From Thermoplasmata archaeon (GTDB lineage Archaea > Thermoplasmatota > Thermoplasmata > Lutacidiplasmatales > UBA184): a stretch of 64,000 nucleotides of DNA. Positions 1 to 64,000 of this stretch are shown here, piece by piece. How positions within the stretch are numbered: position 1 is the first letter of the stretch; each line of letters starts with the position of its first letter. The notes under the pieces were generated by a model. The model did not search any database, was not told the DNA's origin, and was given only the letters and a program-made list of their open reading frames with translations. Position numbers and translations under genes: made by a program. The stretch covers positions 24,043-88,042 of the forward strand of contig JAGWLG010000002.1 in the NCBI GenBank assembly GCA_028864975.1, given 5' to 3'.

Positions 1-1773
1 CTCCCCGCCTATGGCCTGCTCGCCGCCGCCCTCTATCTTTCCTGGACCCCGGTCCTCTCCTCGAACCTCTACGATTTCCATCTCGAGGCGTTCGTTCCGC
101 TGGAGCTCTTCCTCTTCCTCTGGCTCTGGAGGAGAGCGAAGTACCTTCCTGCGGCGGTCGTGGCTGCGCTCGGTGCCCTGACGTTGGAAGTGGTCCCCGT
201 CTTTACGGCCCTTCTCGCCATCTTCTTTCTCCTGCCCCCCCTCCACCCGGTGTTCGACCGGCTCCGGGAGGCTCTCCGTCGATCGGACCGAACGATGGGT
301 AGGGAGTATCGCAGGGCCCTGCTCGCGCACCTCCGCGCGTACCTGCGTGACCGTCGGGCCGTCATGTCGCTGGTCCTGCTCCTCGGATCCTTCGTCGGCT
401 ACTACGGCCCTCGTGCGCTCCAAGAGTATGGGATTGGTCCGCACCTCGGGGTGGCCCCGCCCTCGGTGGGAACCTTCCTTCTGGGAACCCCGGACGGACG
501 ACCGCTGCTTCTCGCGAACGCGTTGCCGACCCTCTCGACGCGGCTGGAGTTCTGGGTGCTCCTCTACGCGCTGACCGGGGGTATCGGGCTTCTCGCACCG
601 AGGACCCTCGTGCTCTCGCTGCCCTGGATGACCTACACCGTGCTCTGGCCCTATCCTTCCATGACGACGCTGGGCTACCAGTACGGGTTCCTCGACGCCG
701 TCCCGCTCATGATCGGGTTCGCCTTCGGGCTGGTTCGGGTCCAGGCGCTCTCCCGCCCGCGCGCGCCGAGGGGTGACCCCGGGAGCGACAACTCGGGGAC
801 GTGGGGGGAGGCCCCGAAGGGCCTGGCCCCCTCCCTAGGGGCGCTTCGCGCCACCGGTACCTCGCCCCTCCTTCGTATTCCTGGGGCGGCGTGGATCGCT
901 CTTCTCGTCCTGAACCTGGCCCTGAGCCCGCTGAATCCCCTCTTGCAGGACCAGGGCCCTGCTGCCGGGTACCAGGTCTCCTACCAGCTCTCGGGAGGGT
1001 TCTCGCAGGTCCAAGCGCTCGCGGATCGGATCCCTTCAGGCGCCAGCGTGGTCGCGACCCAGGACCTCTTCCCTTTCGTCGCGAACGGGCTCGGCAGCTA
1101 CCCTCTTTCGCCGTCCAAAGGGGACCAAGTGCTGCCTTTCAACCTCACCGACCTCCCATCCTATGTCCTCGTTTCTCAGGGAGAGGCGGCCACGGTCCCG
1201 GACTTCCTTTCGCTCGGGCTCTACAGCCGCTCCGAGTTCGGGCTCGAGGGGATCGTCTGGAGCACGACCCAGGGGTCGGTGTTGCTCTTCGCCCGCGCGT
1301 TCCACGGAACGACACAGTTCGCAGGGGTCCCCCCTCAAGGGCCCCAAGTGTACGGCGCAGAGAACCTCGCGATCGGGACTTCGGGACAGGTCGTGAGCAC
1401 TCAGGGGGCCCCGACCCCCACGGCCATCGAGAGCCTCCCCGGCTCGACCGGGACCGTTTGGTACGGACCCTACGTCTCTCTTCCGCCCGGGAACTACACG
1501 GCGAGACTGTGGCTCGATGCGTGGAGCTGGGGCGGAGGCGTGGCGAGGGGGTCACCGGCCCTCTACCTCGACGCGAGCGGGTTCGCGACGCCCCTTCTCC
1601 TCTCCGACAATCTGAACCTCTCCTCGCTCTCCTCTCTCGGCAGCTCCTCCTACGTCGAGGTCGACGAACACTTCACCCTGCCCGAGGCGGTGACGAACTT
1701 CGAGCTCCGTGGTTACGCCTTGGACCCCAGGATCGGCGTCGCGCTCTCCTCGATCATCCTGGTCCCGGCGTGA
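1..1773 (+). CDS. polytopic membrane protein, 5'-truncated at window edge; frame 1 is open from nt 1, and the listed Met at 160 is internal
   Basis: Multiple hydrophobic segments (LLAAALYLSW, LFLFLWLW, VVPVFTALLAIFFLL) then a long Ser/Gly/Pro-rich probable extracellular region; third-position GC is high throughout; no recognisable catalytic motif. Confidence 0.5.
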   Translation, partial: LPAYGLLAAALYLSWTPVLSSNLYDFHLEAFVPLELFLFLWLWRRAKYLPAAVVAALGALTLEVVPVFTALLAIFFLLPPLHPVFDRLREALRRSDRTMGREYRRALLAHLRAYLRDRRAVMSLVLLLGSFVGYYGPRALQEYGIGPHLGVAPPSVGTFLLGTPDGRPLLLANALPTLSTRLEFWVLLYALTGGIGLLAPRTLVLSLPWMTYTVLWPYPSMTTLGYQYGFLDAVPLMIGFAFGLVRVQALSRPRAPRGDPGSDNSGTWGEAPKGLAPSLGALRATGTSPLLRIPGAAWIALLVLNLALSPLNPLLQDQGPAAGYQVSYQLSGGFSQVQALADRIPSGASVVATQDLFPFVANGLGSYPLSPSKGDQVLPFNLTDLPSYVLVSQGEAATVPDFLSLGLYSRSEFGLEGIVWSTTQGSVLLFARAFHGTTQFAGVPPQGPQVYGAENLAIGTSGQVVSTQGAPTPTAIESLPGSTGTVWYGPYVSLPPGNYTARLWLDAWSWGGGVARGSPALYLDASGFATPLLLSDNLNLSSLSSLGSSSYVEVDEHFTLPEAVTNFELRGYALDPRIGVALSSIILVPA

Positions 1774-2522
1774 GGCGTCAGAGCGAGGGCCTTGACCGGC
1801 GCCGCGAGCCCCTCACGCCATGAGGATCTCGTCCGCTCGTGGCCGGGCCATCCGAGCTCAAGGAGGAAGTCACGGGTCGCTCGCGGGACCCACGAACGGT
1901 CCCGATGAGAGGTCCTTCCGCGGAGCTGAGAAGAGAGACGGTGGAGGTCCGCGGGAACGTCGATGTCGAAGAACGACGGGAGCATCCGAGGTGGCCGACC
2001 CGCCTCCCTAAGGATCCGCACGACCTCCTGGCGCTCCCGGGGATGCTTGAACGCCTGGCGAACGGGCACGGGAGGTCCTCGGAAACCGAGCAGATAGAAC
2101 CCCTCACGCTGGCAGGGGCCCAGGACACTACGGACCCGGGACCCGCGCAGCGCACGCAGAGCCCGGGCGATCCTCGAGGGAGCAAGATGGGGGGTGTCGG
2201 CACCCACGATCACGTAGGGAGAGCCCGGGGGAAGGGTGCGGTGGAGGTCCTCCAAAGCCCCATCCATGCGTTCCCCGAAACCGACCCCGCGCTGCCACAG
2301 GACGCGGTCGGCGAGGGCGGCCTCCGGAGGCCGCGGTCCCGGGGTGAGCGCGATCGCCACGCGGGCCCCCGACTCCCGGGCCGCTTGGAGCGTGTCGCGG
2401 AGGAAAGCGCGGTAGAGTCCGAGGGTCCCCTCCTCCCCCAGCTCAACGGAAAGGCGGGTCTTGACCCGGCCCCTCTGGGGATTGCGAGCGAAGACGATCA
2501 CGGAACCGTCGCGCCCGCTCAT
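1713..2522 (-). CDS. DUF2064 / TIGR04282-like protein (glycosyltransferase-associated)
   Basis: N-terminus 'SVIVFARNPQRGRVKTRL' matches the DUF2064 hallmark (IVFAKxPxxGxVKTRL); internal ATG at 2522 overlaps the upstream GT2 stop codon (ATGA), indicating operon coupling; the six-frame ORF extends spuriously to 2675. Confidence 0.5.
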   Translation of the reverse strand: MSGRDGSVIVFARNPQRGRVKTRLSVELGEEGTLGLYRAFLRDTLQAARESGARVAIALTPGPRPPEAALADRVLWQRGVGFGERMDGALEDLHRTLPPGSPYVIVGADTPHLAPSRIARALRALRGSRVRSVLGPCQREGFYLLGFRGPPVPVRQAFKHPRERQEVVRILREAGRPPRMLPSFFDIDVPADLHRLSSQLRGRTSHRDRSWVPRATRDFLLELGWPGHERTRSSWREGLAAPVKALALTPHAGTRMIEESATPILGSKA

Positions 2523-3226
2523 CCCCCCTCCGAAGCGGAGAGACGGAGGGCCACGCCGACCCTCACCATGCGCAGGAAGGCCCGTATCGTTGCCCCCGCA
2601 TGACCGGAGACCTTGCTCCGTCCGCTCTGCCGCGGTCGGCACGTGACGTCCACCTCCCGGACCCGGGCTCCGCATAGGGCCGCGCGAACGAGCATCTCCA
2701 CAGGGAGGCCGTAGGTGGTCTCCGAGAGGGCGAGCGAAGGCACGAGCGAGAAGCGGAGGGCCCGGAACGAGGAGACGTCATGGAGACGCAGACCGTAGAG
2801 CGCGTGCAGCAGGAGCACGACTGATCGGTTCCCGGCGCGTTGATGAGCTGGGAGGGCGAGAGGACCGACGGGTACACGGCGACCCACCACCAGGTCCCCG
2901 ACCCCCTCTTGGATCGGGGTCAGGAGCCGAGGGAGATCACGCGGATCGAGGCTTCCGTCGCAATCCGCGAAGACGACGATCTCCGGTGGGTCCGGGGCGA
3001 TGGCCAAGTAGGAGATCCCGTTGAGGCACGCCCGACCGTACCCGCGCCGCGGCTCTTCCGCGACCTCGGCGCCCGCCTCGGCGGCCCGGCTCGCGGTCCT
3101 GTCGCGGCTGCCGTTGTCCACGACGATCACACGGACCCCTTGTGCCAGGAAGCCCCGGACCACGTCGCCGACGGAGCCTTCTTCGTCCAGCGCGGGGAGC
3201 ACGACCGCGACCTCCCCCCGCTTCAT
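2519..3226 (-). CDS. family 2 glycosyltransferase (dolichyl-phosphate hexose synthase-like)
   Basis: 'VVLPALDEEGSVGDVV...VIVVDNGSRDRTA...VVFADCDGSLDP' are GT2 DxD-type motifs; true start MKRGEV at 3226, and the 461-aa six-frame ORF upstream of it is an Arg/Gly/Pro-rich artefact; ATGA overlap with the epimerase gene. Confidence 0.7.
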   Translation of the reverse strand: MKRGEVAVVLPALDEEGSVGDVVRGFLAQGVRVIVVDNGSRDRTASRAAEAGAEVAEEPRRGYGRACLNGISYLAIAPDPPEIVVFADCDGSLDPRDLPRLLTPIQEGVGDLVVGRRVPVGPLALPAHQRAGNRSVVLLLHALYGLRLHDVSSFRALRFSLVPSLALSETTYGLPVEMLVRAALCGARVREVDVTCRPRQSGRSKVSGHAGATIRAFLRMVRVGVALRLSASEGG

Positions 3227-4308
3227 GCGACCGCCTCCAGCGCCGCAGGGCGCTCTCGCAGGGGGTCGTGCGCAAAGCGGAGCATGCCTTCCTCCCAGCC
3301 GATCCTCGCTTCGAAGCCCAAGAGGGCCTGGGCCTTCGCCACGGAGGCGAAGACATGTCGGGCATCCCCGTGACGGAACGTCCCGGGCAGCTCGGGCTCC
3401 CGTTCGGGGGCGAGCTCGTGGGTCAAGAGGCGGGCCAGGTCCAAGATGGTCCGGGGCCGCCCCGTCCCGATGTTGAACGCCTCGTAGGCGACCTTCTCCT
3501 CGGGGGCCTCGGCGGCGAGGAGATTGGCCTCGGCCACGTCCTGGACGTGGACGAAGTCGCGCAGCTGCAATCCGTCCTCGAGGACCTGGGGGGCTTCCCC
3601 TCGGGCCAGGGCGCTGCGGAAGATCGAGGCGACCGCGGCATAGGGGGTGTCGCGGGGCATGTTCGGCCCGTAGACGTTGTGGTAGCGCAGAGCGACCAGA
3701 GGCAGGGAGCGCGCGCGGGCCATCTCGAGGGCGAGGCCCTCCTGCATCTCCTTCGAGCGCGCGTACATCGTGGCCGGCGCCGGGGGATGCTCCTCGACCA
3801 CCGCCTCGGGTCGTAGCGGGGCCGAACAGCGAGAGCACCGAGGTTCCCATCTCCCCTCCGAGAGGTCGGAGGAGGACCGTCGCCCCGTTCGGGACTCTTG
3901 GCATCGAGGGCAGCGGTAGGCCCCCTCCCCGTAGATGGCCATGGAAGAGGCCAGGACCACGCGACGAGGGGCGTGAGAGGCGGTCGAGGCGTCGCGAAGG
4001 AGGTCCAGGGTCGAGAGCACGTTCGCCTCCAGGAAGTCTCGGACATCCTCGACCCCTCGGCCCAGCCCGCAGAGCGCGGCCTCATGGAAGATCACATCGA
4101 TACCACGAGAGAGCGCACGGGCGCGGACCGTTGGCGAGCGCAGGTCCCCCCTGAGCCACTCCACGCCCTCAGGCAGCTGGGGCGGACCGGGCCCGTGCAC
4201 GCGCCGGTCCAGGCTGTCGAGCACCAGGACCTCCCAACCGCCTTGCTTCAGGCGATCCGCCACGTGGTAGCCGATGAACCCGGCACCTCCCGTGACGAGC
4301 GCCCTCAT
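3223..4308 (-). CDS. NAD-dependent epimerase/dehydratase (UDP-sugar 4-epimerase family) with a Cys4 zinc-ribbon insertion
   Basis: Rossmann 'MRALVTGGAGFIGYHV', catalytic 'YARSKEMQE' (YxxxK); inserted 'CPRCQ...CSRC' pair; start at MRALVTGG (4308). Confidence 0.75.
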   Translation of the reverse strand: MRALVTGGAGFIGYHVADRLKQGGWEVLVLDSLDRRVHGPGPPQLPEGVEWLRGDLRSPTVRARALSRGIDVIFHEAALCGLGRGVEDVRDFLEANVLSTLDLLRDASTASHAPRRVVLASSMAIYGEGAYRCPRCQESRTGRRSSSDLSEGRWEPRCSRCSAPLRPEAVVEEHPPAPATMYARSKEMQEGLALEMARARSLPLVALRYHNVYGPNMPRDTPYAAVASIFRSALARGEAPQVLEDGLQLRDFVHVQDVAEANLLAAEAPEEKVAYEAFNIGTGRPRTILDLARLLTHELAPEREPELPGTFRHGDARHVFASVAKAQALLGFEARIGWEEGMLRFAHDPLRERPAALEAVA

Positions 4309-4324
4309 CTCCTCGCCCCGAACC

Positions 4325-4612
4325 TCATCGATAGGCGACCAGGAACTGGACGCCCAGCCCCCCCGCTTCGAGCACCGAGAGACCGAAGAAGAGCCAGAGG
4401 ACGGCACCGCTCAGAGCCGGGAGCATCACGTAACACCCGTAGGTCAGGAAGGCCCCCTGGAGGAGGAAGATCATGGCGAAGGCGGCCAGGCCCGCGGTGA
4501 AGGGGGCCCGCACCTTCCGGTACGTACGAAGGAAGATGACCAGGAGTCCCAGCGAGAGGGCCGTGACGACGAGGGCCGCGGCGAGCGTGGCCCATACGAG
4601 CGGGTCCGCCAC
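4325..4612 (-). CDS. small membrane protein (2-3 TM), hypothetical
   Basis: 95 aa, strongly hydrophobic, same strand and tightly spaced between regulator and epimerase genes. Confidence 0.45.
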   Translation of the reverse strand: MADPLVWATLAAALVVTALSLGLLVIFLRTYRKVRAPFTAGLAAFAMIFLLQGAFLTYGCYVMLPALSGAVLWLFFGLSVLEAGGLGVQFLVAYR

Positions 4613-4627
4613 AGGGGTCTAGCGAGC

Positions 4628-4960
4628 TCAGCCCACTTGGCGCTTTGCCAGAATTTCGTCGGAGACCTTACCGGAACGCTCCCGGACCACGTGCACGCGG
4701 ATGCGTTCCAGGAGCTCGGGGTGACCCTCCAGCCAGGGGTTGAGGAAGTAGACGGACCCGTAGGCTTCCACCCGAGGGTTGACGAGCACATGGTTGCCGA
4801 GAAGGAGGTCGAGGTGGTGGCAGACCGTCCTGTAGTCCAGATGCAGCTCGACCGCCAACTGGTGCGCGTTCGCCGGACGCGACTCCAGCGCGTCCAGGAT
4901 CCGCAGACGGTTGTACCCGCCGCGGGTGCCGGCCAGGAGGTACCAGAGCAGCTTCTCCAT
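4628..4960 (-). CDS. winged-helix transcriptional regulator (ArsR/MarR-like)
   Basis: 'RLRILDALESRPANAHQLAVELHLDYRTVCHHLDLLLGNHVLV' is a wHTH pattern; start taken at MEKLLWYLL (4960); first gene of the glycosylation operon. Confidence 0.55.
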   Translation of the reverse strand: MEKLLWYLLAGTRGGYNRLRILDALESRPANAHQLAVELHLDYRTVCHHLDLLLGNHVLVNPRVEAYGSVYFLNPWLEGHPELLERIRVHVVRERSGKVSDEILAKRQVG

Positions 4961-5157
4961 CCCCTTACCTGTAAGGGAGGGTAGCGCCAAGGTCCCCATT
5001 AAACCCTGGGTCGCGCGCCGGGCCATCGTCCGAGGGCGGGCCGAACGAGCCACCCGACAAAGGGCTCGTGAAAGCCCGTCGAGGAGGGCGCGAGCATCCT
5101 CGGCAAGGCGGCATCAGGGCTTTGGAGCCAGGCCTTCTTCCCGAGGAGGGTAGCGAT

Positions 5158-5622
5158 TCACAGTTCCTTGGCCATCTGGACGTTGGTCTCGAGGTAACCG
5201 AGATCACGGTACAGCGCGCGGGCGGGGGCATTGTCGCCGAAGACGTGGAGGGCGATCCTCTTCGCCCCGAGGCGTCGGGCGATCGGCTCGGCGGCGAGCA
5301 TCGCCGCGCGTCCGAAACCGTTCCGACGTTGGGGCTCGTCGACCTGCAGCTCGTAGACGAACGCCTTACCATCCTTCGCATGGAGCCAGAGGACGCCGAC
5401 CCGAGGGCGCCCGCGGCCGACATGGATGGTGAAGAGATGCTCGTTCGGGGTCTCGAGCCCCTTCGGCAGGATGTTGTCGATCTCCTTCCGGGAGGCCTCG
5501 AGGGACTCCTCCTTGGACCAACGTCCGGTCCGGACGTGGCTCTCTGCGTAGCTAGGAACGAGCTGAGCGAGGTACGGACCGAACTCCTCGGGGGTCATGG
5601 GGATGAGCTCCACGTCGACCAT
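5158..5622 (-). CDS. GNAT family N-acetyltransferase
   Basis: 'QRRNGFGRAAMLAAEPIARRLGAKRIALHVFGDNAPARALYRDLGY' is GNAT motif A/B. Confidence 0.7.
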   Translation of the reverse strand: MVDVELIPMTPEEFGPYLAQLVPSYAESHVRTGRWSKEESLEASRKEIDNILPKGLETPNEHLFTIHVGRGRPRVGVLWLHAKDGKAFVYELQVDEPQRRNGFGRAAMLAAEPIARRLGAKRIALHVFGDNAPARALYRDLGYLETNVQMAKEL

Positions 5623-5884
5623 CCGGGACGGGAGCCGCCTCCTTCCCCATGAGGATTTGCGAGCCGAGCGGTGGACCGCACCGATATAGAGCGCGACCGC
5701 TCCGCGCGAGGCGATGCCAAGACGGCCCGGTTCCGGTGGCCTCGCGGCGGCACCGCGGGAAGAGGCCGGCCCTCCGAGCCCCCTCCTTCCCTCTCGGTCC
5801 GTCTCCCGGGCTCCGCGTGGCCCTGCTCCTCCGGTGGCCCCCGCGGGCCTGGAGGAGGGGAGCGCTCCGAGCTCGGCTCCCTCG

Positions 5885-6553
5885 ATGGAGGGAGAACGCT
5901 ACGACTTCCACTCCCACACCCTGCTCACGGATGGCAGCGCGATGCCCATCGACATGTGGCACCACGCGGTGCTCCTGGGCCACCGAGCGCTCGCGATCAC
6001 CGACCATCTTTACGGGGAGGACCCCCGCCCGATGATGACGCGTCTCCTCGCGGACCAGGAGGCCTTCGGTTCAGGTGGGCTCACCACCCTCGTAGGGGTC
6101 GAGGTCTCGATGCTCCGCCCGGATCGTATCGCCGCGGCGGCCAAGGCCGCGCGCAAGGCTGGGGCGCAGATCGTGATCGTTCACGGGGAGACCCCTGTCG
6201 AGCCGGTGCCGCCGGGAACGAACCGCGCTGCGATCGAATCGAACGAGGTCGACCTCCTCGCCCACCCGGGACTGCTGTCGGAGCCAGAGGCCGAGCTCGC
6301 GAGGGCCCACGATGTCATCCTCGAGCTCTCCTCCCGACGTGGGCACGGGCTAGGGAACGGGATCGTCGCGGTGCGGGCGCTCGCGGCAGGCGCCCAGCTC
6401 GTCGTGGATTCTGACGCGCATTCCGCCCACGACCTCATCCGCCAGGAGTTCGCGCGGAAGGTCGCGCTGGGAGCGGGGGTCCCGGTGTCTCAGGTGGAGC
6501 GGGTGATCACCGAAACCCCGCAAAAGCTGCTGAAGCGGCTAGGGCGCGCCTAG
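5885..6553 (+). CDS. PHP-domain metal-dependent phosphoesterase (histidinol-phosphatase-like)
   Basis: 'YDFHSHTLLTDGS' PHP motif I, 'ALAITDH', 'VVDSDAHS'; start at MEGERYDFHSHT (5885); upstream part of the six-frame ORF is Pro/Ala-rich filler. Confidence 0.65.
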   Translation: MEGERYDFHSHTLLTDGSAMPIDMWHHAVLLGHRALAITDHLYGEDPRPMMTRLLADQEAFGSGGLTTLVGVEVSMLRPDRIAAAAKAARKAGAQIVIVHGETPVEPVPPGTNRAAIESNEVDLLAHPGLLSEPEAELARAHDVILELSSRRGHGLGNGIVAVRALAAGAQLVVDSDAHSAHDLIRQEFARKVALGAGVPVSQVERVITETPQKLLKRLGRA

Positions 6554-7830
6554 CGCAGTCCAGGGATCGGGAAGCGCCGCGCCCAAGCGCCCACCCGCGA
6601 TCCGAGTGGCCCGGTCGCAGGGTCTGGCGCCTGGAGACGCGTCGCCGCGATCCACAGAGGGATCGACAGCGCGAGGCTCCCGACGGCAAGGTAGTAGCGG
6701 TGGAAGAGCGCGAGCGTGAGGGGGGCGGTCCCCACCAGGAGGAACGTGAAGCCCACGTTCGCGAGCCTCCCCAAGTTCAGGCTCATCTCCCGCACGGTGG
6801 CCGCCGAAGCGAGCGATCCTTTGGGGAAGAGGTTCGTGTACGCTCGGAGGAGCGCCACCTGTAGCCCCCCTGCACACCCTGCGAGCCCGAGGACCGCGGC
6901 CTGCCAGAGCTCGTTGATGGTGCCCAACGCGAGGAGCGTAACGGCCGCGACCACGTAGCCGAGCATCGCGGGGACCCACGCCGTCCTCTGCCGGTCCGCC
7001 CACCGAGCGGTGAGCGGGCTGACGAAGGCCCCGAAGAGGGAGATCGCTGAGACGACGAGACCAAGATAGAGGAGTGAGCGGCCGGCGAGGGCGTAGAGGT
7101 AGAGGGGATAGATGATCCAGCTGGTGTCGGTGAACCCGAGCAGAGCGTAGGCGATCGCGAAGCGCGATACCCCACGGACCCGCAAGGCGTGCGGGGCAGC
7201 GGCGCCCCCGTGACCTTCCTCCAGCCGCGGGAGTTGAAGGGACAGGAGGCAGGCGGCGAGGAACAACCCGCCCGCCAGCAGGAAGATCGTGTGGAATCCA
7301 AGGCCCGGCGTGGAGGCAATGAGCCCCCCGATCGCAGGTCCTGCCACCCCGGCCAACGCTGGGATCGCGACGGCGATGACCGTGATCTCCTGGATCTTCT
7401 TCGCTCCCGACGTCACGCTGTAGAGGTAGGTGTTGAACGGCGGCCAGAAGAGCGCAAGGCCGAGCCCCCACGAGAGGCCGAGCAGGACCGGGAGATGGAG
7501 GACCGGAAGGGAGAGCTGGAAGGCGCCTAGGGCCAGGATCCCGGAGGGGAGGAGGCGTGGGAACCTTGACGCGAGCCTCCACTGGAGGAGCAAGGGAGCG
7601 ACCCCCAGGGTGAGGAAGACCAGCGTCAGGACCCCCAGGACGAAGAGGAGGGAATCCCCTCCCACACCGTAGAGGTAGATCGGGACGAACGTCGAGCTCA
7701 ATCCCGAGGCCAGGAAGAAGACCGAGGCCACCGCGAAGAGCCTGCGACCATCGCCGCCCGGGAGCCATTCGGCGAGTCGAGGTCCGAAGGTGCCCGACGC
7801 GGGAGGGTCCGTCCCGGAGGATAGCTGCAA
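6550..7830 (-). CDS. MFS transporter
   Basis: About 12 predicted TM segments with MFS-like organisation; TTG start at 7830 directly preceded by an AT-rich island (7831-7865). Confidence 0.7.
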   Translation of the reverse strand: MQLSSGTDPPASGTFGPRLAEWLPGGDGRRLFAVASVFFLASGLSSTFVPIYLYGVGGDSLLFVLGVLTLVFLTLGVAPLLLQWRLASRFPRLLPSGILALGAFQLSLPVLHLPVLLGLSWGLGLALFWPPFNTYLYSVTSGAKKIQEITVIAVAIPALAGVAGPAIGGLIASTPGLGFHTIFLLAGGLFLAACLLSLQLPRLEEGHGGAAAPHALRVRGVSRFAIAYALLGFTDTSWIIYPLYLYALAGRSLLYLGLVVSAISLFGAFVSPLTARWADRQRTAWVPAMLGYVVAAVTLLALGTINELWQAAVLGLAGCAGGLQVALLRAYTNLFPKGSLASAATVREMSLNLGRLANVGFTFLLVGTAPLTLALFHRYYLAVGSLALSIPLWIAATRLQAPDPATGPLGSRVGAWARRFPIPGLR

Positions 7831-7983
7831 TCCTTTTGGTTAGTACGTTACGCATATGTAGGGATTCTGGGGTCCCGGGAGGACCCCGCCCGCCGGAACG
7901 CGCCTCTCCGGCTCAGCTCGCCGATTCTCGTGAGACATTCCGGTCGAGTTGCCGGAAGTTCGTCGGCACGGGAGCGCCCAAGA

Positions 7984-10548
7984 TCACGCGGAGCGCCCCC
8001 CGCTTCTCGGCGGGCGTTCTGCCTCGGGAGGAGACGGACCTCCTGCCACGGCACGCTCCGAAGCGATGCGACGGGAGGGCGCGACGAAGCGGGCGGCATA
8101 GAACCAGGCCCGCGGGGATGGGAGATGGAGATGCGAGCGGTGAGGAGCGGACGGGCCCCTGCGCTCCAGTCTTCCGTACACCCGGCTCTTCAGCTGGTCG
8201 AAGACCACGAGGTCCAGGCAGGAGAAAGCCCAGGCGACCCCCACCCAGACGAGAGGGAGCGGGGTGATCAGGAACCCCGACACGGCGATGAGCGTCGCGA
8301 CGGCCTGGGTCCCCACGACGGCGACGAGCAGGAGGTTCGCGGGGCGTGAGGACCAGAACGGGCCCTTGGTCCGCGTCGCGAAGATCCCCAGGTGGCCCGC
8401 GACGGAGAGCTTGAGGTAAAGGAGCGTCTGGATCGCGGCGAACGGTAGCACCCAGACCTTCAGCGCCAGGAAGAAGAGCAGGAAGGAGAAAGCGACCCCC
8501 ACCATCCCGAGCAGGAAGGCCTGGACGAGGACCGTGCGCATCTCCCATCGGACCGGTCGGGGGGCGACGGTGGCGTTGTCGTACGCGATGGAGAGGATCG
8601 CTCCGTCGTTCAGCACGGCCAGGAGCACGATCATGATCGCCGTGACGGGGTAGAGCGCGAAGGCGAGGATCGAGAGCGAGAGGAGGAGGAGGATACGGAT
8701 GGTCTCGCCCACGCGGTAGATCGCGTAGGAGGTCATCCGCTGGAAGATCCTGCGGCTCTCTTCGACGGCGCGGACCAGCACCCGAAGCCCCGGGGTCAGG
8801 AGCACCAGGCTCGCCGCGCCGCGCGCGACGTCCGTGGCGCCGGAGACCGCGACCCCGGCATCCGCCTTCTTCAGCGCAGGAGCGTCGTTGACGCCGTCCC
8901 CGGTCATGCCGACGATGCGGCCCTCCGCCTGGAGGCGCTCGACGATCGCGTACTTGTCCTCGGGAAAGACCTGAGCGAACCCGTCCGCCCGGTCGATGGC
9001 CTCCGAGCGGACCGAAGCTCCCTGTCCTGGGGAAACATGCAGGACCTCCGCGGGAAGGATGTTCGTCCCCAGCCCCAGCTGCCGCGAGGTCTCCTTCCCG
9101 ATCGCGAGCTGGTCCCCGGTCAGCACCTTGACCTGGACCCCGAGGGCCTGGGCCCCGCGGACGACCTCTCTGGCGTCGGGCCGCAGGGGGTCGTAGAGCG
9201 GGAGGACCCCGAGGAAGTGCCATGGCCCGGTGCCCTCCCTGCGGGCGACGCCCAGCGTACGGAACCCACGGGCCGCGAAGTCCGAGACGACGGACTCCGA
9301 CGCATGGAGCTCCTCGCCTCTCAGGTGGGTGAGCTCGAAGAGCACCTGGCAGGCCCCCTTCGACACCGAGAGCTCGGTCCCCTGCGACGTCTGGATATGG
9401 ACCTCCGTCCGTTTCACCTTCGGGTCGAAGGGGGTGAACGCGAGGACCGAGAAGGGAGCGCGTTCCGGCGCAGGGACCTTCGAGAGGATCGCAAGGTCGA
9501 TCGGGTCCTGGTTCTCCTCCCGCGAGGCCAGGGCGGCCATGAGGAGCACCTCCCGTGGGTCGTGGCCGCTCAAGGCGTAGGGGTCGCCCACCGTGAGCTT
9601 GTTCTGGGTCAGGGTCCCGGTCTTGTCCGAGCAGAGGACGTCCATGCCCGCGAGCTCCTCCATGGCGGAGAGCCGGGTGACCACCGCCTGCTCGCCCGCG
9701 AGCTTCCTCGCCCCCACGGCCATCGTGACCGAGAGCACGGTCGGCATGGCGACCGGTATCGCGGCCACCGTGAGGATGAGGGCGAACTGCAGGCTGTCAA
9801 GGAGCCGCTCCCCCCGCAACAAGGCGGCGATCTCGATGACCGCGGCCAGCGCCGCGGCCGTCACGATGAGCGCGTTCCCGATCCGAAGCACGGCGTGCTG
9901 GAAGTGGCTCACGGTGTGCGCGACCTGGACCAGCTCGCTCGTTCTTCCGAAGAACGTGTGAGGCCCGGTCCCCGAGACCACGCCGGCCGCCTCGCCTCGA
10001 GCGACCAGGGAACTGGAGTAGGCCGTGTCGCCGCCGTTCTTGGTGACAGGAAGGGATTCCCCCGTGAGCGTGGACTGGTCGAGCTCGAGCTCCGAACCCG
10101 CCGCGAGGACCGTGTCGGCGGGGACCACGTCGCCCATGCGCAAGCGGACCCGGTCGCCGGGGACGAGCTGACGCGCGGGGAGCAGGGCCCAGGCCCCGTC
10201 GCGAAGCACGCGCGCGTTCACCGCGAGCTTTGCACGAAGGGCGGCCACCGCGTTGCCGGCCTGGTGCTCCTCCCAGAACCCGACGACCCCGTTCACCACG
10301 AGAAGGACCAGGATGATGCTCAGGTCGTCCCAGTTCTCCACGAGGAGCGCGAGCGCCGCCGCGACCTCGATCATCCAGGGGATCGGGCCCCAGAAGTACC
10401 CGAGGAAGACGAGCAAGGGGTTGCGATGCTTCTCCGGGATCTCGTTGGGACCGTACCGACCCAGGAGCTCCTTGGCCTGGGCCGAGCTGAGCCCAGGCCC
10501 CTCCGCGGAGGGGGGCGACGTCGGGGCCGGCCCGGTCCCTTTCACCAC
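7984..10548 (-). CDS. P-type ATPase, plasma-membrane H+/cation-transporting type (P3A-like)
   Basis: 'CSDKTGTLTQNKL' phosphorylation motif, 'TGDGVNDAPALKKADAGVAV' hinge motif, N-terminus 'LGRYGPNEIPEKHRNPLLVFLGYFWGPIPWMIE' typical of P3A ATPases. Confidence 0.85.
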   Translation of the reverse strand: MVKGTGPAPTSPPSAEGPGLSSAQAKELLGRYGPNEIPEKHRNPLLVFLGYFWGPIPWMIEVAAALALLVENWDDLSIILVLLVVNGVVGFWEEHQAGNAVAALRAKLAVNARVLRDGAWALLPARQLVPGDRVRLRMGDVVPADTVLAAGSELELDQSTLTGESLPVTKNGGDTAYSSSLVARGEAAGVVSGTGPHTFFGRTSELVQVAHTVSHFQHAVLRIGNALIVTAAALAAVIEIAALLRGERLLDSLQFALILTVAAIPVAMPTVLSVTMAVGARKLAGEQAVVTRLSAMEELAGMDVLCSDKTGTLTQNKLTVGDPYALSGHDPREVLLMAALASREENQDPIDLAILSKVPAPERAPFSVLAFTPFDPKVKRTEVHIQTSQGTELSVSKGACQVLFELTHLRGEELHASESVVSDFAARGFRTLGVARREGTGPWHFLGVLPLYDPLRPDAREVVRGAQALGVQVKVLTGDQLAIGKETSRQLGLGTNILPAEVLHVSPGQGASVRSEAIDRADGFAQVFPEDKYAIVERLQAEGRIVGMTGDGVNDAPALKKADAGVAVSGATDVARGAASLVLLTPGLRVLVRAVEESRRIFQRMTSYAIYRVGETIRILLLLSLSILAFALYPVTAIMIVLLAVLNDGAILSIAYDNATVAPRPVRWEMRTVLVQAFLLGMVGVAFSFLLFFLALKVWVLPFAAIQTLLYLKLSVAGHLGIFATRTKGPFWSSRPANLLLVAVVGTQAVATLIAVSGFLITPLPLVWVGVAWAFSCLDLVVFDQLKSRVYGRLERRGPSAPHRSHLHLPSPRAWFYAARFVAPSRRIASERAVAGGPSPPEAERPPRSGGRSA

Positions 10549-10610
10549 GCCTCGGCGGAGGAGCGGGCCGAGCGATGAAGCTCACGTGGGGCGCGCCTCG
10601 GGTCGGCCCT

Positions 10611-11858
10611 TCAGAAGTGGACGAAGGGCCGCGCCTTCTGCTGCTCGTGTGGGCGCCCCTCGCCTCCCGGGGGTAGCGAGGTCCGACGCGTGGCTAGGTA
10701 GGTGAGCAGGACGAAGACACCCAGGGCGAGCCCGAAGGCCGTCCCTGAGGCCGCAGCCCCGACGTGGTCCGCAAGGAAGGCCGTCCCGAGGGTAGGGACC
10801 GCCAGCGAGAGGTAGCCGGTGAGGAAGAACCCCGAGAGGACCTCGCCTCCCACCGCGTCGGGGGCGACGCGGTCGACCAGGGTGACGGCCCCCATGTAGA
10901 CGTAGCCGACGGCGACCCCCATCAGGACCCCCGATCCGAGCAGGACTGGAAGGGAGGCCAGCGGAAGGGAGAGCACGAAGAGGAGAAGGGAGAGCGCGAG
11001 CATCGGAAGTCCGAGGAGGAGGGCGTCCCGGTCCCGCACCTGACCGAGGAAGATCTGCACGATCGCGGCACCCGCGAACATGACGGAGACGAACGCCGAA
11101 GCCTCGAACGGGGCGATCCCCGTCGCCTCCCGGACCGCCGCGGGGGCGAGCGAGGCGAAGAACCCGTAGATCGCGTAGCACGCGGCGACCCCTCCCGCCG
11201 AGATCCAGAACGGCGCCCGGATCGACCGAGGGACGGAGATGTGGCGGATGCGCAGCCGGGTCGCTCCAGGACCAGGGTGGTAGTGGGGCGGGGTGACCCG
11301 GATCGCGAGCAGGCCCAAGAGGGCCGAGGCGACCAGGAAGACATAGACGAGCTGCCGCGGGTCGGGCAGGTACGCGACCGAGAGGCTGCTGACGAGGATG
11401 CCGGTGGCGACCGCGCCGAAGTTCGCACCAACGGCGACGCGGGCGACGTGGTGCTTGTCGAGGTGGGGCTCGCGATGGGTCATCGAGACGGTGGCCGTCC
11501 CGGTCGTCGCCCCCACGGCGAGGCCGGAGACGAAGCGCGCGGCGGCGAGCGCAAGGACTCCGTTCGCGAGGAGAAAGAGGACCCCGGAGAGGACCGTGAG
11601 GAGCATGCCCACGTAGAGGATCGGCCGGGTCCCCACGAGGTCCGCCTGAGGGGCCAACAGGAACATCGTCAGGAGGACGCCCACGGTGTACGAGGCGAAG
11701 ATCGCCGCCAGGACGGTCGACGAGAACGCATACTCCCGCTGGTAAATCGAATAGAGCGGCGTGGGCACTCCGGCCCCGAAGGCCGTGACGGCGAGCACGT
11801 AGGCGATGCGGCGGAAGGGACCCCGGGTCCGCTCCGCGACCCCGTCCGTCGGCGACAT
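10611..11858 (-). CDS. MFS transporter
   Basis: 12 hydrophobic segments, Gly-rich MFS-type loops ('FVSGLAVGATTG'). Confidence 0.75.
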   Translation of the reverse strand: MSPTDGVAERTRGPFRRIAYVLAVTAFGAGVPTPLYSIYQREYAFSSTVLAAIFASYTVGVLLTMFLLAPQADLVGTRPILYVGMLLTVLSGVLFLLANGVLALAAARFVSGLAVGATTGTATVSMTHREPHLDKHHVARVAVGANFGAVATGILVSSLSVAYLPDPRQLVYVFLVASALLGLLAIRVTPPHYHPGPGATRLRIRHISVPRSIRAPFWISAGGVAACYAIYGFFASLAPAAVREATGIAPFEASAFVSVMFAGAAIVQIFLGQVRDRDALLLGLPMLALSLLLFVLSLPLASLPVLLGSGVLMGVAVGYVYMGAVTLVDRVAPDAVGGEVLSGFFLTGYLSLAVPTLGTAFLADHVGAAASGTAFGLALGVFVLLTYLATRRTSLPPGGEGRPHEQQKARPFVHF

Positions 11859-11964
11859 GCGGCAACCTTCCGTGGGGCCCTAACCGCGGCCTGGGGGCCT
11901 CCGACCGCGGCGGCATGTTCGAAGCCGTTCTTGATGCTTGGCGAGCGGGTCGGCGAAGGGCCCT

Positions 11965-12975
11965 TCAAAGGTCCGGCAGACGAACGCCGAGCACGTGGAG
12001 ACCCAGCGCGAGGACCAAGCCCACGGCGTACCACCCTGCAAAGCTGCGGTTGAGGAGGAACCCGAAGCCCACGAACCAGAGAGGCCAGGCTCCGGCCGGG
12101 TATCCCGGCGGAGGGTTTTCGGGATGGGGCCCCCGTAGCACTCGCCACGCGGGTACGGCCACCGGCAGGGAAAGAAGGGCCAAGAGAGAAGGGACCGGCA
12201 GCCGACCCCCCAGCACGAGGGCAACGACCGAGGCCGGCATCGCGACCAACAGGACCCGCATCGCGAAGCGGGCACGGGGTTCGCCCAGGATCACGGGGAG
12301 CGTGCGGATCCCCCTGCGGGCGTCGTCCTGGAGCTTGTCGATGTGCTTGCCCAAGATGACCAACGTGGCCCCCAGACCACTGGGGATCGCCCCGAGGAGG
12401 GCGAAGAGCGAGAGCGCCCCCGTCAACACGAACGCGCTTCCGGCGACCATGAGCGGCCCCCAGATGAGGAAGACCGCGACCTCTCCGAGACCGAGGTACT
12501 TGAGCCCAGGCCGGCTCGCGTAGCCCAGCGCCAGGACGAGGCCGACCAGGGCGAGAAGTCCGACCCAGGGTCCTCGCACCCAGACCAGAAGAGCTCCGCA
12601 CGCCAGCGCGGCCGCGGCGGTCGTTGCCGCCCAGGTGCGGAGCTCCTTCTCCGTCAGGAACCCTGAGAGGATGGGATGCGGGCCGTACTGGACCCGGAAG
12701 TAATTCCCTTCGTCAACGCCACTGTGGAAGTCCTCCAGGTCATTGATGAGGTTGCTCGCGGCGTGCGCGAGGACAAGACCCAGGGCGAGCGGCGGGAGGA
12801 GCCACCAGTCGACCGGGCCCTGAAGCGCCGCGAACAACGTCCCCAAGGCCACGCTCAGGACCGTGAGCAGCAGCACGGCGCCCCGCGACACGAGCAGCCA
12901 TCGCGACAGCAGGCCGCAGCTCGCCCACTCCTCTCGGCCCACCTTGGGGATCGTGGTCAAAGCCCTTCGCCACAT
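11965..12975 (-). CDS. UbiA-family prenyltransferase (MenA/DHNA-octaprenyltransferase-like)
   Basis: 'ASNLINDLEDFHSGVD' is the NDxxDxxxD prenyl-diphosphate binding motif; polytopic membrane protein. Confidence 0.75.
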   Translation of the reverse strand: MWRRALTTIPKVGREEWASCGLLSRWLLVSRGAVLLLTVLSVALGTLFAALQGPVDWWLLPPLALGLVLAHAASNLINDLEDFHSGVDEGNYFRVQYGPHPILSGFLTEKELRTWAATTAAAALACGALLVWVRGPWVGLLALVGLVLALGYASRPGLKYLGLGEVAVFLIWGPLMVAGSAFVLTGALSLFALLGAIPSGLGATLVILGKHIDKLQDDARRGIRTLPVILGEPRARFAMRVLLVAMPASVVALVLGGRLPVPSLLALLSLPVAVPAWRVLRGPHPENPPPGYPAGAWPLWFVGFGFLLNRSFAGWYAVGLVLALGLHVLGVRLPDL

Positions 12976-13036
12976 GGGAACCCCGTCGAGGTCGCGCCAG
13001 CGTAGGAAGTTCCGACCTCACGGGGGAGGGAGGAGC

Positions 13037-14182
13037 TCAGCTCGGGAGCGGGGTCGCCCGCTTGCGGCTGACCAGCGTCGGGAGCTTCCCGAGCTCGGAG
13101 AGCTCGGAGGGGCTCAACTGAAGCTGGAGCGCCCCGGACGGAAGCATCCTCAACGAACGACGGTGAGGGTCGCCCCGCAGCTGGACCGAGAGTCCCTCGG
13201 GCCCCCCGGTGGCCACGAGAGGAAGCTTGGAGCCCTTCCACTGGGTGAGGAGGGTCGACAGGAAGGCCTCGAGCGCCTCCCCCTTACCCACCGCGAAGAA
13301 CGCCTGCTGGGCGACCGACCGTCCATCGGAGCCCAGGAACAGGACCGGGACTGAAGGGAGCAACTTCGGAAAGCTCTTGGCGGGAGCCGCCGGCGAAGGC
13401 TCGCTCGATGCGGGGGGCTTCGGGGGAGCGGCGTGGGCCGCTTCCAGCTCGCCCTGCAGTCGCGCCGTATGCGACCGGGACTCCGACAGGTCGTGTGTGA
13501 GGCGCGCCACCTCGGCCTTTGCCGCCTCGAGCTCCGCCTCCGCTCGGGACCGTGCCTCTTCGCCCCGCTCCTTCTCGGTCCTCATCGTCTCGAGCTCCGC
13601 CTCGCGCGCGCGAAGCTCCTGCTCGGCCTTGTCCCAGCCGACCCGCATCTTCTCCGCCTCCGCTTTCCCTCCTCGGTGCGCTCCGAGCTCCTGGAGGGTG
13701 CGCTGAAGCTCCTCTCGGGAGGAGCTGAGGTCGTTCTCGAGCCGACCGCGGGCGCCACGTTCCTCCTCGACCTCGCTCCTCCGGAGCGCCTTCTCCCGCT
13801 CGAGGCCCGCGGTGGCCAGGGTGAGCTTGGAGGAGAGCTCCCGCGATTCGCTCGCCAACTGCTCCGCATCCCCCAGGGCGGCCTCCCGTTCCTTGACCGC
13901 AAGAACGAGCTCGGCGCGAAGATGAGCGACCTCGGCCATCAGGTCGGATAGGGCCAGGGTGGCAGGTCTCTCGACCAAGGCCCCACCGTCCGACCCGCTG
14001 GAGGGGCCCGAAGGGGCGAGCGACACTGGCTCCGTGGCGGAGACATCCTGGGCGAGGGAGGTCAGCTCTTCGAGCTCCCGCGCGAGAGAGCCCTGCTCCC
14101 CATCGGTGGTACCTGCGGGAGGTACCGTGGCTCCCTCCGGCGGGCGAGGCCGGGGCGGGGTCCGAGGGTCCTCGTCGGGCAT
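13037..14182 (-). CDS. coiled-coil protein with Pro-rich N-terminus and globular C-terminal domain, hypothetical
   Basis: About 200 aa of heptad-like E/R/L/A-rich sequence (REKALRRSEVEEERGARGRLENDLSSSREELQRTLQEL...) flanked by Pro-rich segments; start at MPDEDP (14182). Confidence 0.45.
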   Translation of the reverse strand: MPDEDPRTPPRPRPPEGATVPPAGTTDGEQGSLARELEELTSLAQDVSATEPVSLAPSGPSSGSDGGALVERPATLALSDLMAEVAHLRAELVLAVKEREAALGDAEQLASESRELSSKLTLATAGLEREKALRRSEVEEERGARGRLENDLSSSREELQRTLQELGAHRGGKAEAEKMRVGWDKAEQELRAREAELETMRTEKERGEEARSRAEAELEAAKAEVARLTHDLSESRSHTARLQGELEAAHAAPPKPPASSEPSPAAPAKSFPKLLPSVPVLFLGSDGRSVAQQAFFAVGKGEALEAFLSTLLTQWKGSKLPLVATGGPEGLSVQLRGDPHRRSLRMLPSGALQLQLSPSELSELGKLPTLVSRKRATPLPS

Positions 14183-14371
14183 GATGCCTACCACCTGGCG
14201 CAGTCCTTCGCCAGGGCGGTCCTTCGGCTTAAACCTGGGGGGAGGGCGCCGCCCCCCTGCCGGGCACGGATGCGGTGGACCCCGGTTCACCAAGGGCTCT
14301 TGGGGGACGGGCCGGGTAGTGTCCCTCGAGGGAGGTTCGCTTCAAGGGCTCCCCCTCGGGAGGATGGGTCG

Positions 14372-14746
14372 ATGATGGAGCATCGTCATCTGATCGTGGG
14401 GAGCTGGTACGAGAACGGCCCTCCCTCCCGCACCGTCGAGGTCGTTTCGGAGGTGCTCTCCCACGTACGGGACCCCCCTCCAAGGGGAGAAGGGTCCCCC
14501 CGTGGGGGATTGCTCTACCGGGAACGCACGTTGTACCGGTGCGAGGGCGACAGTCCCTTCGCGGTCCACACCCTCGAGGAGTACGGCGACGATCCGCCGC
14601 GGAAGGTGGGGCTTCTGCAGCGCTACGCGTCCTGGGGCGAGGTGCTCGGGGACCACCCCGACCTCGCCCAGCGCGTCGCGGCGAACCTCCACCGGGTCGC
14701 GCGGTCGTCGTCGGCTCCTCGGCCGTTGGCGGATGCGGCCGCATAG
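14372..14746 (+). CDS. hypothetical protein
   Basis: ORF with good GC3 starting MMEHRHLIVGSWYENG; no recognisable motif. Confidence 0.3.
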   Translation: MMEHRHLIVGSWYENGPPSRTVEVVSEVLSHVRDPPPRGEGSPRGGLLYRERTLYRCEGDSPFAVHTLEEYGDDPPRKVGLLQRYASWGEVLGDHPDLAQRVAANLHRVARSSSAPRPLADAAA

Positions 14747-14842
14747 CTCTCTCCGGGACCGCGGCCGCGGGAGGTCTCGGCCCTTCAGTCGATTGTCTGG
14801 GTCGGCCCGTCGGAACGGATGCGCGGGGGGGCGGAACCCGCA

Positions 14843-15385
14843 TCAGATGATCTTCGCGTGGGTCGCGTTCAGCGGTCGGAACCCTCGCTTCGCATAGAAG
14901 CGTGCGGCGATCTGGTTCTGCGCGGGGAACTCGGCTGTGACGATGCCCGCCCCCTTTTCCTTCAGGATCCGGACCGTCTCCGCCAGGAGGTACTCTCCCA
15001 CGTTCTTACGCCGGAAGGCCGGCAGGAGGTAGATGTCCAGGATGACCCCCTCGACCTCGGGCGTGTAGAAGATCCGGTCGCGCAGCGCGGCCCGAACGAC
15101 CCCGACGACCCGGCCCTGGTCGGGCCCCGTCCCTTCACCGGCCAGGACCAGCATCTTCGGGTCCTTCACGGCGGTTTCCAGCACTCGCGTCGCGTGCGCT
15201 TCCGCGTCCATACGGACCTTGAGCAACGGGTCGAACTCCTCGTTCAGGCGCTTGAGCCGGACCAGAAGCCCGGCGAGCGCGGGGACGTCCTCCGCCTGCG
15301 CCGGTCGCACCGTGATGCGGTGGGCGGTCTCCTTGTGGCCCGCGGCGGCCTCCTCGATCAATCTGGCGGCTTTGCTGTCCGACAT
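14843..15385 (-). CDS. GNAT family N-acetyltransferase
   Basis: 'VGVVRAALRD...LLPAFRRKNVGEYLLAETVRILKEKGAGIVTAEF...ARFYAKRGF' GNAT motifs. Confidence 0.65.
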   Translation of the reverse strand: MSDSKAARLIEEAAAGHKETAHRITVRPAQAEDVPALAGLLVRLKRLNEEFDPLLKVRMDAEAHATRVLETAVKDPKMLVLAGEGTGPDQGRVVGVVRAALRDRIFYTPEVEGVILDIYLLPAFRRKNVGEYLLAETVRILKEKGAGIVTAEFPAQNQIAARFYAKRGFRPLNATHAKII

Positions 15386-15461
15386 CGTGTTTCGCTCCCC
15401 CACCCTTCGCACGCTCCTCGCTGCTCTTCTCCTCGCTTTCGTGGGTGAACTTCGATGGTCC

Positions 15462-16898
15462 CTAGTCGCTCTCCTGCCCCGGCATCGGGGGCAGCAAGCC
15501 GTTCTTCATGAGGACGCGGGAGAGCTCCTTGGGTCGGGCCATCCGCGACTGCGCGAGCTGGAGGAACTCCTCCTTCGTGCGCTTCGCTCGGGCGATGCCG
15601 AGCTCCACGGCCTTCGTGGCCACCGAGGCCGCGACCTCGGGAAAGACCCCTTCCTCGGCCATCGTGGGGAGGATGTGCTCTCGCGTGAGCCCCTTGACCT
15701 TCGCCTGGCGGGCGAGGGCCTGGGCGGCCTCCAGGGCGAGCACGTCGGGGATCCCCTTCGCGTGGGCGTCCAGGATCCCTCGGAAGACCGGGGGGAAGAT
15801 CAGCGAGTTGTTGACCTGGTTCGGGAAGTCGCTCCGCCCCGTCGCGACGATCGCCGCGCCCGCGTCCCGCGCGACATGCGGCCAGACCTCGGGGTCGGGA
15901 TTGGCGAGCGAGAAGACGATGGCCTCCGGGGCCATGGTCGAGATCCAATCGGGCTTGACCATGCCGGGCTGGGGGGTCGAGGCGGCGATGAGCACGTCCG
16001 CCCCGCGAAGGGCCTCCTTGAGCCCCCCTTGGGTCCGGGCCTCGTTCGTCGTCAGCGCGAGCTCGTACTTCCATCGGTTGCGGAGCATGAGCTCGTCGAT
16101 GTCCTCCCGCTCCGAGTGCAGGATCCCCCGGTGGTCCACGACGGTCAGGGCCCCCATGTCGCAGTTGAGCGCCTTCAACAGTCGGGCGGTGGCCAGGTTT
16201 GCCGCCCCCGCCCCCAGGAGGACGATCCCCGTCTGCCAGATCTTCCGGCCCGTGAGCTCGAGGGCGTTCAGGAGGCCGGCGACGGTGGCGGCCGCGGTGC
16301 CCAACTGGTCGTCGTGCCACACAGGGATCGAGAGCGAGCGCTGCAGGTCGTCCAGGATCTGAAAGCACTTGGGGCTCGCGATATCCTCGAGGTTCACCCC
16401 GCCCAGGGCAGGCTCCAAGCGCTGGACCGTGGCGACGATCTCTGCCGGGTCCTTGGTCCGGATCGGGATCGGGAAGGCGTCGACCCCACCCAGGTACTTG
16501 AACAGGAGCGCCTTGCCCTCCATCACCGGGAGCGCCGCCTCCGGTCCCACGTCGCCCAGACCCAGGACCCGCGAACCGTCGGTCACGATGGCGATGGTGT
16601 TCCATCGCCCCGTGAGCTCGAAGGCGAGCTCGGGGTCCTTGTGGATCTGCCGCGAGACCTCGGCGATCCCCGGGGTGTACCAGTACGAGAAGTCCTTGAG
16701 GGTCCGCACGGGGACCTTCGGGATGACCTCGATCTTCCCCGCGAAGTGGCGGGCGAGGTCGACCGCGCGTTCGGAGAGGCCCCGCGTCTCCTCCTCGGCC
16801 TCCCGGGAGCGGGCCTCCTCGAGCTCCTGGTCCGTCTTGCGCCCGCCTTCCTCGACCCCGGGGCGGGAGCGGGGGAGGACTTCGACCATGAGGGCCAC
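15462..16898 (-). CDS. NAD(P)-dependent malic enzyme (small prokaryotic form)
   Basis: 'DFSYWYTPGIAEV', 'VTDGSRVLGLGDVG', 'FKYLGGVDAFPI', 'VLLGAGAANLATARLL', 'FSLANPDPEV' are malic-enzyme signatures; N-terminal approx. 40 aa may be over-extended. Confidence 0.85.
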   Translation of the reverse strand: MALMVEVLPRSRPGVEEGGRKTDQELEEARSREAEEETRGLSERAVDLARHFAGKIEVIPKVPVRTLKDFSYWYTPGIAEVSRQIHKDPELAFELTGRWNTIAIVTDGSRVLGLGDVGPEAALPVMEGKALLFKYLGGVDAFPIPIRTKDPAEIVATVQRLEPALGGVNLEDIASPKCFQILDDLQRSLSIPVWHDDQLGTAAATVAGLLNALELTGRKIWQTGIVLLGAGAANLATARLLKALNCDMGALTVVDHRGILHSEREDIDELMLRNRWKYELALTTNEARTQGGLKEALRGADVLIAASTPQPGMVKPDWISTMAPEAIVFSLANPDPEVWPHVARDAGAAIVATGRSDFPNQVNNSLIFPPVFRGILDAHAKGIPDVLALEAAQALARQAKVKGLTREHILPTMAEEGVFPEVAASVATKAVELGIARAKRTKEEFLQLAQSRMARPKELSRVLMKNGLLPPMPGQESD

Positions 16899-16994
16899 GA
16901 CCCGAGCCCCCGTCAGGGGCGCGCGCCTAGGGATGGCCGTGGGAGACGAATAAAACGTTGGTGACGGGATTGGACGCCGCCGTCGGACCTAGGC

Positions 16995-17633
16995 TTGAAG
17001 AGCCCCCGACGGCATCCGTGGTCCGCGGGGTCAATGCCGGCGGATTCGACGCTGCCTGCGACAGCGCCTCCGGCGCCACTTGCCCTCCCCTTCACCGCCC
17101 GCGACGCGCGCCGCGAACAGCTCCAGCGAGAGTACGAGGAGGCCGTCGCCCGCCTTCGGCGGGTGCGCCAGTACCGCTTCGTGATCTATGGCGAGGTCCG
17201 CCGTTGTCTCGCCGTCCTGGGCGACCAGGCGAGCGAGCTCGTCGGGGGCGAGAGGTACGAGGAGCTCAAGCGTGAGAGCGAGATGCTCTCGACGGACCCC
17301 GTCCCGATCGAGGGGATGGAAGGTGAGGAGCCCCTCACGGACCCGGCCCTGGCCTGGATGGAACCGGAATCTCTGCCGGAGGCGGTGGAGGGGCCACCCT
17401 CGCTCCCGCCCGCCCCTAGTTCGGAGGAGACGGGCCACGCGGCGAGGACCCTTCGGGAGTGCCTGGAGTACTTGGATGCCGCGGACCGCTCGATCCCGGA
17501 GTTCCACGTAGCGATCCTGCAGGCCGAGGCACGTCTCAAGGAGCTCGGCGAGACCCCGACCGTCGCCGTCGAGGTCGTGACCAGCCCGGTCTCGCCCCCC
17601 CCGACGACCGCGCCGCCAGCTTCGACCAGCTGA
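16995..17633 (+). CDS. hypothetical acidic/Pro-rich protein
   Basis: Coding-like GC3; no motif; start may be further downstream. Confidence 0.35.
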   Translation: MKSPRRHPWSAGSMPADSTLPATAPPAPLALPFTARDARREQLQREYEEAVARLRRVRQYRFVIYGEVRRCLAVLGDQASELVGGERYEELKRESEMLSTDPVPIEGMEGEEPLTDPALAWMEPESLPEAVEGPPSLPPAPSSEETGHAARTLRECLEYLDAADRSIPEFHVAILQAEARLKELGETPTVAVEVVTSPVSPPPTTAPPASTS

Positions 17634-17699
17634 GCGCGCCCTTCCCCCCCGTCGCCCTCGGGTTCAAGTGGCCTCCCCTCTCTCCGCGACGGTCCTGCC

Positions 17700-19670
17700 A
17701 TGGCCTCGCGCTCTGCCTCCTATCTCCGGGACCCGATCTACGGTCTGGTCCCGCTCTCGCCGGGGGAGGTCGACCTCCTCGGTATCCCCTTGCTGACCCG
17801 CCTCAAGAGCATCCGCCAGATGGGTTTCGCCTGGTCGATCTTCCCCGGGGCCAATCACACCCGTTTCGAGCACTCCGTGGGGGTCATGCACGCGGCGGGT
17901 CTCCTCGTGCGCGACCTTCCGGGGTTCGACGAGCGCCGTACCCGGATGGTCCGGCTCGCCGGCCTCCTGCACGACGTGGGGCACCCTCCGTTCTCCCACA
18001 CGCTCGAACTGGCCGCGAGGCTCTACGGAAAGGAGGTCAACGCCCCCGAGCTCTCCGCGCTCTCCTCCCATGAGGCGGTGACGGAGCGCCGTGTCGCGAC
18101 GGACCGAGACCTGCGCGAGGTCCTGGAGCGGCACGCGGAGTTCCGGGAGATCGACCCGAAGGAGCTGGCCACCCTCGCCGTGGGACGCCACCCCGACACG
18201 TCAATGAGCCTGATCGTCCACGGGGAGATCGACGCGGACCGCATCGATTACATCACGCGCGACAACCTCCACTGCGGGTTCCCCTCGGGCCTCGACATGC
18301 ACGTCATCCCCTCCCTCTTCCTTCGCCGGGAGGATGGGGAGATCGTCCTCAACGAAGAGCGGGCCTACTTCGCGGAGCAGCTCCTGCTTGCACGCCACCA
18401 TCTCCAGGTCAAGATCCACGACGAGCCCAGGGACCGGCTCGCGGACCTTCTGCTGGCTCGCGCCCTCCGGGCCTTCTTCCTCATCGGCGAGAAGGTCCGT
18501 CGGAAGGAGTTCACCCGCATCGCAGAGATGGCCGGTGACGCCGAGCTCATGGCGCTCCTGCGCGCCTCGGTCCCCGAGGAGACCGCGGAGCTCGAGGCGT
18601 TGCTCGCCGGCCGACCGACGTGGAACGAGCTCGCCGAGATCTCCTTCCCCGAGATCTCCCCGCCCGCCAGGTACGCCGTCAGCCTCCTGCTCTCGGAGTC
18701 CCACCGCGACCTTTCCTCGCGTCTCGCCTCCACCCTCGGGGAGTGGTTGGGGACCGACGTGATCGCGGACGTGTGGGGCGCGACGCCCCCCGGGGCGTCG
18801 CTGCGAGCCGCTGCCCCGGACAGCCCCCGTCCCCCGGTGCCCCTGACCTCGCTTCCCCTGATCCGCGGCACGGTCGCCGCCACCCATCGCGCCATGGGGG
18901 TGCGACTCTACGTTCGGGCGAAGGGGCCCTCGCCCAAGCTCCTGCTCCCTCGGGCCCACGAACGCTACGCTTCGCGTGTGGACGCCGGGTTCGACCTGCG
19001 GAGGGCGAAGAACTTCCACGACCGCCTCTCCAAGGAGGAGGCCCAGGGTTTCATCGTCTCGCTCGAGCTGGAGTCCGCGCTGCTCGCGACCGTCTTGGAC
19101 GCGCACGCCGGGAGGACCTTCACGCCCGATGCCGCGCTCCTCATGCTGAGCGCACTCTTCGAGGCGTTCTCGGCTCCCCCCCTTGAGGAGGTCCGGGTCT
19201 ACCTGGAGGGGGAGACCGGGTTCGCGTCGATCGCCCGGGCCTCGCGCCTACCCGACCGCTGGAAGGAGCTGCTCGGCTCCGCGTTCCCGTATACGGTCCC
19301 CCTCGAGGAGGGCCCACGTCCGACCGTCCTCTCGCGTCCCGACCCGGACCTGGAGGCCGACCTGGACCGTCTCGAGGCCTTCGGCCTTGTGGTTCGCCTT
19401 CCTCGTGAGGAGCGGCGGGGCCGCCACTTTGCTTCGCTCGACCGATATGCGCTCGCGGGATGGGGGCGGGGGCTCGTCCGACAGCTCCTGCTGCGTGACG
19501 AGCGGCTCTCGAAGCTCCACGCCGAGGTCACGAGCGCGCTCTCCCACCTCGTGGCCGAGAACGAAGAGGTCTTCCGCGCCTTCTTCGGACTCGCTGGCCG
19601 TAGCGGGGCCGCCGCGAAGAAGGCCCGTCGCGGGAGCCGAGGGGAGCTTCCCCTACCGGTCAGCCGGTGA
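17700..19670 (+). CDS. HD-domain phosphohydrolase (dGTPase/SAMHD1-like N-terminal domain) with approx. 330-aa uncharacterised C-terminal extension
   Basis: 'LGIPLLTRLKSIRQMGFAWSIFPGANHTRFEHSVGVMHAA' and 'GLLHDVGHPPFSHTLE' are HD motifs of dNTP triphosphohydrolase-type enzymes. Confidence 0.75.
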   Translation: MASRSASYLRDPIYGLVPLSPGEVDLLGIPLLTRLKSIRQMGFAWSIFPGANHTRFEHSVGVMHAAGLLVRDLPGFDERRTRMVRLAGLLHDVGHPPFSHTLELAARLYGKEVNAPELSALSSHEAVTERRVATDRDLREVLERHAEFREIDPKELATLAVGRHPDTSMSLIVHGEIDADRIDYITRDNLHCGFPSGLDMHVIPSLFLRREDGEIVLNEERAYFAEQLLLARHHLQVKIHDEPRDRLADLLLARALRAFFLIGEKVRRKEFTRIAEMAGDAELMALLRASVPEETAELEALLAGRPTWNELAEISFPEISPPARYAVSLLLSESHRDLSSRLASTLGEWLGTDVIADVWGATPPGASLRAAAPDSPRPPVPLTSLPLIRGTVAATHRAMGVRLYVRAKGPSPKLLLPRAHERYASRVDAGFDLRRAKNFHDRLSKEEAQGFIVSLELESALLATVLDAHAGRTFTPDAALLMLSALFEAFSAPPLEEVRVYLEGETGFASIARASRLPDRWKELLGSAFPYTVPLEEGPRPTVLSRPDPDLEADLDRLEAFGLVVRLPREERRGRHFASLDRYALAGWGRGLVRQLLLRDERLSKLHAEVTSALSHLVAENEEVFRAFFGLAGRSGAAAKKARRGSRGELPLPVSR

Positions 19671-20198
19671 AAGGAGCGAACCCTCGTCCGCGAACCTCCG
19701 GGCGGCGATCCTCAGCGATCCCCAGAGGACCAGCGCGGCAAAGGCGTAGAAGGCAAGGGCATACCTGCCCAGGTCGTACTGCACGGCGGGGGAGATCGAT
19801 GCCAGAGCGGCCCCGGAGATGAACAGGGCGAGGAGGGTCGGCACGAGCGTTCCGCAGCAGAGGGAGGGGAGCAACCCTGCGACAAGCGCGGCGAGCGGCC
19901 CTCCCTTCGGGGCCCGACCCGGGCTCGCGCAGCTTGGGTGCCGAAGGAGAAAGAGGTTGACCAGGAAGACTAGGGGAAGCAGGAGTCCCATGAGGACCGC
20001 GAAGCCGGCCTCCTCCGGCTCGATCTCCCCCAATGCCCAGGGGGCGAGCGTCCCCAGGCGGAGGCCGGGAAGGAGGAGGGCGTAGGTGATCCCGACCAAC
20101 GGAACGCCCACCGAGTAGCCAAGCAGGTAGCTCCGTTCGCGAAGCACGCGCCGCACCGCGAGCACTTCGGGGAAGCGGCGACGCGCGGGAACCGCCAT
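19653..20198 (-). CDS. hypothetical membrane protein
   Basis: 4-5 hydrophobic helices, adjacent to the thioredoxin-like gene. Confidence 0.4.
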   Translation of the reverse strand: MAVPARRRFPEVLAVRRVLRERSYLLGYSVGVPLVGITYALLLPGLRLGTLAPWALGEIEPEEAGFAVLMGLLLPLVFLVNLFLLRHPSCASPGRAPKGGPLAALVAGLLPSLCCGTLVPTLLALFISGAALASISPAVQYDLGRYALAFYAFAALVLWGSLRIAARRFADEGSLLSPADR

Positions 20199-20208
20199 CG
20201 CCGGGCCC

Positions 20209-20926
20209 TCAGGTGCCTTGCGCTTCTTGGAGCGCGGCCGGGAAGGAGGCGGGGAGGTTCGTCCCCGTGTCGATCACCGTGCCCCCGGAGTTGATCACAT
20301 AGTACGCGTCCATGTAAGAATCCGGGTTGTAGGTCGTCGTTCCGCCGGAGGAGCCCGCGCCCAGCACCCAGAGGGGGCTCGCCACGTACCCGTTCTGGGA
20401 GGCGAAGGAGCTCAAACTGGGACCGGGCTGTCCCAGGTCGTTGTAGGACTCCACCTCGAGCAGCGTGATCCCTGCCGAACCGTATTGAGCGGCGTAGTTC
20501 GTCGCGAAGTATTGTGTGCCTTGCCCGCAAGTGCTGCAGTAGGTCGCGACCCACCAAAGTACGATCGGGTGGCCCTCGTACGCGGCCAGCTGGTGGTTGT
20601 TCCCTGAAAGATCGGTGAAGGAGAAGTCCGGGGCAGTCTTGCCGACCTGGGCTTGGGGCAATCCTGAGGGGGGCCGCACGAGGACCCAGGCCAGGACAAC
20701 GGCCAGGAGGACCGCGACCCCCACGAGCACCCACGCCCTCCGTGAGCCAGGGACCTTCCACGGGCGCCTCGCACGTGAATCGTTCCGCGACGGGCCGTCC
20801 GCCTCCTCCTCCCAGGTCTTGCCGGGGTGAACGTCACGGATATGACCCCGCAATCGGTCGCGCCGGACCGAGGAGCGGCAATGCGGGCATCGAGCGGTCG
20901 TTCTTGCCCTAGGTCGCTCCCCCATG
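20209..20926 (-). CDS. membrane-anchored thioredoxin-like (TlpA/redoxin) protein with N-terminal cytoplasmic zinc ribbon
   Basis: 'CPHCRSSVRRDRLRGHIRDVH' zinc-finger-like, one TM (WVLVGVAVLLAVVLAWVLV), then 'GKTAPDFSFTDLSGNNHQLAAYEGHPIVLWWVATYCSTCGQ' redoxin fold with CxxC. Confidence 0.65.
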
Positions 20927-21065
20927 ATCGGCCCAGGTGTCACCAGCAACGAGCAGAAGAAGCCGTTTTCCTCTGCGGACCCCACCCGACAGCGCCCTGC
21001 CCCCCCCGTTCCCCGACCGAGGCAGGAGGGTCCGTCCCAGGAGCGCTCATCGCCTCCTCGAAGGA

Positions 21066-22115
21066 TCAAGGGTGGGTCGCAGAAGCTCGGGGTAAGGCCC
21101 TTGGCTCGGCGGGGGACCCGGTCTCACGCCGACCGGACCCACACACCGGAAGTCCTTCGTAGGCATCGATGCGCTCTGGCACGCGCTGCCATCGAACGTG
21201 GTCGTGTCGAGACAGGAGGCGGTCCCCGACAGAGAAGAGGAAGGCGGCGGTCTCGATCGAGGCCAGGAAGAAGAGGGAGCGAAGACCCCGAGGTCTTACG
21301 AGCGTCGTTCGGAACAGGAGCCGTAAGGCCTCCCCGGGCGATGCTCGGGCGAACCGGGGGAAGGTCGAAGGCGGCAGGCCCACCGCCGCGGCTACCTGGT
21401 GGTGTCCGAAGAGGATGCGACGCCGTTGTACGAGGTGGTCGCGGAAATTCCCTGGCACGCTCAGCGCGACCTTCGCTGCGGGCGCGTACCGAAGCGCCCC
21501 TCCGGCCCTCGAGATGCTGGCCGCGAGGTACGAACCGTCGTTGATGGTCCCCGGAGGGAGGGCGGGGAGCGAACGCGTGGACAGGAGCATCAGCTCATCC
21601 GATAGGTGGGTACCGCGCGCCGTGCCGAGCAGTCGAAGGTGGAGCTCATGGTGCAGCTCCCAAAGAAGGGAGAGGGCTTCGAACAGACGGCCCGTTCCTT
21701 GGGGTGGCACGGGTCGCGCCATCGCGCCAAAGGGGGGCGCGAGATCGGTCGTAACCCGGAGCAGGGCCGCAATGGCCCCCGGCTCCGCGCGCGCGTCGCC
21801 GTTGAGGAGGACGACCCTGTCTCCGCGCGCACGCGCGAGGACCTGCCGGATCGCCGCGGACTTGCCCTGGCGGTGGTGCTCGACCACCAGGTGCACCCTA
21901 GGGTCCTGCCGGGCGATCTCCTCGACGATCGGCACGGTACGGTCCGTGCAACCGCTGGCCACGACCCAAAGGTCCGACCAGGCGAAACCCCGCGGCAGTT
22001 CCTGAGCGAGGAGCGATACGATAGCTCCCCGGATGGTCCTCTCCTCGTTGCAAGCGACCACGCCTCCCGAAAGGTCGGTGTTGGGGGTTCGAGCTCCAGG
22101 TCCCACAAGATGCAT
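21066..22115 (-). CDS. family 2 glycosyltransferase
   Basis: 'GGVVACNEERTIRGAIVSLLAQ...VVASGCTDRT' GT2 N-terminal motif, 'LLNGDARAEPGAIAAL' DxD-like region. Confidence 0.65.
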   Translation of the reverse strand: MHLVGPGARTPNTDLSGGVVACNEERTIRGAIVSLLAQELPRGFAWSDLWVVASGCTDRTVPIVEEIARQDPRVHLVVEHHRQGKSAAIRQVLARARGDRVVLLNGDARAEPGAIAALLRVTTDLAPPFGAMARPVPPQGTGRLFEALSLLWELHHELHLRLLGTARGTHLSDELMLLSTRSLPALPPGTINDGSYLAASISRAGGALRYAPAAKVALSVPGNFRDHLVQRRRILFGHHQVAAAVGLPPSTFPRFARASPGEALRLLFRTTLVRPRGLRSLFFLASIETAAFLFSVGDRLLSRHDHVRWQRVPERIDAYEGLPVCGSGRRETGSPAEPRALPRASATHP

Positions 22116-22124
22116 GGGGTCCCC

Positions 22125-23111
22125 CTAGAGGTCGGAGGTGACCGCGAGGACCAATGGCCCGCGCGGTCGCGCAAGCGCCTCGTCCCCATGGGTCGGTCCC
22201 TGTCCGCGATCTCGCGCGTACGTCTGTCGAAGCTGGTCGAACTTCCCGGAAAGGAGGAAGAACTTGCGAAGGCCAGTCACGGATCGGAAGGCCTCCTTGG
22301 TCCTCCCCATGCGACGCTGCCTGCCCGAAATCCATGTCCCCTTGAGCTGCAGGTAGGTCGCCAGGAGAGGGAATCCCACCAAGTTCAGGAGGCGCACGAG
22401 CACCGGGGCCGGATGCGCTGGCGCAGGCCTACCACATGTGGGGAGCCTCCACCGAGCGTAGAGCCGAGGTAGTGCTTCCTGGACCCAGGGCGTGGAAGCG
22501 AGGAACTGACGGTAGAACGCCTCCCCGACGACCGGACGAGCGACCAGGAGCTCCCGCGCCTCCAGCACGCCTCGGCGCGATGCCAGGTATCGTTCGACCT
22601 CATCCTCGTCCACCACATGGTTGAAACACCAGACCCGGCCGCCCGCGCGCGGGTGGAACCGTAGCGCGGCGTAGACGTAGAGAAGGAACGGCCAGAGAGC
22701 GCCGCGACGGGTGATCACGAAGAGGTCGAGGTCGCTCTCGTCCGCCGCCTCCCCATAGGCCACCGAGCCCGTCACGACAACGCACCGCACCAGGCCGAGC
22801 GAAGGGCCCAGCACCTCCGGGAGCTCCTCGAGCGCATGCTTCCACTGTTCCTCAGCCACCGCCCTTCGACCCTCGAGGACGGCGCTGGAAGCGAAAGTCC
22901 CGGCGGGACGAACCCGGTCCTCCTCGAACGACCCTGTTCCCGGGTGGGCACTCAACCACACCTTGAGGTCCTCCGACGTGCGGACCGGCCCTTCGGGGAG
23001 GAGAGCGATCAGGTCGTCGGGCGCGATGGCGGTCTGGAGCATAGCCGCGACCTGGAGCAGGGTCCTCACGCGGTGCTCTTGGTCCTTGAGCTGGTCGGGC
23101 GGTCCTCGCAT
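22125..23111 (-). CDS. nucleotidyltransferase-domain protein (Pol-beta superfamily)
   Basis: 'VVVTGSVAYGEAADESDLDLFVI' is the GS...DxD minimal NTase motif; start at MRGPPDQ (23111); upstream 100 codons of the six-frame ORF are filler. Confidence 0.5.
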   Translation of the reverse strand: MRGPPDQLKDQEHRVRTLLQVAAMLQTAIAPDDLIALLPEGPVRTSEDLKVWLSAHPGTGSFEEDRVRPAGTFASSAVLEGRRAVAEEQWKHALEELPEVLGPSLGLVRCVVVTGSVAYGEAADESDLDLFVITRRGALWPFLLYVYAALRFHPRAGGRVWCFNHVVDEDEVERYLASRRGVLEARELLVARPVVGEAFYRQFLASTPWVQEALPRLYARWRLPTCGRPAPAHPAPVLVRLLNLVGFPLLATYLQLKGTWISGRQRRMGRTKEAFRSVTGLRKFFLLSGKFDQLRQTYARDRGQGPTHGDEALARPRGPLVLAVTSDL

Positions 23112-23429
23112 CGCGTGGCCCTCTGCGTCCACCTTTTGCAGGGGAGTCCGCGTCGCGGTGCGACCATCCGAAAGAGCGGACCGGGCCCTCCCGCGTCGAA
23201 GGCGAGGGTGTCGGTGACCCCATCCAGGGGCACCCGTAGGCGTCGCGCCTACGAAGCCTTCGCCGCCGTCGACGGCGCACATCACCACGGAAGTCTCTCC
23301 CCGAGCCTTTGAGGTAGGCCGAGGGAGAAGCTGGTTCTCCTGATTCTCAAGCGTGGAAAGCGGCGGGCCCTGGAGCGGGCTCGACCCCCATATCCCCCCC
23401 GGGGGAGCGCTCGGCACGGCGACCCTGCC

Positions 23430-24098
23430 CTACTTCGCGGCCCTAGGTGCGGCCTCGCTCGCACGTGGAGGACCCGTCCCCCCACGTCGACGGGCAGCGC
23501 GAAGGCAGAGGACGAGCGCGGTGACGACGACGACGACGGCCGCGACGACCGCGATGATCGCGAACGTGTCCCCGTCCAGCTGGGGCGAGGAGGGGTTCGC
23601 TGAGGTCCCGGGAAGGACAGAAACCAGGCCCTGCATCGAGGGGTAGTGGTACCGGCAAATGAACTGATAGGTCCCCCAGTTCGGGAACGTCACCGTGAAC
23701 GACGCGGTCTGCGAACCGTTCAGGGATCGGTCGGCGAGAAGGTTGGGCCACGTGAACCAGTCTCCCGGTGCGGTCCCCGGACTGGTGCCGGAAGGTGCGG
23801 TCTGATTAACGAGCGAGGAGAGCGTGAACGTGTGGGAGGCCGTTCCCGCATCGGTGACGGTGAAAGTGACGGTCCGTGAGCTGACGCTTGGGCTGGAGGG
23901 AACGAAGCTCAGTTGGTCCGTCACTTGAAGGCTGATGGTTGCGGTAGCCCCGCTGCCGGCCGAGGGGACGTACCTCGGCGGCGCCCCCGGCCCCATACCC
24001 TGAGAGAGGGTCGGGACGATGAGGAAGAGTAGGACCAGAAAGGCGACCGCTCCCGTCTTGAGGTGGAGAGACCGGGTGAGGGGTTCCGGCGGCATCAT
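23430..24098 (-). CDS. type-1 (blue) copper cupredoxin-domain protein, membrane-anchored (halocyanin/plastocyanin-like)
   Basis: Signal/TM 'AVAFLVLLFLIVPTLS', 'ASHTFTL' (His ligand), 'GTYQFICRYHYPSMQGLV' (Cys-x2-His-x3-Met ligands), C-terminal TM 'FAIIAVVAAVVVVVTALVLCL'. Confidence 0.65.
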   Translation of the reverse strand: MMPPEPLTRSLHLKTGAVAFLVLLFLIVPTLSQGMGPGAPPRYVPSAGSGATATISLQVTDQLSFVPSSPSVSSRTVTFTVTDAGTASHTFTLSSLVNQTAPSGTSPGTAPGDWFTWPNLLADRSLNGSQTASFTVTFPNWGTYQFICRYHYPSMQGLVSVLPGTSANPSSPQLDGDTFAIIAVVAAVVVVVTALVLCLRAARRRGGTGPPRASEAAPRAAK

Positions 24099-24263
24099 GG
24101 CGCTTCCCTGCCCTTCCCACGCGCAGCGGAGGAGGGGCGCTCTCCCCAGGGGAGGGTGACTGGCCCGGAGGGGGCGGGCGACGTGGACGTCACGAGGGTG
24201 GGTTCGCCATGAAGGTCTTCGTCGCAGGTCTCCACCGGATCGCTCGCGGCATGACCTCTCCAC

Positions 24264-24932
24264 TCACGAGGTGAGAGATAGTTCGGGCGATGATTCTCGA
24301 ATGTGAGGACGCCCGCGCCCTCCTCGTGAACGGTATGGCCTTCCTTCTCCGAGCACGCTTGGGTCCCGTATCGTGACCACCGCGAGGGTTCCGCCCCACA
24401 GCAGTCCTGGGTAATCGATGAGCCGTTCCGCCCCTCCCGCTCCCACCGTGCCGTACGCCCCCGTGAGCGTCATCAGCAACCCCACCGAGGCCACTCCTAT
24501 GATGGATGCCGTGAAGATCGTGAGCCTGCGCCGCCGATCATGCAGGAAGGTCCAGAAGAAGGCCCAGATCGCGATCGCCGGCAGAACATAGAGGAGGAGG
24601 CCGAAGACCCAGTGGACCTCGGTGCCCTCGGGGAAGACCCCGGCCAGCACAAGATCGGAACCGAGCACGGTCACGACCGGTCGCCCGTATCGGAACCTAC
24701 CCGGGAGGCCTTGGGCGAAGAGGGCGGTCGTCAACCCTAGCCCCGCGAGCGTTCCGTTGAAGAGGGAGGCCAGGGTGGGGTCCCCCACGCCGAGCGCGGC
24801 GATGGGTCCGACCGTGGTTGAATAACCGACCCGGATGGCCTGCTCGAACATGAGGACCGCGGCGAAGAGCACGACCCCTACCAGGAGGACGCTCGGGCCC
24901 AACCTCGGGGCTCTCATCCAACACGTCATCAT
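24264..24932 (-). CDS. hypothetical membrane protein (4-5 TM)
   Basis: Hydrophobic, same strand between small membrane protein and cupredoxin. Confidence 0.4.
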   Translation of the reverse strand: MMTCWMRAPRLGPSVLLVGVVLFAAVLMFEQAIRVGYSTTVGPIAALGVGDPTLASLFNGTLAGLGLTTALFAQGLPGRFRYGRPVVTVLGSDLVLAGVFPEGTEVHWVFGLLLYVLPAIAIWAFFWTFLHDRRRRLTIFTASIIGVASVGLLMTLTGAYGTVGAGGAERLIDYPGLLWGGTLAVVTIRDPSVLGEGRPYRSRGGRGRPHIRESSPELSLTS

Positions 24933-24958
24933 CGTACCCACCCTTAGAGCGGGCCTGC

Positions 24959-25255
24959 TCAGCTGGTTCGCATCTCCACGGAAGCGACGAGGAGCGAAAC
25001 CCCCGCGAGAGATGCCCCGGAGCTGATCGCCGTGCACCAGAAGAGGTCCCCTGTCGCGAAGTACATCGTGGTCCACGCGAGCGGCGTTCCGATTGCCATG
25101 ACGGCCAAGCCGAGCCCGAGCAAGAGCATGGGACGCGAGTGGCGGGACCGGTACGCCACGACCGCCCGTACCACGAGGAACCCGCCAAGAGCGGCCAGGG
25201 CCACGAAGAGGACCCAAAGCGGCCAGAGCGCGAGGATCTCAACGACTTCGCTCAT
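24959..25255 (-). CDS. small membrane protein (3 TM)
   Basis: 98 aa; 4-bp overlap with upstream ArsR gene stop, suggesting co-transcription. Confidence 0.4.
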   Translation of the reverse strand: MSEVVEILALWPLWVLFVALAALGGFLVVRAVVAYRSRHSRPMLLLGLGLAVMAIGTPLAWTTMYFATGDLFWCTAISSGASLAGVSLLVASVEMRTS

Positions 25256-25677
25256 CGCTCACCACCCTTCCTCAGCTCCTCCCAAAGGTCCGCCATCCGC
25301 TCGGACGCAAGGACCCGGAACTTCGCCAGGACCTGCACGCCCCCGCCCCCGAAATGGACCGTTCCTTCGGCAAGGAGCGAGCGGAACAGGTCCGTGCGCC
25401 TCCCCTCGGTCGAGAGCACGGAACGTTGGACCCCCACCAGTCCTGCCCCCTGAAGCTCCCCGAGCTTGCGATAGACCGAGCTCTGGGGGACCGAGAGCTC
25501 CCGCAAGAGATCTTGGACCGTACGGGGCCGGTCGTTGAGCAACGTGAGGATCGCACGGCAGGAAGGGTCTCCCAGGGCCGCCAAGATCGCCTCCTCACGC
25601 TCGACGGAGACTCTGCCGAGCTGGGTAGCGCCAAGGTCCTGCGCTTCATGCTGTCCATCGTTACCGGGATCGGACAT
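25252..25677 (-). CDS. ArsR-family winged-helix transcriptional regulator
   Basis: 'CRAILTLLNDRPRTVQDLLRELSVPQSSVYRKLGELQGAGLV' ArsR HTH. Confidence 0.65.
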   Translation of the reverse strand: MSDPGNDGQHEAQDLGATQLGRVSVEREEAILAALGDPSCRAILTLLNDRPRTVQDLLRELSVPQSSVYRKLGELQGAGLVGVQRSVLSTEGRRTDLFRSLLAEGTVHFGGGGVQVLAKFRVLASERMADLWEELRKGGER

Positions 25678-25901
25678 GATGCACCTTCGGATGGTTCCCG
25701 AATCTGGTAACGGTCTCCCCGACGAGGTCCGAAGCTTCCCACCTCTTATTCCTCACGTGGCGACCAACACGGGTTCAGAGGCGGGACGGGGCCTCGAGCC
25801 CGCGAAGCTGAGCTCGCTTGCGTCTTGAGGTCGCGGACCTGACCTCCCTCCATCCCCTTTTTCGGGTCGGTGACGGTCCCCCCACCGACTTGGAGCGGGG
25901 C

Positions 25902-26795
25902 ATGGAGGGAACGGGCCCCGTCGAGCTCACGCGGGAGGTGAACGGCGCTCCCGCTCACTTCGTGGAGGAGGGGGCCGGTCCCTCGCTGCTCTTCGTGCAC
26001 GACCTGATGGAATCCCTCGTGGCGTTCGGCCCCCTGGTGCACGAGCTAGGGCCCCGCTATCGGAAGGTCTTGGTGGACCTCCCGGGTCTGGGGAAGACCC
26101 CGGTGCCAGAAGGTTGGGACTACACCCTCGCTTCGTACGGCGCGTTCCTGAACGGGGCGTTGCGAGAGTCGGCGTGCCGCGACACGACCCTCATCTTGCA
26201 TGGGTTCGGGGTCCTGGTGGGGTTGGAAGCGCTCTCGGTCGAGGCGGGCGAGGCCTCCCGACGCGTCTCCCGCGTGGTGCTCCTGAACGGCCCGCTCTAC
26301 GACGACGACTCCGCGAGCGTGCTCTCCTTCCTGAAGCGGGGGCCCTTCGAGGCGTTGACCTCGGCACCGCCCATGGACCTCGGGACGTACCGACGGCTCG
26401 TCCTGAAGCGGTTCGGGGACCCGACCTACTTCGACGAGGGCCAGGTCGAGGACCTCTACCACGGCTGGGGACGACACGGGCCCTCGACCGTGCGTGCCGT
26501 CGCGCGACACCTACCGGAACTGCGGGAAGCCCTTCCCCGCCTCCGCTCGAGCCTCTCGAAATGGGGAGGACCGGTCTACGTGTACTGGGGAGAGGACGAC
26601 CCCTTCCTCGGGAGCGAGGCCGCGCACCGGCTGGGGCGCGAGGTGCGCCGGGCGAAGGTCCTGATCTTCCCCGAGGTCGGGTACCTCCCGCACGAGGAGG
26701 CTCCACGCTCGATCTCCGACCATCTGCGGAAGGTCGTGCGCGTGGCGAGGCCCCGTGCCCTTCCTCCCGGACCCTCGGCGCCTCCTGTCGCGTAG
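25902..26795 (+). CDS. alpha/beta-fold hydrolase
   Basis: 'GPSLLFVHDLMESLVAFGPLVHELGPRYRKVLVDLPGLGKT' then 'LILHGFGVLVG' nucleophile-elbow-like region; start at MEGTGP (25902). Confidence 0.65.
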   Translation: MEGTGPVELTREVNGAPAHFVEEGAGPSLLFVHDLMESLVAFGPLVHELGPRYRKVLVDLPGLGKTPVPEGWDYTLASYGAFLNGALRESACRDTTLILHGFGVLVGLEALSVEAGEASRRVSRVVLLNGPLYDDDSASVLSFLKRGPFEALTSAPPMDLGTYRRLVLKRFGDPTYFDEGQVEDLYHGWGRHGPSTVRAVARHLPELREALPRLRSSLSKWGGPVYVYWGEDDPFLGSEAAHRLGREVRRAKVLIFPEVGYLPHEEAPRSISDHLRKVVRVARPRALPPGPSAPPVA

Positions 26796-26796
26796 C

Positions 26797-27591
26797 ATGC
26801 CCGAGTTCGACCTCGTCGCGCCGCTCTACGACGCCACACGTCGGCCGCCCTCCCCGGCCGAGCTGGGGGCCGTCGCGGAAGCCTTGCAGACGTGCACCGA
26901 GGTTCTCGAAGCCGGCGTAGGGACAGGGAGGTTCGCGAAACCGCTCTCCGACCGAGGCTTCCACCTCACGGGGGTCGACATCTCCCGGGAAATGCTGAAG
27001 AGGGCCGGCGAGAAGGGCCTGCCGCGGCTTCTCCAGGCGGACGTCCACCGGCTCCCGTTCCGTGATGGGGCCTTCGAGGCGAGCCTCATCATCCATGTCC
27101 TGCAGCTCATCCCGGAGCCTGCGCGCGCGCTCGAGGAGCTCGCGCGGGTGGCAAGGGAGCGCGTGGTCGCCCACCTCCCCGACCACCGATCGGGGGGGCT
27201 CGCGCTGCGAGGAGAACTGCTGCAGCGCTACGGCGAGATCGCCGCCGAGATGGGGCACCCACTCCCCCCACGTCGTCGCTTTTGGGAGAACACCGAGCGC
27301 GTGCTGAGGGACCTCCCACCGGAGCGCGTCTTCGTGGTGGAGGAGGACATCAGCCCTCCGACGGACCCCGAGATGCGATGGAGGGACCTGCGCGGGTTCG
27401 GGGGGCTCATCACGGTCCCCCCCGAAATGCACGAACGGATCGTGGCAAGGCTCCTGGAGGAAGGTCGAGGGGATGAGCTCCCGCTCGGACCGCGGACGCG
27501 CACCCTCCGTGTGGCGGTCTGGGAAACGTCAGGGCTCCGTCAGCTCATGAAGAACCGTTCTGAACGACGCAACGGGGGTTTGCGCTTCTGA
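26797..27591 (+). CDS. class I SAM-dependent methyltransferase
   Basis: 'VLEAGVGTGRFAKPLSDRGFHLTGVDISREMLKRA' motif I/II, 'FEASLIIHVLQLIPEP'. Confidence 0.65.
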   Translation: MPEFDLVAPLYDATRRPPSPAELGAVAEALQTCTEVLEAGVGTGRFAKPLSDRGFHLTGVDISREMLKRAGEKGLPRLLQADVHRLPFRDGAFEASLIIHVLQLIPEPARALEELARVARERVVAHLPDHRSGGLALRGELLQRYGEIAAEMGHPLPPRRRFWENTERVLRDLPPERVFVVEEDISPPTDPEMRWRDLRGFGGLITVPPEMHERIVARLLEEGRGDELPLGPRTRTLRVAVWETSGLRQLMKNRSERRNGGLRF

Positions 27592-27668
27592 CGGGGCTCC
27601 GGGCGCGTGTCTCCTCGATCGCAGCCTGCCAGGGCGACCACTTCTGGTTGCCCCAGATGGCCGTCCTT

Positions 27669-27684
27669 CAACAACGCTCAACCC
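27669..27684 (+). promoter_or_regulatory. putative TATA-like element (ACCCTTTAATGCAATG) upstream of antitoxin gene
   Basis: AT-rich island about 25 nt upstream of ATG 27702, consistent with a leaderless archaeal transcript. Confidence 0.3.
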
Positions 27685-27701
27685 TTTAATGCAATGTAGT
27701 C

Positions 27702-28064
27702 ATGTGTAGTTCCGTGGTAGAGGATCAGGTCACGACGATCCGTCTTGGACGCGACATGCTCGCGCTCTTCGACCGCATGGCCAAGAAGCTGGAGGTTGAG
27801 CGTTCCACCCTCCTTCGGCGGGCCCTGATCAAGGGGGCGAGGGCTGTCCTGCTGGACGAAGCCCTGTCGCAGTACCTCCGAGGGGACCTGAGCGCAGGGG
27901 CGGCCTCCGAGTGGGCCGGCGTGAGCTACATCGAGTTCCTGGACGAACTGAAGGCACGACGGCTCCCCTATCTCGCCGACAACGAGGGCATCGCCGAGGA
28001 GCTGGCCGAGTTCAGGTCCAAGACCAAGACCCAGGTGAGTTCGGGTGCGCGCCGTCATCGTTGA
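27702..28064 (+). CDS. UPF0175-family antitoxin (partner of DUF3368 PIN)
   Basis: RHH-like 'TTIRLGRDMLALFDRMAKKLEVERSTLLRRALIKG' then 'GDLSAGAASEWAGVSYIEFLDELKARRLPY' typical of UPF0175; overlaps the next gene by 20 nt; AT-rich TATA-like element about 25 nt upstream. Confidence 0.6.
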   Translation: MCSSVVEDQVTTIRLGRDMLALFDRMAKKLEVERSTLLRRALIKGARAVLLDEALSQYLRGDLSAGAASEWAGVSYIEFLDELKARRLPYLADNEGIAEELAEFRSKTKTQVSSGARRHR

Positions 28065-28539
28065 CACATCTGCCCTCATCTTCCTGGGACGGCTCCACCG
28101 CCTCCGCCTCGCCCAGGTCCTGGGCAGCGTGGTCGTCCCAGGACCTGTGATGGAGGAGTTGGTCCGCGGACGTGGCAAGGATCCTGACACGGTCGGCCGG
28201 GTGGAGGACTGGATCCGGCGCGAGCGTCTGGAGGTGCGCGCCGTGCGGCTACCTCCGGGGTTCCACCCCAGCCTCGGCGTGGGGGAACGCGCGGTCCTGC
28301 GCGCGGCTTCCGAGGAGAAGGACCCGGTCCTCCTCGTCGACGAAGGACCCGCTCGCCGGGTCGCCAAGCATCTTGGATATCGGGTCTTGAGCACCCCCTA
28401 CGTCCTGCTGGAAGGCGTTCGCGTGAGGGCCATCACTCCTCTCGAAGGGCAGATGGACCTCGACCGGTTGGTCGCCTTGGGCTACTTCCTGGATGCCCGC
28501 CTCTTTGCGGAACTCAAGACGATCCTCGGGGAACTCTGA
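28045..28539 (+). CDS. DUF3368-family PIN-domain toxin
   Basis: 'VIVDTSALIFLGRLHRLRLAQVLGSVVVPGPVMEELV', 'GVGERAVLRAASEEKDPVLLVDEGPARRVAKHLGYRVLSTPYVLL' match DUF3368 PIN (acidic D6, E38, D-rich core). Confidence 0.7.
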   Translation: MRAVIVDTSALIFLGRLHRLRLAQVLGSVVVPGPVMEELVRGRGKDPDTVGRVEDWIRRERLEVRAVRLPPGFHPSLGVGERAVLRAASEEKDPVLLVDEGPARRVAKHLGYRVLSTPYVLLEGVRVRAITPLEGQMDLDRLVALGYFLDARLFAELKTILGEL

Positions 28540-28659
28540 GCCGCGCGTTCTTCGACTTCCGCGCGTTGGAAGCATCCGCAGCCAGGACCGCGGCTCAGAG
28601 CGCACGGGACTTCTATCAACCGATGTGAGTGGAGCAGGGTAGGGCGCTGGCCAAGCTCT

Positions 28660-31011
28660 ATGGAGAGGACCCGCGCTCCTCCGTTCGTGAACGAGGATGC
28701 ACCGCCAGGCTCGGGGGGGCCCCCTCATGCCGTCGCCTTCCCGTCGGAGCTCCTCGAGGAGCTTGACCGGGGCAGGGGCTCCCTCCTGCTCCTCCACGGG
28801 GGCACGGAGGTCTCTCGTGGTCGTGAGCTCGATGACCTCGCCAACGCCGCACGGAGGCGCGGCCTGGAGGCGGAGATCCTCGTGGCCGACCCGTTCGAGC
28901 AGGAAGTGCCCTTCGGTGCGCTCCTCCCTTGGCTCTCGCGGCTGCTTCCATCCCACCACCACGTGAGCGGCCGGGACGCCCCGGCGGAGGCCTGGCTTCC
29001 GCTTGTCGCGCTCTCCGGCCTTCTGGCCACCGAGGGGGCACGCCAGGCAACGCTGGACCTTTCCCCCGCCGCTTCCGCCGTCCCAGAGCCTTCCCACGAG
29101 GGGGCCGAGAACGGTCCCACCGGGGCGCGGGGCTCGGAGAGGCCGGGTCCTCCCCCCGACCTCGAAGCTGAATGGCAGTTCGTGCCACCGGAGGACCTAC
29201 GCGCGGTCCTTCTGGAGCTGGTCGAGGGCCGGGCGCGCAAGGGCCCGACGGTGGTCTGCGTTCGCCACGCCGAGCACTTGGACTTGGCGGGTCGGGAGTG
29301 GTTCCAGCAGCTCGCCCGCGGGCTGGAGCGGCTCCCCCTCCTTGTCTCCCTCTCCTTCGATACGGAGGGGCCCGAGCTCGCCGGGTGGCGTGGCGTGGGA
29401 CCCTCCGCCGGCCCGTGCGAGCAGACCCTCCCGCCTGACCCGGGTCGTTCCCCATCCTCCTCCCCGGGACCCCACCCTACGCCGCCGCGGGCCCTCTCGG
29501 CCGAGGACGGAAGACTGCTCGGGGCGGTCGCGCTGGCAGGTCCGGACGCCCATCCCGTCGCGCTCTCCCAAGCGCTGGGCACGCCTCCCGATTGGACGGA
29601 GGCGGGACTCTCCCATCTTGCCGCCCAAGGCTGGATCGAGAGGGAAGGGGGCGTCTGGCGTCTTTCCTCCCCCGACCGACGTGCGGAGGTGCTCAAAGAG
29701 CTAGGCCCCGCCACGGTCGCCCAGCTGCACCGTGGGCTAGCGGCCATGCTGGAGAAGCTCCATCCGGTCCCCCGAGGGAAGGTCCTCTTTCGCCTGGGGG
29801 ACCACTGGGCGGAGGCGGGGGGGGTCGAGTCGGGGTTCCCCCGGCTCCTGGCGTCGGCCGTGGAGTGTGAGCGCTGGGGCGCCCCAGTCATGGCGGAGAC
29901 ACGCCTGAGGCGAGCTCTTCTTCTGGCCCAAGGGGAGGCGGGAGCCCGGGGTCGTGAGCTCGAGGAGATCGCCTACTCGCGGATCTCTGCGGTCCGCTAC
30001 CGTTCCTCCGATCCGTCGGGTGCCCTCGAGGCGGTCCGCCGCGCCCTGGCGCTCGCCCGGGGGCGGGGGACGAGCGTCCATCAATGGGCCTTGTACGTCG
30101 CTCGTGCTGGGATGGCCCAGGTGGACCTGGGAGAGGACCCCGAGGCCGAGCTCACCGCGACGCTCGAGAAGGTGCGGGGTCAGTTCCCCGAGGTGGAGGC
30201 CGAGCTGCTGAGGGTCCGAGCGGTCAATCGATTCTCCCACGGCCGCTCGGGGGAGGCGATCGATGATGCGGAGCGGGCGTGCGCGCTGCTGGAGGGTTCC
30301 CCGAACGCTGCGGCGCGCGTGCGCGTCCAGATCGCGGCGGCGGGGACCTGCCTCTTCAGCGGTGGAGACCCGGAGAAGGCCCGGGAACACCTCTTGCAGG
30401 CCCTCGACCTCCGCGGGGGCGTGGAAGGTGGGCCCGACCAGGGGCTCATCGTCGCGGTGCTGGACCAGCTCTCCCAGGTGGAGTTCAACCTAGGACGGTA
30501 CGCCCCGGCCCTCGCGCGAGGGGAGGAGGCCATCCGGGAGGCGCGACGGCTGGGGACGCGACAGGGCCTGGCCGACGCCCTCGGGAACACCGCGGAGGCG
30601 GCCTGCGCGGCGGGGGACCCCGCCCGCGCGGCGGCCCTGGCCGAGGAGCTCCGTGGGCTCTGCTCTCGGTACCGCATCCCCGAGCCGGACGCGAGCCACC
30701 TCCAGCTCCTCCTCGTCGAGGGGCTGGTCGCCGAGGCGGGGGGGGACCCGAAGGAGGCCCTCGTGAGGTTCGAGCGCCTGGTCGCGGTGGCAGAGAAGGC
30801 GGGGAAGTTGAACTACCTCGGCCAGGCCCTGATCCAGAAGGCCCTCCTCCTGGAGCGGACCGGGGACCGGAACGGGGCGCGGGCCCTGATCGGCCGTCTC
30901 CACCGGGGCGGGTTGGTGAGGAACCTCCCCGCGGACAACCGGAAGAAGCTCGCCGGTCTCGAGGCGAGGTTAGCCCCCGCGGCATCCGAAGGATCGACCC
31001 GACAGCGATAG
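28660..31011 (+). CDS. AAA_16/STAND-like protein with degenerate P-loop and C-terminal TPR-like array (pseudo-ATPase paralogue of the 39663 gene)
   Basis: Aligns with the N-terminus of the 39663 ORF (ELLEELDRGRGSLLLLHGGTEVSRGRE vs EAERSRLQEGVDRARGGQGNSWVISGPAGVGKTR; PFEQEVPFGALLPWL vs PFFPFEQILHRL; TVVCVRHAEHLD vs LLLLLDDFQWAD) but Walker A Lys and Walker B Asp-Asp are replaced; C-terminal approx. 400 aa Ala/Leu/Arg-rich helical repeats. Confidence 0.6.
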   Translation: MERTRAPPFVNEDAPPGSGGPPHAVAFPSELLEELDRGRGSLLLLHGGTEVSRGRELDDLANAARRRGLEAEILVADPFEQEVPFGALLPWLSRLLPSHHHVSGRDAPAEAWLPLVALSGLLATEGARQATLDLSPAASAVPEPSHEGAENGPTGARGSERPGPPPDLEAEWQFVPPEDLRAVLLELVEGRARKGPTVVCVRHAEHLDLAGREWFQQLARGLERLPLLVSLSFDTEGPELAGWRGVGPSAGPCEQTLPPDPGRSPSSSPGPHPTPPRALSAEDGRLLGAVALAGPDAHPVALSQALGTPPDWTEAGLSHLAAQGWIEREGGVWRLSSPDRRAEVLKELGPATVAQLHRGLAAMLEKLHPVPRGKVLFRLGDHWAEAGGVESGFPRLLASAVECERWGAPVMAETRLRRALLLAQGEAGARGRELEEIAYSRISAVRYRSSDPSGALEAVRRALALARGRGTSVHQWALYVARAGMAQVDLGEDPEAELTATLEKVRGQFPEVEAELLRVRAVNRFSHGRSGEAIDDAERACALLEGSPNAAARVRVQIAAAGTCLFSGGDPEKAREHLLQALDLRGGVEGGPDQGLIVAVLDQLSQVEFNLGRYAPALARGEEAIREARRLGTRQGLADALGNTAEAACAAGDPARAAALAEELRGLCSRYRIPEPDASHLQLLLVEGLVAEAGGDPKEALVRFERLVAVAEKAGKLNYLGQALIQKALLLERTGDRNGARALIGRLHRGGLVRNLPADNRKKLAGLEARLAPAASEGSTRQR

Positions 31012-31140
31012 GAGGTGGGGGGCCACCGTGCCCCTCGGTGCGCCCCCCCTTCGACCCACCTCGCGCTCCGACGTGCCGGCCGGAACGTGACGATGACGCC
31101 CCACGGCTCCCCGGGAGCGTCGCGTCCCTCACCCGTGCCG

Positions 31141-33552
31141 TTACGCCGGGAAGCGTCGCTGGAGCCCGGAGTAGATCGCGAGCAGGTCCATTCCCTTCGT
31201 GAGCCCGCTCTGACCTTCCCCCACGGGATTGGTCTCGAAGTAGGTCTTGATCTCCTTCTCGCGGCCCAGGCCGAGGTAGGGTACCGACCACTGCAGCAGG
31301 ATCGGGACGATCCCCGTTCCTCCGAAGTTTTGGACGATCACCGGGAAGAACTGCTGGAACGCTTCCCACATCACGTCGTGCGCATCGACGTTCTGGAGGA
31401 GGGAGACGAGGACCTCCAGTCCTGTCGTGGGGTTCACTTGCCCGCTGAAGGGCAACGCGACGGACCGCTCCAGCGCCACTCGATCGGTGAACGCGCCCAA
31501 AGCGTGGGCGAGCCGCCCCTTCTCCTCATCGGTCTTGGAGTTCTGAAGCCTCTGCAGGATCTCGTCGAAGACCGCCGCTCCGCGCGTTCGAGCGTACGCG
31601 ACAGCGATCGCCTGGCGCAGCGAGGGATCGGAACTCTCCCAATCGGTGAAGCGAGAGGCCATCGCCTCCGCGAACGAGGGCTCGAGCTGGACCCTGAAGC
31701 TGCTCATGCGCTGGCGGAGGACCGCGTTGTGGGAGGGCTCTCCCGCGCGGGCCGAGAGACCCAGCCGGTCGCTCTGGGCGACCACCGTCCCTCGCAGGGC
31801 GTCGAAGAACGACGGGCGGTCTCGCAGGACGGGGAAGAGGATCCCTCCCTCGCTCCCGAGCTCGTTCAAGACCAAGTAGTCCGACTCGCTCTTCGCGGCC
31901 CGCACCAGCTCGAGGTACGTCGGGGGGTCGACCTCCCCCGCCAGAAGGAACGCGTAGGTGTCCTGGAGAAGACCGTAGCGGTCCCACGGCGCGAGGGACG
32001 GGAACCTCTGACGGATGGAGGTCCCGAGCTTCCCCTCGTACCGGATACGCAGGAAGCTCCGGCGGCCGTGGTTGAGCACCAGAGTATTCGGGTCATGGAG
32101 GGGGAGCTTCAGGGTCGTCCCCCTCATCAGGTGGCCGACCGCCTTCCCGTCCGCGAGCACGTTCAGGGGGATCGACCAGGTCGTGTCGTGCTTCCCTCCG
32201 TTCTCCGGAGGGGTCAGGAAGAAACGCTTCTGGGCGAGCTCGAGCTCCTCCCCTTTGACCTCGGCCCGAAGGGCGGGGTAGCCGGGGCGGTTCAACCAGT
32301 CGCCGAGGATCACCGAGACGGGCTCCTTGGCCTCTTCATCGAGCGCCGCCCAAAGGTCCTCGCCCTTCGCGTTCCCGTAGGAGAACTTCTTCAAGTACCG
32401 GGCGACCCCGGTCCGAAAGACCTCCTCCCCCAGGTACGCTTCGAGCATCCGTAGGATGCTCCCGCCCTTCGCGTAGCTGATCTCGTCGAAGATCGAGTTG
32501 ATCTCGTTCGGGTCCTCCACCGGCACGTTCACGGGGTGGGAGTGGGGGAGCGCATCCCATAGCAGGGCGTTCGAGGACCCGACCGCGAAATCGCTCCAGA
32601 CCTGCCAGTCGGGGTAGAGATGGCTCGTCGCCTTGTAGTCCATGAAGGTCGCGAAGCTCTCGTTGAGCCACAGGTCGTTCCACCAAGCCATCGTGACGAG
32701 GTCGCCGAACCACTGATGGGCGATCTCGTGGGCCAGGACGCCCATGACCTGGCGCTTGGTCGACTGGCTCGCGTCGGGCCCCACCAAGAGCGCCCGCTCC
32801 CGGAAGGCGATCGCGCCCCAGTTCTCCATGCCCCCGACAGCGATGTTGGGGATCGCGATCAGGTGGAGCTTCGGGAGCGGGAACGGGAGACCAAAGTACT
32901 CCCCAAAGAAGTCGAGGACCTTCCCCGCGTGGTCCAACGCGAAGCCCGCCTGGTCCCCACGTCCCGGAGGCGCGGCGACGATGATCTCGGTCTTCCCGTG
33001 CTTCCGGCTGCATTCCTCGAACTTGCCGATCCCCAGGAAGAGCAGGTAGGTGGACATCCGGGGCGTCGGTTCGAAGACGTAGTGGACGCGGCCACCCTTC
33101 TCCTCGTGCGCCTTCGCGGGAGTGTTGAAGATCACCTGCAGCCCCGCGTCCGTCGTGACCTCAACGTGGAACTCGGCTTTTTGCGCAGGATGGTCGATGC
33201 AGGGGAGCACGTGGCGAGCGCCGAGGGGCTCGAGCTGGGTGACGATGGCGTGCGTCGCTCCGTAGTCCGTGCGGTAGATGCCCGTGAGGGCGTTCTCGGG
33301 GACCTTGGCGTGGAAGGCGACCTCTACGGCGACCTTCCCCCGGCTCACGCCCTCGATCTTGAGCTCCTCCTTGGTGGGGACGAGCTCATGGGAGAGTTGG
33401 GAGCCACCTGAGGAGACCCCGTCAATATCGAGGCCGACCGAGTTCAGGGTGAGCGGGCCACCGTCGTGGTCCAGGTGGAGCGCGACCTTGCCGGAGTAGG
33501 TGAGCTTCGCATGGTCGACATCGAAGGCGACCTCGTACCGGTGGACCTTCAT
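31141..33552 (-). CDS. M1-family zinc aminopeptidase (tricorn-interacting factor F2/F3-like aminopeptidase N)
   Basis: 'GGMENWGAIAFRE' GAMEN motif, 'VLAHEIAHQWFGDLVTMAWWNDLWLNESFATFM' HExxH-x18-E; 803 aa. Confidence 0.9.
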   Translation of the reverse strand: MKVHRYEVAFDVDHAKLTYSGKVALHLDHDGGPLTLNSVGLDIDGVSSGGSQLSHELVPTKEELKIEGVSRGKVAVEVAFHAKVPENALTGIYRTDYGATHAIVTQLEPLGARHVLPCIDHPAQKAEFHVEVTTDAGLQVIFNTPAKAHEEKGGRVHYVFEPTPRMSTYLLFLGIGKFEECSRKHGKTEIIVAAPPGRGDQAGFALDHAGKVLDFFGEYFGLPFPLPKLHLIAIPNIAVGGMENWGAIAFRERALLVGPDASQSTKRQVMGVLAHEIAHQWFGDLVTMAWWNDLWLNESFATFMDYKATSHLYPDWQVWSDFAVGSSNALLWDALPHSHPVNVPVEDPNEINSIFDEISYAKGGSILRMLEAYLGEEVFRTGVARYLKKFSYGNAKGEDLWAALDEEAKEPVSVILGDWLNRPGYPALRAEVKGEELELAQKRFFLTPPENGGKHDTTWSIPLNVLADGKAVGHLMRGTTLKLPLHDPNTLVLNHGRRSFLRIRYEGKLGTSIRQRFPSLAPWDRYGLLQDTYAFLLAGEVDPPTYLELVRAAKSESDYLVLNELGSEGGILFPVLRDRPSFFDALRGTVVAQSDRLGLSARAGEPSHNAVLRQRMSSFRVQLEPSFAEAMASRFTDWESSDPSLRQAIAVAYARTRGAAVFDEILQRLQNSKTDEEKGRLAHALGAFTDRVALERSVALPFSGQVNPTTGLEVLVSLLQNVDAHDVMWEAFQQFFPVIVQNFGGTGIVPILLQWSVPYLGLGREKEIKTYFETNPVGEGQSGLTKGMDLLAIYSGLQRRFPA

Positions 33553-33610
33553 GGCGGGCGGGAGGGAGCGCCCCTCCCTCTTGAACCTCTCCTTGCCGGG
33601 AGCGCGGAGC

Positions 33611-34450
33611 TCAGATCGGGGGTCCGGAGGAGGTCGCCCAGCGCTTGCGCAGCACGAGCGATGCGTCGCTGAACCCTTCCTGGGTGAGGAACTTCCGGCT
33701 CTCTTCCCGGTGGAGGCCGATCACCGTGGAGAGATGAGTCACGCCCTCCCGTCGGGCCCAGCGCTCGACGTACTCCAGCAAGCGGTGGCCGACCCCCTTC
33801 GTGCGGAACTCGGGGTCGACGACCAGGTCCTCGACGTGGCCCCTTCGGCCGAAGCGCATCGTGGGGTAGGTGGTCGCAGTGGCGAAAGCACTCACCCGCC
33901 CACCGACCTCGGCCACGAAGAGGCCGCTGTCAGGGTCTCCCAAGTACTGACGGAACGAGGAGCGCGCCTGGGCCTCGGTGAACCCGGGGGGGGCTGTGCC
34001 ACGGTCGAAGAGGTGCTTCAGGAGCGTCAGGACGGCGTTCTCGTCCGCGGTGGTCGCCGCGCGGAGCATCAGGTGGAGGTTCCCGCCGACGACGGCGGCT
34101 TCGCTGGGGGCGATCGGCGCCCTGAGGTCGTCCAACACCTCGAGGGTCGAGCGCTTCAGGTTGGAGGCGTGGCCGAACTTCTGGTCGTGCTGCGCCGCGA
34201 GACGCATCGCCGCGGGGCTCTGACGGTAGGCCTGGAGCGCGTCCGCGCTTTCCAGGTCGTAGAGGGTCCAGTAGCGGTGGGGCTCATCGCCCTCGACCAT
34301 CCGGAGCCGTCGAGCACGTCGGAACCCCCGCTCGGCGAGGACCTCGGGCACGTGGGACTGGCGGTGCCACTGGTCCCACTCGGCCTCCCTCTCCGGGGCG
34401 ATCTGCGTTCGTACGAGGTAGACGACACCTTTGGGCACGTCGGGATGCAC
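33611..34450 (-). CDS. GNAT N-acetyltransferase fused to an N-terminal Dabb/ABM-like alpha+beta barrel domain
   Basis: C-half 'VGGRVSAFATATT...RRGHVEDLVVDPEFRTKGVGHRLLEYVERWARREGVTHLSTV' GNAT motifs; N-half 'VVYLVRTQIAPEREAEWDQWHRQSHVPEVL' resembles stress-responsive Dabb domain; GTG start. Confidence 0.65.
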   Translation of the reverse strand: MHPDVPKGVVYLVRTQIAPEREAEWDQWHRQSHVPEVLAERGFRRARRLRMVEGDEPHRYWTLYDLESADALQAYRQSPAAMRLAAQHDQKFGHASNLKRSTLEVLDDLRAPIAPSEAAVVGGNLHLMLRAATTADENAVLTLLKHLFDRGTAPPGFTEAQARSSFRQYLGDPDSGLFVAEVGGRVSAFATATTYPTMRFGRRGHVEDLVVDPEFRTKGVGHRLLEYVERWARREGVTHLSTVIGLHREESRKFLTQEGFSDASLVLRKRWATSSGPPI

Positions 34451-34691
34451 ACGGTCCCCCTATTCCCCGTTTTCGGTGACCTCTCTGTCGACCCTCAGCA
34501 CTCGCTGGAGCCCTCGAACGGCAAAGACCGCAACGTCCGCGCTTCTCCACAGCGAAGGAACGCTTGCGTCCTCGAGGGCAGAGCCTCGGCGGACGGATGG
34601 CTTAGGTTCAGCGCGCCGCGCGTTGCGTGCACCTCAGGGCGTAGCGAGGGCGCCCGAACCTTCGGGAGAGGCCGTTCGCCCCTTGCGTGCG

Positions 34692-35885
34692 ATGCAAGAC
34701 CTCCCTCCCCCCATTCCCCTCGGAGCCATTTTCTATCTCCTCCGCTCGGGACCGGCCGTGCCGCAGGTCAGGCTCGGGCTCACCTCCTCGTTCCCTCGAC
34801 CCGAGGAGCTGGTCGCAGCGACGCGCGAGCTCGACCGCGGTCGCCGGACCGCCGAGGAGGTCCAGGGACTCTACGAGTCGTGGACCGGCCGGGTCGTCGA
34901 CCTGGAGTCCCGCCTGGGCTTCTCCACGGTGTTGGGCGGGGACCTCGGTCGCCAGGACCTCTTCCGCCCTTTCAGCGAGTCGACCCCCGGTCTCGAGGTC
35001 GGGCCGCTCACCCGCTGGTTCGAGACCAACACCTTCTTCCGGCAACCCATAGTCAACGCTCCCCCCCAATGGGCCCCCGGGGCGTTCGCGCGACAGGTCC
35101 CGTTCGAACGGCTCCTGGCGTCGAAGATCGCCCCTCGCGTGATCCTACCAGGGCCCTATACCTTCACCGCGCTCGCGGACAACCGTACCGATCTCTCGCG
35201 TCAGGAGCTCGCCGTTCGCTGGTCCGAACTGTTGGCGCGCGAGGTCGAAGACCTCTCCGCCCATGGCGTCAAGGTCTTCCAGCTCCAGGAACCCTCGCTC
35301 GTCGTGGACCCTCCCTCGGTCGAGGAGGAGTCGTGGGTCCGCGAGGCCTACGAGCCGCTCGCCCCCGCGCTCTCTCAGGTCGATAGTGTGCTCTGGACCT
35401 TCTTCGGCGACGGGGCGCCCGTCCTTCCGCTCCTCGCTTCCCTTCCCGTGGAAACGGTGGGCGTCGACCTGACCGACACGGACCCCACGCGGCTCACCGA
35501 GCTGGCCCCGGGGAAGGGGCTCGGCCTGGGATGCCTGGACTCCCGCACGACCCTCGTCGAGGACCCGAAGGAGATCGCCCGGATCGTTCGCGATCTCTTC
35601 GATCGGCTCGAGCCGTCCGAGATCCTTCTCGGTCCCGGGACCCCGCTCGACCTCGTTCCCTGGGAAGTGGCCGAGAAGAAGCTCTCCGTCCTGCCTCAGG
35701 TGAGGAAAGTGCTGGAGGGGGCCCCCGCGGCCCGGCCCCGCCAGGTCGCACCCGCACGCCGCCCAGCGCCTGCGAAGCGGTCCAAGCCCCCCGCGCCCCG
35801 CGCAAGGTCCAAGCCGAAGCCTAAGGTCAAGCTCAAGGCGAGCTCGAAGAGGGCACCGGCGAAAGGAGGCAAGAAGCGCCGATGA
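34692..35885 (+). CDS. MetE N-terminal-like (non-catalytic UroD/MetE-fold) protein with Lys/Pro/Ala-rich C-terminal tail
   Basis: MetE-like fold blocks ('GAIFYLLRSG', 'QLQEPSLVVDP', 'LGLGCLDSRTTLVEDPKEIARIVRDLFD') but lacks the PDCGL zinc-ligand motif; tail 'PAPAKRSKPPAPRARSKPKPKVKLKASSKRAPAKGGKKRR'; ATGA overlap with catalytic metE. Confidence 0.65.
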   Translation: MQDLPPPIPLGAIFYLLRSGPAVPQVRLGLTSSFPRPEELVAATRELDRGRRTAEEVQGLYESWTGRVVDLESRLGFSTVLGGDLGRQDLFRPFSESTPGLEVGPLTRWFETNTFFRQPIVNAPPQWAPGAFARQVPFERLLASKIAPRVILPGPYTFTALADNRTDLSRQELAVRWSELLAREVEDLSAHGVKVFQLQEPSLVVDPPSVEEESWVREAYEPLAPALSQVDSVLWTFFGDGAPVLPLLASLPVETVGVDLTDTDPTRLTELAPGKGLGLGCLDSRTTLVEDPKEIARIVRDLFDRLEPSEILLGPGTPLDLVPWEVAEKKLSVLPQVRKVLEGAPAARPRQVAPARRPAPAKRSKPPAPRARSKPKPKVKLKASSKRAPAKGGKKRR

Positions 35886-37021
35886 GCGAGGAGGAGAGGC
35901 TCTTCCCGACCCAGGAGGTCGGCTCGATCGCGAAGCCCCTGTGGTTGGTGCAGGCCCTCAAGGGCCAGAAACCGAGCCCGAACGCGCTCTCGGACCTCGA
36001 GCGGTGGCGAGGGCGTGTCCCTTTCGTGCCCGAGCACGACCCCCGTCTGAAGAAGCTCCTCAAAGGGGAGGTCGACGAGGTCGGGCCCCATGGCCTGCGG
36101 GACCTGGGGGCGCTCTTCGGGCTCCGCTACCTCGAGGCCGCGGGGCTCGACATCGTGTACGATGGGGAGGCGCGACGGATGGAAATGTACGAGTTCCCGA
36201 TCCGTCAGATGACCGGGTTCAAGCTCCTTGGACACGTCCGGTCCTTCGACAACAAGTACTACCTGAAAGGGGCGTGCGTGGGGAAGGTCGGTCTACCCGA
36301 ACCTTACCACCTGGACGAGTTCGAGTTCCTGAAGCGTGAGGCTCGAAGGTCGCTCAAGGTCCCGATCACCGGAGCCTACACCCTCGCGGACTGGTCTTGG
36401 AACGAGTACTACCTGGGGAAGCAGAAGGGGTGGAAAGGGCGGAAGGCCCGACGCGCGGCCCAGAGAGAGCTGCTCGTGGACATCGCACGGAACGCGATCC
36501 GTCCCACGCTCAAGGCGCTCATCGACCGCGGGGCGAAGTTCCTCCAGGTCGATGAACCCGCCGCGGGGACGCACCCCGACGAGGCGGAGCTCGTGGTGGA
36601 GGCGTTCAACGAGAGCGTCGAAGGGCTCGACGCGAAGTTTGCGATGCACATCTGTTTCTCCGACTACCGCTGTCTCTTCCCGGCGCTCCTGGAGGCGAAG
36701 AAGTGCTCCCAGTTCCTCTGGGAGTTCGCGAACCGCGACACGCCGGAGAAGGACGGGTACCGGGACCTGGAGCTGTTCAACGAGTTCGAGGACCACCGGG
36801 AGATTGGGCTGGGGGTGACCGACATTCATCGTGACGTGCTCGAGTCCCCCGAGCTCATCCGCGACCGGATCCTGCGCGCGTCGAAGATCCTAGGGGACCC
36901 CAAGCGCCTCTACGTGAACCCGGACTGCGGGCTCCGCACGCGGTCGTTGGATGTGGCGTGGGAGAAGCTCACCCGGATGGTGCGGGGGGCCGACCTCGCT
37001 CGTGCCTCCCTCGCGGGCTGA
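35882..37021 (+). CDS. metE: cobalamin-independent methionine synthase, catalytic (MetE C-terminal) domain protein
   Basis: 'FLQVDEPA', 'HICFSDY', 'YVNPDCGLRTRS' zinc/homocysteine-binding motifs. Confidence 0.85.
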   Translation: MSEEERLFPTQEVGSIAKPLWLVQALKGQKPSPNALSDLERWRGRVPFVPEHDPRLKKLLKGEVDEVGPHGLRDLGALFGLRYLEAAGLDIVYDGEARRMEMYEFPIRQMTGFKLLGHVRSFDNKYYLKGACVGKVGLPEPYHLDEFEFLKREARRSLKVPITGAYTLADWSWNEYYLGKQKGWKGRKARRAAQRELLVDIARNAIRPTLKALIDRGAKFLQVDEPAAGTHPDEAELVVEAFNESVEGLDAKFAMHICFSDYRCLFPALLEAKKCSQFLWEFANRDTPEKDGYRDLELFNEFEDHREIGLGVTDIHRDVLESPELIRDRILRASKILGDPKRLYVNPDCGLRTRSLDVAWEKLTRMVRGADLARASLAG

Positions 37022-37093
37022 GTCCCCGACAGCTTGGGGGGACCGACCTCGCCGCCAGCGGGCGACGAGTAAGACGTGAACCGGAGCAAGCCG

Positions 37094-37654
37094 ATGGTTG
37101 AGCCACTACCTGTGGGGGTCTACTGGGGCCGTTTCAACCCGCCCCATCGCGGCCACCTCTCGGTCGTGCGTCGGTTCCACCGCGACTTCCGCCTGACCGT
37201 CGTCATCGGGAGCGCGGAGCACCGCGACGAGCGAAGGAACCCGTTCAGCGGCCGCGAGCGCCAGCAGATGTTCGAGGCCTACCTGGCCGAGGTGGGCATC
37301 CTTGACGTTCGCGTTACCACCTTGAGGGATGGTCCGACGTTGGACGGGGCGATCCATCGGCTGGTCCGTCGGTGCCACCCCGATGTGATCCTGCTCTCTT
37401 CCGACAAGGGTCGATTCGCGAGCACCGTCGCCCGAAAGGTCCGCGTCGTGAGGTTCGCGAGGAGGGGAGTGGTCTCCTCCACCCGGATACGGGCGGCTAT
37501 CGCGACCGGGAGACCGGATTGGGAACGGCTGACCGGGCGGTCCGTGGTTCGCCTGATCCACCAGTTCGGGGGTCCCGCTCGTATCCGAAGGGCCCATCGT
37601 TCCCGGAGGAGGAGCGCGGGGGTCCGTGAGGGACGCCGCCGTCGAACTCGGTAA
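37094..37654 (+). CDS. nadM: nicotinamide-nucleotide adenylyltransferase, archaeal type
   Basis: 'GVYWGRFNPPHRGH' (H/T)xGH motif, 'VVSSTRIRAAI' ISSTxxR motif; start taken at MVEPLPVG. Confidence 0.8.
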   Translation: MVEPLPVGVYWGRFNPPHRGHLSVVRRFHRDFRLTVVIGSAEHRDERRNPFSGRERQQMFEAYLAEVGILDVRVTTLRDGPTLDGAIHRLVRRCHPDVILLSSDKGRFASTVARKVRVVRFARRGVVSSTRIRAAIATGRPDWERLTGRSVVRLIHQFGGPARIRRAHRSRRRSAGVREGRRRRTR

Positions 37655-37661
37655 TGGTCCC

Positions 37662-38045
37662 CTACTTCGAAGGAAGGAGCTTCTCCTTCTTCCGGGAGCC
37701 CCGCAGCGCGAACGGGAACCGGAACGGGGGCGGAGGCACCCCTCCGCGAGCGACGAGCGCGCGTCGCCATCGGACCTCGTCGAGGGCTGCGAGGGCCAGG
37801 AGGATCGGGAAGATGCCCATCGTCACCACGGCGAGTCCGCCCCCCGTGATCCCTACCGTGTGAAGCCCCACGAAGGAGAGGAGGGCCCCCAGGGCCAGGA
37901 GCGCGATCACGACCAAGAGGTTCCTCGTCGTTCCACGCTGGAAGGCCTTGGGATCGGACTTGAAGCGCTCGAGCAGACCTTGGTCCAGCTTCTGCGTCGG
38001 GCCGGGCCGACCAGGGGCCGACGACCAGGACCTGGGCGCGCTCAT
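37662..38045 (-). CDS. small membrane protein, hypothetical
   Basis: 2 TM helices; coding-like GC3. Confidence 0.35.
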   Translation of the reverse strand: MSAPRSWSSAPGRPGPTQKLDQGLLERFKSDPKAFQRGTTRNLLVVIALLALGALLSFVGLHTVGITGGGLAVVTMGIFPILLALAALDEVRWRRALVARGGVPPPPFRFPFALRGSRKKEKLLPSK

Positions 38046-38112
38046 GGAAGAGCGCGAGAATCCTCTCCCCTTTTGAAGACGCAGGTCGAGCGGCGGACGC
38101 CCTGACCGTGAG

Positions 38113-38766
38113 GTGACGGGCCGAGGCCATCGATTTGTACCTCAAGGGATGGGAAGGTGGAGGAGTTCCGTGCTCGCTCTCCCTTCTGGCCTCCCGGCGG
38201 CGTCCTTCCTGCTGATCCTGATAGGGGACGTCCTGGTCTTCCTGCTGATCGGGCTCACGTTCCGCCTGCTCTCTCCACGCAAGCTGACCCCGATCATCTG
38301 GGCCTCTCCCGTGGCCCACCTGTACACGCTCTTTGCCGTGTTCCTGGCGCTCTATACGGCCCTCTCCTCACAGCCCCTCCTCTCCCTCCTCGGGTCCTTC
38401 GCCTCCTTCGGGGTCGCCGGGGTGATCGGCGCGTTCCTCGGCCGACCGGTCGGGCGAAGGATCCCCGTCTCGCTCCACCAAGATGGCCGCGCGACGTTCG
38501 TCGGTGGGAAGGTCCTGGTCTCCCTCCTGGTCCTGCTCCTTCTTCCTCTTGCGCTCGAACAGGCGGTGGTGCTCTTTGGCTCCCTCGCGCAGGTGCAGTC
38601 CCTGGTGGGCGCGCTCACCGGCAACCCTCCGTTCAACTTCCTGCTCGTGGGGGTAGGGTTCCTCTTCGTCCTGGGGACGTTCCTCTCCATCACATGGAGG
38701 TTCGAGGTCTGGGAGAAGCGCTCCCGCCAGGTTTCGGCGCGGAACGGAGGGACCTCGAAGCGCTGA
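38113..38766 (+). CDS. hypothetical membrane protein (approx. 6 TM)
   Basis: Hydrophobic periodicity; no motif. Confidence 0.45.
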   Translation: MTGRGHRFVPQGMGRWRSSVLALPSGLPAASFLLILIGDVLVFLLIGLTFRLLSPRKLTPIIWASPVAHLYTLFAVFLALYTALSSQPLLSLLGSFASFGVAGVIGAFLGRPVGRRIPVSLHQDGRATFVGGKVLVSLLVLLLLPLALEQAVVLFGSLAQVQSLVGALTGNPPFNFLLVGVGFLFVLGTFLSITWRFEVWEKRSRQVSARNGGTSKR

Positions 38767-38966
38767 ACTCGCCGACCGTCCTGGGCCAATCCCCTGACGC
38801 GCGGCCACTCAGGTTCGGGAGGCCCCGACCGCGCGCGCCGGTCTCCCGCTCGAGCGCGCTGGACGAATCCACTTGAGGCTTGGAGGGCCCCTGGCCATAG
38901 ACCTCCGCCCAAGGGTTTTAAGGCGCCAGGGCTGAGTAGAATGGACGATTAGGTCCCCTAACTATC

Positions 38967-39482
38967 ATGGCGACCAGCGTCAGAACCCTGCCCCCGACGG
39001 TCGCCCGCCGCCTCCCGCCGGAGGAGGTCGCGCTCTGGGGGTCGCTGGTCTCGGTGACGCGGAGCCTCTTCCGCCACCTTCAGCACGACCTTCGGCGTGT
39101 CGGGGTGAGCGTCCAGCAGTACTGGGTGCTGCAGTGCCTGGATGTCCATGGGCCGCTCACCGCGGGGAAGCTCTCCCAGTGGCTCGAGGTGACCCTGCCC
39201 ACGGTGACGGGCATCGCCGACCACTTGGAGTCGATCGGCTACGTCCATCGCTCTCCCGCGCCGGAGGACCGGCGGCGCGTGCTCGTCCGGCTCACCCCGA
39301 AGGGGATGCGGATGCTCCGCTTGCTCCACCAGCACCACGCGGACATCGGACGGGACCTCGCCCAGCTCGTGCCGGACGAGGAGCGCGCCGAGCTCACGCG
39401 GGCCCTGGTCCGCATCGCTGCGCGCCTGACCCCGGACCACGGCCCCTGTCCGGGCTGCCACGGGGAGACCGACCTCACCTGA
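38967..39482 (+). CDS. MarR-family transcriptional regulator with C-terminal CxxC-H tail
   Basis: 'VSVQQYWVLQCLDVHGPLTAGKLSQWLEVTLPTVTGIADHLESIGYVHRSPAPEDRRRVLVRLTPKG' is canonical MarR wHTH; 'CPGCHGE' at C-terminus; AT-rich TATA-like 'GGTTTTAAGG' about 45 nt upstream. Confidence 0.75.
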   Translation: MATSVRTLPPTVARRLPPEEVALWGSLVSVTRSLFRHLQHDLRRVGVSVQQYWVLQCLDVHGPLTAGKLSQWLEVTLPTVTGIADHLESIGYVHRSPAPEDRRRVLVRLTPKGMRMLRLLHQHHADIGRDLAQLVPDEERAELTRALVRIAARLTPDHGPCPGCHGETDLT

Positions 39483-39662
39483 AACGGCGCAGTTCGTCGG
39501 GCCGCTCCTACGGCCGCCCCGGTGGAGCGAGCCTGAGGTCTGGCGCGGATAGCTCTCGAACGGTCGCCTGCGAGTTCGGGAGGGGCGGTCCATCCCTCAA
39601 GAACCGGGGTCGGAACTCCGGCCCGACGCTCCGTTGCGCTGGAGAGTCGCCACTATCCTTAC

Positions 39663-42600
39663 GTGGAAGAGGGCCTGCCTCTCGAGGATATGTCGCCCAC
39701 GCCGTCGGGGCCCGCCGCGGCCCCCGTCTTCGTCGGCCGTGAGGCGGAGCGGAGCCGGCTCCAGGAAGGGGTCGATCGTGCCCGCGGAGGGCAGGGGAAC
39801 TCTTGGGTGATCTCGGGCCCCGCGGGAGTCGGGAAGACGCGATTGATGCAGTGGCTGGAGGGGGAGGCCCAGACCCAGGGGTTCCGGGTCCTCTGGGGGT
39901 ACTGCCTGAAGGAGGACGTCTCCCCGTTCTTTCCCTTCGAGCAGATCCTCCATCGGCTGGGCCCTCGGGGTGGGTCCCGCGGTGGGGCCGGCGCGGCCGA
40001 GGCGGGGGTGGGGGACGTCCCGTTCCAGGTCGACGAGGCGGCCGCCGTGGTCATCTTCGAAGAGGAGAAGCCGAAGCGCATCTTCGACCACGCGTCGGCG
40101 CTCTCGAAGGCGCATCCCTGCCTCGTGCTGGGCCGGGACCGTCCTCAGTCGGTGCGGCAGAGGTTCCCCGAGCTCGCTCCCTCCTCGCGAGTCCTTTGGC
40201 TGTCGAGGACCGAGGGGGAGGAGGTGATCCCTCCGAGCCAGCTGGACGCGTTGGGCGAGCTCGCGGAGAAGCACCTCCGCCAGCACGAGGGAGGCGTCGT
40301 CGCGCTCGCGGGCATCGAGTACCTGGTGAGCCAGAATACGTTCCTCCCGGTGCTGCGGCTCTTGCAGTTCCTGAGAGACGTCGCTGAGGGGACAGGGGGG
40401 AAGCTGCTCCTCTCGGTCCACCCCGCGGCCTTCGATGCCCGGGAGTTCTCGCTGCTCGAGGCCGAGGGGGAGGTGGTGAAAGCCCCGTCGGCGGCGTCGC
40501 CCACCGGAGGGAGCGCCGAGGAGCGGCCGTCGGGCCGGGGGACGAGCGAGCCCTCCTCCGCCACGCTCCTCCGATACGTCCAGACGTTCGAGGCGGAGTC
40601 CCGCAACCGACCGCTCCTGCTCCTGCTGGACGACTTCCAGTGGGCGGACGAAGGCTCGGCGCTGGCCTTCCAGTTCCTCTCTCGGAACCTTCGGCGGGCC
40701 CCCGTCATCCTCGTGGCGGGCGTCCGCGACGCCGAGACGCGGACCACGGTCGCGGCGGGAGGCGGGAGCCCCCAGGAGGGGGTCGTCGTCGATGTCATGG
40801 ACAACCTGGACCGCGAAGGGATCCTGCGGAGGCTGCCGCTGCGGGGGCTCGACCCGGGGGAGGCGCGCGACCTCCTCGAAGGCTACCTGGGGGCACCGCT
40901 CGCGCCGGGGGACGTCGAGGGGGCGGCGCAGACCCTGGTCGAGCTCACCGGAGGGAACCCGTACCACCTCCTGCAGGTCGTGAGCCAGCTCAAGGAGGAG
41001 GGGCTCGCCCGGGTCGAGGGGGGCCGGGGGCTCATCTCGCTCCCTGCTCCGACGGAGGTTGGGTCGTCGTTCGCGGGCTCTCGGGGGCGCACCTCGCTCC
41101 CGACGATCCGGCGCCTGGTCTCTCGGCAGCTCGAAGGCCTGCCGAAGGAGGACCGCGCCCTTCTCGAGACCGCGTCCCTCGTCGGGCGGGAGTTCGACCT
41201 CCCTCCCCTGGCGGACGTTCTAGGTCGCTCCCGGGAGGACCTGAAGGCCCGTGCCGAGAAGCTCACCACGCGGCCCCCGCTCCTCACGGCACGGGAGGAC
41301 GGGAAGCGCTACGCCTTCCAGAACCCGATCGTCTGGGAGGTGGCGAGGGAGGAGCTCTCGGCCGAGGACCGACGCCGGTGCTCCCGGACCCTCGCGGACT
41401 GGTTCACCTCGCGTCGTCCAGAGGAGACCGAGACCATCGCGCGCCTCTACTACGAGGCCCGGGACCGGACGAAGGGGCTTCCGTGGATCCGCAAGGCGGC
41501 CGACAAGGCGCTCCGGACGCAGGCGAGCGATGCGGTCGAGCGTTACGTTCGGTGGGCGGAGGACCTGCTGCGCGGGAGCGGGGAGGACTGGGAGGGACGC
41601 GTGATGGAGGGGGTACGGCTCGCGGAGGGGATCCGCGAACAGGGGGCTATCCGCGACGCCCGACGGCTCCTGCAAGGGTTGCTGGAAGCGGGGCCCCCCG
41701 ACAAGCTCCGTTGGCGGGTCCAGAGGGCGCTGGTCATGGCCCAGGCGGACATCGATGCGCGCGAAGCCCGCACGCGGCTCGAGGAGCTCGAACGCAGCCT
41801 CCAGGCAATGCCCGAGGCGAAGATGCCGGAGTGCCGCTCGCTCCTCGCGGTGACGCGGGCCCACGTGCTGACCCTCGCGGGCTCGTGGGAGGAAGGGCTC
41901 GCCGCGGCGCGCGAGGCCCTCCAGCTGCTCTCGGAGGTAGGAGGGGGAGACCCGGCCGAACGTGCGCAAGCCCTCTACGCGGCGGGGTGGTGCCTGAAAC
42001 AGCTGGGACGGCTCGAGGAGGCGCGCGAGCAATTCGCCCAAGGTCGCGCCGCGGCGGCGGTCGCCGAGCGACCGGGGCTGCTCGCCTCCCACATGAACGG
42101 CGAGGGGGCGGTCGCCCTCCTTCGAGGGGACCTCCCGGCCGCGCGCCGGGCCTTCGAGGACGCGGTCGAACAGTGCCGCAAGACGGGGAACGTCGCGAGG
42201 GTCGCCTCGATCCTGCTCAACATGGCCGAGGTCGCGTTGAACCTGGGGGACCTGGAGGCCGCCCGGAAGGCGGCCGAAGAGGCGCAGGCGCTGGGGGAGC
42301 GCTTCGACGTCCCTCGGGTCGCCGCCAACGCGACCTTCCGCATGGGCGTGATCCACCAGAAGGAGAAGCGATGGGAGGAGGCTCGCACGGCGTTCCAGGC
42401 CGCGCTCGAGCGCTACGACCGCTTGGGCCTGGCCGACCTCGCCTACTCCGCCCGGATCAACCTCGCGCTCCTGCGCGGGATCATGGGCGACCCTCAGTCC
42501 GCCCTCGTCGAGCTCGAGGAGATGGTCCGCAAGAGCGTGGGCGTCGACCTCAGGAACCTACCGCTCTATCACCAGGCCCGGGCGGAGCTCAAGGGGTTCA

Positions 42601-42815
42601 CCGGCGACTCCGACGGAGCGAAGCGCGAGCTCGAGCGGGGGCTCGAGGCCGCGCGTTCGACGCAGAACCTCCTCTCGCAGGCTTCCCTGCACGAAGCCCT
42701 GGGGGCGTGGGAGGATGCGCACGGGGACCCCGCGCGGGCCCGGGTCCAGCGCGAGCAGGCCGAGGCGCTCTTCCGTCAATGCGGACTACCGAAAGGGAGC
42801 ACCTCGCGCGGCTGA
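39663..42815 (+). CDS. STAND-type AAA_16 ATPase with DUF835-like domain inserted between Walker A and Walker B, and C-terminal TPR array
   Basis: 'PVFVGREAERSRL...WVISGPAGVGKTRLMQWL' (AAA_16 start plus Walker A), 'PFFPFEQILHRL'; residues approx. 150-270 'RVLWLSRTEGEEVIPPSQLDALGELAEKHLRQHEGGVVALAGIEYLVSQNTFLPVLRLLQFLRDVAEGTGGKLLLSVHPAAFDAREFSLLEAE' match the DUF835 pattern; then 'LLLLLDDFQWADEGSALAFQFLSR' (AAA_16 Walker B/hhhhDDxhWaD); about 550 aa of TPR-like helical repeats follow. Confidence 0.8.
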   Translation: MEEGLPLEDMSPTPSGPAAAPVFVGREAERSRLQEGVDRARGGQGNSWVISGPAGVGKTRLMQWLEGEAQTQGFRVLWGYCLKEDVSPFFPFEQILHRLGPRGGSRGGAGAAEAGVGDVPFQVDEAAAVVIFEEEKPKRIFDHASALSKAHPCLVLGRDRPQSVRQRFPELAPSSRVLWLSRTEGEEVIPPSQLDALGELAEKHLRQHEGGVVALAGIEYLVSQNTFLPVLRLLQFLRDVAEGTGGKLLLSVHPAAFDAREFSLLEAEGEVVKAPSAASPTGGSAEERPSGRGTSEPSSATLLRYVQTFEAESRNRPLLLLLDDFQWADEGSALAFQFLSRNLRRAPVILVAGVRDAETRTTVAAGGGSPQEGVVVDVMDNLDREGILRRLPLRGLDPGEARDLLEGYLGAPLAPGDVEGAAQTLVELTGGNPYHLLQVVSQLKEEGLARVEGGRGLISLPAPTEVGSSFAGSRGRTSLPTIRRLVSRQLEGLPKEDRALLETASLVGREFDLPPLADVLGRSREDLKARAEKLTTRPPLLTAREDGKRYAFQNPIVWEVAREELSAEDRRRCSRTLADWFTSRRPEETETIARLYYEARDRTKGLPWIRKAADKALRTQASDAVERYVRWAEDLLRGSGEDWEGRVMEGVRLAEGIREQGAIRDARRLLQGLLEAGPPDKLRWRVQRALVMAQADIDAREARTRLEELERSLQAMPEAKMPECRSLLAVTRAHVLTLAGSWEEGLAAAREALQLLSEVGGGDPAERAQALYAAGWCLKQLGRLEEAREQFAQGRAAAAVAERPGLLASHMNGEGAVALLRGDLPAARRAFEDAVEQCRKTGNVARVASILLNMAEVALNLGDLEAARKAAEEAQALGERFDVPRVAANATFRMGVIHQKEKRWEEARTAFQAALERYDRLGLADLAYSARINLALLRGIMGDPQSALVELEEMVRKSVGVDLRNLPLYHQARAELKGFTGDSDGAKRELERGLEAARSTQNLLSQASLHEALGAWEDAHGDPARARVQREQAEALFRQCGLPKGSTSRG

Positions 42816-43029
42816 CGGCAAGGGCCCGTCGGGGCGTGGGAGAGAGCTCCCTCCGGCACCCGGTCGAGCGCCTCGACCATCAGGGAGGCCTCCGATCCGG
42901 GTGGCCGGCGGACCCCTGCCACGTCGGAACGGAGCACACGACGCCGCTCTTGGCCGCCCATTTCCGGCGTCGACCTGACCTGTCCATGAAAGGGTTATTC
43001 TGCAGGCCCCGCGGTGCCTGGCCAAGCCC

Positions 43030-43812
43030 ATGTCCGGCGCTCTGGCCTCCGCGCTCCGGTGTCCCAAGTGCGGGACAGGAACGCTCGCCAAGCTCGCCAC
43101 CGGATGGACCTGCGAGCAGTGCGGGTTCGCTCCCTTTGCAGGGAGGGAGAAGGAGAAGGTGCCGCCACCGTCGCCGATCAATCCCCGCACGGTCGACCCC
43201 GCAGGCCGCCCCTTCTCCGCGTCCGACCTGGCGGCGGACGCCCCGCCGAAGGTACGGTTCAACTCCCTCGAGAAGCGCCCGGAGGCCCTTCGGGTGCAGT
43301 GGATGCCGGCGGGCGCGGGCCTCCGCTACGCTTCCCGCGTTTCCCTCCAGACCGTCCCCCCGGGGGAGAACGTGCCCCTCGAGCTCCTCGCCCACAATCA
43401 AGGGCCCCATCCCCTCTCGCTCGAGTACTACGTCCAGCTCACCGGGAGAAGCGGGGTGGTCGCGGTCTCGCGCGTCTACTCGGGCGACCTTCCTCCCGAG
43501 GGCGTCCTGGACGCGACGGTCCTACTGCCCCCTCCCGACGACCCGGAGGGCTGCCGGGTCTCCACCTATTGCCGGGCGCTACCGGCCACCGGACGCCTGC
43601 AACCCGAGCTCCAGCCGCCCGGTGTGGCCCCGGTCCAGGGGAGCGTGAGCCTACCGGTCCAGCCGACCGACCCGGACGTCAAGTTCCTCACGTCGGTCCG
43701 CTGCCCTCGCTGCGAGAACAGGATGGCGTGGGTGCCCGGAGGGCCCCGCAGGGCCCGGGCGTGGGTGTGCGACGCCTGCCAGCATCGGGTCGAGACGGGT
43801 CTGCTGGGTTGA
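43030..43812 (+). CDS. double zinc-ribbon protein (N- and C-terminal CxxC-x(n)-CxxC), hypothetical
   Basis: 'CPKCGTGTLAKLATGWTCEQCG' at N-terminus and 'CPRCENRMAWVPGGPRRARAWVCDACQ' at C-terminus flank a approx. 200-aa Pro-rich middle. Confidence 0.55.
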   Translation: MSGALASALRCPKCGTGTLAKLATGWTCEQCGFAPFAGREKEKVPPPSPINPRTVDPAGRPFSASDLAADAPPKVRFNSLEKRPEALRVQWMPAGAGLRYASRVSLQTVPPGENVPLELLAHNQGPHPLSLEYYVQLTGRSGVVAVSRVYSGDLPPEGVLDATVLLPPPDDPEGCRVSTYCRALPATGRLQPELQPPGVAPVQGSVSLPVQPTDPDVKFLTSVRCPRCENRMAWVPGGPRRARAWVCDACQHRVETGLLG

Positions 43813-44218
43813 GCGGGACGACGAGCGACCCCTCCTGCTCAACCTGACCCGGACAGGTCCTGAGCGTGGCCGATAGGGGTTCTTGCTCGCGACGCGGCCG
43901 GGACAGGTCGAACTCTGCGGGATCAGACCGACCGTCGGTGAGAGACGGGATCGACCCGGGTGCGACCCACCTTCCCACGCTCCGTCGGGAGGGCCCTCAA
44001 GCGACCATCACCGCCCCCCACACGGATCTCCTCGCGCCCTTCACAGGCCGTTGATCGGTAGGCCAGGGTCGCGCGGCCCCCACGGGGGCCAGAGGCGAGG
44101 TCTCCGCCCCCTATCGGACAGATCCCTTGGGGGAGCCTCAACGGAGGAGGGGGATCCTTGCTGGACCCTTCTTCCCCGCCGCCGGTCTTCCGTCCGAAGG
44201 GGAGGGGCTCCCGCTAGG

Positions 44219-44236
44219 GCACCTTTATAGAGAATC
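44219..44236 (+). promoter_or_regulatory. putative BRE/TATA promoter element (CACCTTTATAGAGAATCG) for marR-ABC operon
   Basis: AT-rich island in 70% GC background about 35 nt upstream of ATG 44260; same CCTTT(T)ATAGAGA core recurs at 61621-61634. Confidence 0.35.
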
Positions 44237-44259
44237 GAATATTTCCATTATCGAAACAA

Positions 44260-44772
44260 ATGAACGCTGTCGCCGACCCCCGGGCGTCGCGCGCCACGCC
44301 GGAGGAGAAGCTCTCCCGGGCCCTTGGAGAGCTCACGCGCTGGCGATTGAGGCTCGGAAGGGAACTGGGCCGCGCCCGGGGGATGACGCTCCCTCAGGTC
44401 TTCCTTCTCGCGGGCCTTGTCGAGAACGCCCGGATCCCGGTCACGCGATGGGCGGAGGTCACAGGGTCCTCCCCGTCGACGACGACGGCGCTCCTGGATG
44501 GTCTGGAGGACGCGGGGCTGGTCCGCCGGGAGCACGACGAGGAGGACCGCCGACAGGTCCTGGTCTCGCTCACTCCCAAGGGGCTCAGGATCGCCGAAGA
44601 GTTCCGGCGGGAGGGGCGCCGCCAATGGGAAGCGCTCTGTCGAGGCATCCCTGCCGCGGAGCTGGACCGGAGCTCCGCCACCCTCCGACGGATCCTTCTC
44701 AAGGTCGATCCGGAGCCTGCGGAGGACCCCCTTCGACCCCCCTTGAGGTCAGAACGCTGGAGGAACGCATGA
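44260..44772 (+). CDS. MarR-family transcriptional regulator
   Basis: 'MTLPQVFLLAGLVENARIPVTRWAEVTGSSPSTTTALLDGLEDAGLVRREHDEEDRRQVLVSLTPKG' MarR wHTH; 5-nt overlap with the downstream ABC ATPase; TATA-like 'CCTTTATAGAGAA' about 35 nt upstream. Confidence 0.75.
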   Translation: MNAVADPRASRATPEEKLSRALGELTRWRLRLGRELGRARGMTLPQVFLLAGLVENARIPVTRWAEVTGSSPSTTTALLDGLEDAGLVRREHDEEDRRQVLVSLTPKGLRIAEEFRREGRRQWEALCRGIPAAELDRSSATLRRILLKVDPEPAEDPLRPPLRSERWRNA

Positions 44773-45716
44773 CCGCCCCTACGATCGAGGCGACCGGCCT
44801 GACGAAGAGGTTCGGGAACTTCACCGCCCTCGACCACTTGGAGCTCAAGCTCGAGGGGGCCAAGTGCGTGGGCTTCCTGGGACCGAACGGTGCCGGGAAG
44901 ACGACCACGCTCAAGATGCTCACCGACATGATCTTCCCCACCGCCGGGGAGTGCTTCATCAACGGTATCTCGGTGCAAGCCGAGCGCAAGGTCGCGCTCG
45001 CCGACGCGGGTGTGCTGATCGAGAGCCCGGAGATCTATCCGTCCCTCACGCCCCGCCAAGCGCTCCAGATGATCGCCGACCTTCGCGGGCTGCCCGCCAG
45101 GGACACCAAGGGGAGGATCGACGAGGTGCTCTCCGAGGTGAAGATGGCCGACTGGGCGGACAAGCGCGTCGGACGTTTCTCCAAGGGGATGAAGCAACGG
45201 ATCAACATCGCTGCTGCCCTTGTCCACGACCCCGACGTCGTGATCTTGGACGAGCCGGCGACGGGGCTCGACCCGCGGGGGATGGCCGAGGTCCGCGACA
45301 TCGTCCGCGGTCTCAAGAAGCGCAACCGTCTGATCTTCATGTCGAGCCACATCCTTCAGGAGGTGGTCGACGTCTGCGACGAGGTGGCCCTGATCGACAA
45401 GGGCAAGCTGCTCTTCTACGACACCCTGGCCAACGTCACCTCGAAGTTCGCGGGGGGCAACCCCACGATCGACGTCGGGCTCGCCCGCCCGCTCGGCAGC
45501 GAATCGGCCCTCCAGGACATCGGGGCCCTTCCGGGCGTGACCTCCTGCACGTTGCTCGAGCCGAAGCGGATCCGACTTAGGTTCAACGGCGGCCCGGACG
45601 GACGGGAGCAGCTCCTGGCGAGCCTCGTGGAACTCCGGATCGGGGTCACGAGCCTCTCCGAACCTGTCAGCGCGCTCGAAGAGATCTATCTCAAACAGAT
45701 CGAGAAGGGAGACTGA
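44768..45716 (+). CDS. ABC transporter ATP-binding protein (ABC-2 exporter type)
   Basis: Walker A 'GFLGPNGAGKTTT', signature 'FSKGMKQRINIAAAL', Walker B 'VVILDEPATGLDP', H-loop 'IFMSSHIL'; start at MTAPTIE (44768) inside a longer six-frame ORF. Confidence 0.9.
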
Positions 45717-45720
45717 GGAC

Positions 45721-46626
45721 ATGGCCGCGCACGAGGCTTCCGCCGTCGCCAAGCTGCCGACCGCACCGCGCACCCGCTTACAGGTCCCCGGGTCCGTGAA
45801 CCAGGTCCTCAAGCTCACCCGGGCGCAGTTCGGCGAGTACCTCTCGTCGCGGCGGTTCGTGATCCTCGTGGGGATCGTCATCGCCATCGGGGGGATCCTG
45901 ACCGCGGTGGTGGCCTACTTCCGCTCGAGCCTCGTCTCCTCGAGCTCGCTCGCCTTCTACGGCTCCCTCTGGGGCGGCGCGGCAGGTTTCGTCATCGTCC
46001 TGGCCGCCGTCTTCTTCGGCGGGGACGCCATCGCCGGGGAGTTCCAGAACAAGACCGGCTACTTCCTCATGGGCCTTCCCATCCGCCGTTCTGTGGTCTA
46101 CGTGGGGAAGTACATCGCGGCGCTGCTGGCCTCCCTCTGCGTGCTCTTCCTCTTCCTGGTGATCCTCCTGGCCAACGGCGCCTACTACTACGGCGGGAAC
46201 GCCCTGCCCTGGCAGCTGCTCCCCTCGGTCCTTCTGGCCGTGGTCTACCTCTTCGCGGTCCTGGGAACCACCTTCTTGTTCAGTTCGCTCTTCAAAACGA
46301 GCGCGTACGGGTTCGTGCTGACGGCGATCCTCTTCCTCTTCGGGTTCACGCTCCTCCAGGACCTGGTCCAAGGCCTCGTGAAGATGGAGCCCTGGATGGT
46401 CATCTCCTACGCGAGCAGCGCCATCGGGGAGGTCTTCGCCCCGACGGTCAACTGGGGGCTCGGAGGAACGATCGTGTCGACGAGGATTCCCACCGGACCG
46501 GGTAGATTCGACACCGTGACCTCCTACACATCCGGCGTGGCCGAAGGTCTGGCGATCATGCTGGCCTACTTCCTGATCACCGGGGTCGTCGGCCTCCTCC
46601 TCTTCGAGAAGGAAGAGTTCGCCTGA
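45721..46626 (+). CDS. ABC-2 family transporter permease
   Basis: 6 TM helices, immediately downstream of the ATPase. Confidence 0.75.
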   Translation: MAAHEASAVAKLPTAPRTRLQVPGSVNQVLKLTRAQFGEYLSSRRFVILVGIVIAIGGILTAVVAYFRSSLVSSSSLAFYGSLWGGAAGFVIVLAAVFFGGDAIAGEFQNKTGYFLMGLPIRRSVVYVGKYIAALLASLCVLFLFLVILLANGAYYYGGNALPWQLLPSVLLAVVYLFAVLGTTFLFSSLFKTSAYGFVLTAILFLFGFTLLQDLVQGLVKMEPWMVISYASSAIGEVFAPTVNWGLGGTIVSTRIPTGPGRFDTVTSYTSGVAEGLAIMLAYFLITGVVGLLLFEKEEFA

Positions 46627-46676
46627 CCTCTCGCGAACCTGTCAAGGACTCCACGGGCAGGTCGCCCGCCGATCGC

Positions 46677-47543
46677 TCAGGGCGTCAGGAGCTCGCAGCC
46701 GCCCTCGACAACCAGAAAGGTCCGTTCGGCCTGCGAGACCCAGCCGTGCCCCTCTTCAACGAACACGGGGTAGGTCTGCAACCGCTTGCGGGCTTTGAGC
46801 AGCGCCGAGCGCAGCTCCGGCTCAGGCACCCAGCGGGCGCAGAACGGTAGGGTACGGAACCGACCGAAAAGCTCCGAGAGTTCAGGGAACTTCTTCGCGG
46901 AGGGCGGCTCGCGGAACCTCATGATGTTCCCGAAGGCCCCGTTCCCGATACGCCCTGCGCCGTTCGTCGCGAACGGCTCGATCGCGACTACCTCCCCTGG
47001 TTCGAGACGGGCGGTGCTCATGCCCGTGACGTTCGGCACGGACTTGCCGGCGTGCAGGAGGTAGCTCTCGATGGTATGTCCCGTCAGGTTCTCGACCGGC
47101 TTGAACCCCAACGCGTGGATCGTTCGCTCGATGGCGCGGGAGAGGGTCATCGTCTCGACCCCGGCCCGGAGCTCGCGCTCGGCCGCCTCCACCGCGCTGC
47201 GCGTCGCGGCAACGAGCGAGGCGTACTTTGTTGCGCCGACCTCGACCGTTGCGGCCGTGTCCGAGATCGCCCCGTCGAGATGGGCGCCCACATCGACCTT
47301 CACGACGTCCCCGACGGCGAAGCGCCGCATGTCCTCGGGGTCGGGGGTGAAGTGGGCGGCCTCGTCGTTGATTGACAGGTTCACGGGGAAGGCCGGCTGC
47401 CCGCCCTGGGAGCGGATGTACTTCTCGACCTCTTCGGCGACGTCCCGGCGCGAGGCCCCTTCGCGGATCATCCCGGCGCCCAGGTCCCGGGCCGCCCCTC
47501 CGATCTTGCCGGCCCGACGCCAGCGGTCCAGGTCCTTAGGCAT
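46677..47543 (-). CDS. map: methionine aminopeptidase, type 2 (archaeal)
   Basis: 'FPVNLSINDEAAHFTP', 'DVVKVDVGAHLDG', 'GHTIESY', 'VVAIEPFATNG' metal-ligand blocks of MetAP2; start at MPKDLDRW (47543). Confidence 0.85.
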   Translation of the reverse strand: MPKDLDRWRRAGKIGGAARDLGAGMIREGASRRDVAEEVEKYIRSQGGQPAFPVNLSINDEAAHFTPDPEDMRRFAVGDVVKVDVGAHLDGAISDTAATVEVGATKYASLVAATRSAVEAAERELRAGVETMTLSRAIERTIHALGFKPVENLTGHTIESYLLHAGKSVPNVTGMSTARLEPGEVVAIEPFATNGAGRIGNGAFGNIMRFREPPSAKKFPELSELFGRFRTLPFCARWVPEPELRSALLKARKRLQTYPVFVEEGHGWVSQAERTFLVVEGGCELLTP

Positions 47544-47575
47544 GGGAGGAGCGCGAGCGGTCCTCGCCCTTATGA

Positions 47576-48136
47576 CTACCGTCGGGGGCGACGATGAGGG
47601 TGTGACCTCGTCAGATCGATGATCGTGGAGGGGCGCCCCGAGGGCGGAGGCGGCCCCGTCAGGTAGACCGCGACCTTGGCGCCGAACTGTCGACGCGCCT
47701 GCTGCACCGTTCGGCACGGAGGTCTTCCGTGGAGATTGGCCGACGTGGACGTGATCGGCCCCGCCCGCCGGGCGAGCTCACGCGCGATGGTGTGGTCAGG
47801 GACCCGAAGCCCTAGCGCGCCCCGCTTCCCGAAGAGGCCCGGTGGGAGTCGCCGTCGGGCGAGGGGGGTGGGCATCACAAGGACCGTGTAGGGACCAGGA
47901 AGGAGGGAACGTAGCTCACACCGCTGTCGGACGGTGAGGCGGGCATACTCCTCGACCTCCTCGACCGAGGAGAGGCCGACCGACATCGGGGCGCCCTCGG
48001 GTCGACGCTTGACCTGGACCAGGGACCTGACCGCATCGCTGCGAGGAAGAACTGCGAGGCCGAGGAGCGTATCCGTGGGGTAGAGCACGATCTTCCCCGC
48101 GCGCAGCGCCGTCAGGGCTCGGTCCATCTCGCTCAT
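47576..48136 (-). CDS. tsaC: L-threonylcarbamoyladenylate synthase (YrdC/Sua5 family)
   Basis: 'KIVLYPTDTLLGLAV', 'TSTSANLHG', 'STIIDLT' YrdC-domain motifs. Confidence 0.8.
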   Translation of the reverse strand: MSEMDRALTALRAGKIVLYPTDTLLGLAVLPRSDAVRSLVQVKRRPEGAPMSVGLSSVEEVEEYARLTVRQRCELRSLLPGPYTVLVMPTPLARRRLPPGLFGKRGALGLRVPDHTIARELARRAGPITSTSANLHGRPPCRTVQQARRQFGAKVAVYLTGPPPPSGRPSTIIDLTRSHPHRRPRR

Positions 48137-48176
48137 GCGACGATCTCCCCCACGAACCCGGGTGGGGAGCTCCTCC

Positions 48177-48638
48177 TCAGAAGTAATCCTCGTCCACGCG
48201 GTGGTAGGAGACGTACTCCTTTTCGGAAAAGTACAGCGGAAGCTCCCGCTGGGCCGTGGGGACCGAGTCGGAGGCGTGGACCACGTTCGGCGTCAGCGCG
48301 AGGGCCAGGTCGCCACGGATCGTGCCGGGGGCGGACTCCCACGGCTTGGTCGCGCCGTTCATGGCACGCACGACCGCGACCGCGTTCCTCCCTTCCACCG
48401 CTAGGGCGAGCACCGGGGCCGAGGTGATGAACTTCACGAGCTCGGGGAAGAAGGGCTTCGCCTTGTGCTCCTCGTAGTGCTTCTCGGCGAGATCCTTGGG
48501 GATCTGCATGAGCTTCGCGGCGACGACCTTGAGGCCCCGCCGCTCGTAACGGGAGAGGACCTCTCCCATGAGGCCGCGGCGGACGCCGTCGGGTTTGACC
48601 AGGACGAGGGTTCGCTCCTTCGCCGCTTCGCCGGGCAT
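48177..48638 (-). CDS. ndk: nucleoside diphosphate kinase
   Basis: 'ERTLVLVKPDGVRRGLMGEVLSRYERRGLKVVAAKLM', 'NVVHASDS' (active-site His) full-length NDK similarity, 153 aa; the remaining 295 codons of the six-frame ORF upstream are artefact overlapping a plus-strand methyltransferase. Confidence 0.9.
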   Translation of the reverse strand: MPGEAAKERTLVLVKPDGVRRGLMGEVLSRYERRGLKVVAAKLMQIPKDLAEKHYEEHKAKPFFPELVKFITSAPVLALAVEGRNAVAVVRAMNGATKPWESAPGTIRGDLALALTPNVVHASDSVPTAQRELPLYFSEKEYVSYHRVDEDYF

Positions 48639-48725
48639 GGCCCGCCGAGGAGTGACCTCCCTCAAGAGGTTTCCGACCTTCGGGCCACCTAGGCTCAAAT
48701 CCTCCGGGCCCGCTCCCGCGGCTCT

Positions 48726-49556
48726 ATGTCCGGGACGGGTTCGCCCCTCTCCCCAGAGCAGGTCAAGGAGCGGACACGCGAGATCTGGTCCTCGGGCGAC
48801 TTCCAAGCGATCACCGACATGGTGACCATCCATGTGGTCCCGGAGCTCGTTCGCTTCGCTGGGATTAGGAAGGGCCAGAGGGTCCTCGACGTGGGGACGG
48901 GCACGGGAGCCGTGGCGCTGGCCGCGCGCCGGGCAGGGGCCGAGGTGACCGCCTGCGACCTCACCCCGAGCATGATCGAGCGGGCGAGAGAGAACGCAAG
49001 GCTCGCCAAGCTGGACGGGATCCACTTCGAGGTGGGGGACTGCGAGGCCCTGGCCTTCCCCGACGCGAGCTTCGACCAGGTCCTCTCGCAGTTCGCCCAC
49101 ATCTTCGCGCCCCGACCCGAGACCGCCGCGAGCGAGATGCTCCGCGTGCTCAAGCCCGGTGGGAGGATCGCCTTCGCGGCCTGGACACGCGAGGGCGGGC
49201 ACGCCGCGACGGCCGCGGTGGCCAAGAAGCACGGGCTGGTGCCGAAGGGCGTGCCCGACATGCTCCATTGGGGGGACGAGAGGACCGTGCGCGAGCGGCT
49301 CGGGCCCGGGGTCCGCGACCTCCAGTTCCGGCGCGGAGCGTTCCGGTGGCGGATGATGAGCCCCCGACACCTCCTGGAGTTCAACCTGAAGAACACCGGT
49401 CCCGTGGCCAGATCGTACACCTCGTTCGGAGAGGACGTTGCGCGGAGGGAAGCGTGGCTCCACGACCTGGAGCTGGCCTACGCGACAGGCGCCGACCACG
49501 TCGGCGCGAACTTCCCGATGCACTACCTCTTGACGCGGGCAACGAGGGCCGGGTAG
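48726..49556 (+). CDS. class I SAM-dependent methyltransferase (UbiE/COQ5-like)
   Basis: 'VLDVGTGTGAVALAARRAGAEVTACDLTPSMIERA', 'FDQVLSQFAHIF', 'LKPGGRIAFAAW' motifs I-III. Confidence 0.7.
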   Translation: MSGTGSPLSPEQVKERTREIWSSGDFQAITDMVTIHVVPELVRFAGIRKGQRVLDVGTGTGAVALAARRAGAEVTACDLTPSMIERARENARLAKLDGIHFEVGDCEALAFPDASFDQVLSQFAHIFAPRPETAASEMLRVLKPGGRIAFAAWTREGGHAATAAVAKKHGLVPKGVPDMLHWGDERTVRERLGPGVRDLQFRRGAFRWRMMSPRHLLEFNLKNTGPVARSYTSFGEDVARREAWLHDLELAYATGADHVGANFPMHYLLTRATRAG

Positions 49557-49565
49557 GGAAGCCGC

Positions 49566-50063
49566 CTACGCGGCGGGCTTCTCGTCCTTCTTGGGCTCTG
49601 CCGCGGGCGTTGGTTTCTTCGCGACCGGGGCGGGCTTGGGCGCCGCGGGCTTCGCCGCCGCGGCGGCCGGGGCGGCCGCGGGAGCCGTCTTGTTGACGGT
49701 GGCCGGAGCGGCGGAAGGCTTCGGGGCGGCGGGCTTGGTCGCAGGCGCAGATGACCCCTTAGGTGCCGCAGGCTTGGCGGGCACGACCACCTTGGGCTTC
49801 GTGGCGGCGGGCGCCGCGGGCTTCGCCCCGGGTTTGGCGCCCGGCTTGGCCGCCGCGACATGCGTCCCTTTCGCCTGCTCGACCTTCAAAGCGTGGGCGC
49901 GCGTCCACTTCCACTGGTGGCCCACCCGATGGTAGGTGAGCTGGTGCTTTCGGCATGTCCCCGAGCAGAAGTAGAAGACCGACCCGTCGCGCTTGACGAA
50001 CATCACGCCGCGACCAGGTTCGATCTCTCCCGCGCAGAAGCTGCATTGGCGTTTCGCGACCAT
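49566..50063 (-). CDS. rpl24e: 50S ribosomal protein L24e with approx. 100-aa Ala/Lys/Pro-rich C-terminal extension
   Basis: 'CSFCAGEIEPGRGVMFVKRDGSVFYFCSGTCRKHQ' TRASH/L24e zinc-ribbon; tail 'AAKPGAKPGAKPAAPAATKPKVVVPAKPAAPKG...KKPTPAAEPKKDEKPAA'. Confidence 0.85.
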   Translation of the reverse strand: MVAKRQCSFCAGEIEPGRGVMFVKRDGSVFYFCSGTCRKHQLTYHRVGHQWKWTRAHALKVEQAKGTHVAAAKPGAKPGAKPAAPAATKPKVVVPAKPAAPKGSSAPATKPAAPKPSAAPATVNKTAPAAAPAAAAAKPAAPKPAPVAKKPTPAAEPKKDEKPAA

Positions 50064-50099
50064 GGTCCGACCCCGATCTCTCCTTCTCGTGGAATTGGC

Positions 50100-50312
50100 T
50101 CACCGTACGGTGAGCTTGCGGGCCTCGCGCGCGGTCTCGCGCAGGATCAGAACGTCGCCGATCCGGACCGGGCCCATGACGTTGCGTGTGATGATCTTCC
50201 CGCGGTCGCGCCCGGCGAGGACCCGGACCTTGACCTGCGTCGCCTCCCCGGCCATGCCGGTCCGGCCGACGAGCTCGACCACTTCCGCGGGGGAACCTTT
50301 CTCTTCGGGCAT
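50100..50312 (-). CDS. rps28e: 30S ribosomal protein S28e
   Basis: '[59 protein letters not shown]' near-canonical S28e. Confidence 0.9.
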
Positions 50313-50353
50313 CGGGCGACCTCAGGACCTCGATCGTGCGTGGGGAGCTCCGC

Positions 50354-50725
50354 TCATTTCTTGAGCGAGCCGAAGGACTGGGAGAGCTCCTCGAGCAGGG
50401 CCTTCCCCTCGCCGGGCTCGACGACAGCGACGCTGGCCGCGCTCTTCGAGAGACCGGCGACCTGGCCCAGCCGCTGCTTCTTCTGGACGTAGAGGTAGGG
50501 GATGTGCTTCTCCTCGCATAGCATGGGGATGTGGACCAGGATCTCGGCCGGGTCGACGTCCTCGGCCATGACGACCATCTTGGCCTCGGAGCGCTCCGAG
50601 CTCTTCGTGACCTCGTTGGTCCCCACGCGGACCTTCCCGGTCTCGCGGGCGACCTGCACGAGCTGCAGGGCCTTGTCGGCGATCTCTTGGGGCGTCTCGA
50701 AGCGAACGAATACGGGTCGCGCCAT
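50354..50725 (-). CDS. rpl7ae: 50S ribosomal protein L7Ae
   Basis: 'KALQLVQVARETGKVRVGTNEVTKSSERSEAKMVVMAEDVDPAEILVHIPMLCEEKHIPYLYV' L7Ae/L30e family. Confidence 0.9.
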   Translation of the reverse strand: MARPVFVRFETPQEIADKALQLVQVARETGKVRVGTNEVTKSSERSEAKMVVMAEDVDPAEILVHIPMLCEEKHIPYLYVQKKQRLGQVAGLSKSAASVAVVEPGEGKALLEELSQSFGSLKK

Positions 50726-51013
50726 GGTGTTCCTCGCGTCAGCGGGACCCCCTCTCGAGGGTTCCTCGGCTCACGGGACGGGTCGCTAGGTCGATTCGTA
50801 TTTAACGGCTAGGAGAGCGACCTCCTCGGGGGGCGCCGGGGCTTCGGAGGGGCCCCCGTCCCGGACCACGACCGCAGGCTCCCCGTTTCGAGGAGAGTCG
50901 GCGCCCGGGCCTCACCGGTCCGAGGGTATGGCCTGCCGAGACCCGGTTCGACAAAGGAATCGCGTTATCAAGGGGAAGTTGGATGGGCCTCGGCGGCCAG
51001 CGTCTGACCCGGG

Positions 51014-54000
51014 ATGGCAAGGAACATGCAGAGGACAAGAACGAACTACGCCGAAGTTGCGACGATCGCGCTCCTGGGCCTGGTGCTCCTGGGACTCCTC
51101 ACGCCTGGACCGCTCCGTTCCATGGTCGCCCAAGGCGCGCAAGGGGCCGCTCCCACGCCCGTCGCCGTCGGGGCGCTGCAGGCCGCCTCGGCCGGCGCGG
51201 GGCAGGGGGCCCCCTACGCGGTACATGGGGTCTCGCTCCACCCGCTCAGCGTCGGGGCTTCGGCCTCGGTAGGGACCTCCCGGGCCCCCCTGGCCTCCGG
51301 GGCTTCCCTCGCGGCGGAAGGACCTTCAGCCTCCGTCCCGAACGCCATCAGCCTGGGAAGCAGCTGGGCCGGGATCAACGCGGCCACCGGTTGCGCCTGT
51401 TTCCCACCAGATGGAGCGGAGGGGGAAGGCAACGGCTACGTCGTCCAATCGGTGAACCTGTGGTACCATGTCTGGACCACGGGAGGGACGTCGCAGTGGA
51501 GCGAGTCCGCGTCGACCTTCTTTGGCACGAGCGATGGCCTCTCAGACCCCAAGGTCTTCTACGACAACCAGACCTCGCGCTGGTTCACCTCGTTCCTTGA
51601 TGTGACCAACAACCACCTGTGGATTGCGGTCTCCAAGACCTCGACGCCCACGCAGGGAACGAGCAACTGGGTCATCTCCGACCTTCCAGGACCATCGAAC
51701 GGGGACCTCCCGGACCAACCGATCCTCGGGGTGGACGCGAACAACGTGGTCCTTTCCACGAACGATTTCTCCTCGACGGCCTTCGACGGCGCCGAGGTCT
51801 TCGTTGTCAACAAGACCGCCGTAATGGGGTCCGCCCAGACCGCGTGGGGCTGGACGTGGGGTCCCAACAATAACTATGGTTCGATGCATCCTGCCTACCA
51901 CCTCGACGCGACGAACACGATGTGGTTCGCCACCACCTGTGGAGGGGCTGGGACCAACTGCACCTGGCCGATTGCTGTTGGGAAGCTCACGGGCTCGCCT
52001 CCCGCGACCCCGAACTTCGTGGTCTACAACTACTGGACCTGGACGAACTCGTCTTCACAGCTCCCGCCCGCCGTGGGATTCCAGAAGGGGAGCACGGTCA
52101 AGCTCGACACCGGCGATGACCGGGTGAGCTCCGCCACCTGGACGAACGGGGTCCTCTGGGTCGCCGCGGACGACAGCTGTCGCGCCAGCACCGGCTTCGC
52201 GAGCTGCCTGCACCTCTGGTCCTTCTCCACCTCCGCCGGCACGCCGAGTAAGGTCCAGGACTTCAAGTGGGAGGACAAGGCGAACAGCTTCGACGGCTAC
52301 CCTTCCGTCATCATCGACAAGTACGGGAACGTCGGCGTCTCCTTCGAAGAGGCGAGCAACGCGACGTTCCCCAGCACGTACGTCACGGGGCAGGCCACGA
52401 GCGACCCTGTCAATACCCTAGAAGCGGCTACGCTCGCGAAGGCGGGGGGCGGAGCGATCACCGCGACCCAGAGCAACTTCTGCGCCGGGGTGATCACCTG
52501 CGCCCGATGGGGGGACTATTCGGGCTCGTCGGTCGACCCCACCAACCGGAATCAGTTCTGGATGGAAGCAGAGGACGGCCCGGGGGCCGGCGATAGCTAC
52601 TGGGCGACGTGGGTCCAGGAGTTCCAGTTCCCATACCCAAGTGGTACCCCCACGGTCAACTTCGCCCTCTCCCCGGCGAGCGGGGCGGGCTCGATCTCCT
52701 TCAACAGCGTGACCTACTACAACGGCGGCTCGACCAGCATCGCGACGGGGTCCTACCCTCTGTCCGCGACCACGAACGCCGGATGGCACTTCTCCTCCTG
52801 GTCGACGACGGGAGGTCTCTCCGTGGGGGCGAGCGGGCTCACCGTCTCCTCCTCCGGTACGCTTACCGCGACCTACACGCAGTACGCCAAGGTGACCTTC
52901 GCGATCAACCGTGCCGCCTGCGGGCCGATCACGTTCAACAGCACGACCCAGGCCAACGCTTCGAGCGCGTCGTACTACACGTCGAGCTCGCCGTTCACGG
53001 CGAGCATCCCTGCGTGCGGAGGTGAAACGTTCAGCTCTTGGGCCGTGACGGGCGGAGTGAGCGTCGGCTCGCCGACCGCGCTCAGCACCTCCGTCACGCT
53101 CACGGACAACGGGACGCTCACCGCGAACTTCGTAACGGGCTCTGTCGACGTGGTCACGGTGGCGATTGCCCCTGGTGCGGGGGACGGTTACGTCACGCTC
53201 AGTGGAACCCCCTACTTCAACGGGAACACGGCGAACCTCGCCGCGGGGAGCTACCCGCTCGCGTTCGCAGCGTCACCGGGTTGGGCGTTCTCGACGTGGT
53301 CGGCCACGGGCGGCCTCACCATCGGGGCCGGGACCCTGGCTGTAAGCTCCTCGGGGACCCTCACGGTCACCTTCGTGCAAGACCCGACGCTCAGCTTCAC
53401 GGTGAGCCCAACCTCCTGCCAGCCGATCACCTTCAATGGCAGCACGCCCTGGAACAGCGGGACGTCGGGGAGCTTCTACACCTCGGGGAGCCCGTACACC
53501 GCGTCCGTCGCGGCGTGCTCCGGGTACAGCTTCAGTTCGTGGAGCACTACTGGAGGAGTAGCCGCCGGCAGCCCCTCCGCCACGAGCACGCCGGTCACGC
53601 TGACCGACAACGGCACCCTGACCGCGACGTTCACCGCTTCGTCGGGTGTGACGGTGTCGTTCACGATCTCCCCCGCGTCGCCCTCGTCGGGCGGATCGGT
53701 CACCCTGAACGGCGTGACGTACTACAATGGAGGGTCGGTCTCTATCGCCACGGGGACCTACACGCTCTCCCAGACCCCCGCCCCCGCCTTCCGGTTCTCC
53801 TCGTGGGCCTTCGCCGGTGGGGTCGCGCTCTCGGGCGGCAGCTTGGTCGTGACCGGCGCCGGGACGGTCACTGCGAACTACGTAGCGGTCTACGGGGTGG
53901 CCTTCTCCGTGGCCCCCGCCGCGTGCGCCGCCACCTCGGAGGTCCAGTTCAACGGGACGAACTGGGCGAATGCCGGGAGCGGCACGTTCGCGGGCCTGAC

Positions 54001-55438
54001 CACGAGCGCGCTCGCGGAGCACTGCAACGGCTACCACTTCTCCTCCTGGACCAACTCGGGGGGCGTCACGGTATCCGGGAGCGCTTCCAACCCCACTTCG
54101 ACCACGCTCGCGGGGAACGGAAGCCTGGGCGCGACCTGGGCGGTGAACGGCACGACCACGTTCTCGATCACGCTCGTCGCTTCGCCCGCGAGCTGCGGAC
54201 CGATCTCCTTCAACGCGGGGAGCTATGCGAGCGGGTCCTCGGTCACGATCGCAGCAGGAACCTACGCCCTCTCGGTGGGCTCGTGTTCCGGGTACTCCTT
54301 CTCGAGCTGGTCGGCGACGGGATCGAACGTCGTGGCGTTGCCCTCCGCGTCGAGCACGAGCGTGACCATCGCCTCCGCCGGGACCCTCACGGCGACCTTC
54401 AGCTCCGCGACCACCTATGCGGTCACCGTCTCGACCGCGCCCGCCAGCTGCGGGTCGGTGACCATCAACGGCAACACCTACACGAACGGGATGACCGCCA
54501 ACCTGGCGGCCACCACGTACCCCATCACGACATCGGCCTGCTCGGGCTACTTCCTCGTCCCGAGCTTCGCCTTGACCGGCGGGGTCAGCCTGAATGCCGC
54601 GCATACCCAGCTTACGGTCTCGAACGCGGGCACGCTCGCGATGACCTTCGCAACGACCTTGACCGGTCAAGTGAGCGCCACCCCCGCCAGCACCACCACG
54701 GGCTCTGCCGTCTCCTTCACCCTGACCTTGAGCGGCGGGTTGGGCCCCTACGTGGCCACCTGGAACTTCGGTGATGGTAGCTCGTGGGCCACCACGAACC
54801 TCACCTCGACGAGCGGCACCGAGAGCCACACATTCGGTAGCGCGAACACGTTCACGGTCACGGTGACCGTCCGCGACAGCGTCGGTCAGGTCATCAGCGG
54901 CTCCGTGCCGATCCAGGTCAGCTCGAGCTCCGCGGCAGGCTCCCCCATCCCGCTCTGGGCCCTCGGACTGCTCCTGCTGGTCGTGGTGGCCGCTATCGTC
55001 GCCACGGTGTTGCTCGTCCGACGGCGCAAGAAGTCCCAGGAACTCCTCGCAGGTCCCAACGCGGCCGCCGGAGCTGCCTACGAGCCTGTGCCGTTCCCGT
55101 CCCCCGCCGGCGGCGCTCCGCCGCCGCCCCCGCCGACCTACGGTGCCACGATGGCTCCGGCGCCTCCACCGCCGGTCACGAGCGCCCCTCCCCCGGTGGC
55201 CACGCAGGCGGTCGCGCCCATGCCAGCCCCCGCGCCATTGCCACCGCCCGCTCCGGTCACTCCACCGCGCCCGAGCGCGGCCCCTCGGCCAGGTCCCTAC
55301 CTCACCGAGCGGCAGCGAAGAGCGCAAGAGGCGGCCGCCGCGGCCCCCGCCACGGGATCCGCTGCGACGGAGCCTCCCCCCTCGACCTCGACCCCTTCCG
55401 AAGGGAGCGGGGGGGCGACCGACGGGAACTCGGGCTGA
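51014..55438 (+). CDS. large cell-surface protein: signal peptide, approx. 500-aa N-domain, about 12 divergent InlB B-repeat domains, PKD domain, C-terminal TM anchor, Pro-rich cytoplasmic tail
   Basis: Signal 'VATIALLGLVLLGLL'; repeated approx. 85-aa units '...SPASGAGSISFNSVTYYNGGSTSIATGSYPLSATTNAGWHFSSWSTTGG...TLTATYT'; PKD 'WNFGDGSSWATTNLTSTSGTESHTFGSANTFTVTVTVRDSVGQ'; TM 'LWALGLLLLVVVAAIVATVLLV'. Confidence 0.8.
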   Translation: MARNMQRTRTNYAEVATIALLGLVLLGLLTPGPLRSMVAQGAQGAAPTPVAVGALQAASAGAGQGAPYAVHGVSLHPLSVGASASVGTSRAPLASGASLAAEGPSASVPNAISLGSSWAGINAATGCACFPPDGAEGEGNGYVVQSVNLWYHVWTTGGTSQWSESASTFFGTSDGLSDPKVFYDNQTSRWFTSFLDVTNNHLWIAVSKTSTPTQGTSNWVISDLPGPSNGDLPDQPILGVDANNVVLSTNDFSSTAFDGAEVFVVNKTAVMGSAQTAWGWTWGPNNNYGSMHPAYHLDATNTMWFATTCGGAGTNCTWPIAVGKLTGSPPATPNFVVYNYWTWTNSSSQLPPAVGFQKGSTVKLDTGDDRVSSATWTNGVLWVAADDSCRASTGFASCLHLWSFSTSAGTPSKVQDFKWEDKANSFDGYPSVIIDKYGNVGVSFEEASNATFPSTYVTGQATSDPVNTLEAATLAKAGGGAITATQSNFCAGVITCARWGDYSGSSVDPTNRNQFWMEAEDGPGAGDSYWATWVQEFQFPYPSGTPTVNFALSPASGAGSISFNSVTYYNGGSTSIATGSYPLSATTNAGWHFSSWSTTGGLSVGASGLTVSSSGTLTATYTQYAKVTFAINRAACGPITFNSTTQANASSASYYTSSSPFTASIPACGGETFSSWAVTGGVSVGSPTALSTSVTLTDNGTLTANFVTGSVDVVTVAIAPGAGDGYVTLSGTPYFNGNTANLAAGSYPLAFAASPGWAFSTWSATGGLTIGAGTLAVSSSGTLTVTFVQDPTLSFTVSPTSCQPITFNGSTPWNSGTSGSFYTSGSPYTASVAACSGYSFSSWSTTGGVAAGSPSATSTPVTLTDNGTLTATFTASSGVTVSFTISPASPSSGGSVTLNGVTYYNGGSVSIATGTYTLSQTPAPAFRFSSWAFAGGVALSGGSLVVTGAGTVTANYVAVYGVAFSVAPAACAATSEVQFNGTNWANAGSGTFAGLTTSALAEHCNGYHFSSWTNSGGVTVSGSASNPTSTTLAGNGSLGATWAVNGTTTFSITLVASPASCGPISFNAGSYASGSSVTIAAGTYALSVGSCSGYSFSSWSATGSNVVALPSASSTSVTIASAGTLTATFSSATTYAVTVSTAPASCGSVTINGNTYTNGMTANLAATTYPITTSACSGYFLVPSFALTGGVSLNAAHTQLTVSNAGTLAMTFATTLTGQVSATPASTTTGSAVSFTLTLSGGLGPYVATWNFGDGSSWATTNLTSTSGTESHTFGSANTFTVTVTVRDSVGQVISGSVPIQVSSSSAAGSPIPLWALGLLLLVVVAAIVATVLLVRRRKKSQELLAGPNAAAGAAYEPVPFPSPAGGAPPPPPPTYGATMAPAPPPPVTSAPPPVATQAVAPMPAPAPLPPPAPVTPPRPSAAPRPGPYLTERQRRAQEAAAAAPATGSAATEPPPSTSTPSEGSGGATDGNSG
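52648..54650 (+). repeat. intragenic tandem array of about 12 x approx. 255-bp units encoding divergent InlB B-repeat domains
   Basis: Recurring peptide motif F(S/T)SWS(T/A)TGG(L/V)...G..L.V...GTLTA(T/N)(F/Y) at approx. 85-aa spacing in the translation. Confidence 0.6.
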
Positions 55439-55441
55439 GGC

Positions 55442-56722
55442 TCAGGAGGGGCGAGGCTCCGCGGTCCCGTCGAGCCTCCAGAGGGCTCGGCCCACCGTGG
55501 AGAGGGCCCCGGTCAGCAACAGTCCTCCCCCGGCCACCTCGAGCGCGAACGAGATCCCTCGGTAGGTGATGAGGAGCGCCCCCACGACCTGGGCCACGGG
55601 CATCACGGCATAGCTCAGGATCCCATCGATGGAGAAGTAGCGCCCGCGCATCCGCTCGGGGACGATGGTCTGGGCCGTCGTGAGCCAGGTCGTTCCCGCG
55701 ACCTGCATGACCAGGCTGAAGGCGAAGACGATCGGGACCGAGAGGTAGAAGGAGCCTGACCGCGAGAGGGCGAGCAGCAAGACCCCGCACACGACGCCGT
55801 ACCCAAGGGTCCAGACCTTGCCCGCGTGCTTGACGGCGCGGGTCCTGCCCACGAGCAGGCCGCCTGCGGCGGTCCCCCCGGTCATGGTCGCGAGGAACAG
55901 CCCGAAGGTGAGCGGAGTGCCGTGGAGCCCGAGCGTGACGTAGACGACGATGAACCAGAGGAAGATCGAGGAGAAGAAGTTCATGAAGAGGGCGGAGATG
56001 GAGAGCTCGAAGAGCCCCTTCGAGGAGAGCAGCCAGCGCCCGCCTTCCGCGATCTCCGATAGCATTCGCCGACGTGGTACGGACGCCTCCTCGAGCTTCC
56101 GAGGGAGGCGCTTCGTCCCGACGCTCACCGTGAAGACCAGGGCGGCGGAGAGCAGGAACGTGAGCGTGTTGTACAGCAGGCTCAGGACGACGCCCGCCAC
56201 GAGGAGGAACGTCCCCGCGATGGAGTTCGACAGCATCGAGATGATGGACCGGGAGGAGCGGACGAGACCGTTCGCGTCCGCGAGCTGATGCTTCGGGAGG
56301 ATGGAGGGGATCAGCGACTGCTCGGCCGGGGTGAAGAGCGTACCGACGCACCCTGAGACGAAGGCCACGACGAGGAACATTGGGAGGCTGAACCCCCAAC
56401 GCCAGAACGTGAACGCGAGGGCGCCGATGGCCCCCGCGCGCGCGAGGTCGCTCGCGACCATGACCCGTCGACGGTCGTAGCGGTCGACCCACACGCCCGA
56501 GGGGAGGCTCATGACCACGATCGTGACCGTGGTGACGATCCCCACGAGGGCGATCGCGAAGGCGGACCGGGTCGAGGAGAAGACGATCCACGAGATCGTG
56601 ACGCTGGCGATGGCGCCGCCGCTGATCGAGGTCGCGCCGGCGAGGAAGAGGCGCAGGAAGTTGCGGTCCCGCAGGACCGAAGCGAGCCCCACGCCCGGCG
56701 CGGAGGAGGGGGACGCGCCCAT
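55442..56722 (-). CDS. MFS transporter
   Basis: 12 TM; 'DRYDRRRVMVASDLARAGAIGAL' loop 2-3-like motif. Confidence 0.75.
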   Translation of the reverse strand: MGASPSSAPGVGLASVLRDRNFLRLFLAGATSISGGAIASVTISWIVFSSTRSAFAIALVGIVTTVTIVVMSLPSGVWVDRYDRRRVMVASDLARAGAIGALAFTFWRWGFSLPMFLVVAFVSGCVGTLFTPAEQSLIPSILPKHQLADANGLVRSSRSIISMLSNSIAGTFLLVAGVVLSLLYNTLTFLLSAALVFTVSVGTKRLPRKLEEASVPRRRMLSEIAEGGRWLLSSKGLFELSISALFMNFFSSIFLWFIVVYVTLGLHGTPLTFGLFLATMTGGTAAGGLLVGRTRAVKHAGKVWTLGYGVVCGVLLLALSRSGSFYLSVPIVFAFSLVMQVAGTTWLTTAQTIVPERMRGRYFSIDGILSYAVMPVAQVVGALLITYRGISFALEVAGGGLLLTGALSTVGRALWRLDGTAEPRPS

Positions 56723-56759
56723 GCACCCCTCTCACGGAGGTGGAGGGTGACCGTGCCCC

Positions 56760-57482
56760 TCACACCTCGAGCCGGACGACCTCGCGCCCTCCTTCCTTCC
56801 CCAGGAGGCGTGCGACGAGCCCCTCGGCGTCCTTCGCCTTTCCGCGGTGGTAACCTTTGAGCGCGGCTTCGCGCAGCCCATCCGCCCCCATCCCGATGAC
56901 CTCGGCCTCCATCTCTCCGATGGACCCGCTGGGGTCGACAGCGAATAGGCGAGGCTCGTGGGCGAGCGTCGAGGCGATGAGGAGCGAGCAGCCGAGGGGG
57001 CGATCCTCACGCTTCAACGTGTGTTCCCAGAAGTACCGCGAGGCCTCGTCGACGAGCTCGTCCGCGCTCTTCCAGGACTGGCGGCGAAGGTGCCGCACGA
57101 CCGAGCGCCCGTCGGCGACGAGCCCGACCTTGAGGACCGCCACGTGAGGCGAGAGACGGTCGATCTTCCCGCCCGACCTCACGGTGGGGTTCGGTCCCGC
57201 GCTGTAGGCAGCGCCAAGGACCACACCTTTGTCGAAGACCGCCCCTGCGATAGGAAGGCCGCGCCGGGAGGACTCCCGGGCGTACTCGATCTGGTAGATG
57301 CGGCCGTCGGGGGAGAAGTGGTTCACCTTGTCGAAGTCCTGGGCCATCGGGCCGGCCTGCTGGGCGTACGCCACGATGGCAGCGCGGACGAGCTCGGCCT
57401 TGGTGCCGAAGGGGCCCGTGCGGACGAGGGCGTCCAGGTAACGGTCTATCTCGGGTGGGACGGCGAGTCGAATCTCTGCCAT
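56760..57482 (-). CDS. psmA: proteasome subunit alpha with in-frame N-terminal ribbon-helix-helix-like extension (core alpha 56760-57347)
   Basis: 'FDKVNHFSPDGRIYQIEYARE', 'LKVGLVADGRSVV', 'RPLGCSLLIASTLAHEPRLFAVDPSGSIGEMEAEVIGMGADG' are alpha-subunit signatures; upstream in frame 'AEIRLAVPPEIDRYLDALVRTGPFGTKAELVRAAIVAYA' has an RHH (CopG/Arc) pattern with high GC3 and no intervening stop; ATG at 57482. Confidence 0.7.
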   Translation of the reverse strand: MAEIRLAVPPEIDRYLDALVRTGPFGTKAELVRAAIVAYAQQAGPMAQDFDKVNHFSPDGRIYQIEYARESSRRGLPIAGAVFDKGVVLGAAYSAGPNPTVRSGGKIDRLSPHVAVLKVGLVADGRSVVRHLRRQSWKSADELVDEASRYFWEHTLKREDRPLGCSLLIASTLAHEPRLFAVDPSGSIGEMEAEVIGMGADGLREAALKGYHRGKAKDAEGLVARLLGKEGGREVVRLEV

Positions 57483-57507
57483 ACGTCGAAGCTCCGCTAG
57501 GACGTAT

Positions 57508-57544
57508 GTTTCACGTAGTCTTGAAGGATGATGTACGTGAAACA
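57508..57544. promoter_or_regulatory. perfect 10-bp inverted repeat GTTTCACGTA-N17-TACGTGAAAC in an AT-rich island upstream of psmA
   Basis: Read directly from sequence 57508-57517 and 57535-57544; lies 25-60 nt upstream of the ATG at 57482; local AT content far above genome background. Confidence 0.35.
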
Positions 57545-57599
57545 CGGCGTATTCGCGGAGACTTCCTCCGACCCGCTGACGCTCCCGAGGAGCGATCGC

Positions 57600-58391
57600 C
57601 TACCTTCGGGCGACGAGGATCACGTTGGAGAGCTCTCGCCATAGCACGGCGGACTCCCGGAACCCCGCCGCCCGCAGGTACCGCCGGTGCTCCTCCTCCG
57701 ACGGTTCGACCTCGTGGTGGGTCGGCTCAGGGAAGAGGGCGTTCCGTCTCTTGAGCGCCTCGTGCAGCGACGGGTCGCGGCCGGCCTCGCGCCACCATTC
57801 GCGCCACTCGAGGGCGGACCGGCGGACCTCAAGGACCCGTTGTCGTCGATGCAACGTCTCGGAAGCGAGTTCGCGAAGACGGGGGCTCTCCTCTCCCAGA
57901 GGGGCCTTGTCGCCGTTGAGCAGGACCCCTCCGGGGCGGAGCAAGGTCCGAAGGTCTCGGTAGACACGCCGAAGTTGTGGGGGAAGGAACCAGTGCAGTG
58001 CCGTGGTCGAGAGGACCGCGTCGAAGCGCCCCGGGGGCAGGGCGCGGGCCCACGTGGGAGAGCGCAGGTCGCTCTCCACCCAGCGCAGCCGTTGGGCGAC
58101 CGAGGGGGGCGCCGACGTCCTCCCGATCGTGAGGAGGAGCGGGTCGATGTCCACGGCGACCACGCGGGCCCGTGGGAACCTCGCGAGCAGGCGGAAGGAA
58201 AGCGAGCCCGGGCCGCATCCCACGTCCAGGGCGCGGAACGTCGAAGGAAGACCGGCCTCGAGCAGGTCGAACATCGCCGTGAAGCGAGCTTCGCGGGAGG
58301 GAATGTAGCGCGTCTGCATCCGGTCCCACGAGGTCAGGAGGGCCCGGGCACGGGCCCGGGTGAGCGGGGGAGTAGGGGGAGGAGGGGACAT
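57600..58391 (-). CDS. class I SAM-dependent methyltransferase
   Basis: 'FRALDVGCGPGSLSFRLLARFPRARVVAVDIDPLLL', 'FDAVLSTTALHWF', 'LRPGGVLLNGD'. Confidence 0.65.
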   Translation of the reverse strand: MSPPPPTPPLTRARARALLTSWDRMQTRYIPSREARFTAMFDLLEAGLPSTFRALDVGCGPGSLSFRLLARFPRARVVAVDIDPLLLTIGRTSAPPSVAQRLRWVESDLRSPTWARALPPGRFDAVLSTTALHWFLPPQLRRVYRDLRTLLRPGGVLLNGDKAPLGEESPRLRELASETLHRRQRVLEVRRSALEWREWWREAGRDPSLHEALKRRNALFPEPTHHEVEPSEEEHRRYLRAAGFRESAVLWRELSNVILVARR

Positions 58392-58398
58392 GCGACCC

Positions 58399-59451
58399 CT
58401 ACCCGGGGGCCTTGAGCGCGGAGAGCGCCTCGGGATGCTCGGCGAAGTAGCGGTTCGCGGGGGCCATGATCCGCTGGAGGCCGACGGCGACCGAGGCCTT
58501 CAGGTCCTGCGGGTGGAGCTTCCCCTCCTTCCAGGTCGCGAGGAACTCCTCCTCCTTCGAGAAGGAGAGAGGGCCCCCATACTTGGCCGGGCGCTCCACC
58601 TCGAGCTTTCCGAGCCACGGGAGCACCACGTAGCGCGCGAGCTCGAGGACCGGGTTCCCCTCCACCTCCTTCACGGGGCAGAAGGCTCCCTTGAGGCGGT
58701 CCTCGACGACGGCGTCAGGGGACGGGACGGGGATCCCCGAGGTGGGGTCGCTCTTCGACATCTTCCGTTCCATGAGGCCCGGGTCGTCGATGTTCATCCG
58801 GCCGCCGCCCTTGAGGGACGAGATCAGAGGGGTATGGAGGGCGACGGGGACGGGCCATCCGTAGTGGTGGGCCACCTCGCGGGCGAGGACATGGGCCCGC
58901 CGCTGGTCGATCCCCGCGTAGGCCAGGTCGACGGGGAGCTCGAAGATGTCCGCCACCTGCATCGCGGGATAGAAGAGCTTCGCCGCGTCGACCTCAGCCT
59001 CGTCCTCCTTCCTCCCCATGATGGTCACCGCGCGCTTCGCGCGTGCGAGGCTCATCGCCTTGGCGCAGCGGATGACGCGTGCCCAGTAGTTCTCCGAGGC
59101 GACCAGGTCCTTGGCCCATCGGAACCGGACGCCTTCCGCCGCCTCCAGGGCGCGGAAGGTCTCCGACATGGCGCGACCGGCCAGACGGATCCTCTCGAGG
59201 GAGCCTCCGAGCTTGTCGTTGATGAGGGCGTGCCAGTCCGCGAGGAAGACCGTGACCTGGAACCCTGCGTGGGCGAGGTCGCGGACCTTCGCGATCGTGA
59301 CGAGCTGGCCCACGGTGAAGAGCCCGCTCGGTTCGTAGCCGATGTAGGCCTTCGGGTGGTCCTCCCGTGCGAGGAGTGCACGCACCTCTTCGTTAACGAG
59401 GACCTCCTGGGCGTTGCGGAGCACCAGGGCGACGCGCTCTTCGAGGTCCAT
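58399..59451 (-). CDS. tyrS: tyrosine--tRNA ligase, archaeal type
   Basis: 'YIGYEPSGLFTVGQ' (HIGH-region equivalent), 'KMSKS' motif, approx. 350 aa class-I archaeal TyrRS architecture. Confidence 0.9.
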   Translation of the reverse strand: MDLEERVALVLRNAQEVLVNEEVRALLAREDHPKAYIGYEPSGLFTVGQLVTIAKVRDLAHAGFQVTVFLADWHALINDKLGGSLERIRLAGRAMSETFRALEAAEGVRFRWAKDLVASENYWARVIRCAKAMSLARAKRAVTIMGRKEDEAEVDAAKLFYPAMQVADIFELPVDLAYAGIDQRRAHVLAREVAHHYGWPVPVALHTPLISSLKGGGRMNIDDPGLMERKMSKSDPTSGIPVPSPDAVVEDRLKGAFCPVKEVEGNPVLELARYVVLPWLGKLEVERPAKYGGPLSFSKEEEFLATWKEGKLHPQDLKASVAVGLQRIMAPANRYFAEHPEALSALKAPG

Positions 59452-59492
59452 GTCGGGGGGTGGGAGCTCTCCCTGATGAAGAACCTTGGCCG

Positions 59493-60674
59493 TCAGCCGG
59501 GGGGACGGGCGACCGACTCGTCCACCGTCGAGTCGTAGACCTCTCCCGGGGGGACAGCTTCCGCCTCCTCCGGGGAGAGGGCGGAGAGGACCGCCCGCTC
59601 GGTCGCGAGCTCGGCCCGTTGGGTCGCACGACGGAAGGCTAGGACCTCGAAGAGGAGCGCGGCGGCCGGCACCAGGAGCACGAGGACCGCGCTGTCAAGG
59701 AACTCCGTCGCGGGCGAAGGGGAGGACGGGGTGCTCACGCCGGGGACGTCGGCGACGCTCAAGTTCGCCGTAACGGGCTCCGAGGCGGTCGGAGCACGGG
59801 AGGTGGCCTCGAGCGCGCGGTAACCCGAGATGGAGGGGTCGTAGAGCCCCTGGAGCGTCCACGCCGCGAGCGGGCCGGAGGAGAGGGTGCGGAGGACGAC
59901 GGAGAGGGTCGTCGCGTACTGCCGGTAGGAGTTGCAGACGTAGAGCACGCACGAGGTGGAGCTCCCCGGGGGGTAGAGGCGCTGGTAGGTCGCGTTGACC
60001 TGGGCGAACGTGCTCGCGATGGCGCTGCTGCAGGCGCCGCCAACGACGGCGGAGACGGTCGTCGACCACACCCCTCCCGCCCCGAGGGGGAAGGAGAGCC
60101 CTCCGGGCACCGGACGCGAAAGGTTCGCCCAGGAGGTTCCGTTGGGACATTGCCACGCGATCCCCTCCAGGTATCCGTTGACCCCGTCCAGGACCCAACC
60201 CGCGAAGGGCCAGGTCGACGCGACGGGACCGCGGGCGCTCCAGTTCCATCGCTCGAGCACGGGAGTATCATGGGCGCCCGTGAGGGCCAGGTTCAGCGCC
60301 ACGGTCCCCCCGTTCGGAAGGACCGACCCCTCGTAGGTCGAGTCCGCGACGTACGTCCAAGTTGCGGTCCCGAGGACGGGTGGGGGCCCGTAGGTGGGGT
60401 CCCGCGCGGGGGGAAGCAGGAGGGGGAGCACGACGAGCGAGGCGACCCAGAGGGCGAGGTAGAGGAGGAGGCGGCGCCGGGCCTGCACGTGGTGGGCAAG
60501 GGAAGGGCGCCCATACCCTTTCTCGCCGCACGTCGCACCGAAATCGGGGTGCGAGCGCGCCTCGGGGCCGAGCGTGGGCGACCGACCTCGGCCCCCCAGC
60601 GCGGCCTGAGCCTCCTGAAGGAGCCTTGCGACGGGAGGACTTGCGCCCCGGGGCCCACCTTCCACCCTCCCCAT
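59493..60674 (-). CDS. bitopic membrane protein with Cys-containing extracellular domain, hypothetical
   Basis: N-terminal TM 'LLLYLALWVASLVVLPLLL', approx. 270-aa Ser/Thr/Gly-rich ectodomain with 4 Cys, C-terminal TM 'AVLVLLVPAAALLFEVLAF'. Confidence 0.45.
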   Translation of the reverse strand: MGRVEGGPRGASPPVARLLQEAQAALGGRGRSPTLGPEARSHPDFGATCGEKGYGRPSLAHHVQARRRLLLYLALWVASLVVLPLLLPPARDPTYGPPPVLGTATWTYVADSTYEGSVLPNGGTVALNLALTGAHDTPVLERWNWSARGPVASTWPFAGWVLDGVNGYLEGIAWQCPNGTSWANLSRPVPGGLSFPLGAGGVWSTTVSAVVGGACSSAIASTFAQVNATYQRLYPPGSSTSCVLYVCNSYRQYATTLSVVLRTLSSGPLAAWTLQGLYDPSISGYRALEATSRAPTASEPVTANLSVADVPGVSTPSSPSPATEFLDSAVLVLLVPAAALLFEVLAFRRATQRAELATERAVLSALSPEEAEAVPPGEVYDSTVDESVARPPG

Positions 60675-60762
60675 CGGCTTCGGGGAGGACCCGCCGACCG
60701 CCCAGTCGAACGGCGGGATTCAAATACCGGTCCGGGGCGTGAATGCCCCGCGGAGCGCAACA

Positions 60763-61424
60763 TGAGGAAGGGACTGGTGATCGTGGGGGTCGTCCTGCTG
60801 GCCTTGGGAGCGGTGCTGATGTTCGTCCCGCTGATCCCTTCGACGATAAGTTCGACGGCGAGCAACCCTTCGGCCAACGGCGGAATGATCGGCTACAACA
60901 TCTACCAGTCCAGCTTCTCCCTGACCGGGGGAACCACCGGCAAGTTCTCCTTCTCCTCTTCCTCCCCGGTGGACATCGCGGTCATCACCTGCTCCCGCGC
61001 GGTCACCACCTCGCAGCTTCAGCAGGCCACCACCAGCGCCCAGTTCAATGCGGCCTGCGGGACCAACACCACATACGGGACGACGCAGGTCGGAGGCTTC
61101 TCGTTCTCGAACGGCACGAGCGGTCCCTTCTCCGTGACCATCCCCTCCGGAGGGACCCTCATCTGGTTCGCGCTCTCGGGACAGAACTCCCCTCCGACCG
61201 TGACCGTGACGACGACGTACACCTCCCCGCTGCTCGGGCTGGTGCTCTTGGTCATCGGCGTGCTCCTCCTGCTCTTGGGGGTGGCCCTCAAGTCGAAGAA
61301 GCAGAAGCAGGCCGCGACCTCTCTGCCTCCGCCCCAGCCGTGGGGCCCTCCTTCCGGCCAAGGTGTGGCGTCGCCAGGAGCTCCCCCACCGGCCTGGCAA
61401 CAGCCTCCTCCACCCTCGCGATAG
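60763..61424 (+). CDS. bitopic membrane protein, small Cys-pair ectodomain, Pro-rich cytoplasmic tail (paralogue family member B)
   Basis: TM 'LVIVGVVLLALGAVLMFVPLI', ectodomain with 'ITCSRAV...NAACGTN', TM 'LLGLVLLVIGVLLLLLGVAL', tail 'PPPQPWGPPSGQGVASPGAPPPAWQQPPPP'. Confidence 0.5.
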
Positions 61425-61618
61425 TCGAGGCGAGGGGCCGCTTTCGCGTCGCAGCGCAAGCGCAGCGGCGGCGCCCCGTGAAGGGCTCAGGCCCCTGGCC
61501 GCCCCGTATGGGGCGATCCTCCCATCCCGTCCTGTCCATCGGTCCGCTCCAAGCCCCGATGGGGGGAGCGCGGCAGAGGGACCGGAGCGTCGTGGCGCGG
61601 AGGTGCACCTTCCCCCGG

Positions 61619-61636
61619 GGCCTTTTATAGAGAGCA
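61619..61636 (+). promoter_or_regulatory. putative BRE/TATA promoter element (GGCCTTTTATAGAGAGCA)
   Basis: Shares core CCTTT(T)ATAGAGA with 44221-44233; only about 12 nt before ATG 61642, so the real start may be slightly downstream or the transcript leaderless. Confidence 0.3.
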
Positions 61637-61641
61637 GAGCC

Positions 61642-62322
61642 ATGGCTCGCCCTGGGGAGCCCTCAGTGCGACCCGTCTTCGCCCTTGTCGGTTCGGCTAT
61701 CCTGGTCCTTCTCGCGCTCCTCTCTTACTTCGTTGCGGCGGGGTTCCAGCAGCAGAACAGCCTCTACCTCTCCTCTGGGCCCCTCTACACGGGAGGGGCG
61801 GGGTCGGCGGTGGTCGATCCCACCTCGTCGGAGGACACTTTCCTTCCGAACATCCCGGTGAACGTCACCGTGACCGACCTCCCGGCTGGGGCGACGGTCT
61901 ACGCCTTCCCGTGTCCCACGGGGGTGACGAACTCGACCCAGTGTGCCAAGAGCGCCCCCTCGTTCATCGATTCCTGGACCGGCAACGGGGACGGGCACCC
62001 GGTCTTCCTCCACTTCAACGTCAACGTCGGGCACGCTTTCGTGCTCACGACCAATGCCGGCCGGGGTGCCCAGGTCGCCTACACGGCGAAGGTCCCGCTG
62101 TGGGCCCTCCAGACGTGGGTGGTCGTGATCGTCATGATCGTGGGGATCGTTCTGGTCGGGGTGGGCCTCTCCCGGGGGCACTCCTCGGGGTCGGCGGCCT
62201 CCTATGGCGAACCGGCCGGATACTCCTCACCCCCCCTTCGGCGGTTCTGCGAGACCTGCGGGAGCCGCTTCCCCGACGACATGACAATGTACTGCCCCTC
62301 CTGCGGCGCGCCCCGGATGTGA
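61642..62322 (+). CDS. bitopic membrane protein, Cys-pair ectodomain, C-terminal cytoplasmic zinc ribbon (family member C)
   Basis: TM 'VFALVGSAILVLLALLSYFVAAG', 'FPCPTGVTNSTQCAKS', TM 'WVVVIVMIVGIVLVGVGL', 'CETCGSRFPDDMTMYCPSCG'; TATA-like 'CCTTTTATAGAGAG' just upstream. Confidence 0.5.
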   Translation: MARPGEPSVRPVFALVGSAILVLLALLSYFVAAGFQQQNSLYLSSGPLYTGGAGSAVVDPTSSEDTFLPNIPVNVTVTDLPAGATVYAFPCPTGVTNSTQCAKSAPSFIDSWTGNGDGHPVFLHFNVNVGHAFVLTTNAGRGAQVAYTAKVPLWALQTWVVVIVMIVGIVLVGVGLSRGHSSGSAASYGEPAGYSSPPLRRFCETCGSRFPDDMTMYCPSCGAPRM

Positions 62323-62323
62323 G

Positions 62324-63598
62324 GTGGGAACGGTGAGAGAAGGTCTACTGTTCCCCGGTGTGGTCCTCACGGTCCTGATGATCCTGTTCGCCTTCGCTCC
62401 TCTCCCGAACGCTCCGTCCGGGCAGGTGAGCTCGGCCCGGGCGCTCACGGTGAAGCCCCCCGCCTTCCCCTACTCGGAGGAGACGCCGATCAGCGTCAGC
62501 TGGAACGGGGGGAACGCTAGCACCTTCCTCGAGATCATCCCGTGCCTGGACTCGAACTGCTCTGCCGGGCCGAAGGCCCCCGTCACCGCGCCGCTCACGG
62601 TCAACGGAGGGGCCGTTGTGGCCAACGGGAGCTCGGGCGGCTTCACGGTCTGGGTCTCCACGACGCTGAGCCTGCTCATCGTGACGAACTCTCTCGCGCC
62701 GCTCAGCGTCACCGTGACGTGGAACGAGATGCCGGAGTTCGGGTTGCTCTGGGAGATCCTGACGGTCGTGGGCATCCTCCTCACGATCGGCGGGATGGTG
62801 CTCCCCGAGCACGGGGCCCCCCGCGGGCACCACCGGCGGCTTTCCTACGCCCACTGGAGGCACCACGCCTTCGCGCTCCCCCCTCACCTTCCCTCGACGG
62901 GGCTGACCTGCTCCGCCTGCGGGCTCTCGGACATCCCGCACGAGGACGACTTCTGCCCGCGTTGCCAAGCCCCCTTGCCGCGGGCCTCGACGGTCGTCCC
63001 CGGTCCTCCGTCGACCGCGGCGGCCGCCCCGGCCTCCCCCGCACGCCCCCGTGGCGCGGAGATGGCGGCGGGGACCGCCGCGGCGGCGTCGGCGGCCGGC
63101 ACGGTGGCCGCCGTGCCCCCCAAGAAGCGCGTCGCGGTGAACAAGTCGAAGGTCGCGGGGCAGTCGCTCTCCGTCGCCGACCCCGACCCGCTACGACCCT
63201 GGCGCGTGATGAAGGGCCTCGGGTTCGCTCCCGAAGAGGCCGTCGTCTTCACCCGCGAGGACCCGGTGGTCCTGGAGGAGAAGTACCACCTGACCGCTCA
63301 GCAGGTCCACATCATCAGCCGCACCGAAGGGGAGGGGACGATCTCCCCCTCGGAGTGCGACAAGATCGCGGACCTCGCCGACCAGCATCTTCGCAGCCAC
63401 GCGGGGGGCGTCGTGGTCCTGACCGACCCGAACTACTTCGTGACCCACGGTGGGTTCGACGTGCTTCGTAGGTTGGTGCTCGCGATCCAGGACCACGCCC
63501 GCGAGCAACGCGGGACCTTCATCCTCGCCTTCAACCCGTCGGTCTTCACGCCCGACCAGCGAGCGCAGCTCGAGGAGCGGATGCGCAAGGTCGTGTGA
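62324..63598 (+). CDS. bitopic membrane protein with Cys-pair ectodomain, cytoplasmic zinc ribbon, Ala/Pro-rich linker and C-terminal DUF835-like domain (family member D)
   Basis: TM 'LLFPGVVLTVLMILFAFAPL', 'IPCLDSNCSAGPK', TM 'LLWEILTVVGILLTIGGMVL', 'CSACGL...CPRCQAP'; C-terminus 'VVFTREDPVVLEEKYHLTAQQVHIISRTEGEGTISPSECDKIADLADQHLRSHAGGVVVLTDPNYFVTHGGFDVLRRLVLAIQDHAREQRGTFILAFNPSVFTPDQRAQLEE' aligns with the DUF835-like segment of the 39663 ORF. Confidence 0.6.
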   Translation: MGTVREGLLFPGVVLTVLMILFAFAPLPNAPSGQVSSARALTVKPPAFPYSEETPISVSWNGGNASTFLEIIPCLDSNCSAGPKAPVTAPLTVNGGAVVANGSSGGFTVWVSTTLSLLIVTNSLAPLSVTVTWNEMPEFGLLWEILTVVGILLTIGGMVLPEHGAPRGHHRRLSYAHWRHHAFALPPHLPSTGLTCSACGLSDIPHEDDFCPRCQAPLPRASTVVPGPPSTAAAAPASPARPRGAEMAAGTAAAASAAGTVAAVPPKKRVAVNKSKVAGQSLSVADPDPLRPWRVMKGLGFAPEEAVVFTREDPVVLEEKYHLTAQQVHIISRTEGEGTISPSECDKIADLADQHLRSHAGGVVVLTDPNYFVTHGGFDVLRRLVLAIQDHAREQRGTFILAFNPSVFTPDQRAQLEERMRKVV

Positions 63599-64000
63599 CC
63601 GACGGCATTACCCCTGCTGCACCGCTCCGATTCCGTCCGACCCGACGCCTCGAGCGCTCCCCCCATGGGGAGCGGCTGTTGGAGGCGGCGCTCGAGGTCG
63701 CTCCGGCCTTCCCCGAGCTTGCGGGAGAGGTCCGGTTGGACCTGCTCCCCAGCTCCTCCCGCTACCGTGGGCTGACCTTCGCGCTGGAGCGGCCGCCGAG
63801 GGTGGCCGTTCGACCTCACAGCCGGACGCCGATCGCGCTCCGCGCGACGTTGGCGCACGAGTTCGTCCACCTGCTGCAGCCCCCCCATGGGGACATCCCC
63901 GGAGGGGAGCGCTCGTGCGACCTCTACGCGATGGCGAGAGTGGGGAGCCGATACCCGCACCCCCCCGCCTATCTTCGACTTCCCCGGGGGCTCGCCCGCG
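63595..64000 (+). CDS. SprT-like/zincin-like metallopeptidase-domain protein, 3'-truncated at window end (not in ORF track)
   Basis: Frame 1 open from GTG overlapping the upstream stop (GTGTGA) to the window end with high GC3; 'RTPIALRATLAHEFVHLLQPPHGD' contains HExxH in a SprT-like context. Confidence 0.4.
   Translation, partial: MTDGITPAAPLRFRPTRRLERSPHGERLLEAALEVAPAFPELAGEVRLDLLPSSSRYRGLTFALERPPRVAVRPHSRTPIALRATLAHEFVHLLQPPHGDIPGGERSCDLYAMARVGSRYPHPPAYLRLPRGLAR

Follow-up and report, generated by a model that had tools for sequence, protein, structure and literature searches.

An archaeal cluster of two-pass membrane proteins with a probable old tandem pair linked to a DUF835 domain

The cluster is located in an uncultured Thermoplasmata archaeon (GCA_028864975.1, contig JAGWLG010000002.1, positions 24,043-88,042). 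The whole 64,000-nt stretch that was analysed is referred to as the window. Four open reading frames were confirmed in it, which are A (59493-60488, minus strand), B (60762-61424), C (61666-62322), and D (62333-63598), the last three on the plus strand. All four proteins exhibit the same layout of a transmembrane segment (TM1), an ectodomain, a second transmembrane segment (TM2), and a tail. The single architecture claimed in a preliminary description of this DNA was therefore confirmed, with exactly two hydrophobic segments per protein in a Kyte-Doolittle scan. The segments are residues 7-25 and 264-285 in A (331-aa form), 4-25 and 156-176 in B, 4-25 and 150-168 in C (218-aa form), and 5-24 and 137-157 in D (421-aa form). 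Basic residues are found on the N- and C-terminal flanks of both segments, so both termini are predicted to lie inside (N-in/C-in) and the middle domain outside. The ectodomains consist of 237-238 (A), 130 (B), 124 (C), and 112-114 (D) residues with Ser, Thr, and Gly contents of 32%, 48%, 29%, and 31%, and each contains 2-5 N-x-S/T sequons. A rough gene call of the window identified the TM-long loop-TM layout in only 1 of about 48 other genes, and four consecutive genes of this kind are therefore not a matter of chance.

Gene A encodes 331 residues. Its start is most likely the GTG at 60488 rather than 60674 according to the gene call of a near-identical metagenome-assembled genome (MAG; locus L006). 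On the minus strand, TM1 is at 60414-60470, the ectodomain with four conserved cysteines at 59700-60413, and TM2 at 59634-59699, followed by an acidic cytoplasmic tail. The four cysteines are kept in 7/7 A homologues. Homologues with 32-49% identity occupy the same position in L007 and L009-L011, and that position is taken by genes of 335/336 aa in L012/L013. No match to A was found in Pfam, NCBIfam, PDB, or PADLOC. The comparisons of A with B, C, and D were non-significant by hhalign, and no sequence similarity was found in any comparison run. As judged from these alignments, A is a divergently transcribed neighbour that is syntenic with C-D and has the same topology, with a larger ectodomain that is unrelated in sequence.

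Gene B (220 aa) has TM1 at 60771-60836 (hydrophobicity scan), the ectodomain with C77 and C99 at 60837-61226, TM2 at 61227-61289 followed by a KSKKQKQ stretch, and a Pro-rich tail at 61323-61421, all on the plus strand. A TATA-like box, TTCAAATA, was read at 60719..60727 on the plus strand, about 35-43 nt upstream of the start codon. Its spacing is similar to the one seen for the conserved TATA box in front of C, and the box suggests that B has its own promoter.

The family of B is small, with roughly a dozen clusters out of 1.84 billion representatives (homologues P0001-P0007, P0016-P0023, and P0027). These clusters come from Thermoplasmata-type MAGs and metagenomes under the name 'uncharacterized membrane protein'. 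B is clearly a member with 40-70% identity, and it is like the others in length, cysteine pair, and kind of tail, genomic position being the sole difference. The members are 170-220 aa long and have a basic, usually Pro-rich tail without zinc ribbon or DUF835. Elsewhere they are found at unrelated loci that do not adjoin C-D, either solitary (L002-L005 and L016) or beside a B-like paralogue (L001). B is located between A and C in the window and L006 only and is absent from the seven other related loci.

Gene C (218 aa) probably starts at the GTG at 61666; an alternative ATG at 61642 would give 226 aa. On the plus strand, TM1 is at 61675-61740 and TM2 at 62113-62169 (hydrophobicity scan), and they enclose the ectodomain at 61741-62112. 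The ectodomain contains a CPxGx6C pair at 61912-61944 (C91 and C101 in 226-aa numbering) that is conserved in homologues (P0010-P0015). A C4 zinc ribbon, CxxC-x11-CxxC, follows at 62248-62304. A TATA box, TTTTATAG, is located upstream of C at 61623..61630 on the plus strand and is also present in the A/C intergenic region of 6/6 relatives examined (L007 and L009-L013). It is the probable promoter of a transcription unit consisting of C, D, and a following gene for an HExxH protein.

Gene D encodes 421 residues, with an alternative GTG at 62324. On the plus strand, TM1 is at 62345-62404, the ectodomain at 62405-62740, and TM2 at 62741-62803 (hydrophobicity scan). The ectodomain contains a CxxxxC pair at 62543-62560 (C71 and C76) that is conserved in homologues. 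TM2 is followed by a conserved His/Arg-rich juxtamembrane motif (62813-62893), a C4 zinc ribbon, CxxC-x11-CxxC (62909-62965), an Ala/Pro-rich linker, and a DUF835 (inactivated KaiC) domain (63236-63577). The DUF835 domain was matched by Pfam PF05763 with an E-value of 2e-14 and 53.9 bits against a cutoff of 33.1. Galperin et al. 2018 (PMC5847659) count DUF835 among the inactivated KaiC-like (iKaiC) domains of archaeal signalling proteins and report its occurrence as an output domain in response regulators of archaea. D homologues have 52-69% identity in L007-L011, and further ones are present in L012/L013. Galperin and colleagues also cite Makarova et al. 2017 on DUF835 as iKaiC. To our knowledge, DUF835 proteins of the kind of D have not been connected with any ligand, partner, or phenotype. 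The Pfam zinc-ribbon matches in C and D are below threshold, and the four ribbon cysteines are invariant in both families. The tails are thus as previously claimed, which is Pro-rich in B, a zinc ribbon in C, and a zinc ribbon with DUF835 in D, and they are conserved in homologues.

The order A (minus strand), C, and D is kept in 8/8 related loci (L006-L013), and D homologues follow C in all eight. A directly faces C-D in seven of them; the eighth, L006, has B. The proposed search for the family in related genomes thus recovered A and C-D in eight loci and B only in L006 and the window. The gap between the C stop and the D start is 1-10 nt. The next gene, of which the 5' part is included (63595..64000, plus strand), starts with a 4-nt overlap at the D stop codon. 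It encodes the HExxH protein, which is small, soluble, and 183 aa long in the near-identical MAG (L006 10834-11385), with the motif HEFVHLLQPPH (HExxHx5H). No family match was found for this protein. Its homologues (67-83% identity) are located directly after D in L007-L011, and the gene is present in each of the five loci that extend this far (L006, L007, and L009-L011). Four of these five also reach a gene for a coiled-coil KaiC-like protein. The eight syntenic loci belong to fairly close relatives (TyrRS 73-75% identical) and their whole neighbourhood is collinear, including housekeeping genes, and the conserved adjacency is therefore weak evidence of functional coupling.

The cysteine motifs quoted in the preliminary description were all found in the sequence and are conserved among homologues. 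The pairs of B, C, and D are located at similar depth in the ectodomain, but their spacing differs (21, 9, and 4 residues). Full-length hhalign gave a probability of 97% for both C-D (E 2e-11 to 4e-11) and B-D (E about 1e-10). Both alignments run collinearly for 160-206 columns and place the first cysteine in register, and the C-D alignment also includes the second cysteine and the zinc ribbon. Much of the full-length score is supplied by TM helices and zinc ribbon. When only the ectodomain columns were shuffled, the C-D score fell from 81.0 to 50.2 (sd 1.1) and the B-D score from 77.1 to 44.2 (sd 6.0), and these columns are thus worth about 30 units.

One reading of these values is that B, C, and D have no common ancestry and that their likeness comes from TM helices, Ser/Thr/Gly-rich strand composition, the zinc-ribbon motif, and a generic jelly-roll. 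The ectodomain-only comparisons are consistent with it in part, with pairwise hhalign probabilities below 20% (17-18% or lower, E about 1e-3), no significant cross-matches of ectodomain-only HMMER profiles, and B-C similarity at noise level (z about 1). The B-D score of 24.2 is close to that of the reversed profile (21.7) and of A-B (22.3). However, the C-D score of 24.8 is well above the reversed 11.6 and the shuffled controls (z 4.6), and the collinearity, the cysteine register, and the contribution of the ectodomain columns also argue against this reading. The same holds for two bridging sequences, L001b and P0008, that carry a D-like W-S-G-G motif.

AF2 models were made for B and C only and have moderate confidence, with mean pLDDT of 66.9 for B (core blocks mostly 76-86) and 68.0 for C, built from 6-7 sequences. 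Both models exhibit the same order of elements, which is TM1, four strands, the first cysteine, a short helix with the second cysteine, four strands, and TM2. Together with the equivalent places of the cysteines, this order argues against the reading without common ancestry. Both models match jelly-roll entries in Foldseek, which are CBM6, GOLD, the collagenase PPC/collagen-binding domain, picornavirus VP1, and the MAM entry 8a28_A. The common beta-fold that had been proposed is thus supported for B and C at the level of element order and jelly-roll class. These are weak matches (E about 3e-4, query-normalised TM-score 0.27-0.37) that scatter over many jelly-roll families, which favours the reading without common ancestry. 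We consider the absence of common ancestry doubtful, and the ectodomain of D appears to have a weak but collinear relation to the ectodomains of B and C. The ectodomain claimed to be shared by the cluster is reduced to this relation, with A unrelated, B-D marginal, and B-C at noise.

The preliminary description regarded all four genes as one receptor- or adhesin-like family derived from tandem duplication at the site. The ectodomain would have stayed constant, and the cytoplasmic outputs would have diversified recently. The adjacency and common topology of the genes, the cysteine pair in each ectodomain, and the 97% links of D to B and C are in its favour, as is P0008, an outside relative with a B-like ectodomain and a zinc-ribbon tail. 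This reading is very improbable and, for A and B, already largely refuted. None of the comparisons related A to the other genes, the B-C likeness is at noise, B is missing at seven related loci with its family elsewhere, and an exhaustive search with the B-ectodomain profile recovered no C- or D-like proteins. The tails do not diversify locally, as one tail type is characteristic of each family throughout its homologues. Judged by its distribution, B is a separate small family and not a local duplicate; it may be a distant relative of the ectodomain of D that was put between A and C in this lineage only. The cluster most likely consists of three evolutionary units (C with D, B, and A), and a locally diversifying receptor family is not supported. 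Only C-D resembles a duplication, and this pair is probably an old tandem one.

The N-termini raise another reading, in which B and possibly D, rather than acting in signalling, would be surface-structure or adhesin-type proteins with a class III (prepilin-like) signal peptide that is processed, and the cluster would encode cell-surface components. The B-family N-termini read MR[KTA]G/L-V-I-V-G, which we take to fit the archaeal prepilin-peptidase motif, and D reads MREG/LLF. The N-glycosylation sequons of the ectodomains and the gingipain adhesin domain as the top Foldseek match of B also fit. However, the conserved TM2 and cytoplasmic tail, with the zinc ribbon and DUF835 of D, are not a pilin architecture. 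P0007 is without the Gly, no pilus-assembly genes are found nearby, and the motif, besides being short, occurs commonly where TM helices start. This reading is very improbable.

The best explanation, to which we give about an even chance, is that C-D represents an ancient tandem pair that acts as an extracytoplasmic sensor with a DUF835 (inactivated-KaiC) output, with A and B as separate units. C and D would be co-transcribed and would each combine TM1, an ectodomain of about 115-125 aa (a beta-sandwich with the Cys pair), TM2, and a C4 zinc ribbon next to the membrane, to which D adds the His/Arg-rich motif and the C-terminal DUF835 domain. The two proteins may form a hetero-oligomeric sensor. 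A change at the ectodomains would then reach the DUF835 domain of D by way of TM2 and the zinc ribbon, and that domain may engage the KaiC-like coiled-coil protein encoded downstream. C and D are likely a surface sensor that feeds a KaiC-type signalling module.

CBM6, GOLD, PPC, gingipain cleaved-adhesin, and MAM modules are eight-stranded sandwiches of about 100-130 residues that often serve binding. The best PDB matches of the B and C ectodomain models are CBM6, GOLD (p24 and SEC14L), collagenase PPC/collagen-binding, gingipain cleaved-adhesin, and MAM domains. There is no sequence similarity to these modules (7-16% identity), and with E-values of about 3e-4 to 5e-3 and best target-normalised TM-scores of 0.45-0.63, for the smallest targets, the modelled likeness is a fold-class resemblance only. 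The cluster proteins also share with CDC50/LEM3, the subunits of eukaryotic P4-ATPase flippases, the order of TM, disulfide-containing beta-sandwich, and TM with both termini cytoplasmic. The B model was aligned with CDC50A over about 300 columns, with a query-normalised TM-score of only 0.29-0.30 and an rmsd of 14-15 Å. The CDC50 ectodomain is much larger than that of B and has no sequence relation to it, and no P4-ATPase is found near the cluster; the likeness is best read as an architectural analogy only.

The combination found here, which is a two-pass Cys-pair input, zinc ribbon, DUF835, C paralogue, and HExxH protein, is absent from the literature searched. Like the described REC-DUF835 proteins, D is a sensor-type protein with DUF835 at its output end, which is the C-terminus in D, and a KaiC-like protein is encoded close by. 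Unlike the described DUF835 proteins, D has as its input a two-pass membrane module (a small Cys-pair beta-sandwich ectodomain and a zinc ribbon) instead of REC or PAS, and it is paired with the DUF835-less paralogue C and followed by the HExxH protein.

The four neighbouring genes A, B, C, and D encode two-pass membrane proteins, and their gene models were chosen from candidate start codons, conservation, and the gene calls of the near-identical contig GCA_028866665.1, which carries the same genes and reaches beyond the window end. A is located at 59493-60488 on the minus strand (331 aa). The other three are on the plus strand at 60762-61424 (B, 220 aa), 61666-62322 (C, 218 aa, with an alternative ATG at 61642), and 62333-63598 (D, 421 aa, with an alternative GTG at 62324). 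The C product matches a protein encoded on a 185-kb NCBI contig at 100% identity, and D of the near-identical MAG shows 99.8% identity, a difference of one residue. The window has a G+C content of about 69%, and TyrRS, the proteasome alpha subunit, and other window genes have their matches in MAGs that carry the label Euryarchaeota or Thermoplasmata archaeon. The sense-strand proteins have conserved homologues, and long antisense ORFs (such as 60720-61643 and 61019-61459 on the minus strand) were therefore rejected as by-products of the approximately 70% G+C. The GTG at 61666 is the probable start of C since, in the segment 61623-61666, the conserved TATA box TTTTATAG lies just 10-12 nt ahead of the ATG at 61642, and since the equivalent ATG is absent in one related locus (L012) and out of frame in another (L007). 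The 'MARPGEPS' extension of C is thus likely to be untranslated leader or promoter DNA.

The preliminary description had attributed one architecture to all four proteins, and this is borne out by hydropathy, where A, B, C, and D each exhibit two TM segments with a domain of 114-237 aa between them. Basic residues on the terminal sides of both TMs predict an N-in/C-in orientation for all four. The middle domains contain 2-5 N-x-S/T sequons and 29-48% S+T+G. The Cys motifs quoted for B, C, and D do exist and are conserved within each of the three families, and in A four Cys are conserved. A comparable layout was found in just one of about 48 other window genes in a crude gene call, and the clustering of four such genes is not due to chance. 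That gene call missed a PKD/Flg_new_2 surface protein of at least 1470 aa, which is encoded just 5' of an MFS transporter gene upstream of about 55438 on the plus strand (1-2677 of the near-identical contig).

The tails are also as had been described, being Pro-rich in B, CxxC-x11-CxxC in C and D, and extended by DUF835 in D. A C4 zinc ribbon was defined as two CxxC knuckles that are about 10-20 residues apart and conserved in homologues. Both C (CETC-x11-CPSC, four Cys invariant in 6 sequences) and D (CSAC-x11-CPRC, four Cys invariant among homologues) carry such a ribbon, and the two ribbons align with each other in hhalign. The Pfam zinc ribbon DZR (PF12773) scored 18.1 bits in C and 15.3 bits in D, below its cutoff of 27.3; sub-threshold Pfam scores are usual for motifs this short. 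D matches Pfam DUF835 (PF05763) with an E-value of 2e-14 and 53.9 bits (gathering score 33.1), where residues 305-418 of the 424-aa form correspond to profile positions 21-134 of 136. This match places D, at the domain level, in the DUF835 family. Its sequence, read by eye, has no GK[ST] motif and hence no canonical Walker A GxxxxGK[ST]. DUF835 has been classed as an inactivated KaiC (iKaiC) and occurs at the output end of archaeal response regulators (PMC5847659). A second DUF835 protein of 1050 aa is encoded in the window at 39663-42815 on the plus strand. This soluble signalling protein contains AAA_16 (STAND-type NTPase), a MalT-like TPR array, and an iKaiC domain, DUF835 (E 4e-22), which directly follows the first AAA_16 match.

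The relationship of the ectodomains was examined by pairwise and profile comparison. In Smith-Waterman comparison of the ectodomains, B-D alone exceeded the shuffles (z 4.35), while C-D, B-C, and every pair with A were at noise level. The B alignment was built from homologues P0002-P0007, with P0016-P0027 added later, and the C alignment from P0011-P0015; the related loci L007-L013 supplied sequences of A, C, and D. Full-length hhalign gave a probability of 97% for B-D (E about 1e-10, 164 aligned columns), 97% for C-D (E 2e-11 to 4e-11, 206 aligned columns), 67-88% for B-C, and below 1% for A against any of the other three. TM helices inflate profile scores, therefore the ectodomain columns alone were shuffled as a control. 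The scores fell from 77.1 to 44.2 for B-D (sd 6.0, maximum 56.8), from 81.0 to 50.2 for C-D (sd 1.1), and from 47.0 to 34.9 for B-C (sd 5.5, maximum 52.3). With ectodomains only, C-D gave a weak signal (score 24.8, E 1.3e-3, z 4.6-4.7) against 11.6 for the reversed profile. The B-D signal was also weak (score 24.2, z 4.7-6.6), yet its reversed profile scored 21.7; C-D survives this control better. B-C (z about 1) and A against the others were noise, with the exception of an A-B score of 22.3 (E 0.0089, probability 4.5%), which is non-significant. In the profile alignments B and C each place their first Cys on the first Cys of D, and in C-D the second Cys is also in register.

The single ectodomain family that had been proposed is partly supported. 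The B, C, and D ectodomains plausibly share a remote ancestor, although this is not proven, and the case is best for C-D; A, as judged from the profiles, is outside any such common origin. The families are linked by a B-like paralogue in locus L001 and by P0008, both of which have a W-S-G-G-x-S motif resembling that of D. P0008 combines a B-like ectodomain with a C-terminal CxxC...CxxC tail and may be an evolutionary intermediate of the B type and the C/D type. It is a 226-aa protein from JGI metagenomes (L014 6001-6681 and L015 3078-3758) with GTGASGSFTATIPSG and the W-S-G-G motif in its ectodomain, and its gene is solitary, flanked by pyrD-like genes and a CTP synthase gene.

AF2 modelled B with a mean pLDDT of 66.9 (core blocks mostly 76-86) and C with 68.0, and the two models exhibit the same order of elements, namely TM1, four strands, a short helical insert, four strands, and TM2. 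In both models the first Cys is at the end of strand 4 and the second is on the short helical insert. Both models match PDB jelly-rolls in Foldseek (CBM6, GOLD, collagenase PPC/collagen-binding domain, picornavirus VP1, and MAM 8a28_A), although these matches are weak (E about 3e-4).

Eight related loci exhibit the order proteasome alpha, TyrRS, A (minus strand), C, and D. Beyond D, as far as the contigs reach, five loci have an HExxH protein, four a KaiC-like protein, and four a methyltransferase. B is found between A and C solely in the window and its near-identical twin and is missing at L007-L013. Its closest homologue (70% identity) is encoded on a small contig that lacks both A and C, and its homologues in L002-L005 are solitary amid fatty-acid oxidation genes. 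The B homologue in L001, from another Thermoplasmata MAG, adjoins a 200-aa B-like paralogue located directly 3' (8927-9529), which has a Cys pair and ends in a long tail that is acidic and Ser/Pro-rich. L001 thus holds a true tandem pair of B-type genes, in contrast to the window. B has its own TATA-like box. A BLAST search for an insertion scar, comparing the A-C intergenic regions of the relatives with the A-B-C interval, found only the shared TATA region upstream of C.

An exhaustive search of 1.84 billion representatives with the B-ectodomain HMM gave about 12 small proteins (96-222 aa), none with a zinc ribbon or DUF835 and most with basic, Pro-rich tails, as well as four large proteins that were matched over many short stretches; no C- or D-like proteins were among them. 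The homologues carry family-specific tails, therefore each family retains its own tail type, and the claim that the tails diversified locally did not hold. Comparison of the homologues indicates three old separate families and not one family diversifying locally. Local tandem duplication, as had been suggested for the whole cluster, does not account for B, which is absent at L007-L013 and has homologues elsewhere, or for A, which lacks similarity to the others. An ancient tandem duplication is plausible only for the neighbours C and D, where D would have gained or C lost DUF835.

The N-terminal 230 aa of D gave no matches in a word-indexed homologue search. D-family homologues came instead from the contigs surrounding C homologues and from a scan of a genome collection that yielded three Thermoplasmata MAG loci. 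Metagenome-collection scans with the D alignment and then with the KaiC-like domain alignment gave no relatives in either. PDB sequence searches with A and D gave no match, and PADLOC reported no defence system among the products of A-D, the HExxH gene, and the KaiC-like gene; the protein set has no defence-system, phage, or solved-structure relatives in these searches. Identity among loci is 32-49% for A and 41-61% for C. Both evolve faster than their housekeeping neighbours, which is consistent with surface exposure.

C, D, and the HExxH gene are tightly arranged. The C stop is 1-10 nt from the D start, the D stop overlaps the HExxH start by 4 nt, and the TATA box upstream of C is conserved across all loci examined, which together argue for a single transcription unit. 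A scan for bacterial promoters and terminators found none, as expected in an archaeon. The HExxH gene starts at 63595 on the plus strand and continues past the window end at 64000 (10834-11385 in the near-identical contig). Its product is a small soluble protein of 183 aa with the motif HEFVHLLQPPH (HExxHx5H), a spacing typical of small zincin-type metallopeptidases, and has no Pfam or NCBIfam match. Homologues with 67-83% identity are directly 3' of D in L007-L011. The KaiC-like gene is located just past the window end (11501-14101 in the near-identical contig) and encodes 866 aa in which a Pro-rich region and a long coiled coil accompany a C-terminal KaiC-like domain (PF06745, DUF7504; E 4.4e-13, 49.6 bits, cutoff 26.6, residues 626-829). 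Its Walker A reads APSHTGKD in place of GK[ST] and is invariant in four loci, therefore the protein is possibly inactive or atypical. The domain is 78-92% identical across the four loci, far above the conservation of A, C, and D.

It has been proposed that KaiC-like and DUF835 domains act as major signalling hubs of archaea, and to our knowledge the input is known for almost no such hub. From the gene arrangement, the KaiC-like neighbour, and the iKaiC class of DUF835, we infer that C and D may act together, probably as a heteromer, as an extracytoplasmic sensor and that its DUF835 output would communicate with the KaiC-like protein. Synteny is weak evidence for this coupling, since the loci come from fairly close relatives with 73-75% TyrRS identity and show the same collinearity in their housekeeping neighbours. 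It is a speculative and rather unlikely extension that C, D, the HExxH protein, and the KaiC-like protein constitute an undescribed archaeal transmembrane pathway. In such a pathway, paralogous jelly-roll receptors C and D would sense an extracellular cue as a heteromeric pair, the signal would cross a switch made of the zinc ribbon and a His-rich juxtamembrane segment, and DUF835 would relay it to the KaiC-like scaffold; the small metalloprotease-like protein might serve processing or reset. If the sensor reading is true, D would be a concrete membrane-receptor input to a KaiC-type hub, and its small tractable ectodomain, conserved partner C, and conserved KaiC-like neighbour could steer work in cultivable relatives. 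The present reach is limited to hypothetical membrane proteins in a narrow clade of uncultured Thermoplasmata.

These proteins can be compared with several known systems. The N-terminal motif MR[KE]GL..G.VL is common to B and D (60762-60800 and 62333-62370). Most B-family members have MRKG|LVIV, where [KR]-[GA] precedes a hydrophobic stretch, which we take to fit the archaeal class III (prepilin-like) signal-peptide pattern. Class III pilin-like proteins have the cleavage motif and hydrophobic stretch without a further membrane anchor, whereas the conserved C-terminal TM and cytoplasmic tail of B are atypical of type IV pilin-like proteins. The ectodomains are similar to jelly-roll binding modules in fold class only. 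CDC50 exhibits an analogous TM-sandwich-TM layout, although the query-normalised TM-score is just 0.3. The D-type architecture is not described in the one paper of the searched literature that mentions DUF835, and the D-type protein is assigned to the membrane-anchored iKaiC-type signalling proteins.

What the first reader, a model, noticed from the sequence alone, without database searches (positions are those of the whole stretch)
62324..64000. Membrane-anchored zinc-ribbon protein with C-terminal DUF835-like domain, immediately followed by a SprT-like zincin gene
Gene D has an extracellular Cys-pair domain, two TM helices, a cytoplasmic CxxC-x(n)-CxxC ribbon, a low-complexity Ala/Pro linker and then a domain that aligns block-for-block with the DUF835 segment inserted in the STAND ATPase (HIISRTEGEGTISPSE / WLSRTEGEEVIPPSQ; GGVVVLTDPNYFV / GGVVALAGIEYLV; FDVLRRLVLAIQD / LPVLRLLQFLRD; TFILAFNP / KLLLSVHP). 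A GTG-started, high-GC3 frame overlapping its stop continues to the window edge and carries a SprT-like HExxH motif (ATLAHEFVHLLQPPHG). The layout resembles a transmembrane sensor / anti-sigma-like module with a partner metalloprotease, by analogy with regulated-proteolysis systems, but uses archaea-specific domains. The shared DUF835 suggests a possible link to the cytosolic STAND ATPase at 39663.
Basis: partly seen in the sequence, partly recalled or inferred. Interest (0 to 1): 0.68.

Follow-up and report, generated by a model that had tools for sequence, protein, structure and literature searches.

The report
Membrane receptor with dead KaiC domain
This is an archaeal membrane protein whose cytoplasmic end is an inactivated KaiC/RecA-fold domain (DUF835), followed by a small uncharacterised zinc-protease-like gene and, just past the window edge, a coiled-coil KaiC-family protein; it looks like a KaiC-type signalling or anchoring module, not an anti-sigma/protease switch, and its function is untested.

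Summary
Gene D (62333/62324..63598, +) has TM1, a beta-rich ectodomain with an invariant Cys pair, TM2, an invariant CxxC-x11-CxxC ribbon, a disordered Ala/Pro linker and a C-terminal DUF835 (Pfam E=2e-14). That domain is 35% identical to the DUF835 inserted in the STAND ATPase at 39663.

A GTG frame overlapping D's stop is a real 183-aa gene, complete in a near-identical contig. It has an invariant HExxH...E and a confident zincin-like model.

The interpretation needs changing.
- DUF835 is an inactivated KaiC/RecA-fold domain. Its best structural matches are FlaH/ArlH, KaiC and RecA, and it has no Walker A.
- D's most conserved partners in Thermoplasmata relatives are an upstream TM/Zn-ribbon protein and a downstream 866-aa coiled-coil KaiC-family protein.
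- The HExxH gene is missing in the most divergent relative. Its homologues elsewhere never sit next to DUF835 or KaiC genes.
- The HExxH protein matches no Pfam or NCBIfam family. SprT-like is a fold-level resemblance only, and IrrE/M78 fits equally well.
- D's DUF835 is not specially close to the STAND copy.

Best reading: a membrane-anchored iKaiC receptor or anchor for the neighbouring KaiC-like protein, with a lineage-specific accessory zincin. This is a new variant of a predicted but uncharacterised kind, of moderate interest.

The parts
61645..62322 (+). Upstream partner gene 'TMZn226' (225 aa): TM1, ectodomain, TM2, and a C-terminal CxxCG-x10-CxxCGAP zinc ribbon. It has the same topology as the N-terminal half of gene D.
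   Evidence: ORF. Sub-threshold zinc-ribbon Pfam hits. Found directly upstream of D in all six relatives (tblastn). It shares the TM2-spacer-ribbon layout with D, with marginal similarity.
62333..63598 (+). Gene D, a membrane-anchored DUF835 (iKaiC) protein. It is 421 aa from GTG 62333. The mechanical ORF starts at 62324, and residue numbers in this report follow that 424-aa version.
   Evidence: (P0001, 100% identical, named 'DUF835 domain-containing protein').
62345..62404 (+). TM1 or signal anchor (aa ~8-27).
   Evidence: Hydropathy scan. AF2 helix 9-23.
62411..62728 (+). Beta-rich ectodomain (aa ~30-135) with the invariant C74/C79 pair and N-x-S/T sequons.
   Evidence: AF2 strands with pLDDT 80-93. 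Invariant Cys in alignment A2.
62732..62806 (+). TM2 (aa ~137-161), followed by the Arg/His-rich, conserved juxtamembrane segment HWRHHxFALPPHLP.
62909..62965 (+). Cytoplasmic zinc ribbon C196-x2-C199-x11-C211-x2-C214.
   Evidence: All four Cys are invariant. Pfam DZR and Zn_ribbon_3 match below threshold.
62981..63133 (+). Disordered Ala/Pro-rich linker (aa ~220-270). Its length varies, and it is absent in orthologue P0008.
   Evidence: pLDDT below 50. Alignment A2.
63164..63595 (+). DUF835 = inactivated KaiC/RecA-fold domain (aa ~281-424). It has no Walker A. 'VVVLTD' is a Walker-B-like strand.
   Evidence: Pfam PF05763, E=2e-14. AF2 pLDDT 83-94. Foldseek matches to FlaH 4yds (E=2.4e-5), KaiC and RecA, all at probability 1.0. 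No GxxxxGK[ST] motif.
63595..64000 (+). First 135 of 183 codons of a small cytosolic HExxH (zincin-like) protein of an unnamed family. HEFVH lies at 63856-63870 and the invariant Glu105 at 63907-63909. Its GTG start overlaps D's stop (GTGA).
   Evidence: AF2 mean pLDDT 93.6. Only weak fold matches, all to metallopeptidases. No Pfam or NCBIfam family.
39663..42815 (+). STAND ATPase (AAA_16 + TPR) with DUF835 (aa 134-268, bases 40062-40466) inserted between Walker A and Walker B. It shares the domain family with D, but no specific link was shown.

Best explanation
Gene D encodes a receptor-like membrane protein.
- A small beta-sandwich ectodomain faces outward. TM2 leads into a cytoplasmic zinc ribbon, a flexible linker and a C-terminal DUF835 domain.
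- DUF835 here is a KaiC/RecA-fold domain that has lost its P-loop (an 'iKaiC'). It cannot hydrolyse ATP and most likely works through protein-protein contact.

D belongs to a gene block conserved in a narrow clade of Thermoplasmata:
- a divergent membrane protein upstream;
- a TM/Zn-ribbon protein of the same topology;
- D itself;
- usually the small HExxH protein;
- an ~860-aa protein with a long, highly conserved coiled coil and a C-terminal KaiC-family domain;
- a Trm112-like/SAM methyltransferase.

Proposed mechanism (inferred, not shown). The tethered iKaiC domain docks onto, or co-assembles with, the KaiC-family domain of the coiled-coil neighbour. That would hold the neighbour at the membrane or change its nucleotide or oligomeric state in response to what the ectodomain senses. 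The precedent is ArlH/FlaH, a KaiC-like protein that does not hydrolyse ATP and controls its partner ArlI by direct binding.

The HExxH protein is a soluble minimal zincin, probably a gluzincin with HExxH plus Glu. It is translationally coupled to D but is a lineage-specific accessory, not the core partner.
For: Shown
- DUF835 membership.
- KaiC/RecA fold of the domain: FlaH 4yds E=2.4e-5, and KaiC and RecA at probability 1.0 over 145-165 columns, from a model with pLDDT 83-94 in that domain.
- No Walker A in D or in any orthologue.
- The literature classifies DUF835 as iKaiC and describes KaiC-like ATPases as archaeal signalling hubs (PMC5847659).
- The downstream 866-aa protein is KaiC family by sequence: PF06745 at 4e-13, and PH0284/PH0186/KaiC at 3.6e-10 to 1e-7.
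- The block TMZn226-D-(HExxH)-ccKaiC-MT307 is conserved in L001, L002, L003/4, L007 and L008. L009 has it up to its contig end.
- In L003/L004, D is followed directly by ccKaiC with no HExxH gene.
- HExxH homologues outside the clade have no DUF835 or KaiC neighbours.
- C-terminal DUF835 on membrane proteins with very different ectodomains is a common architecture. This fits a generic cytoplasmic output domain.
- ArlH gives a precedent for a non-hydrolysing KaiC-like regulator (PMC8978795).

Inferred
- The D-ccKaiC contact.
- Sensing by the ectodomain.
- Any role of the zincin.
Against: - There is no direct evidence that D and ccKaiC interact.
- Gaps of ~115 nt separate HExxH from ccKaiC and ccKaiC from the methyltransferase, so co-transcription is not established.
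- Other DUF835 membrane receptors (L015, L016) have no KaiC neighbour. Adjacency is therefore not a general rule for this domain.
- Profile-profile comparison of DUF835 with the ccKaiC domain was not significant: hhalign probability 1%. A small DUF835 profile found nothing in PDB sequences. The KaiC relationship rests on a predicted fold plus the literature.
- The ccKaiC P-loop is atypical (N[AG]P[SA]HTGK[DE]), so it too may not be an active ATPase.
- The block is known from only a handful of MAGs. Three GTDB species carry it.
Confidence: 0.5

Rival explanations
1. Regulated proteolysis. The soluble HExxH zincin cleaves D, most plausibly in its Ala/Pro linker, or cleaves a neighbouring protein. 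Cleavage would release the iKaiC domain from the membrane, in the way ImmA/IrrE-type proteases cleave a cognate regulator.
For: - The 4-nt GTGA start/stop overlap of D and the HExxH gene is conserved in L001, L007 and L008.
- The two genes are adjacent in five sequenced relatives. Matching contig lengths suggest three more.
- The one orthologue without the HExxH neighbour (P0008 in L003/L004) is also the only one without the Ala/Pro linker.
- HExxH and E105 are invariant, and the zincin-like model is confident.
- Weak fold matches include IrrE-like and SprT-like phage proteins.
Against: - The joint absence of linker and protease is a single evolutionary event (n=1).
- HExxH homologues in other archaea and bacteria have unrelated neighbours, so the family has no general tie to DUF835.
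- D has no released effector, such as an HTH or a sigma-binding domain, apart from the iKaiC domain itself.
- Archaea have no sigma factors (established knowledge).
- Protease activity and the substrate are both untested.
Confidence: 0.2
2. Homotypic DUF835 signalling to the STAND ATPase. D and other DUF835 membrane receptors would signal by docking their DUF835 onto the DUF835 inserted in the cytosolic AAA_16/TPR STAND protein at 39663.
For: - Both proteins carry DUF835, at 35% identity and E=6e-16.
- STAND proteins with this insert form a large family, about 60 of the 150 best representatives.
- RecA/KaiC-fold domains commonly oligomerise (established knowledge).
Against: - D's DUF835 is not specially similar to the STAND copy. 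It ranks about 21st among non-orthologous hits.
- The genes lie 20 kb apart with no conserved linkage tested.
- No co-occurrence analysis or complex prediction could be run.
Confidence: 0.1
3. There is no functional unit. D, the HExxH gene and ccKaiC are unrelated genes kept adjacent only by recent shared ancestry of a few closely related MAGs.
For: - All relatives carrying the block belong to one narrow Thermoplasmata clade. Only three GTDB species were found.
- Housekeeping genes such as TyrRS/TrpRS-type tRNA-synt_1b and the proteasome alpha subunit are also syntenic nearby.
Against: - The order is kept down to 45% protein identity of D, while the flanks change. Ribosomal protein genes flank it in L003, and GT4/HAD genes in L002.
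- There is a fold-level relationship between D's output domain and its neighbour's KaiC domain.
- The D/HExxH start-stop overlap is conserved.
Confidence: 0.2

Closest known systems
DUF835 (PF05763) / 'iKaiC' domains of archaeal signalling proteins (Makarova, Galperin and Koonin 2017; Galperin et al. 2018, PMC5847659)
   Same: - Gene D scores above the Pfam gathering threshold.
- It has a KaiC/RecA-like predicted fold with no P-loop.
- The domain sits at the C-terminus of a membrane or sensor protein, as in many family members and in REC-DUF835 response regulators.
   Different: - The combination here is small ectodomain, TM, Zn ribbon, Ala/Pro linker, DUF835. That combination was found in only about 8 clusters, all from one Thermoplasmata clade.
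- No member of the family has an experimentally known function.
ArlH/FlaH, the KaiC-like regulator of the archaellum motor ATPase ArlI (PDB 4yds; PMC8978795)
   Same: - It is the best structural match of D's DUF835 domain (E=2.4e-5).
- It is a single-domain KaiC-fold protein that does not hydrolyse ATP and acts by binding a partner ATPase at a membrane-associated complex.
   Different: - ArlH keeps its Walker A, binds ATP and autophosphorylates. D has no P-loop.
- D is itself membrane-anchored.
- No archaellum genes are nearby.
- Sequence identity is about 11%.
Minimal zincins: ImmA/IrrE (Peptidase_M78, PF06114) and the SprT-like/WLM families
   Same: - The HExxH motif lies on a helix that follows a small beta-sheet, in a compact ~180-aa soluble protein.
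- Weak sequence and fold matches point to these families: M78 in 4 of 31 members at E>=0.002, SprT-like in 2 of 31 at E>=0.16, WLM 5jig at E=0.4, and BFVD IrrE-like and SprT-like models at E=6e-3 to 0.2.
   Different: - The window protein reaches no family threshold.
- Its conserved signature, HExxHLLQ-x6-P-x-GE-x2-CD with invariant Glu105, is its own.
- There is no adjacent HTH repressor, as ImmA/IrrE has, and no DNA-binding tail, as SprT/Spartan has.
Anti-sigma factor / site-2 protease regulated intramembrane proteolysis (for example RseA-RseP, RsiW)
   Same: A single-pass-type membrane protein with an extracytoplasmic domain and a cytoplasmic zinc-binding segment, encoded next to an HExxH protein.
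   Different: - There is no sigma factor, because archaea lack them.
- D has no anti-sigma domain hit.
- The HExxH protein is soluble, not a polytopic S2P.
- The HExxH gene is dispensable in one orthologous locus.

Membership tests
DUF835 (PF05763) | Match to the Pfam model above the gathering score | tested here: met
   E=2e-14, 53.9 bits against a cut-off of 33.1, aa 305-418 of gene D. A locally built DUF835 HMM scores 5e-37.
DUF835 as 'iKaiC' (inactivated KaiC-superfamily domain) | RecA/KaiC-like alpha/beta fold | tested here: met
   The AF2 domain has pLDDT 83-94. Foldseek on PDB gives FlaH 4yds at 2.4e-5, with KaiC, RecA and DMC1 at probability 1.0. Sequence-level profile tests were negative.
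DUF835 as 'iKaiC' (inactivated KaiC-superfamily domain) | Loss of the Walker A P-loop | tested here: met
   No GxxxxGK[ST] in D, in its orthologues, or within the DUF835 region of 150 representatives. The strand-to-helix turn reads TREDP.
Active KaiC-family ATPase (PF06745) | Pfam KaiC match and an intact Walker A/B | tested here: not met
   Gene D has no PF06745 hit and no Walker A. The neighbouring 866-aa protein does match PF06745 (4e-13) but has an atypical P-loop ending in GK[DE].
SprT-like (PF10263) | Match to the family model | tested here: not met
   No Pfam or NCBIfam hit for the 183-aa protein at E<=1. Only 2 of 31 homologues touch PF10263, at E>=0.16.
SprT-like (PF10263) | Fold similarity to solved SprT/Spartan or WLM domains | tested here: inconclusive
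Peptidase_M78 (ImmA/IrrE, PF06114) | Match to the family model, and a cognate HTH substrate gene next door | tested here: not met
   The window protein has no hit. Four of 31 homologues match below threshold, best E=0.002. No HTH gene is adjacent in L001. BFVD IrrE-like models match at E=6e-3 to 8e-3.
Zincin metallopeptidase superfamily (HExxH) | Invariant HExxH on a helix, a third ligand downstream, and a mixed beta-sheet before the active-site helix | tested here: met
   H88, E89, H92 and E105 are invariant in 31 sequences. In the AF2 model (pLDDT 93.6), strands 12-15, 45-50, 59-62 and 69-72 precede helix 79-92, which ends in HEFVH, and the next helix starts at E105. The top weak fold hits are mostly metallopeptidases.
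Zincin metallopeptidase superfamily (HExxH) | Zinc binding and peptidase activity | not testable with these tools
   Needs metal analysis and a protease assay.
Anti-sigma factor / RIP system | Anti-sigma domain, a partner sigma factor and a membrane-embedded site-2 protease | tested here: not met
   D has no such Pfam domain. The HExxH protein has no hydrophobic segment (sequence; model). No sigma factor gene lies in the locus.
Zinc ribbon | Two CxxC knuckles, conserved | tested here: met
   C196, C199, C211 and C214 are invariant in 8 orthologues. Pfam DZR and Zn_ribbon_3 match only below threshold. Metal binding was not tested.

The most novel reading that the evidence does not exclude
DUF835 could be a homotypic docking domain. 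A whole set of Thermoplasmata membrane receptors end in it: gene D, the Kelch/PKD giants and multi-TM forms. A large family of cytosolic STAND NTPases carries the same dead KaiC-fold domain spliced between Walker A and Walker B. Receptor DUF835 could dock onto STAND DUF835 and gate STAND oligomerisation. That would be an archaeal receptor-to-STAND pathway built like CARD, TIR or death-domain adaptor signalling, with the coiled-coil KaiC protein and the HExxH zincin as clade-specific add-ons.
Probability: 0.1. Interest if true: 0.75.

Novelty: new variant of a known kind. Interest (0 to 1): 0.38.

Why it matters
- KaiC-like and inactivated KaiC domains have been proposed, from comparative genomics alone, as major signalling hubs in archaea. 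Almost nothing about them has been tested outside the archaellum protein ArlH.
- This locus offers a compact, conserved pairing that could be tested directly for interaction: a membrane-anchored dead KaiC domain next to a KaiC-family coiled-coil protein.
- It also exposes a small, widely scattered HExxH protein family that has no family model in Pfam or NCBIfam.
- It draws attention to a populous STAND family with DUF835 spliced into its NTPase domain.
- None of this overturns current views. It adds a concrete candidate system to an under-studied area.

Tried and rejected
- An exact look-up of the 424-aa ORF found nothing. The 421-aa version, P0001, worked.
- The third homology search, using only the C-terminal 145 aa, returned one protein. 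This is a word-index limit, and the search was wasted.
- A profile search of DUF835 (3 sequences) against PDB sequences found nothing relevant.
- hhalign of a 168-sequence DUF835 profile against the ccKaiC domain gave probability 1%. The KaiC link is therefore fold-level only.
- A PDB profile search with the HExxH family gave spurious PPR-repeat hits and WLM at E=0.4.
- PHROGs and PADLOC gave no hits for D, the HExxH protein or ccKaiC. I rejected a mobile-element or defence reading.
- The key paper, Makarova et al. 2017, is not held in the library.
- The context of a second TM-ecto-TM-DUF835 protein, P0127, lies on contigs too short to be useful.
- I considered TMZn226 as a paralogue of D's N-terminal half. 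The layout is the same, but the similarity is too weak to claim homology.
- Minus-strand ORFs overlapping the region (for example 63433..63960 and 62345..62968) are treated as high-GC shadow frames. They have no homologues, and the plus-strand frames have GC3 of 0.83-0.92.
Full report
**1. What is in the sequence**

Gene D. The plus strand carries an ORF at 62324..63598 (424 aa). The identical protein is deposited as a 421-aa 'DUF835 domain-containing protein [Euryarchaeota archaeon]' (P0001). All orthologues begin MREG/MRDG. The real start is therefore most likely GTG 62333, six bases after a GAGGTG box at 62321-62326 (sequence).

Coding evidence. GC3 is 0.915 for D and 0.83 for the downstream frame, which fits coding frames in a ~70% GC genome.

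Source. A contig from GCA_028867515.1 (L001) differs from the window by 2 nt across 62324-64000 and extends beyond the window edge. The only GTDB species representatives carrying an orthologue are three 'Thermoplasmata archaeon' MAGs.

**2. Anatomy of gene D** (residues numbered from 62324)

- TM1 or signal anchor, aa ~8-27.
- A beta-rich ectodomain, aa ~30-135. AF2 pLDDT is 80-93. C74 and C79 are invariant, and there are several N-x-S/T sequons.
- TM2, aa ~137-161, followed by the conserved Arg/His-rich segment HWRHHxFALPPHLP. Its positive charge places this side in the cytoplasm.
- An invariant ribbon, C196-x2-C199-x11-C211-x2-C214.
- A disordered Ala/Pro linker, aa ~220-270. Its length varies, and it is absent in orthologue P0008.
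- A C-terminal domain, aa ~281-424.

These points rest. The C-terminal domain matches Pfam DUF835 at E=2e-14, above the gathering threshold.

**3. What DUF835 is**

- Galperin et al. 2018 list DUF835 (PF05763) as an 'iKaiC', an inactivated KaiC-like ATPase domain. They describe KaiC-family NTPases as proposed archaeal signal-transduction hubs (PMC5847659).
- I tested this on gene D. The AF2 model of the domain (pLDDT 83-94) finds FlaH/ArlH (4yds, E=2.4e-5), many KaiC chains, RecA and DMC1, all at probability 1.0 over 145-165 columns.
- There is no GxxxxGK[ST] in D, in its orthologues, or inside the DUF835 segment of 150 representatives. The position of the P-loop reads TREDP.
- Sequence-only tests did not see the relationship. 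It therefore rests on the predicted fold and the literature.

An exhaustive search found 1,931 DUF835 representatives at E<=1e-3. Among the best 150:
- about 60 are ~1,000-aa STAND proteins with the domain at residues ~110-260;
- many others are membrane proteins with 2-8 TM helices, or giant TM-ectodomain-TM receptors, with DUF835 at the C-terminus. One example is the Kelch/PKD receptor in L015.

'Ectodomain, TM, C-terminal DUF835' is therefore a recurrent receptor-like design. Gene D is a small version of it with an added zinc ribbon.

**4. The downstream gene**

- The frame starting at GTG 63595 overlaps D's TGA in the sequence GTGA. The same overlap occurs in L001, L007 and L008.
- In L001 it is a complete 183-aa gene.
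- It has 41 homologues, including bacterial ones from Eisenbacteria, Latescibacterota and Terriglobales MAGs. None has a Pfam domain.
- H88, E89, H92, L93, Q95, P102, G104, E105, C108, D109 and R115 are invariant.
- The AF2 model is confident (mean pLDDT 93.6). A four-stranded sheet and a backing helix precede helix 79-92, which ends in HEFVH. The next helix starts at E105. This is the layout of a minimal gluzincin-type zincin.

Family placement fails:
- There is no Pfam or NCBIfam hit.
- Per-member scans give only sub-threshold touches: DUF6055 in 13 of 31, M78 in 4 of 31 (best 0.002) and SprT-like in 2 of 31 (0.16).
- The PDB fold search has no hit below E=0.1. The top hits are MATCAP, ecarin, MMP-9, SPRTN and deuterolysin.
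- BFVD gives low-TM matches to small phage IrrE-like, SprT-like and other peptidase models.

'Zincin-like' is supported. 'SprT-like' is one of at least two equally weak family resemblances.

**5. Neighbourhood and conservation**

tblastn of the L001 gene products against all fetched loci, together with the gene tables, shows a conserved block:
- a divergent ~330-aa membrane protein;
- TMZn226 (window 61645..62322);
- D;
- the HExxH gene;
- an ~860-aa protein, 'ccKaiC';
- a ~300-aa Trm112-like/SAM methyltransferase;
- small proteins.

The block is present in L001, L002, L007 and L008, and in L009 up to its contig end.

In L003/L004 the D orthologue is 45% identical. There the HExxH gene is absent, and D is followed after ~70 nt by ccKaiC.

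ccKaiC is KaiC family by sequence: PF06745 at 4e-13, and PH0284, PH0186 and KaiC at 3.6e-10 to 1e-7. It has a long coiled coil that is almost invariant among orthologues, and an unusual P-loop, N[AG]P[SA]HTGK[DE].

HExxH homologues outside the clade sit next to unrelated genes:
- cysteine/methionine metabolism genes in L005;
- an M29 peptidase in L010;
- NUDIX in L011;
- a glycosyltransferase in L012.

The stable partners of D are therefore TMZn226 and ccKaiC. The zincin is a clade-specific addition.

**6. The STAND link**

- The STAND protein at 39663 carries DUF835 between its Walker A (GPAGVGKT) and Walker B (LLLLLDDFQWAD).
- It aligns with D's domain at 35% identity.
- With D's domain alone as the query, that copy ranks about 21st among non-orthologous DUF835 proteins.
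- Only these two DUF835 genes lie in the window, and they are 20 kb apart.
- Shared family membership is real. A specific functional link is neither shown nor excluded.

**7. Mechanism**

Most likely (confidence ~0.5): D is a membrane receptor or anchor whose dead KaiC-fold domain binds the KaiC-family domain of ccKaiC. This would localise ccKaiC or modulate it. The precedent is ArlH, a KaiC-like protein that does not hydrolyse ATP and controls ArlI by direct, phosphorylation-sensitive binding (PMC8978795).
- Shown: the domain identities, the topology, and the conservation of gene order.
- Inferred: the contact itself, and ligand sensing by the ectodomain.

Main rival (~0.2): the zincin cleaves D's linker and releases the iKaiC domain. 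One observation favours it. The only orthologue without the zincin gene is also the only one without the linker. That is a single evolutionary event.

Other readings: the literal anti-sigma analogy fails its membership tests. Homotypic DUF835 signalling to the STAND protein (~0.1) and mere inherited adjacency (~0.2) remain open.

**8. Novelty and verdict**

- Gene D is already annotated as a DUF835 protein, and the domain is a recognised but functionally untested iKaiC.
- The particular architecture, the conserved block with a coiled-coil KaiC protein, and the unnamed HExxH family are undescribed in the literature I could search.
- I rate it a new variant of a known, computationally predicted kind. 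Interest is moderate, 0.38.
The proposed protease/anti-sigma logic is not the best reading.

Noticed in passing
window 39663..42815 (+); DUF835 at 40062..40466: The STAND ATPase has a dead KaiC-fold domain (DUF835) spliced between its Walker A (GPAGVGKT) and Walker B (LLLLLDDFQWAD), so a P-loop-derived domain is nested inside a P-loop NTPase. About 60 of the 150 best DUF835 representatives share this ~1,000-aa layout, so it is a populous family that appears to be undescribed.
   Followed up: partly
L001 11930..14530 (just beyond the window end; window 62324 = L001 9992): An 866-aa protein with three parts: an N-terminal ~100-aa domain, a Pro/Ala-rich spacer, and a ~330-aa coiled coil that is nearly invariant among orthologues, for example HEERGRRRELEEELEHVKKGSVAVIKYVRNREARAREEA. 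It ends in a KaiC-family domain whose P-loop ends in GK[DE] instead of GK[ST].
   Followed up: partly
window 61645..62322 (+) and 60857..61424 (+): Two more small TM-ectodomain-TM proteins lie directly upstream of D. The first ends in a zinc ribbon laid out like D's and is conserved next to D in all relatives. The second (TM189) is present only in the window/L001 lineage.
   Followed up: partly
L001 16421..16720 and 16844..17134: Tandem paralogous ~97-aa proteins, 38% identical to each other and with no Pfam family. They are conserved downstream of the block in L002, L007 and L008.
   Followed up: no
L015 6001..9495 and 12448..15495: Two convergent ~1,164-aa receptors (Kelch beta-propeller, PKD repeats, TM, C-terminal DUF835). 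They come from the same metagenome sample as locus L002, which carries a D orthologue. DUF835 therefore seems to serve as a common cytoplasmic end for very different ectodomains.
   Followed up: no
window 62320..62335: The mechanical ORF start of D (GTG 62324) lies inside a GAGGTG Shine-Dalgarno-like box. The likely true start is GTG 62333, as in the NCBI call and all orthologues.
   Followed up: yes
L003 6209..7321 (orthologue P0008): The most divergent D orthologue lacks both the Ala/Pro linker and the downstream HExxH gene. This is a single coincidence that would fit the linker being the zincin's substrate.
   Followed up: partly
L005 7594..9408 and 9520..10911: Downstream of an out-of-clade HExxH homologue lie two paralogous proteins (604 and 463 aa) with no Pfam family. 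Their function is unknown.
   Followed up: no
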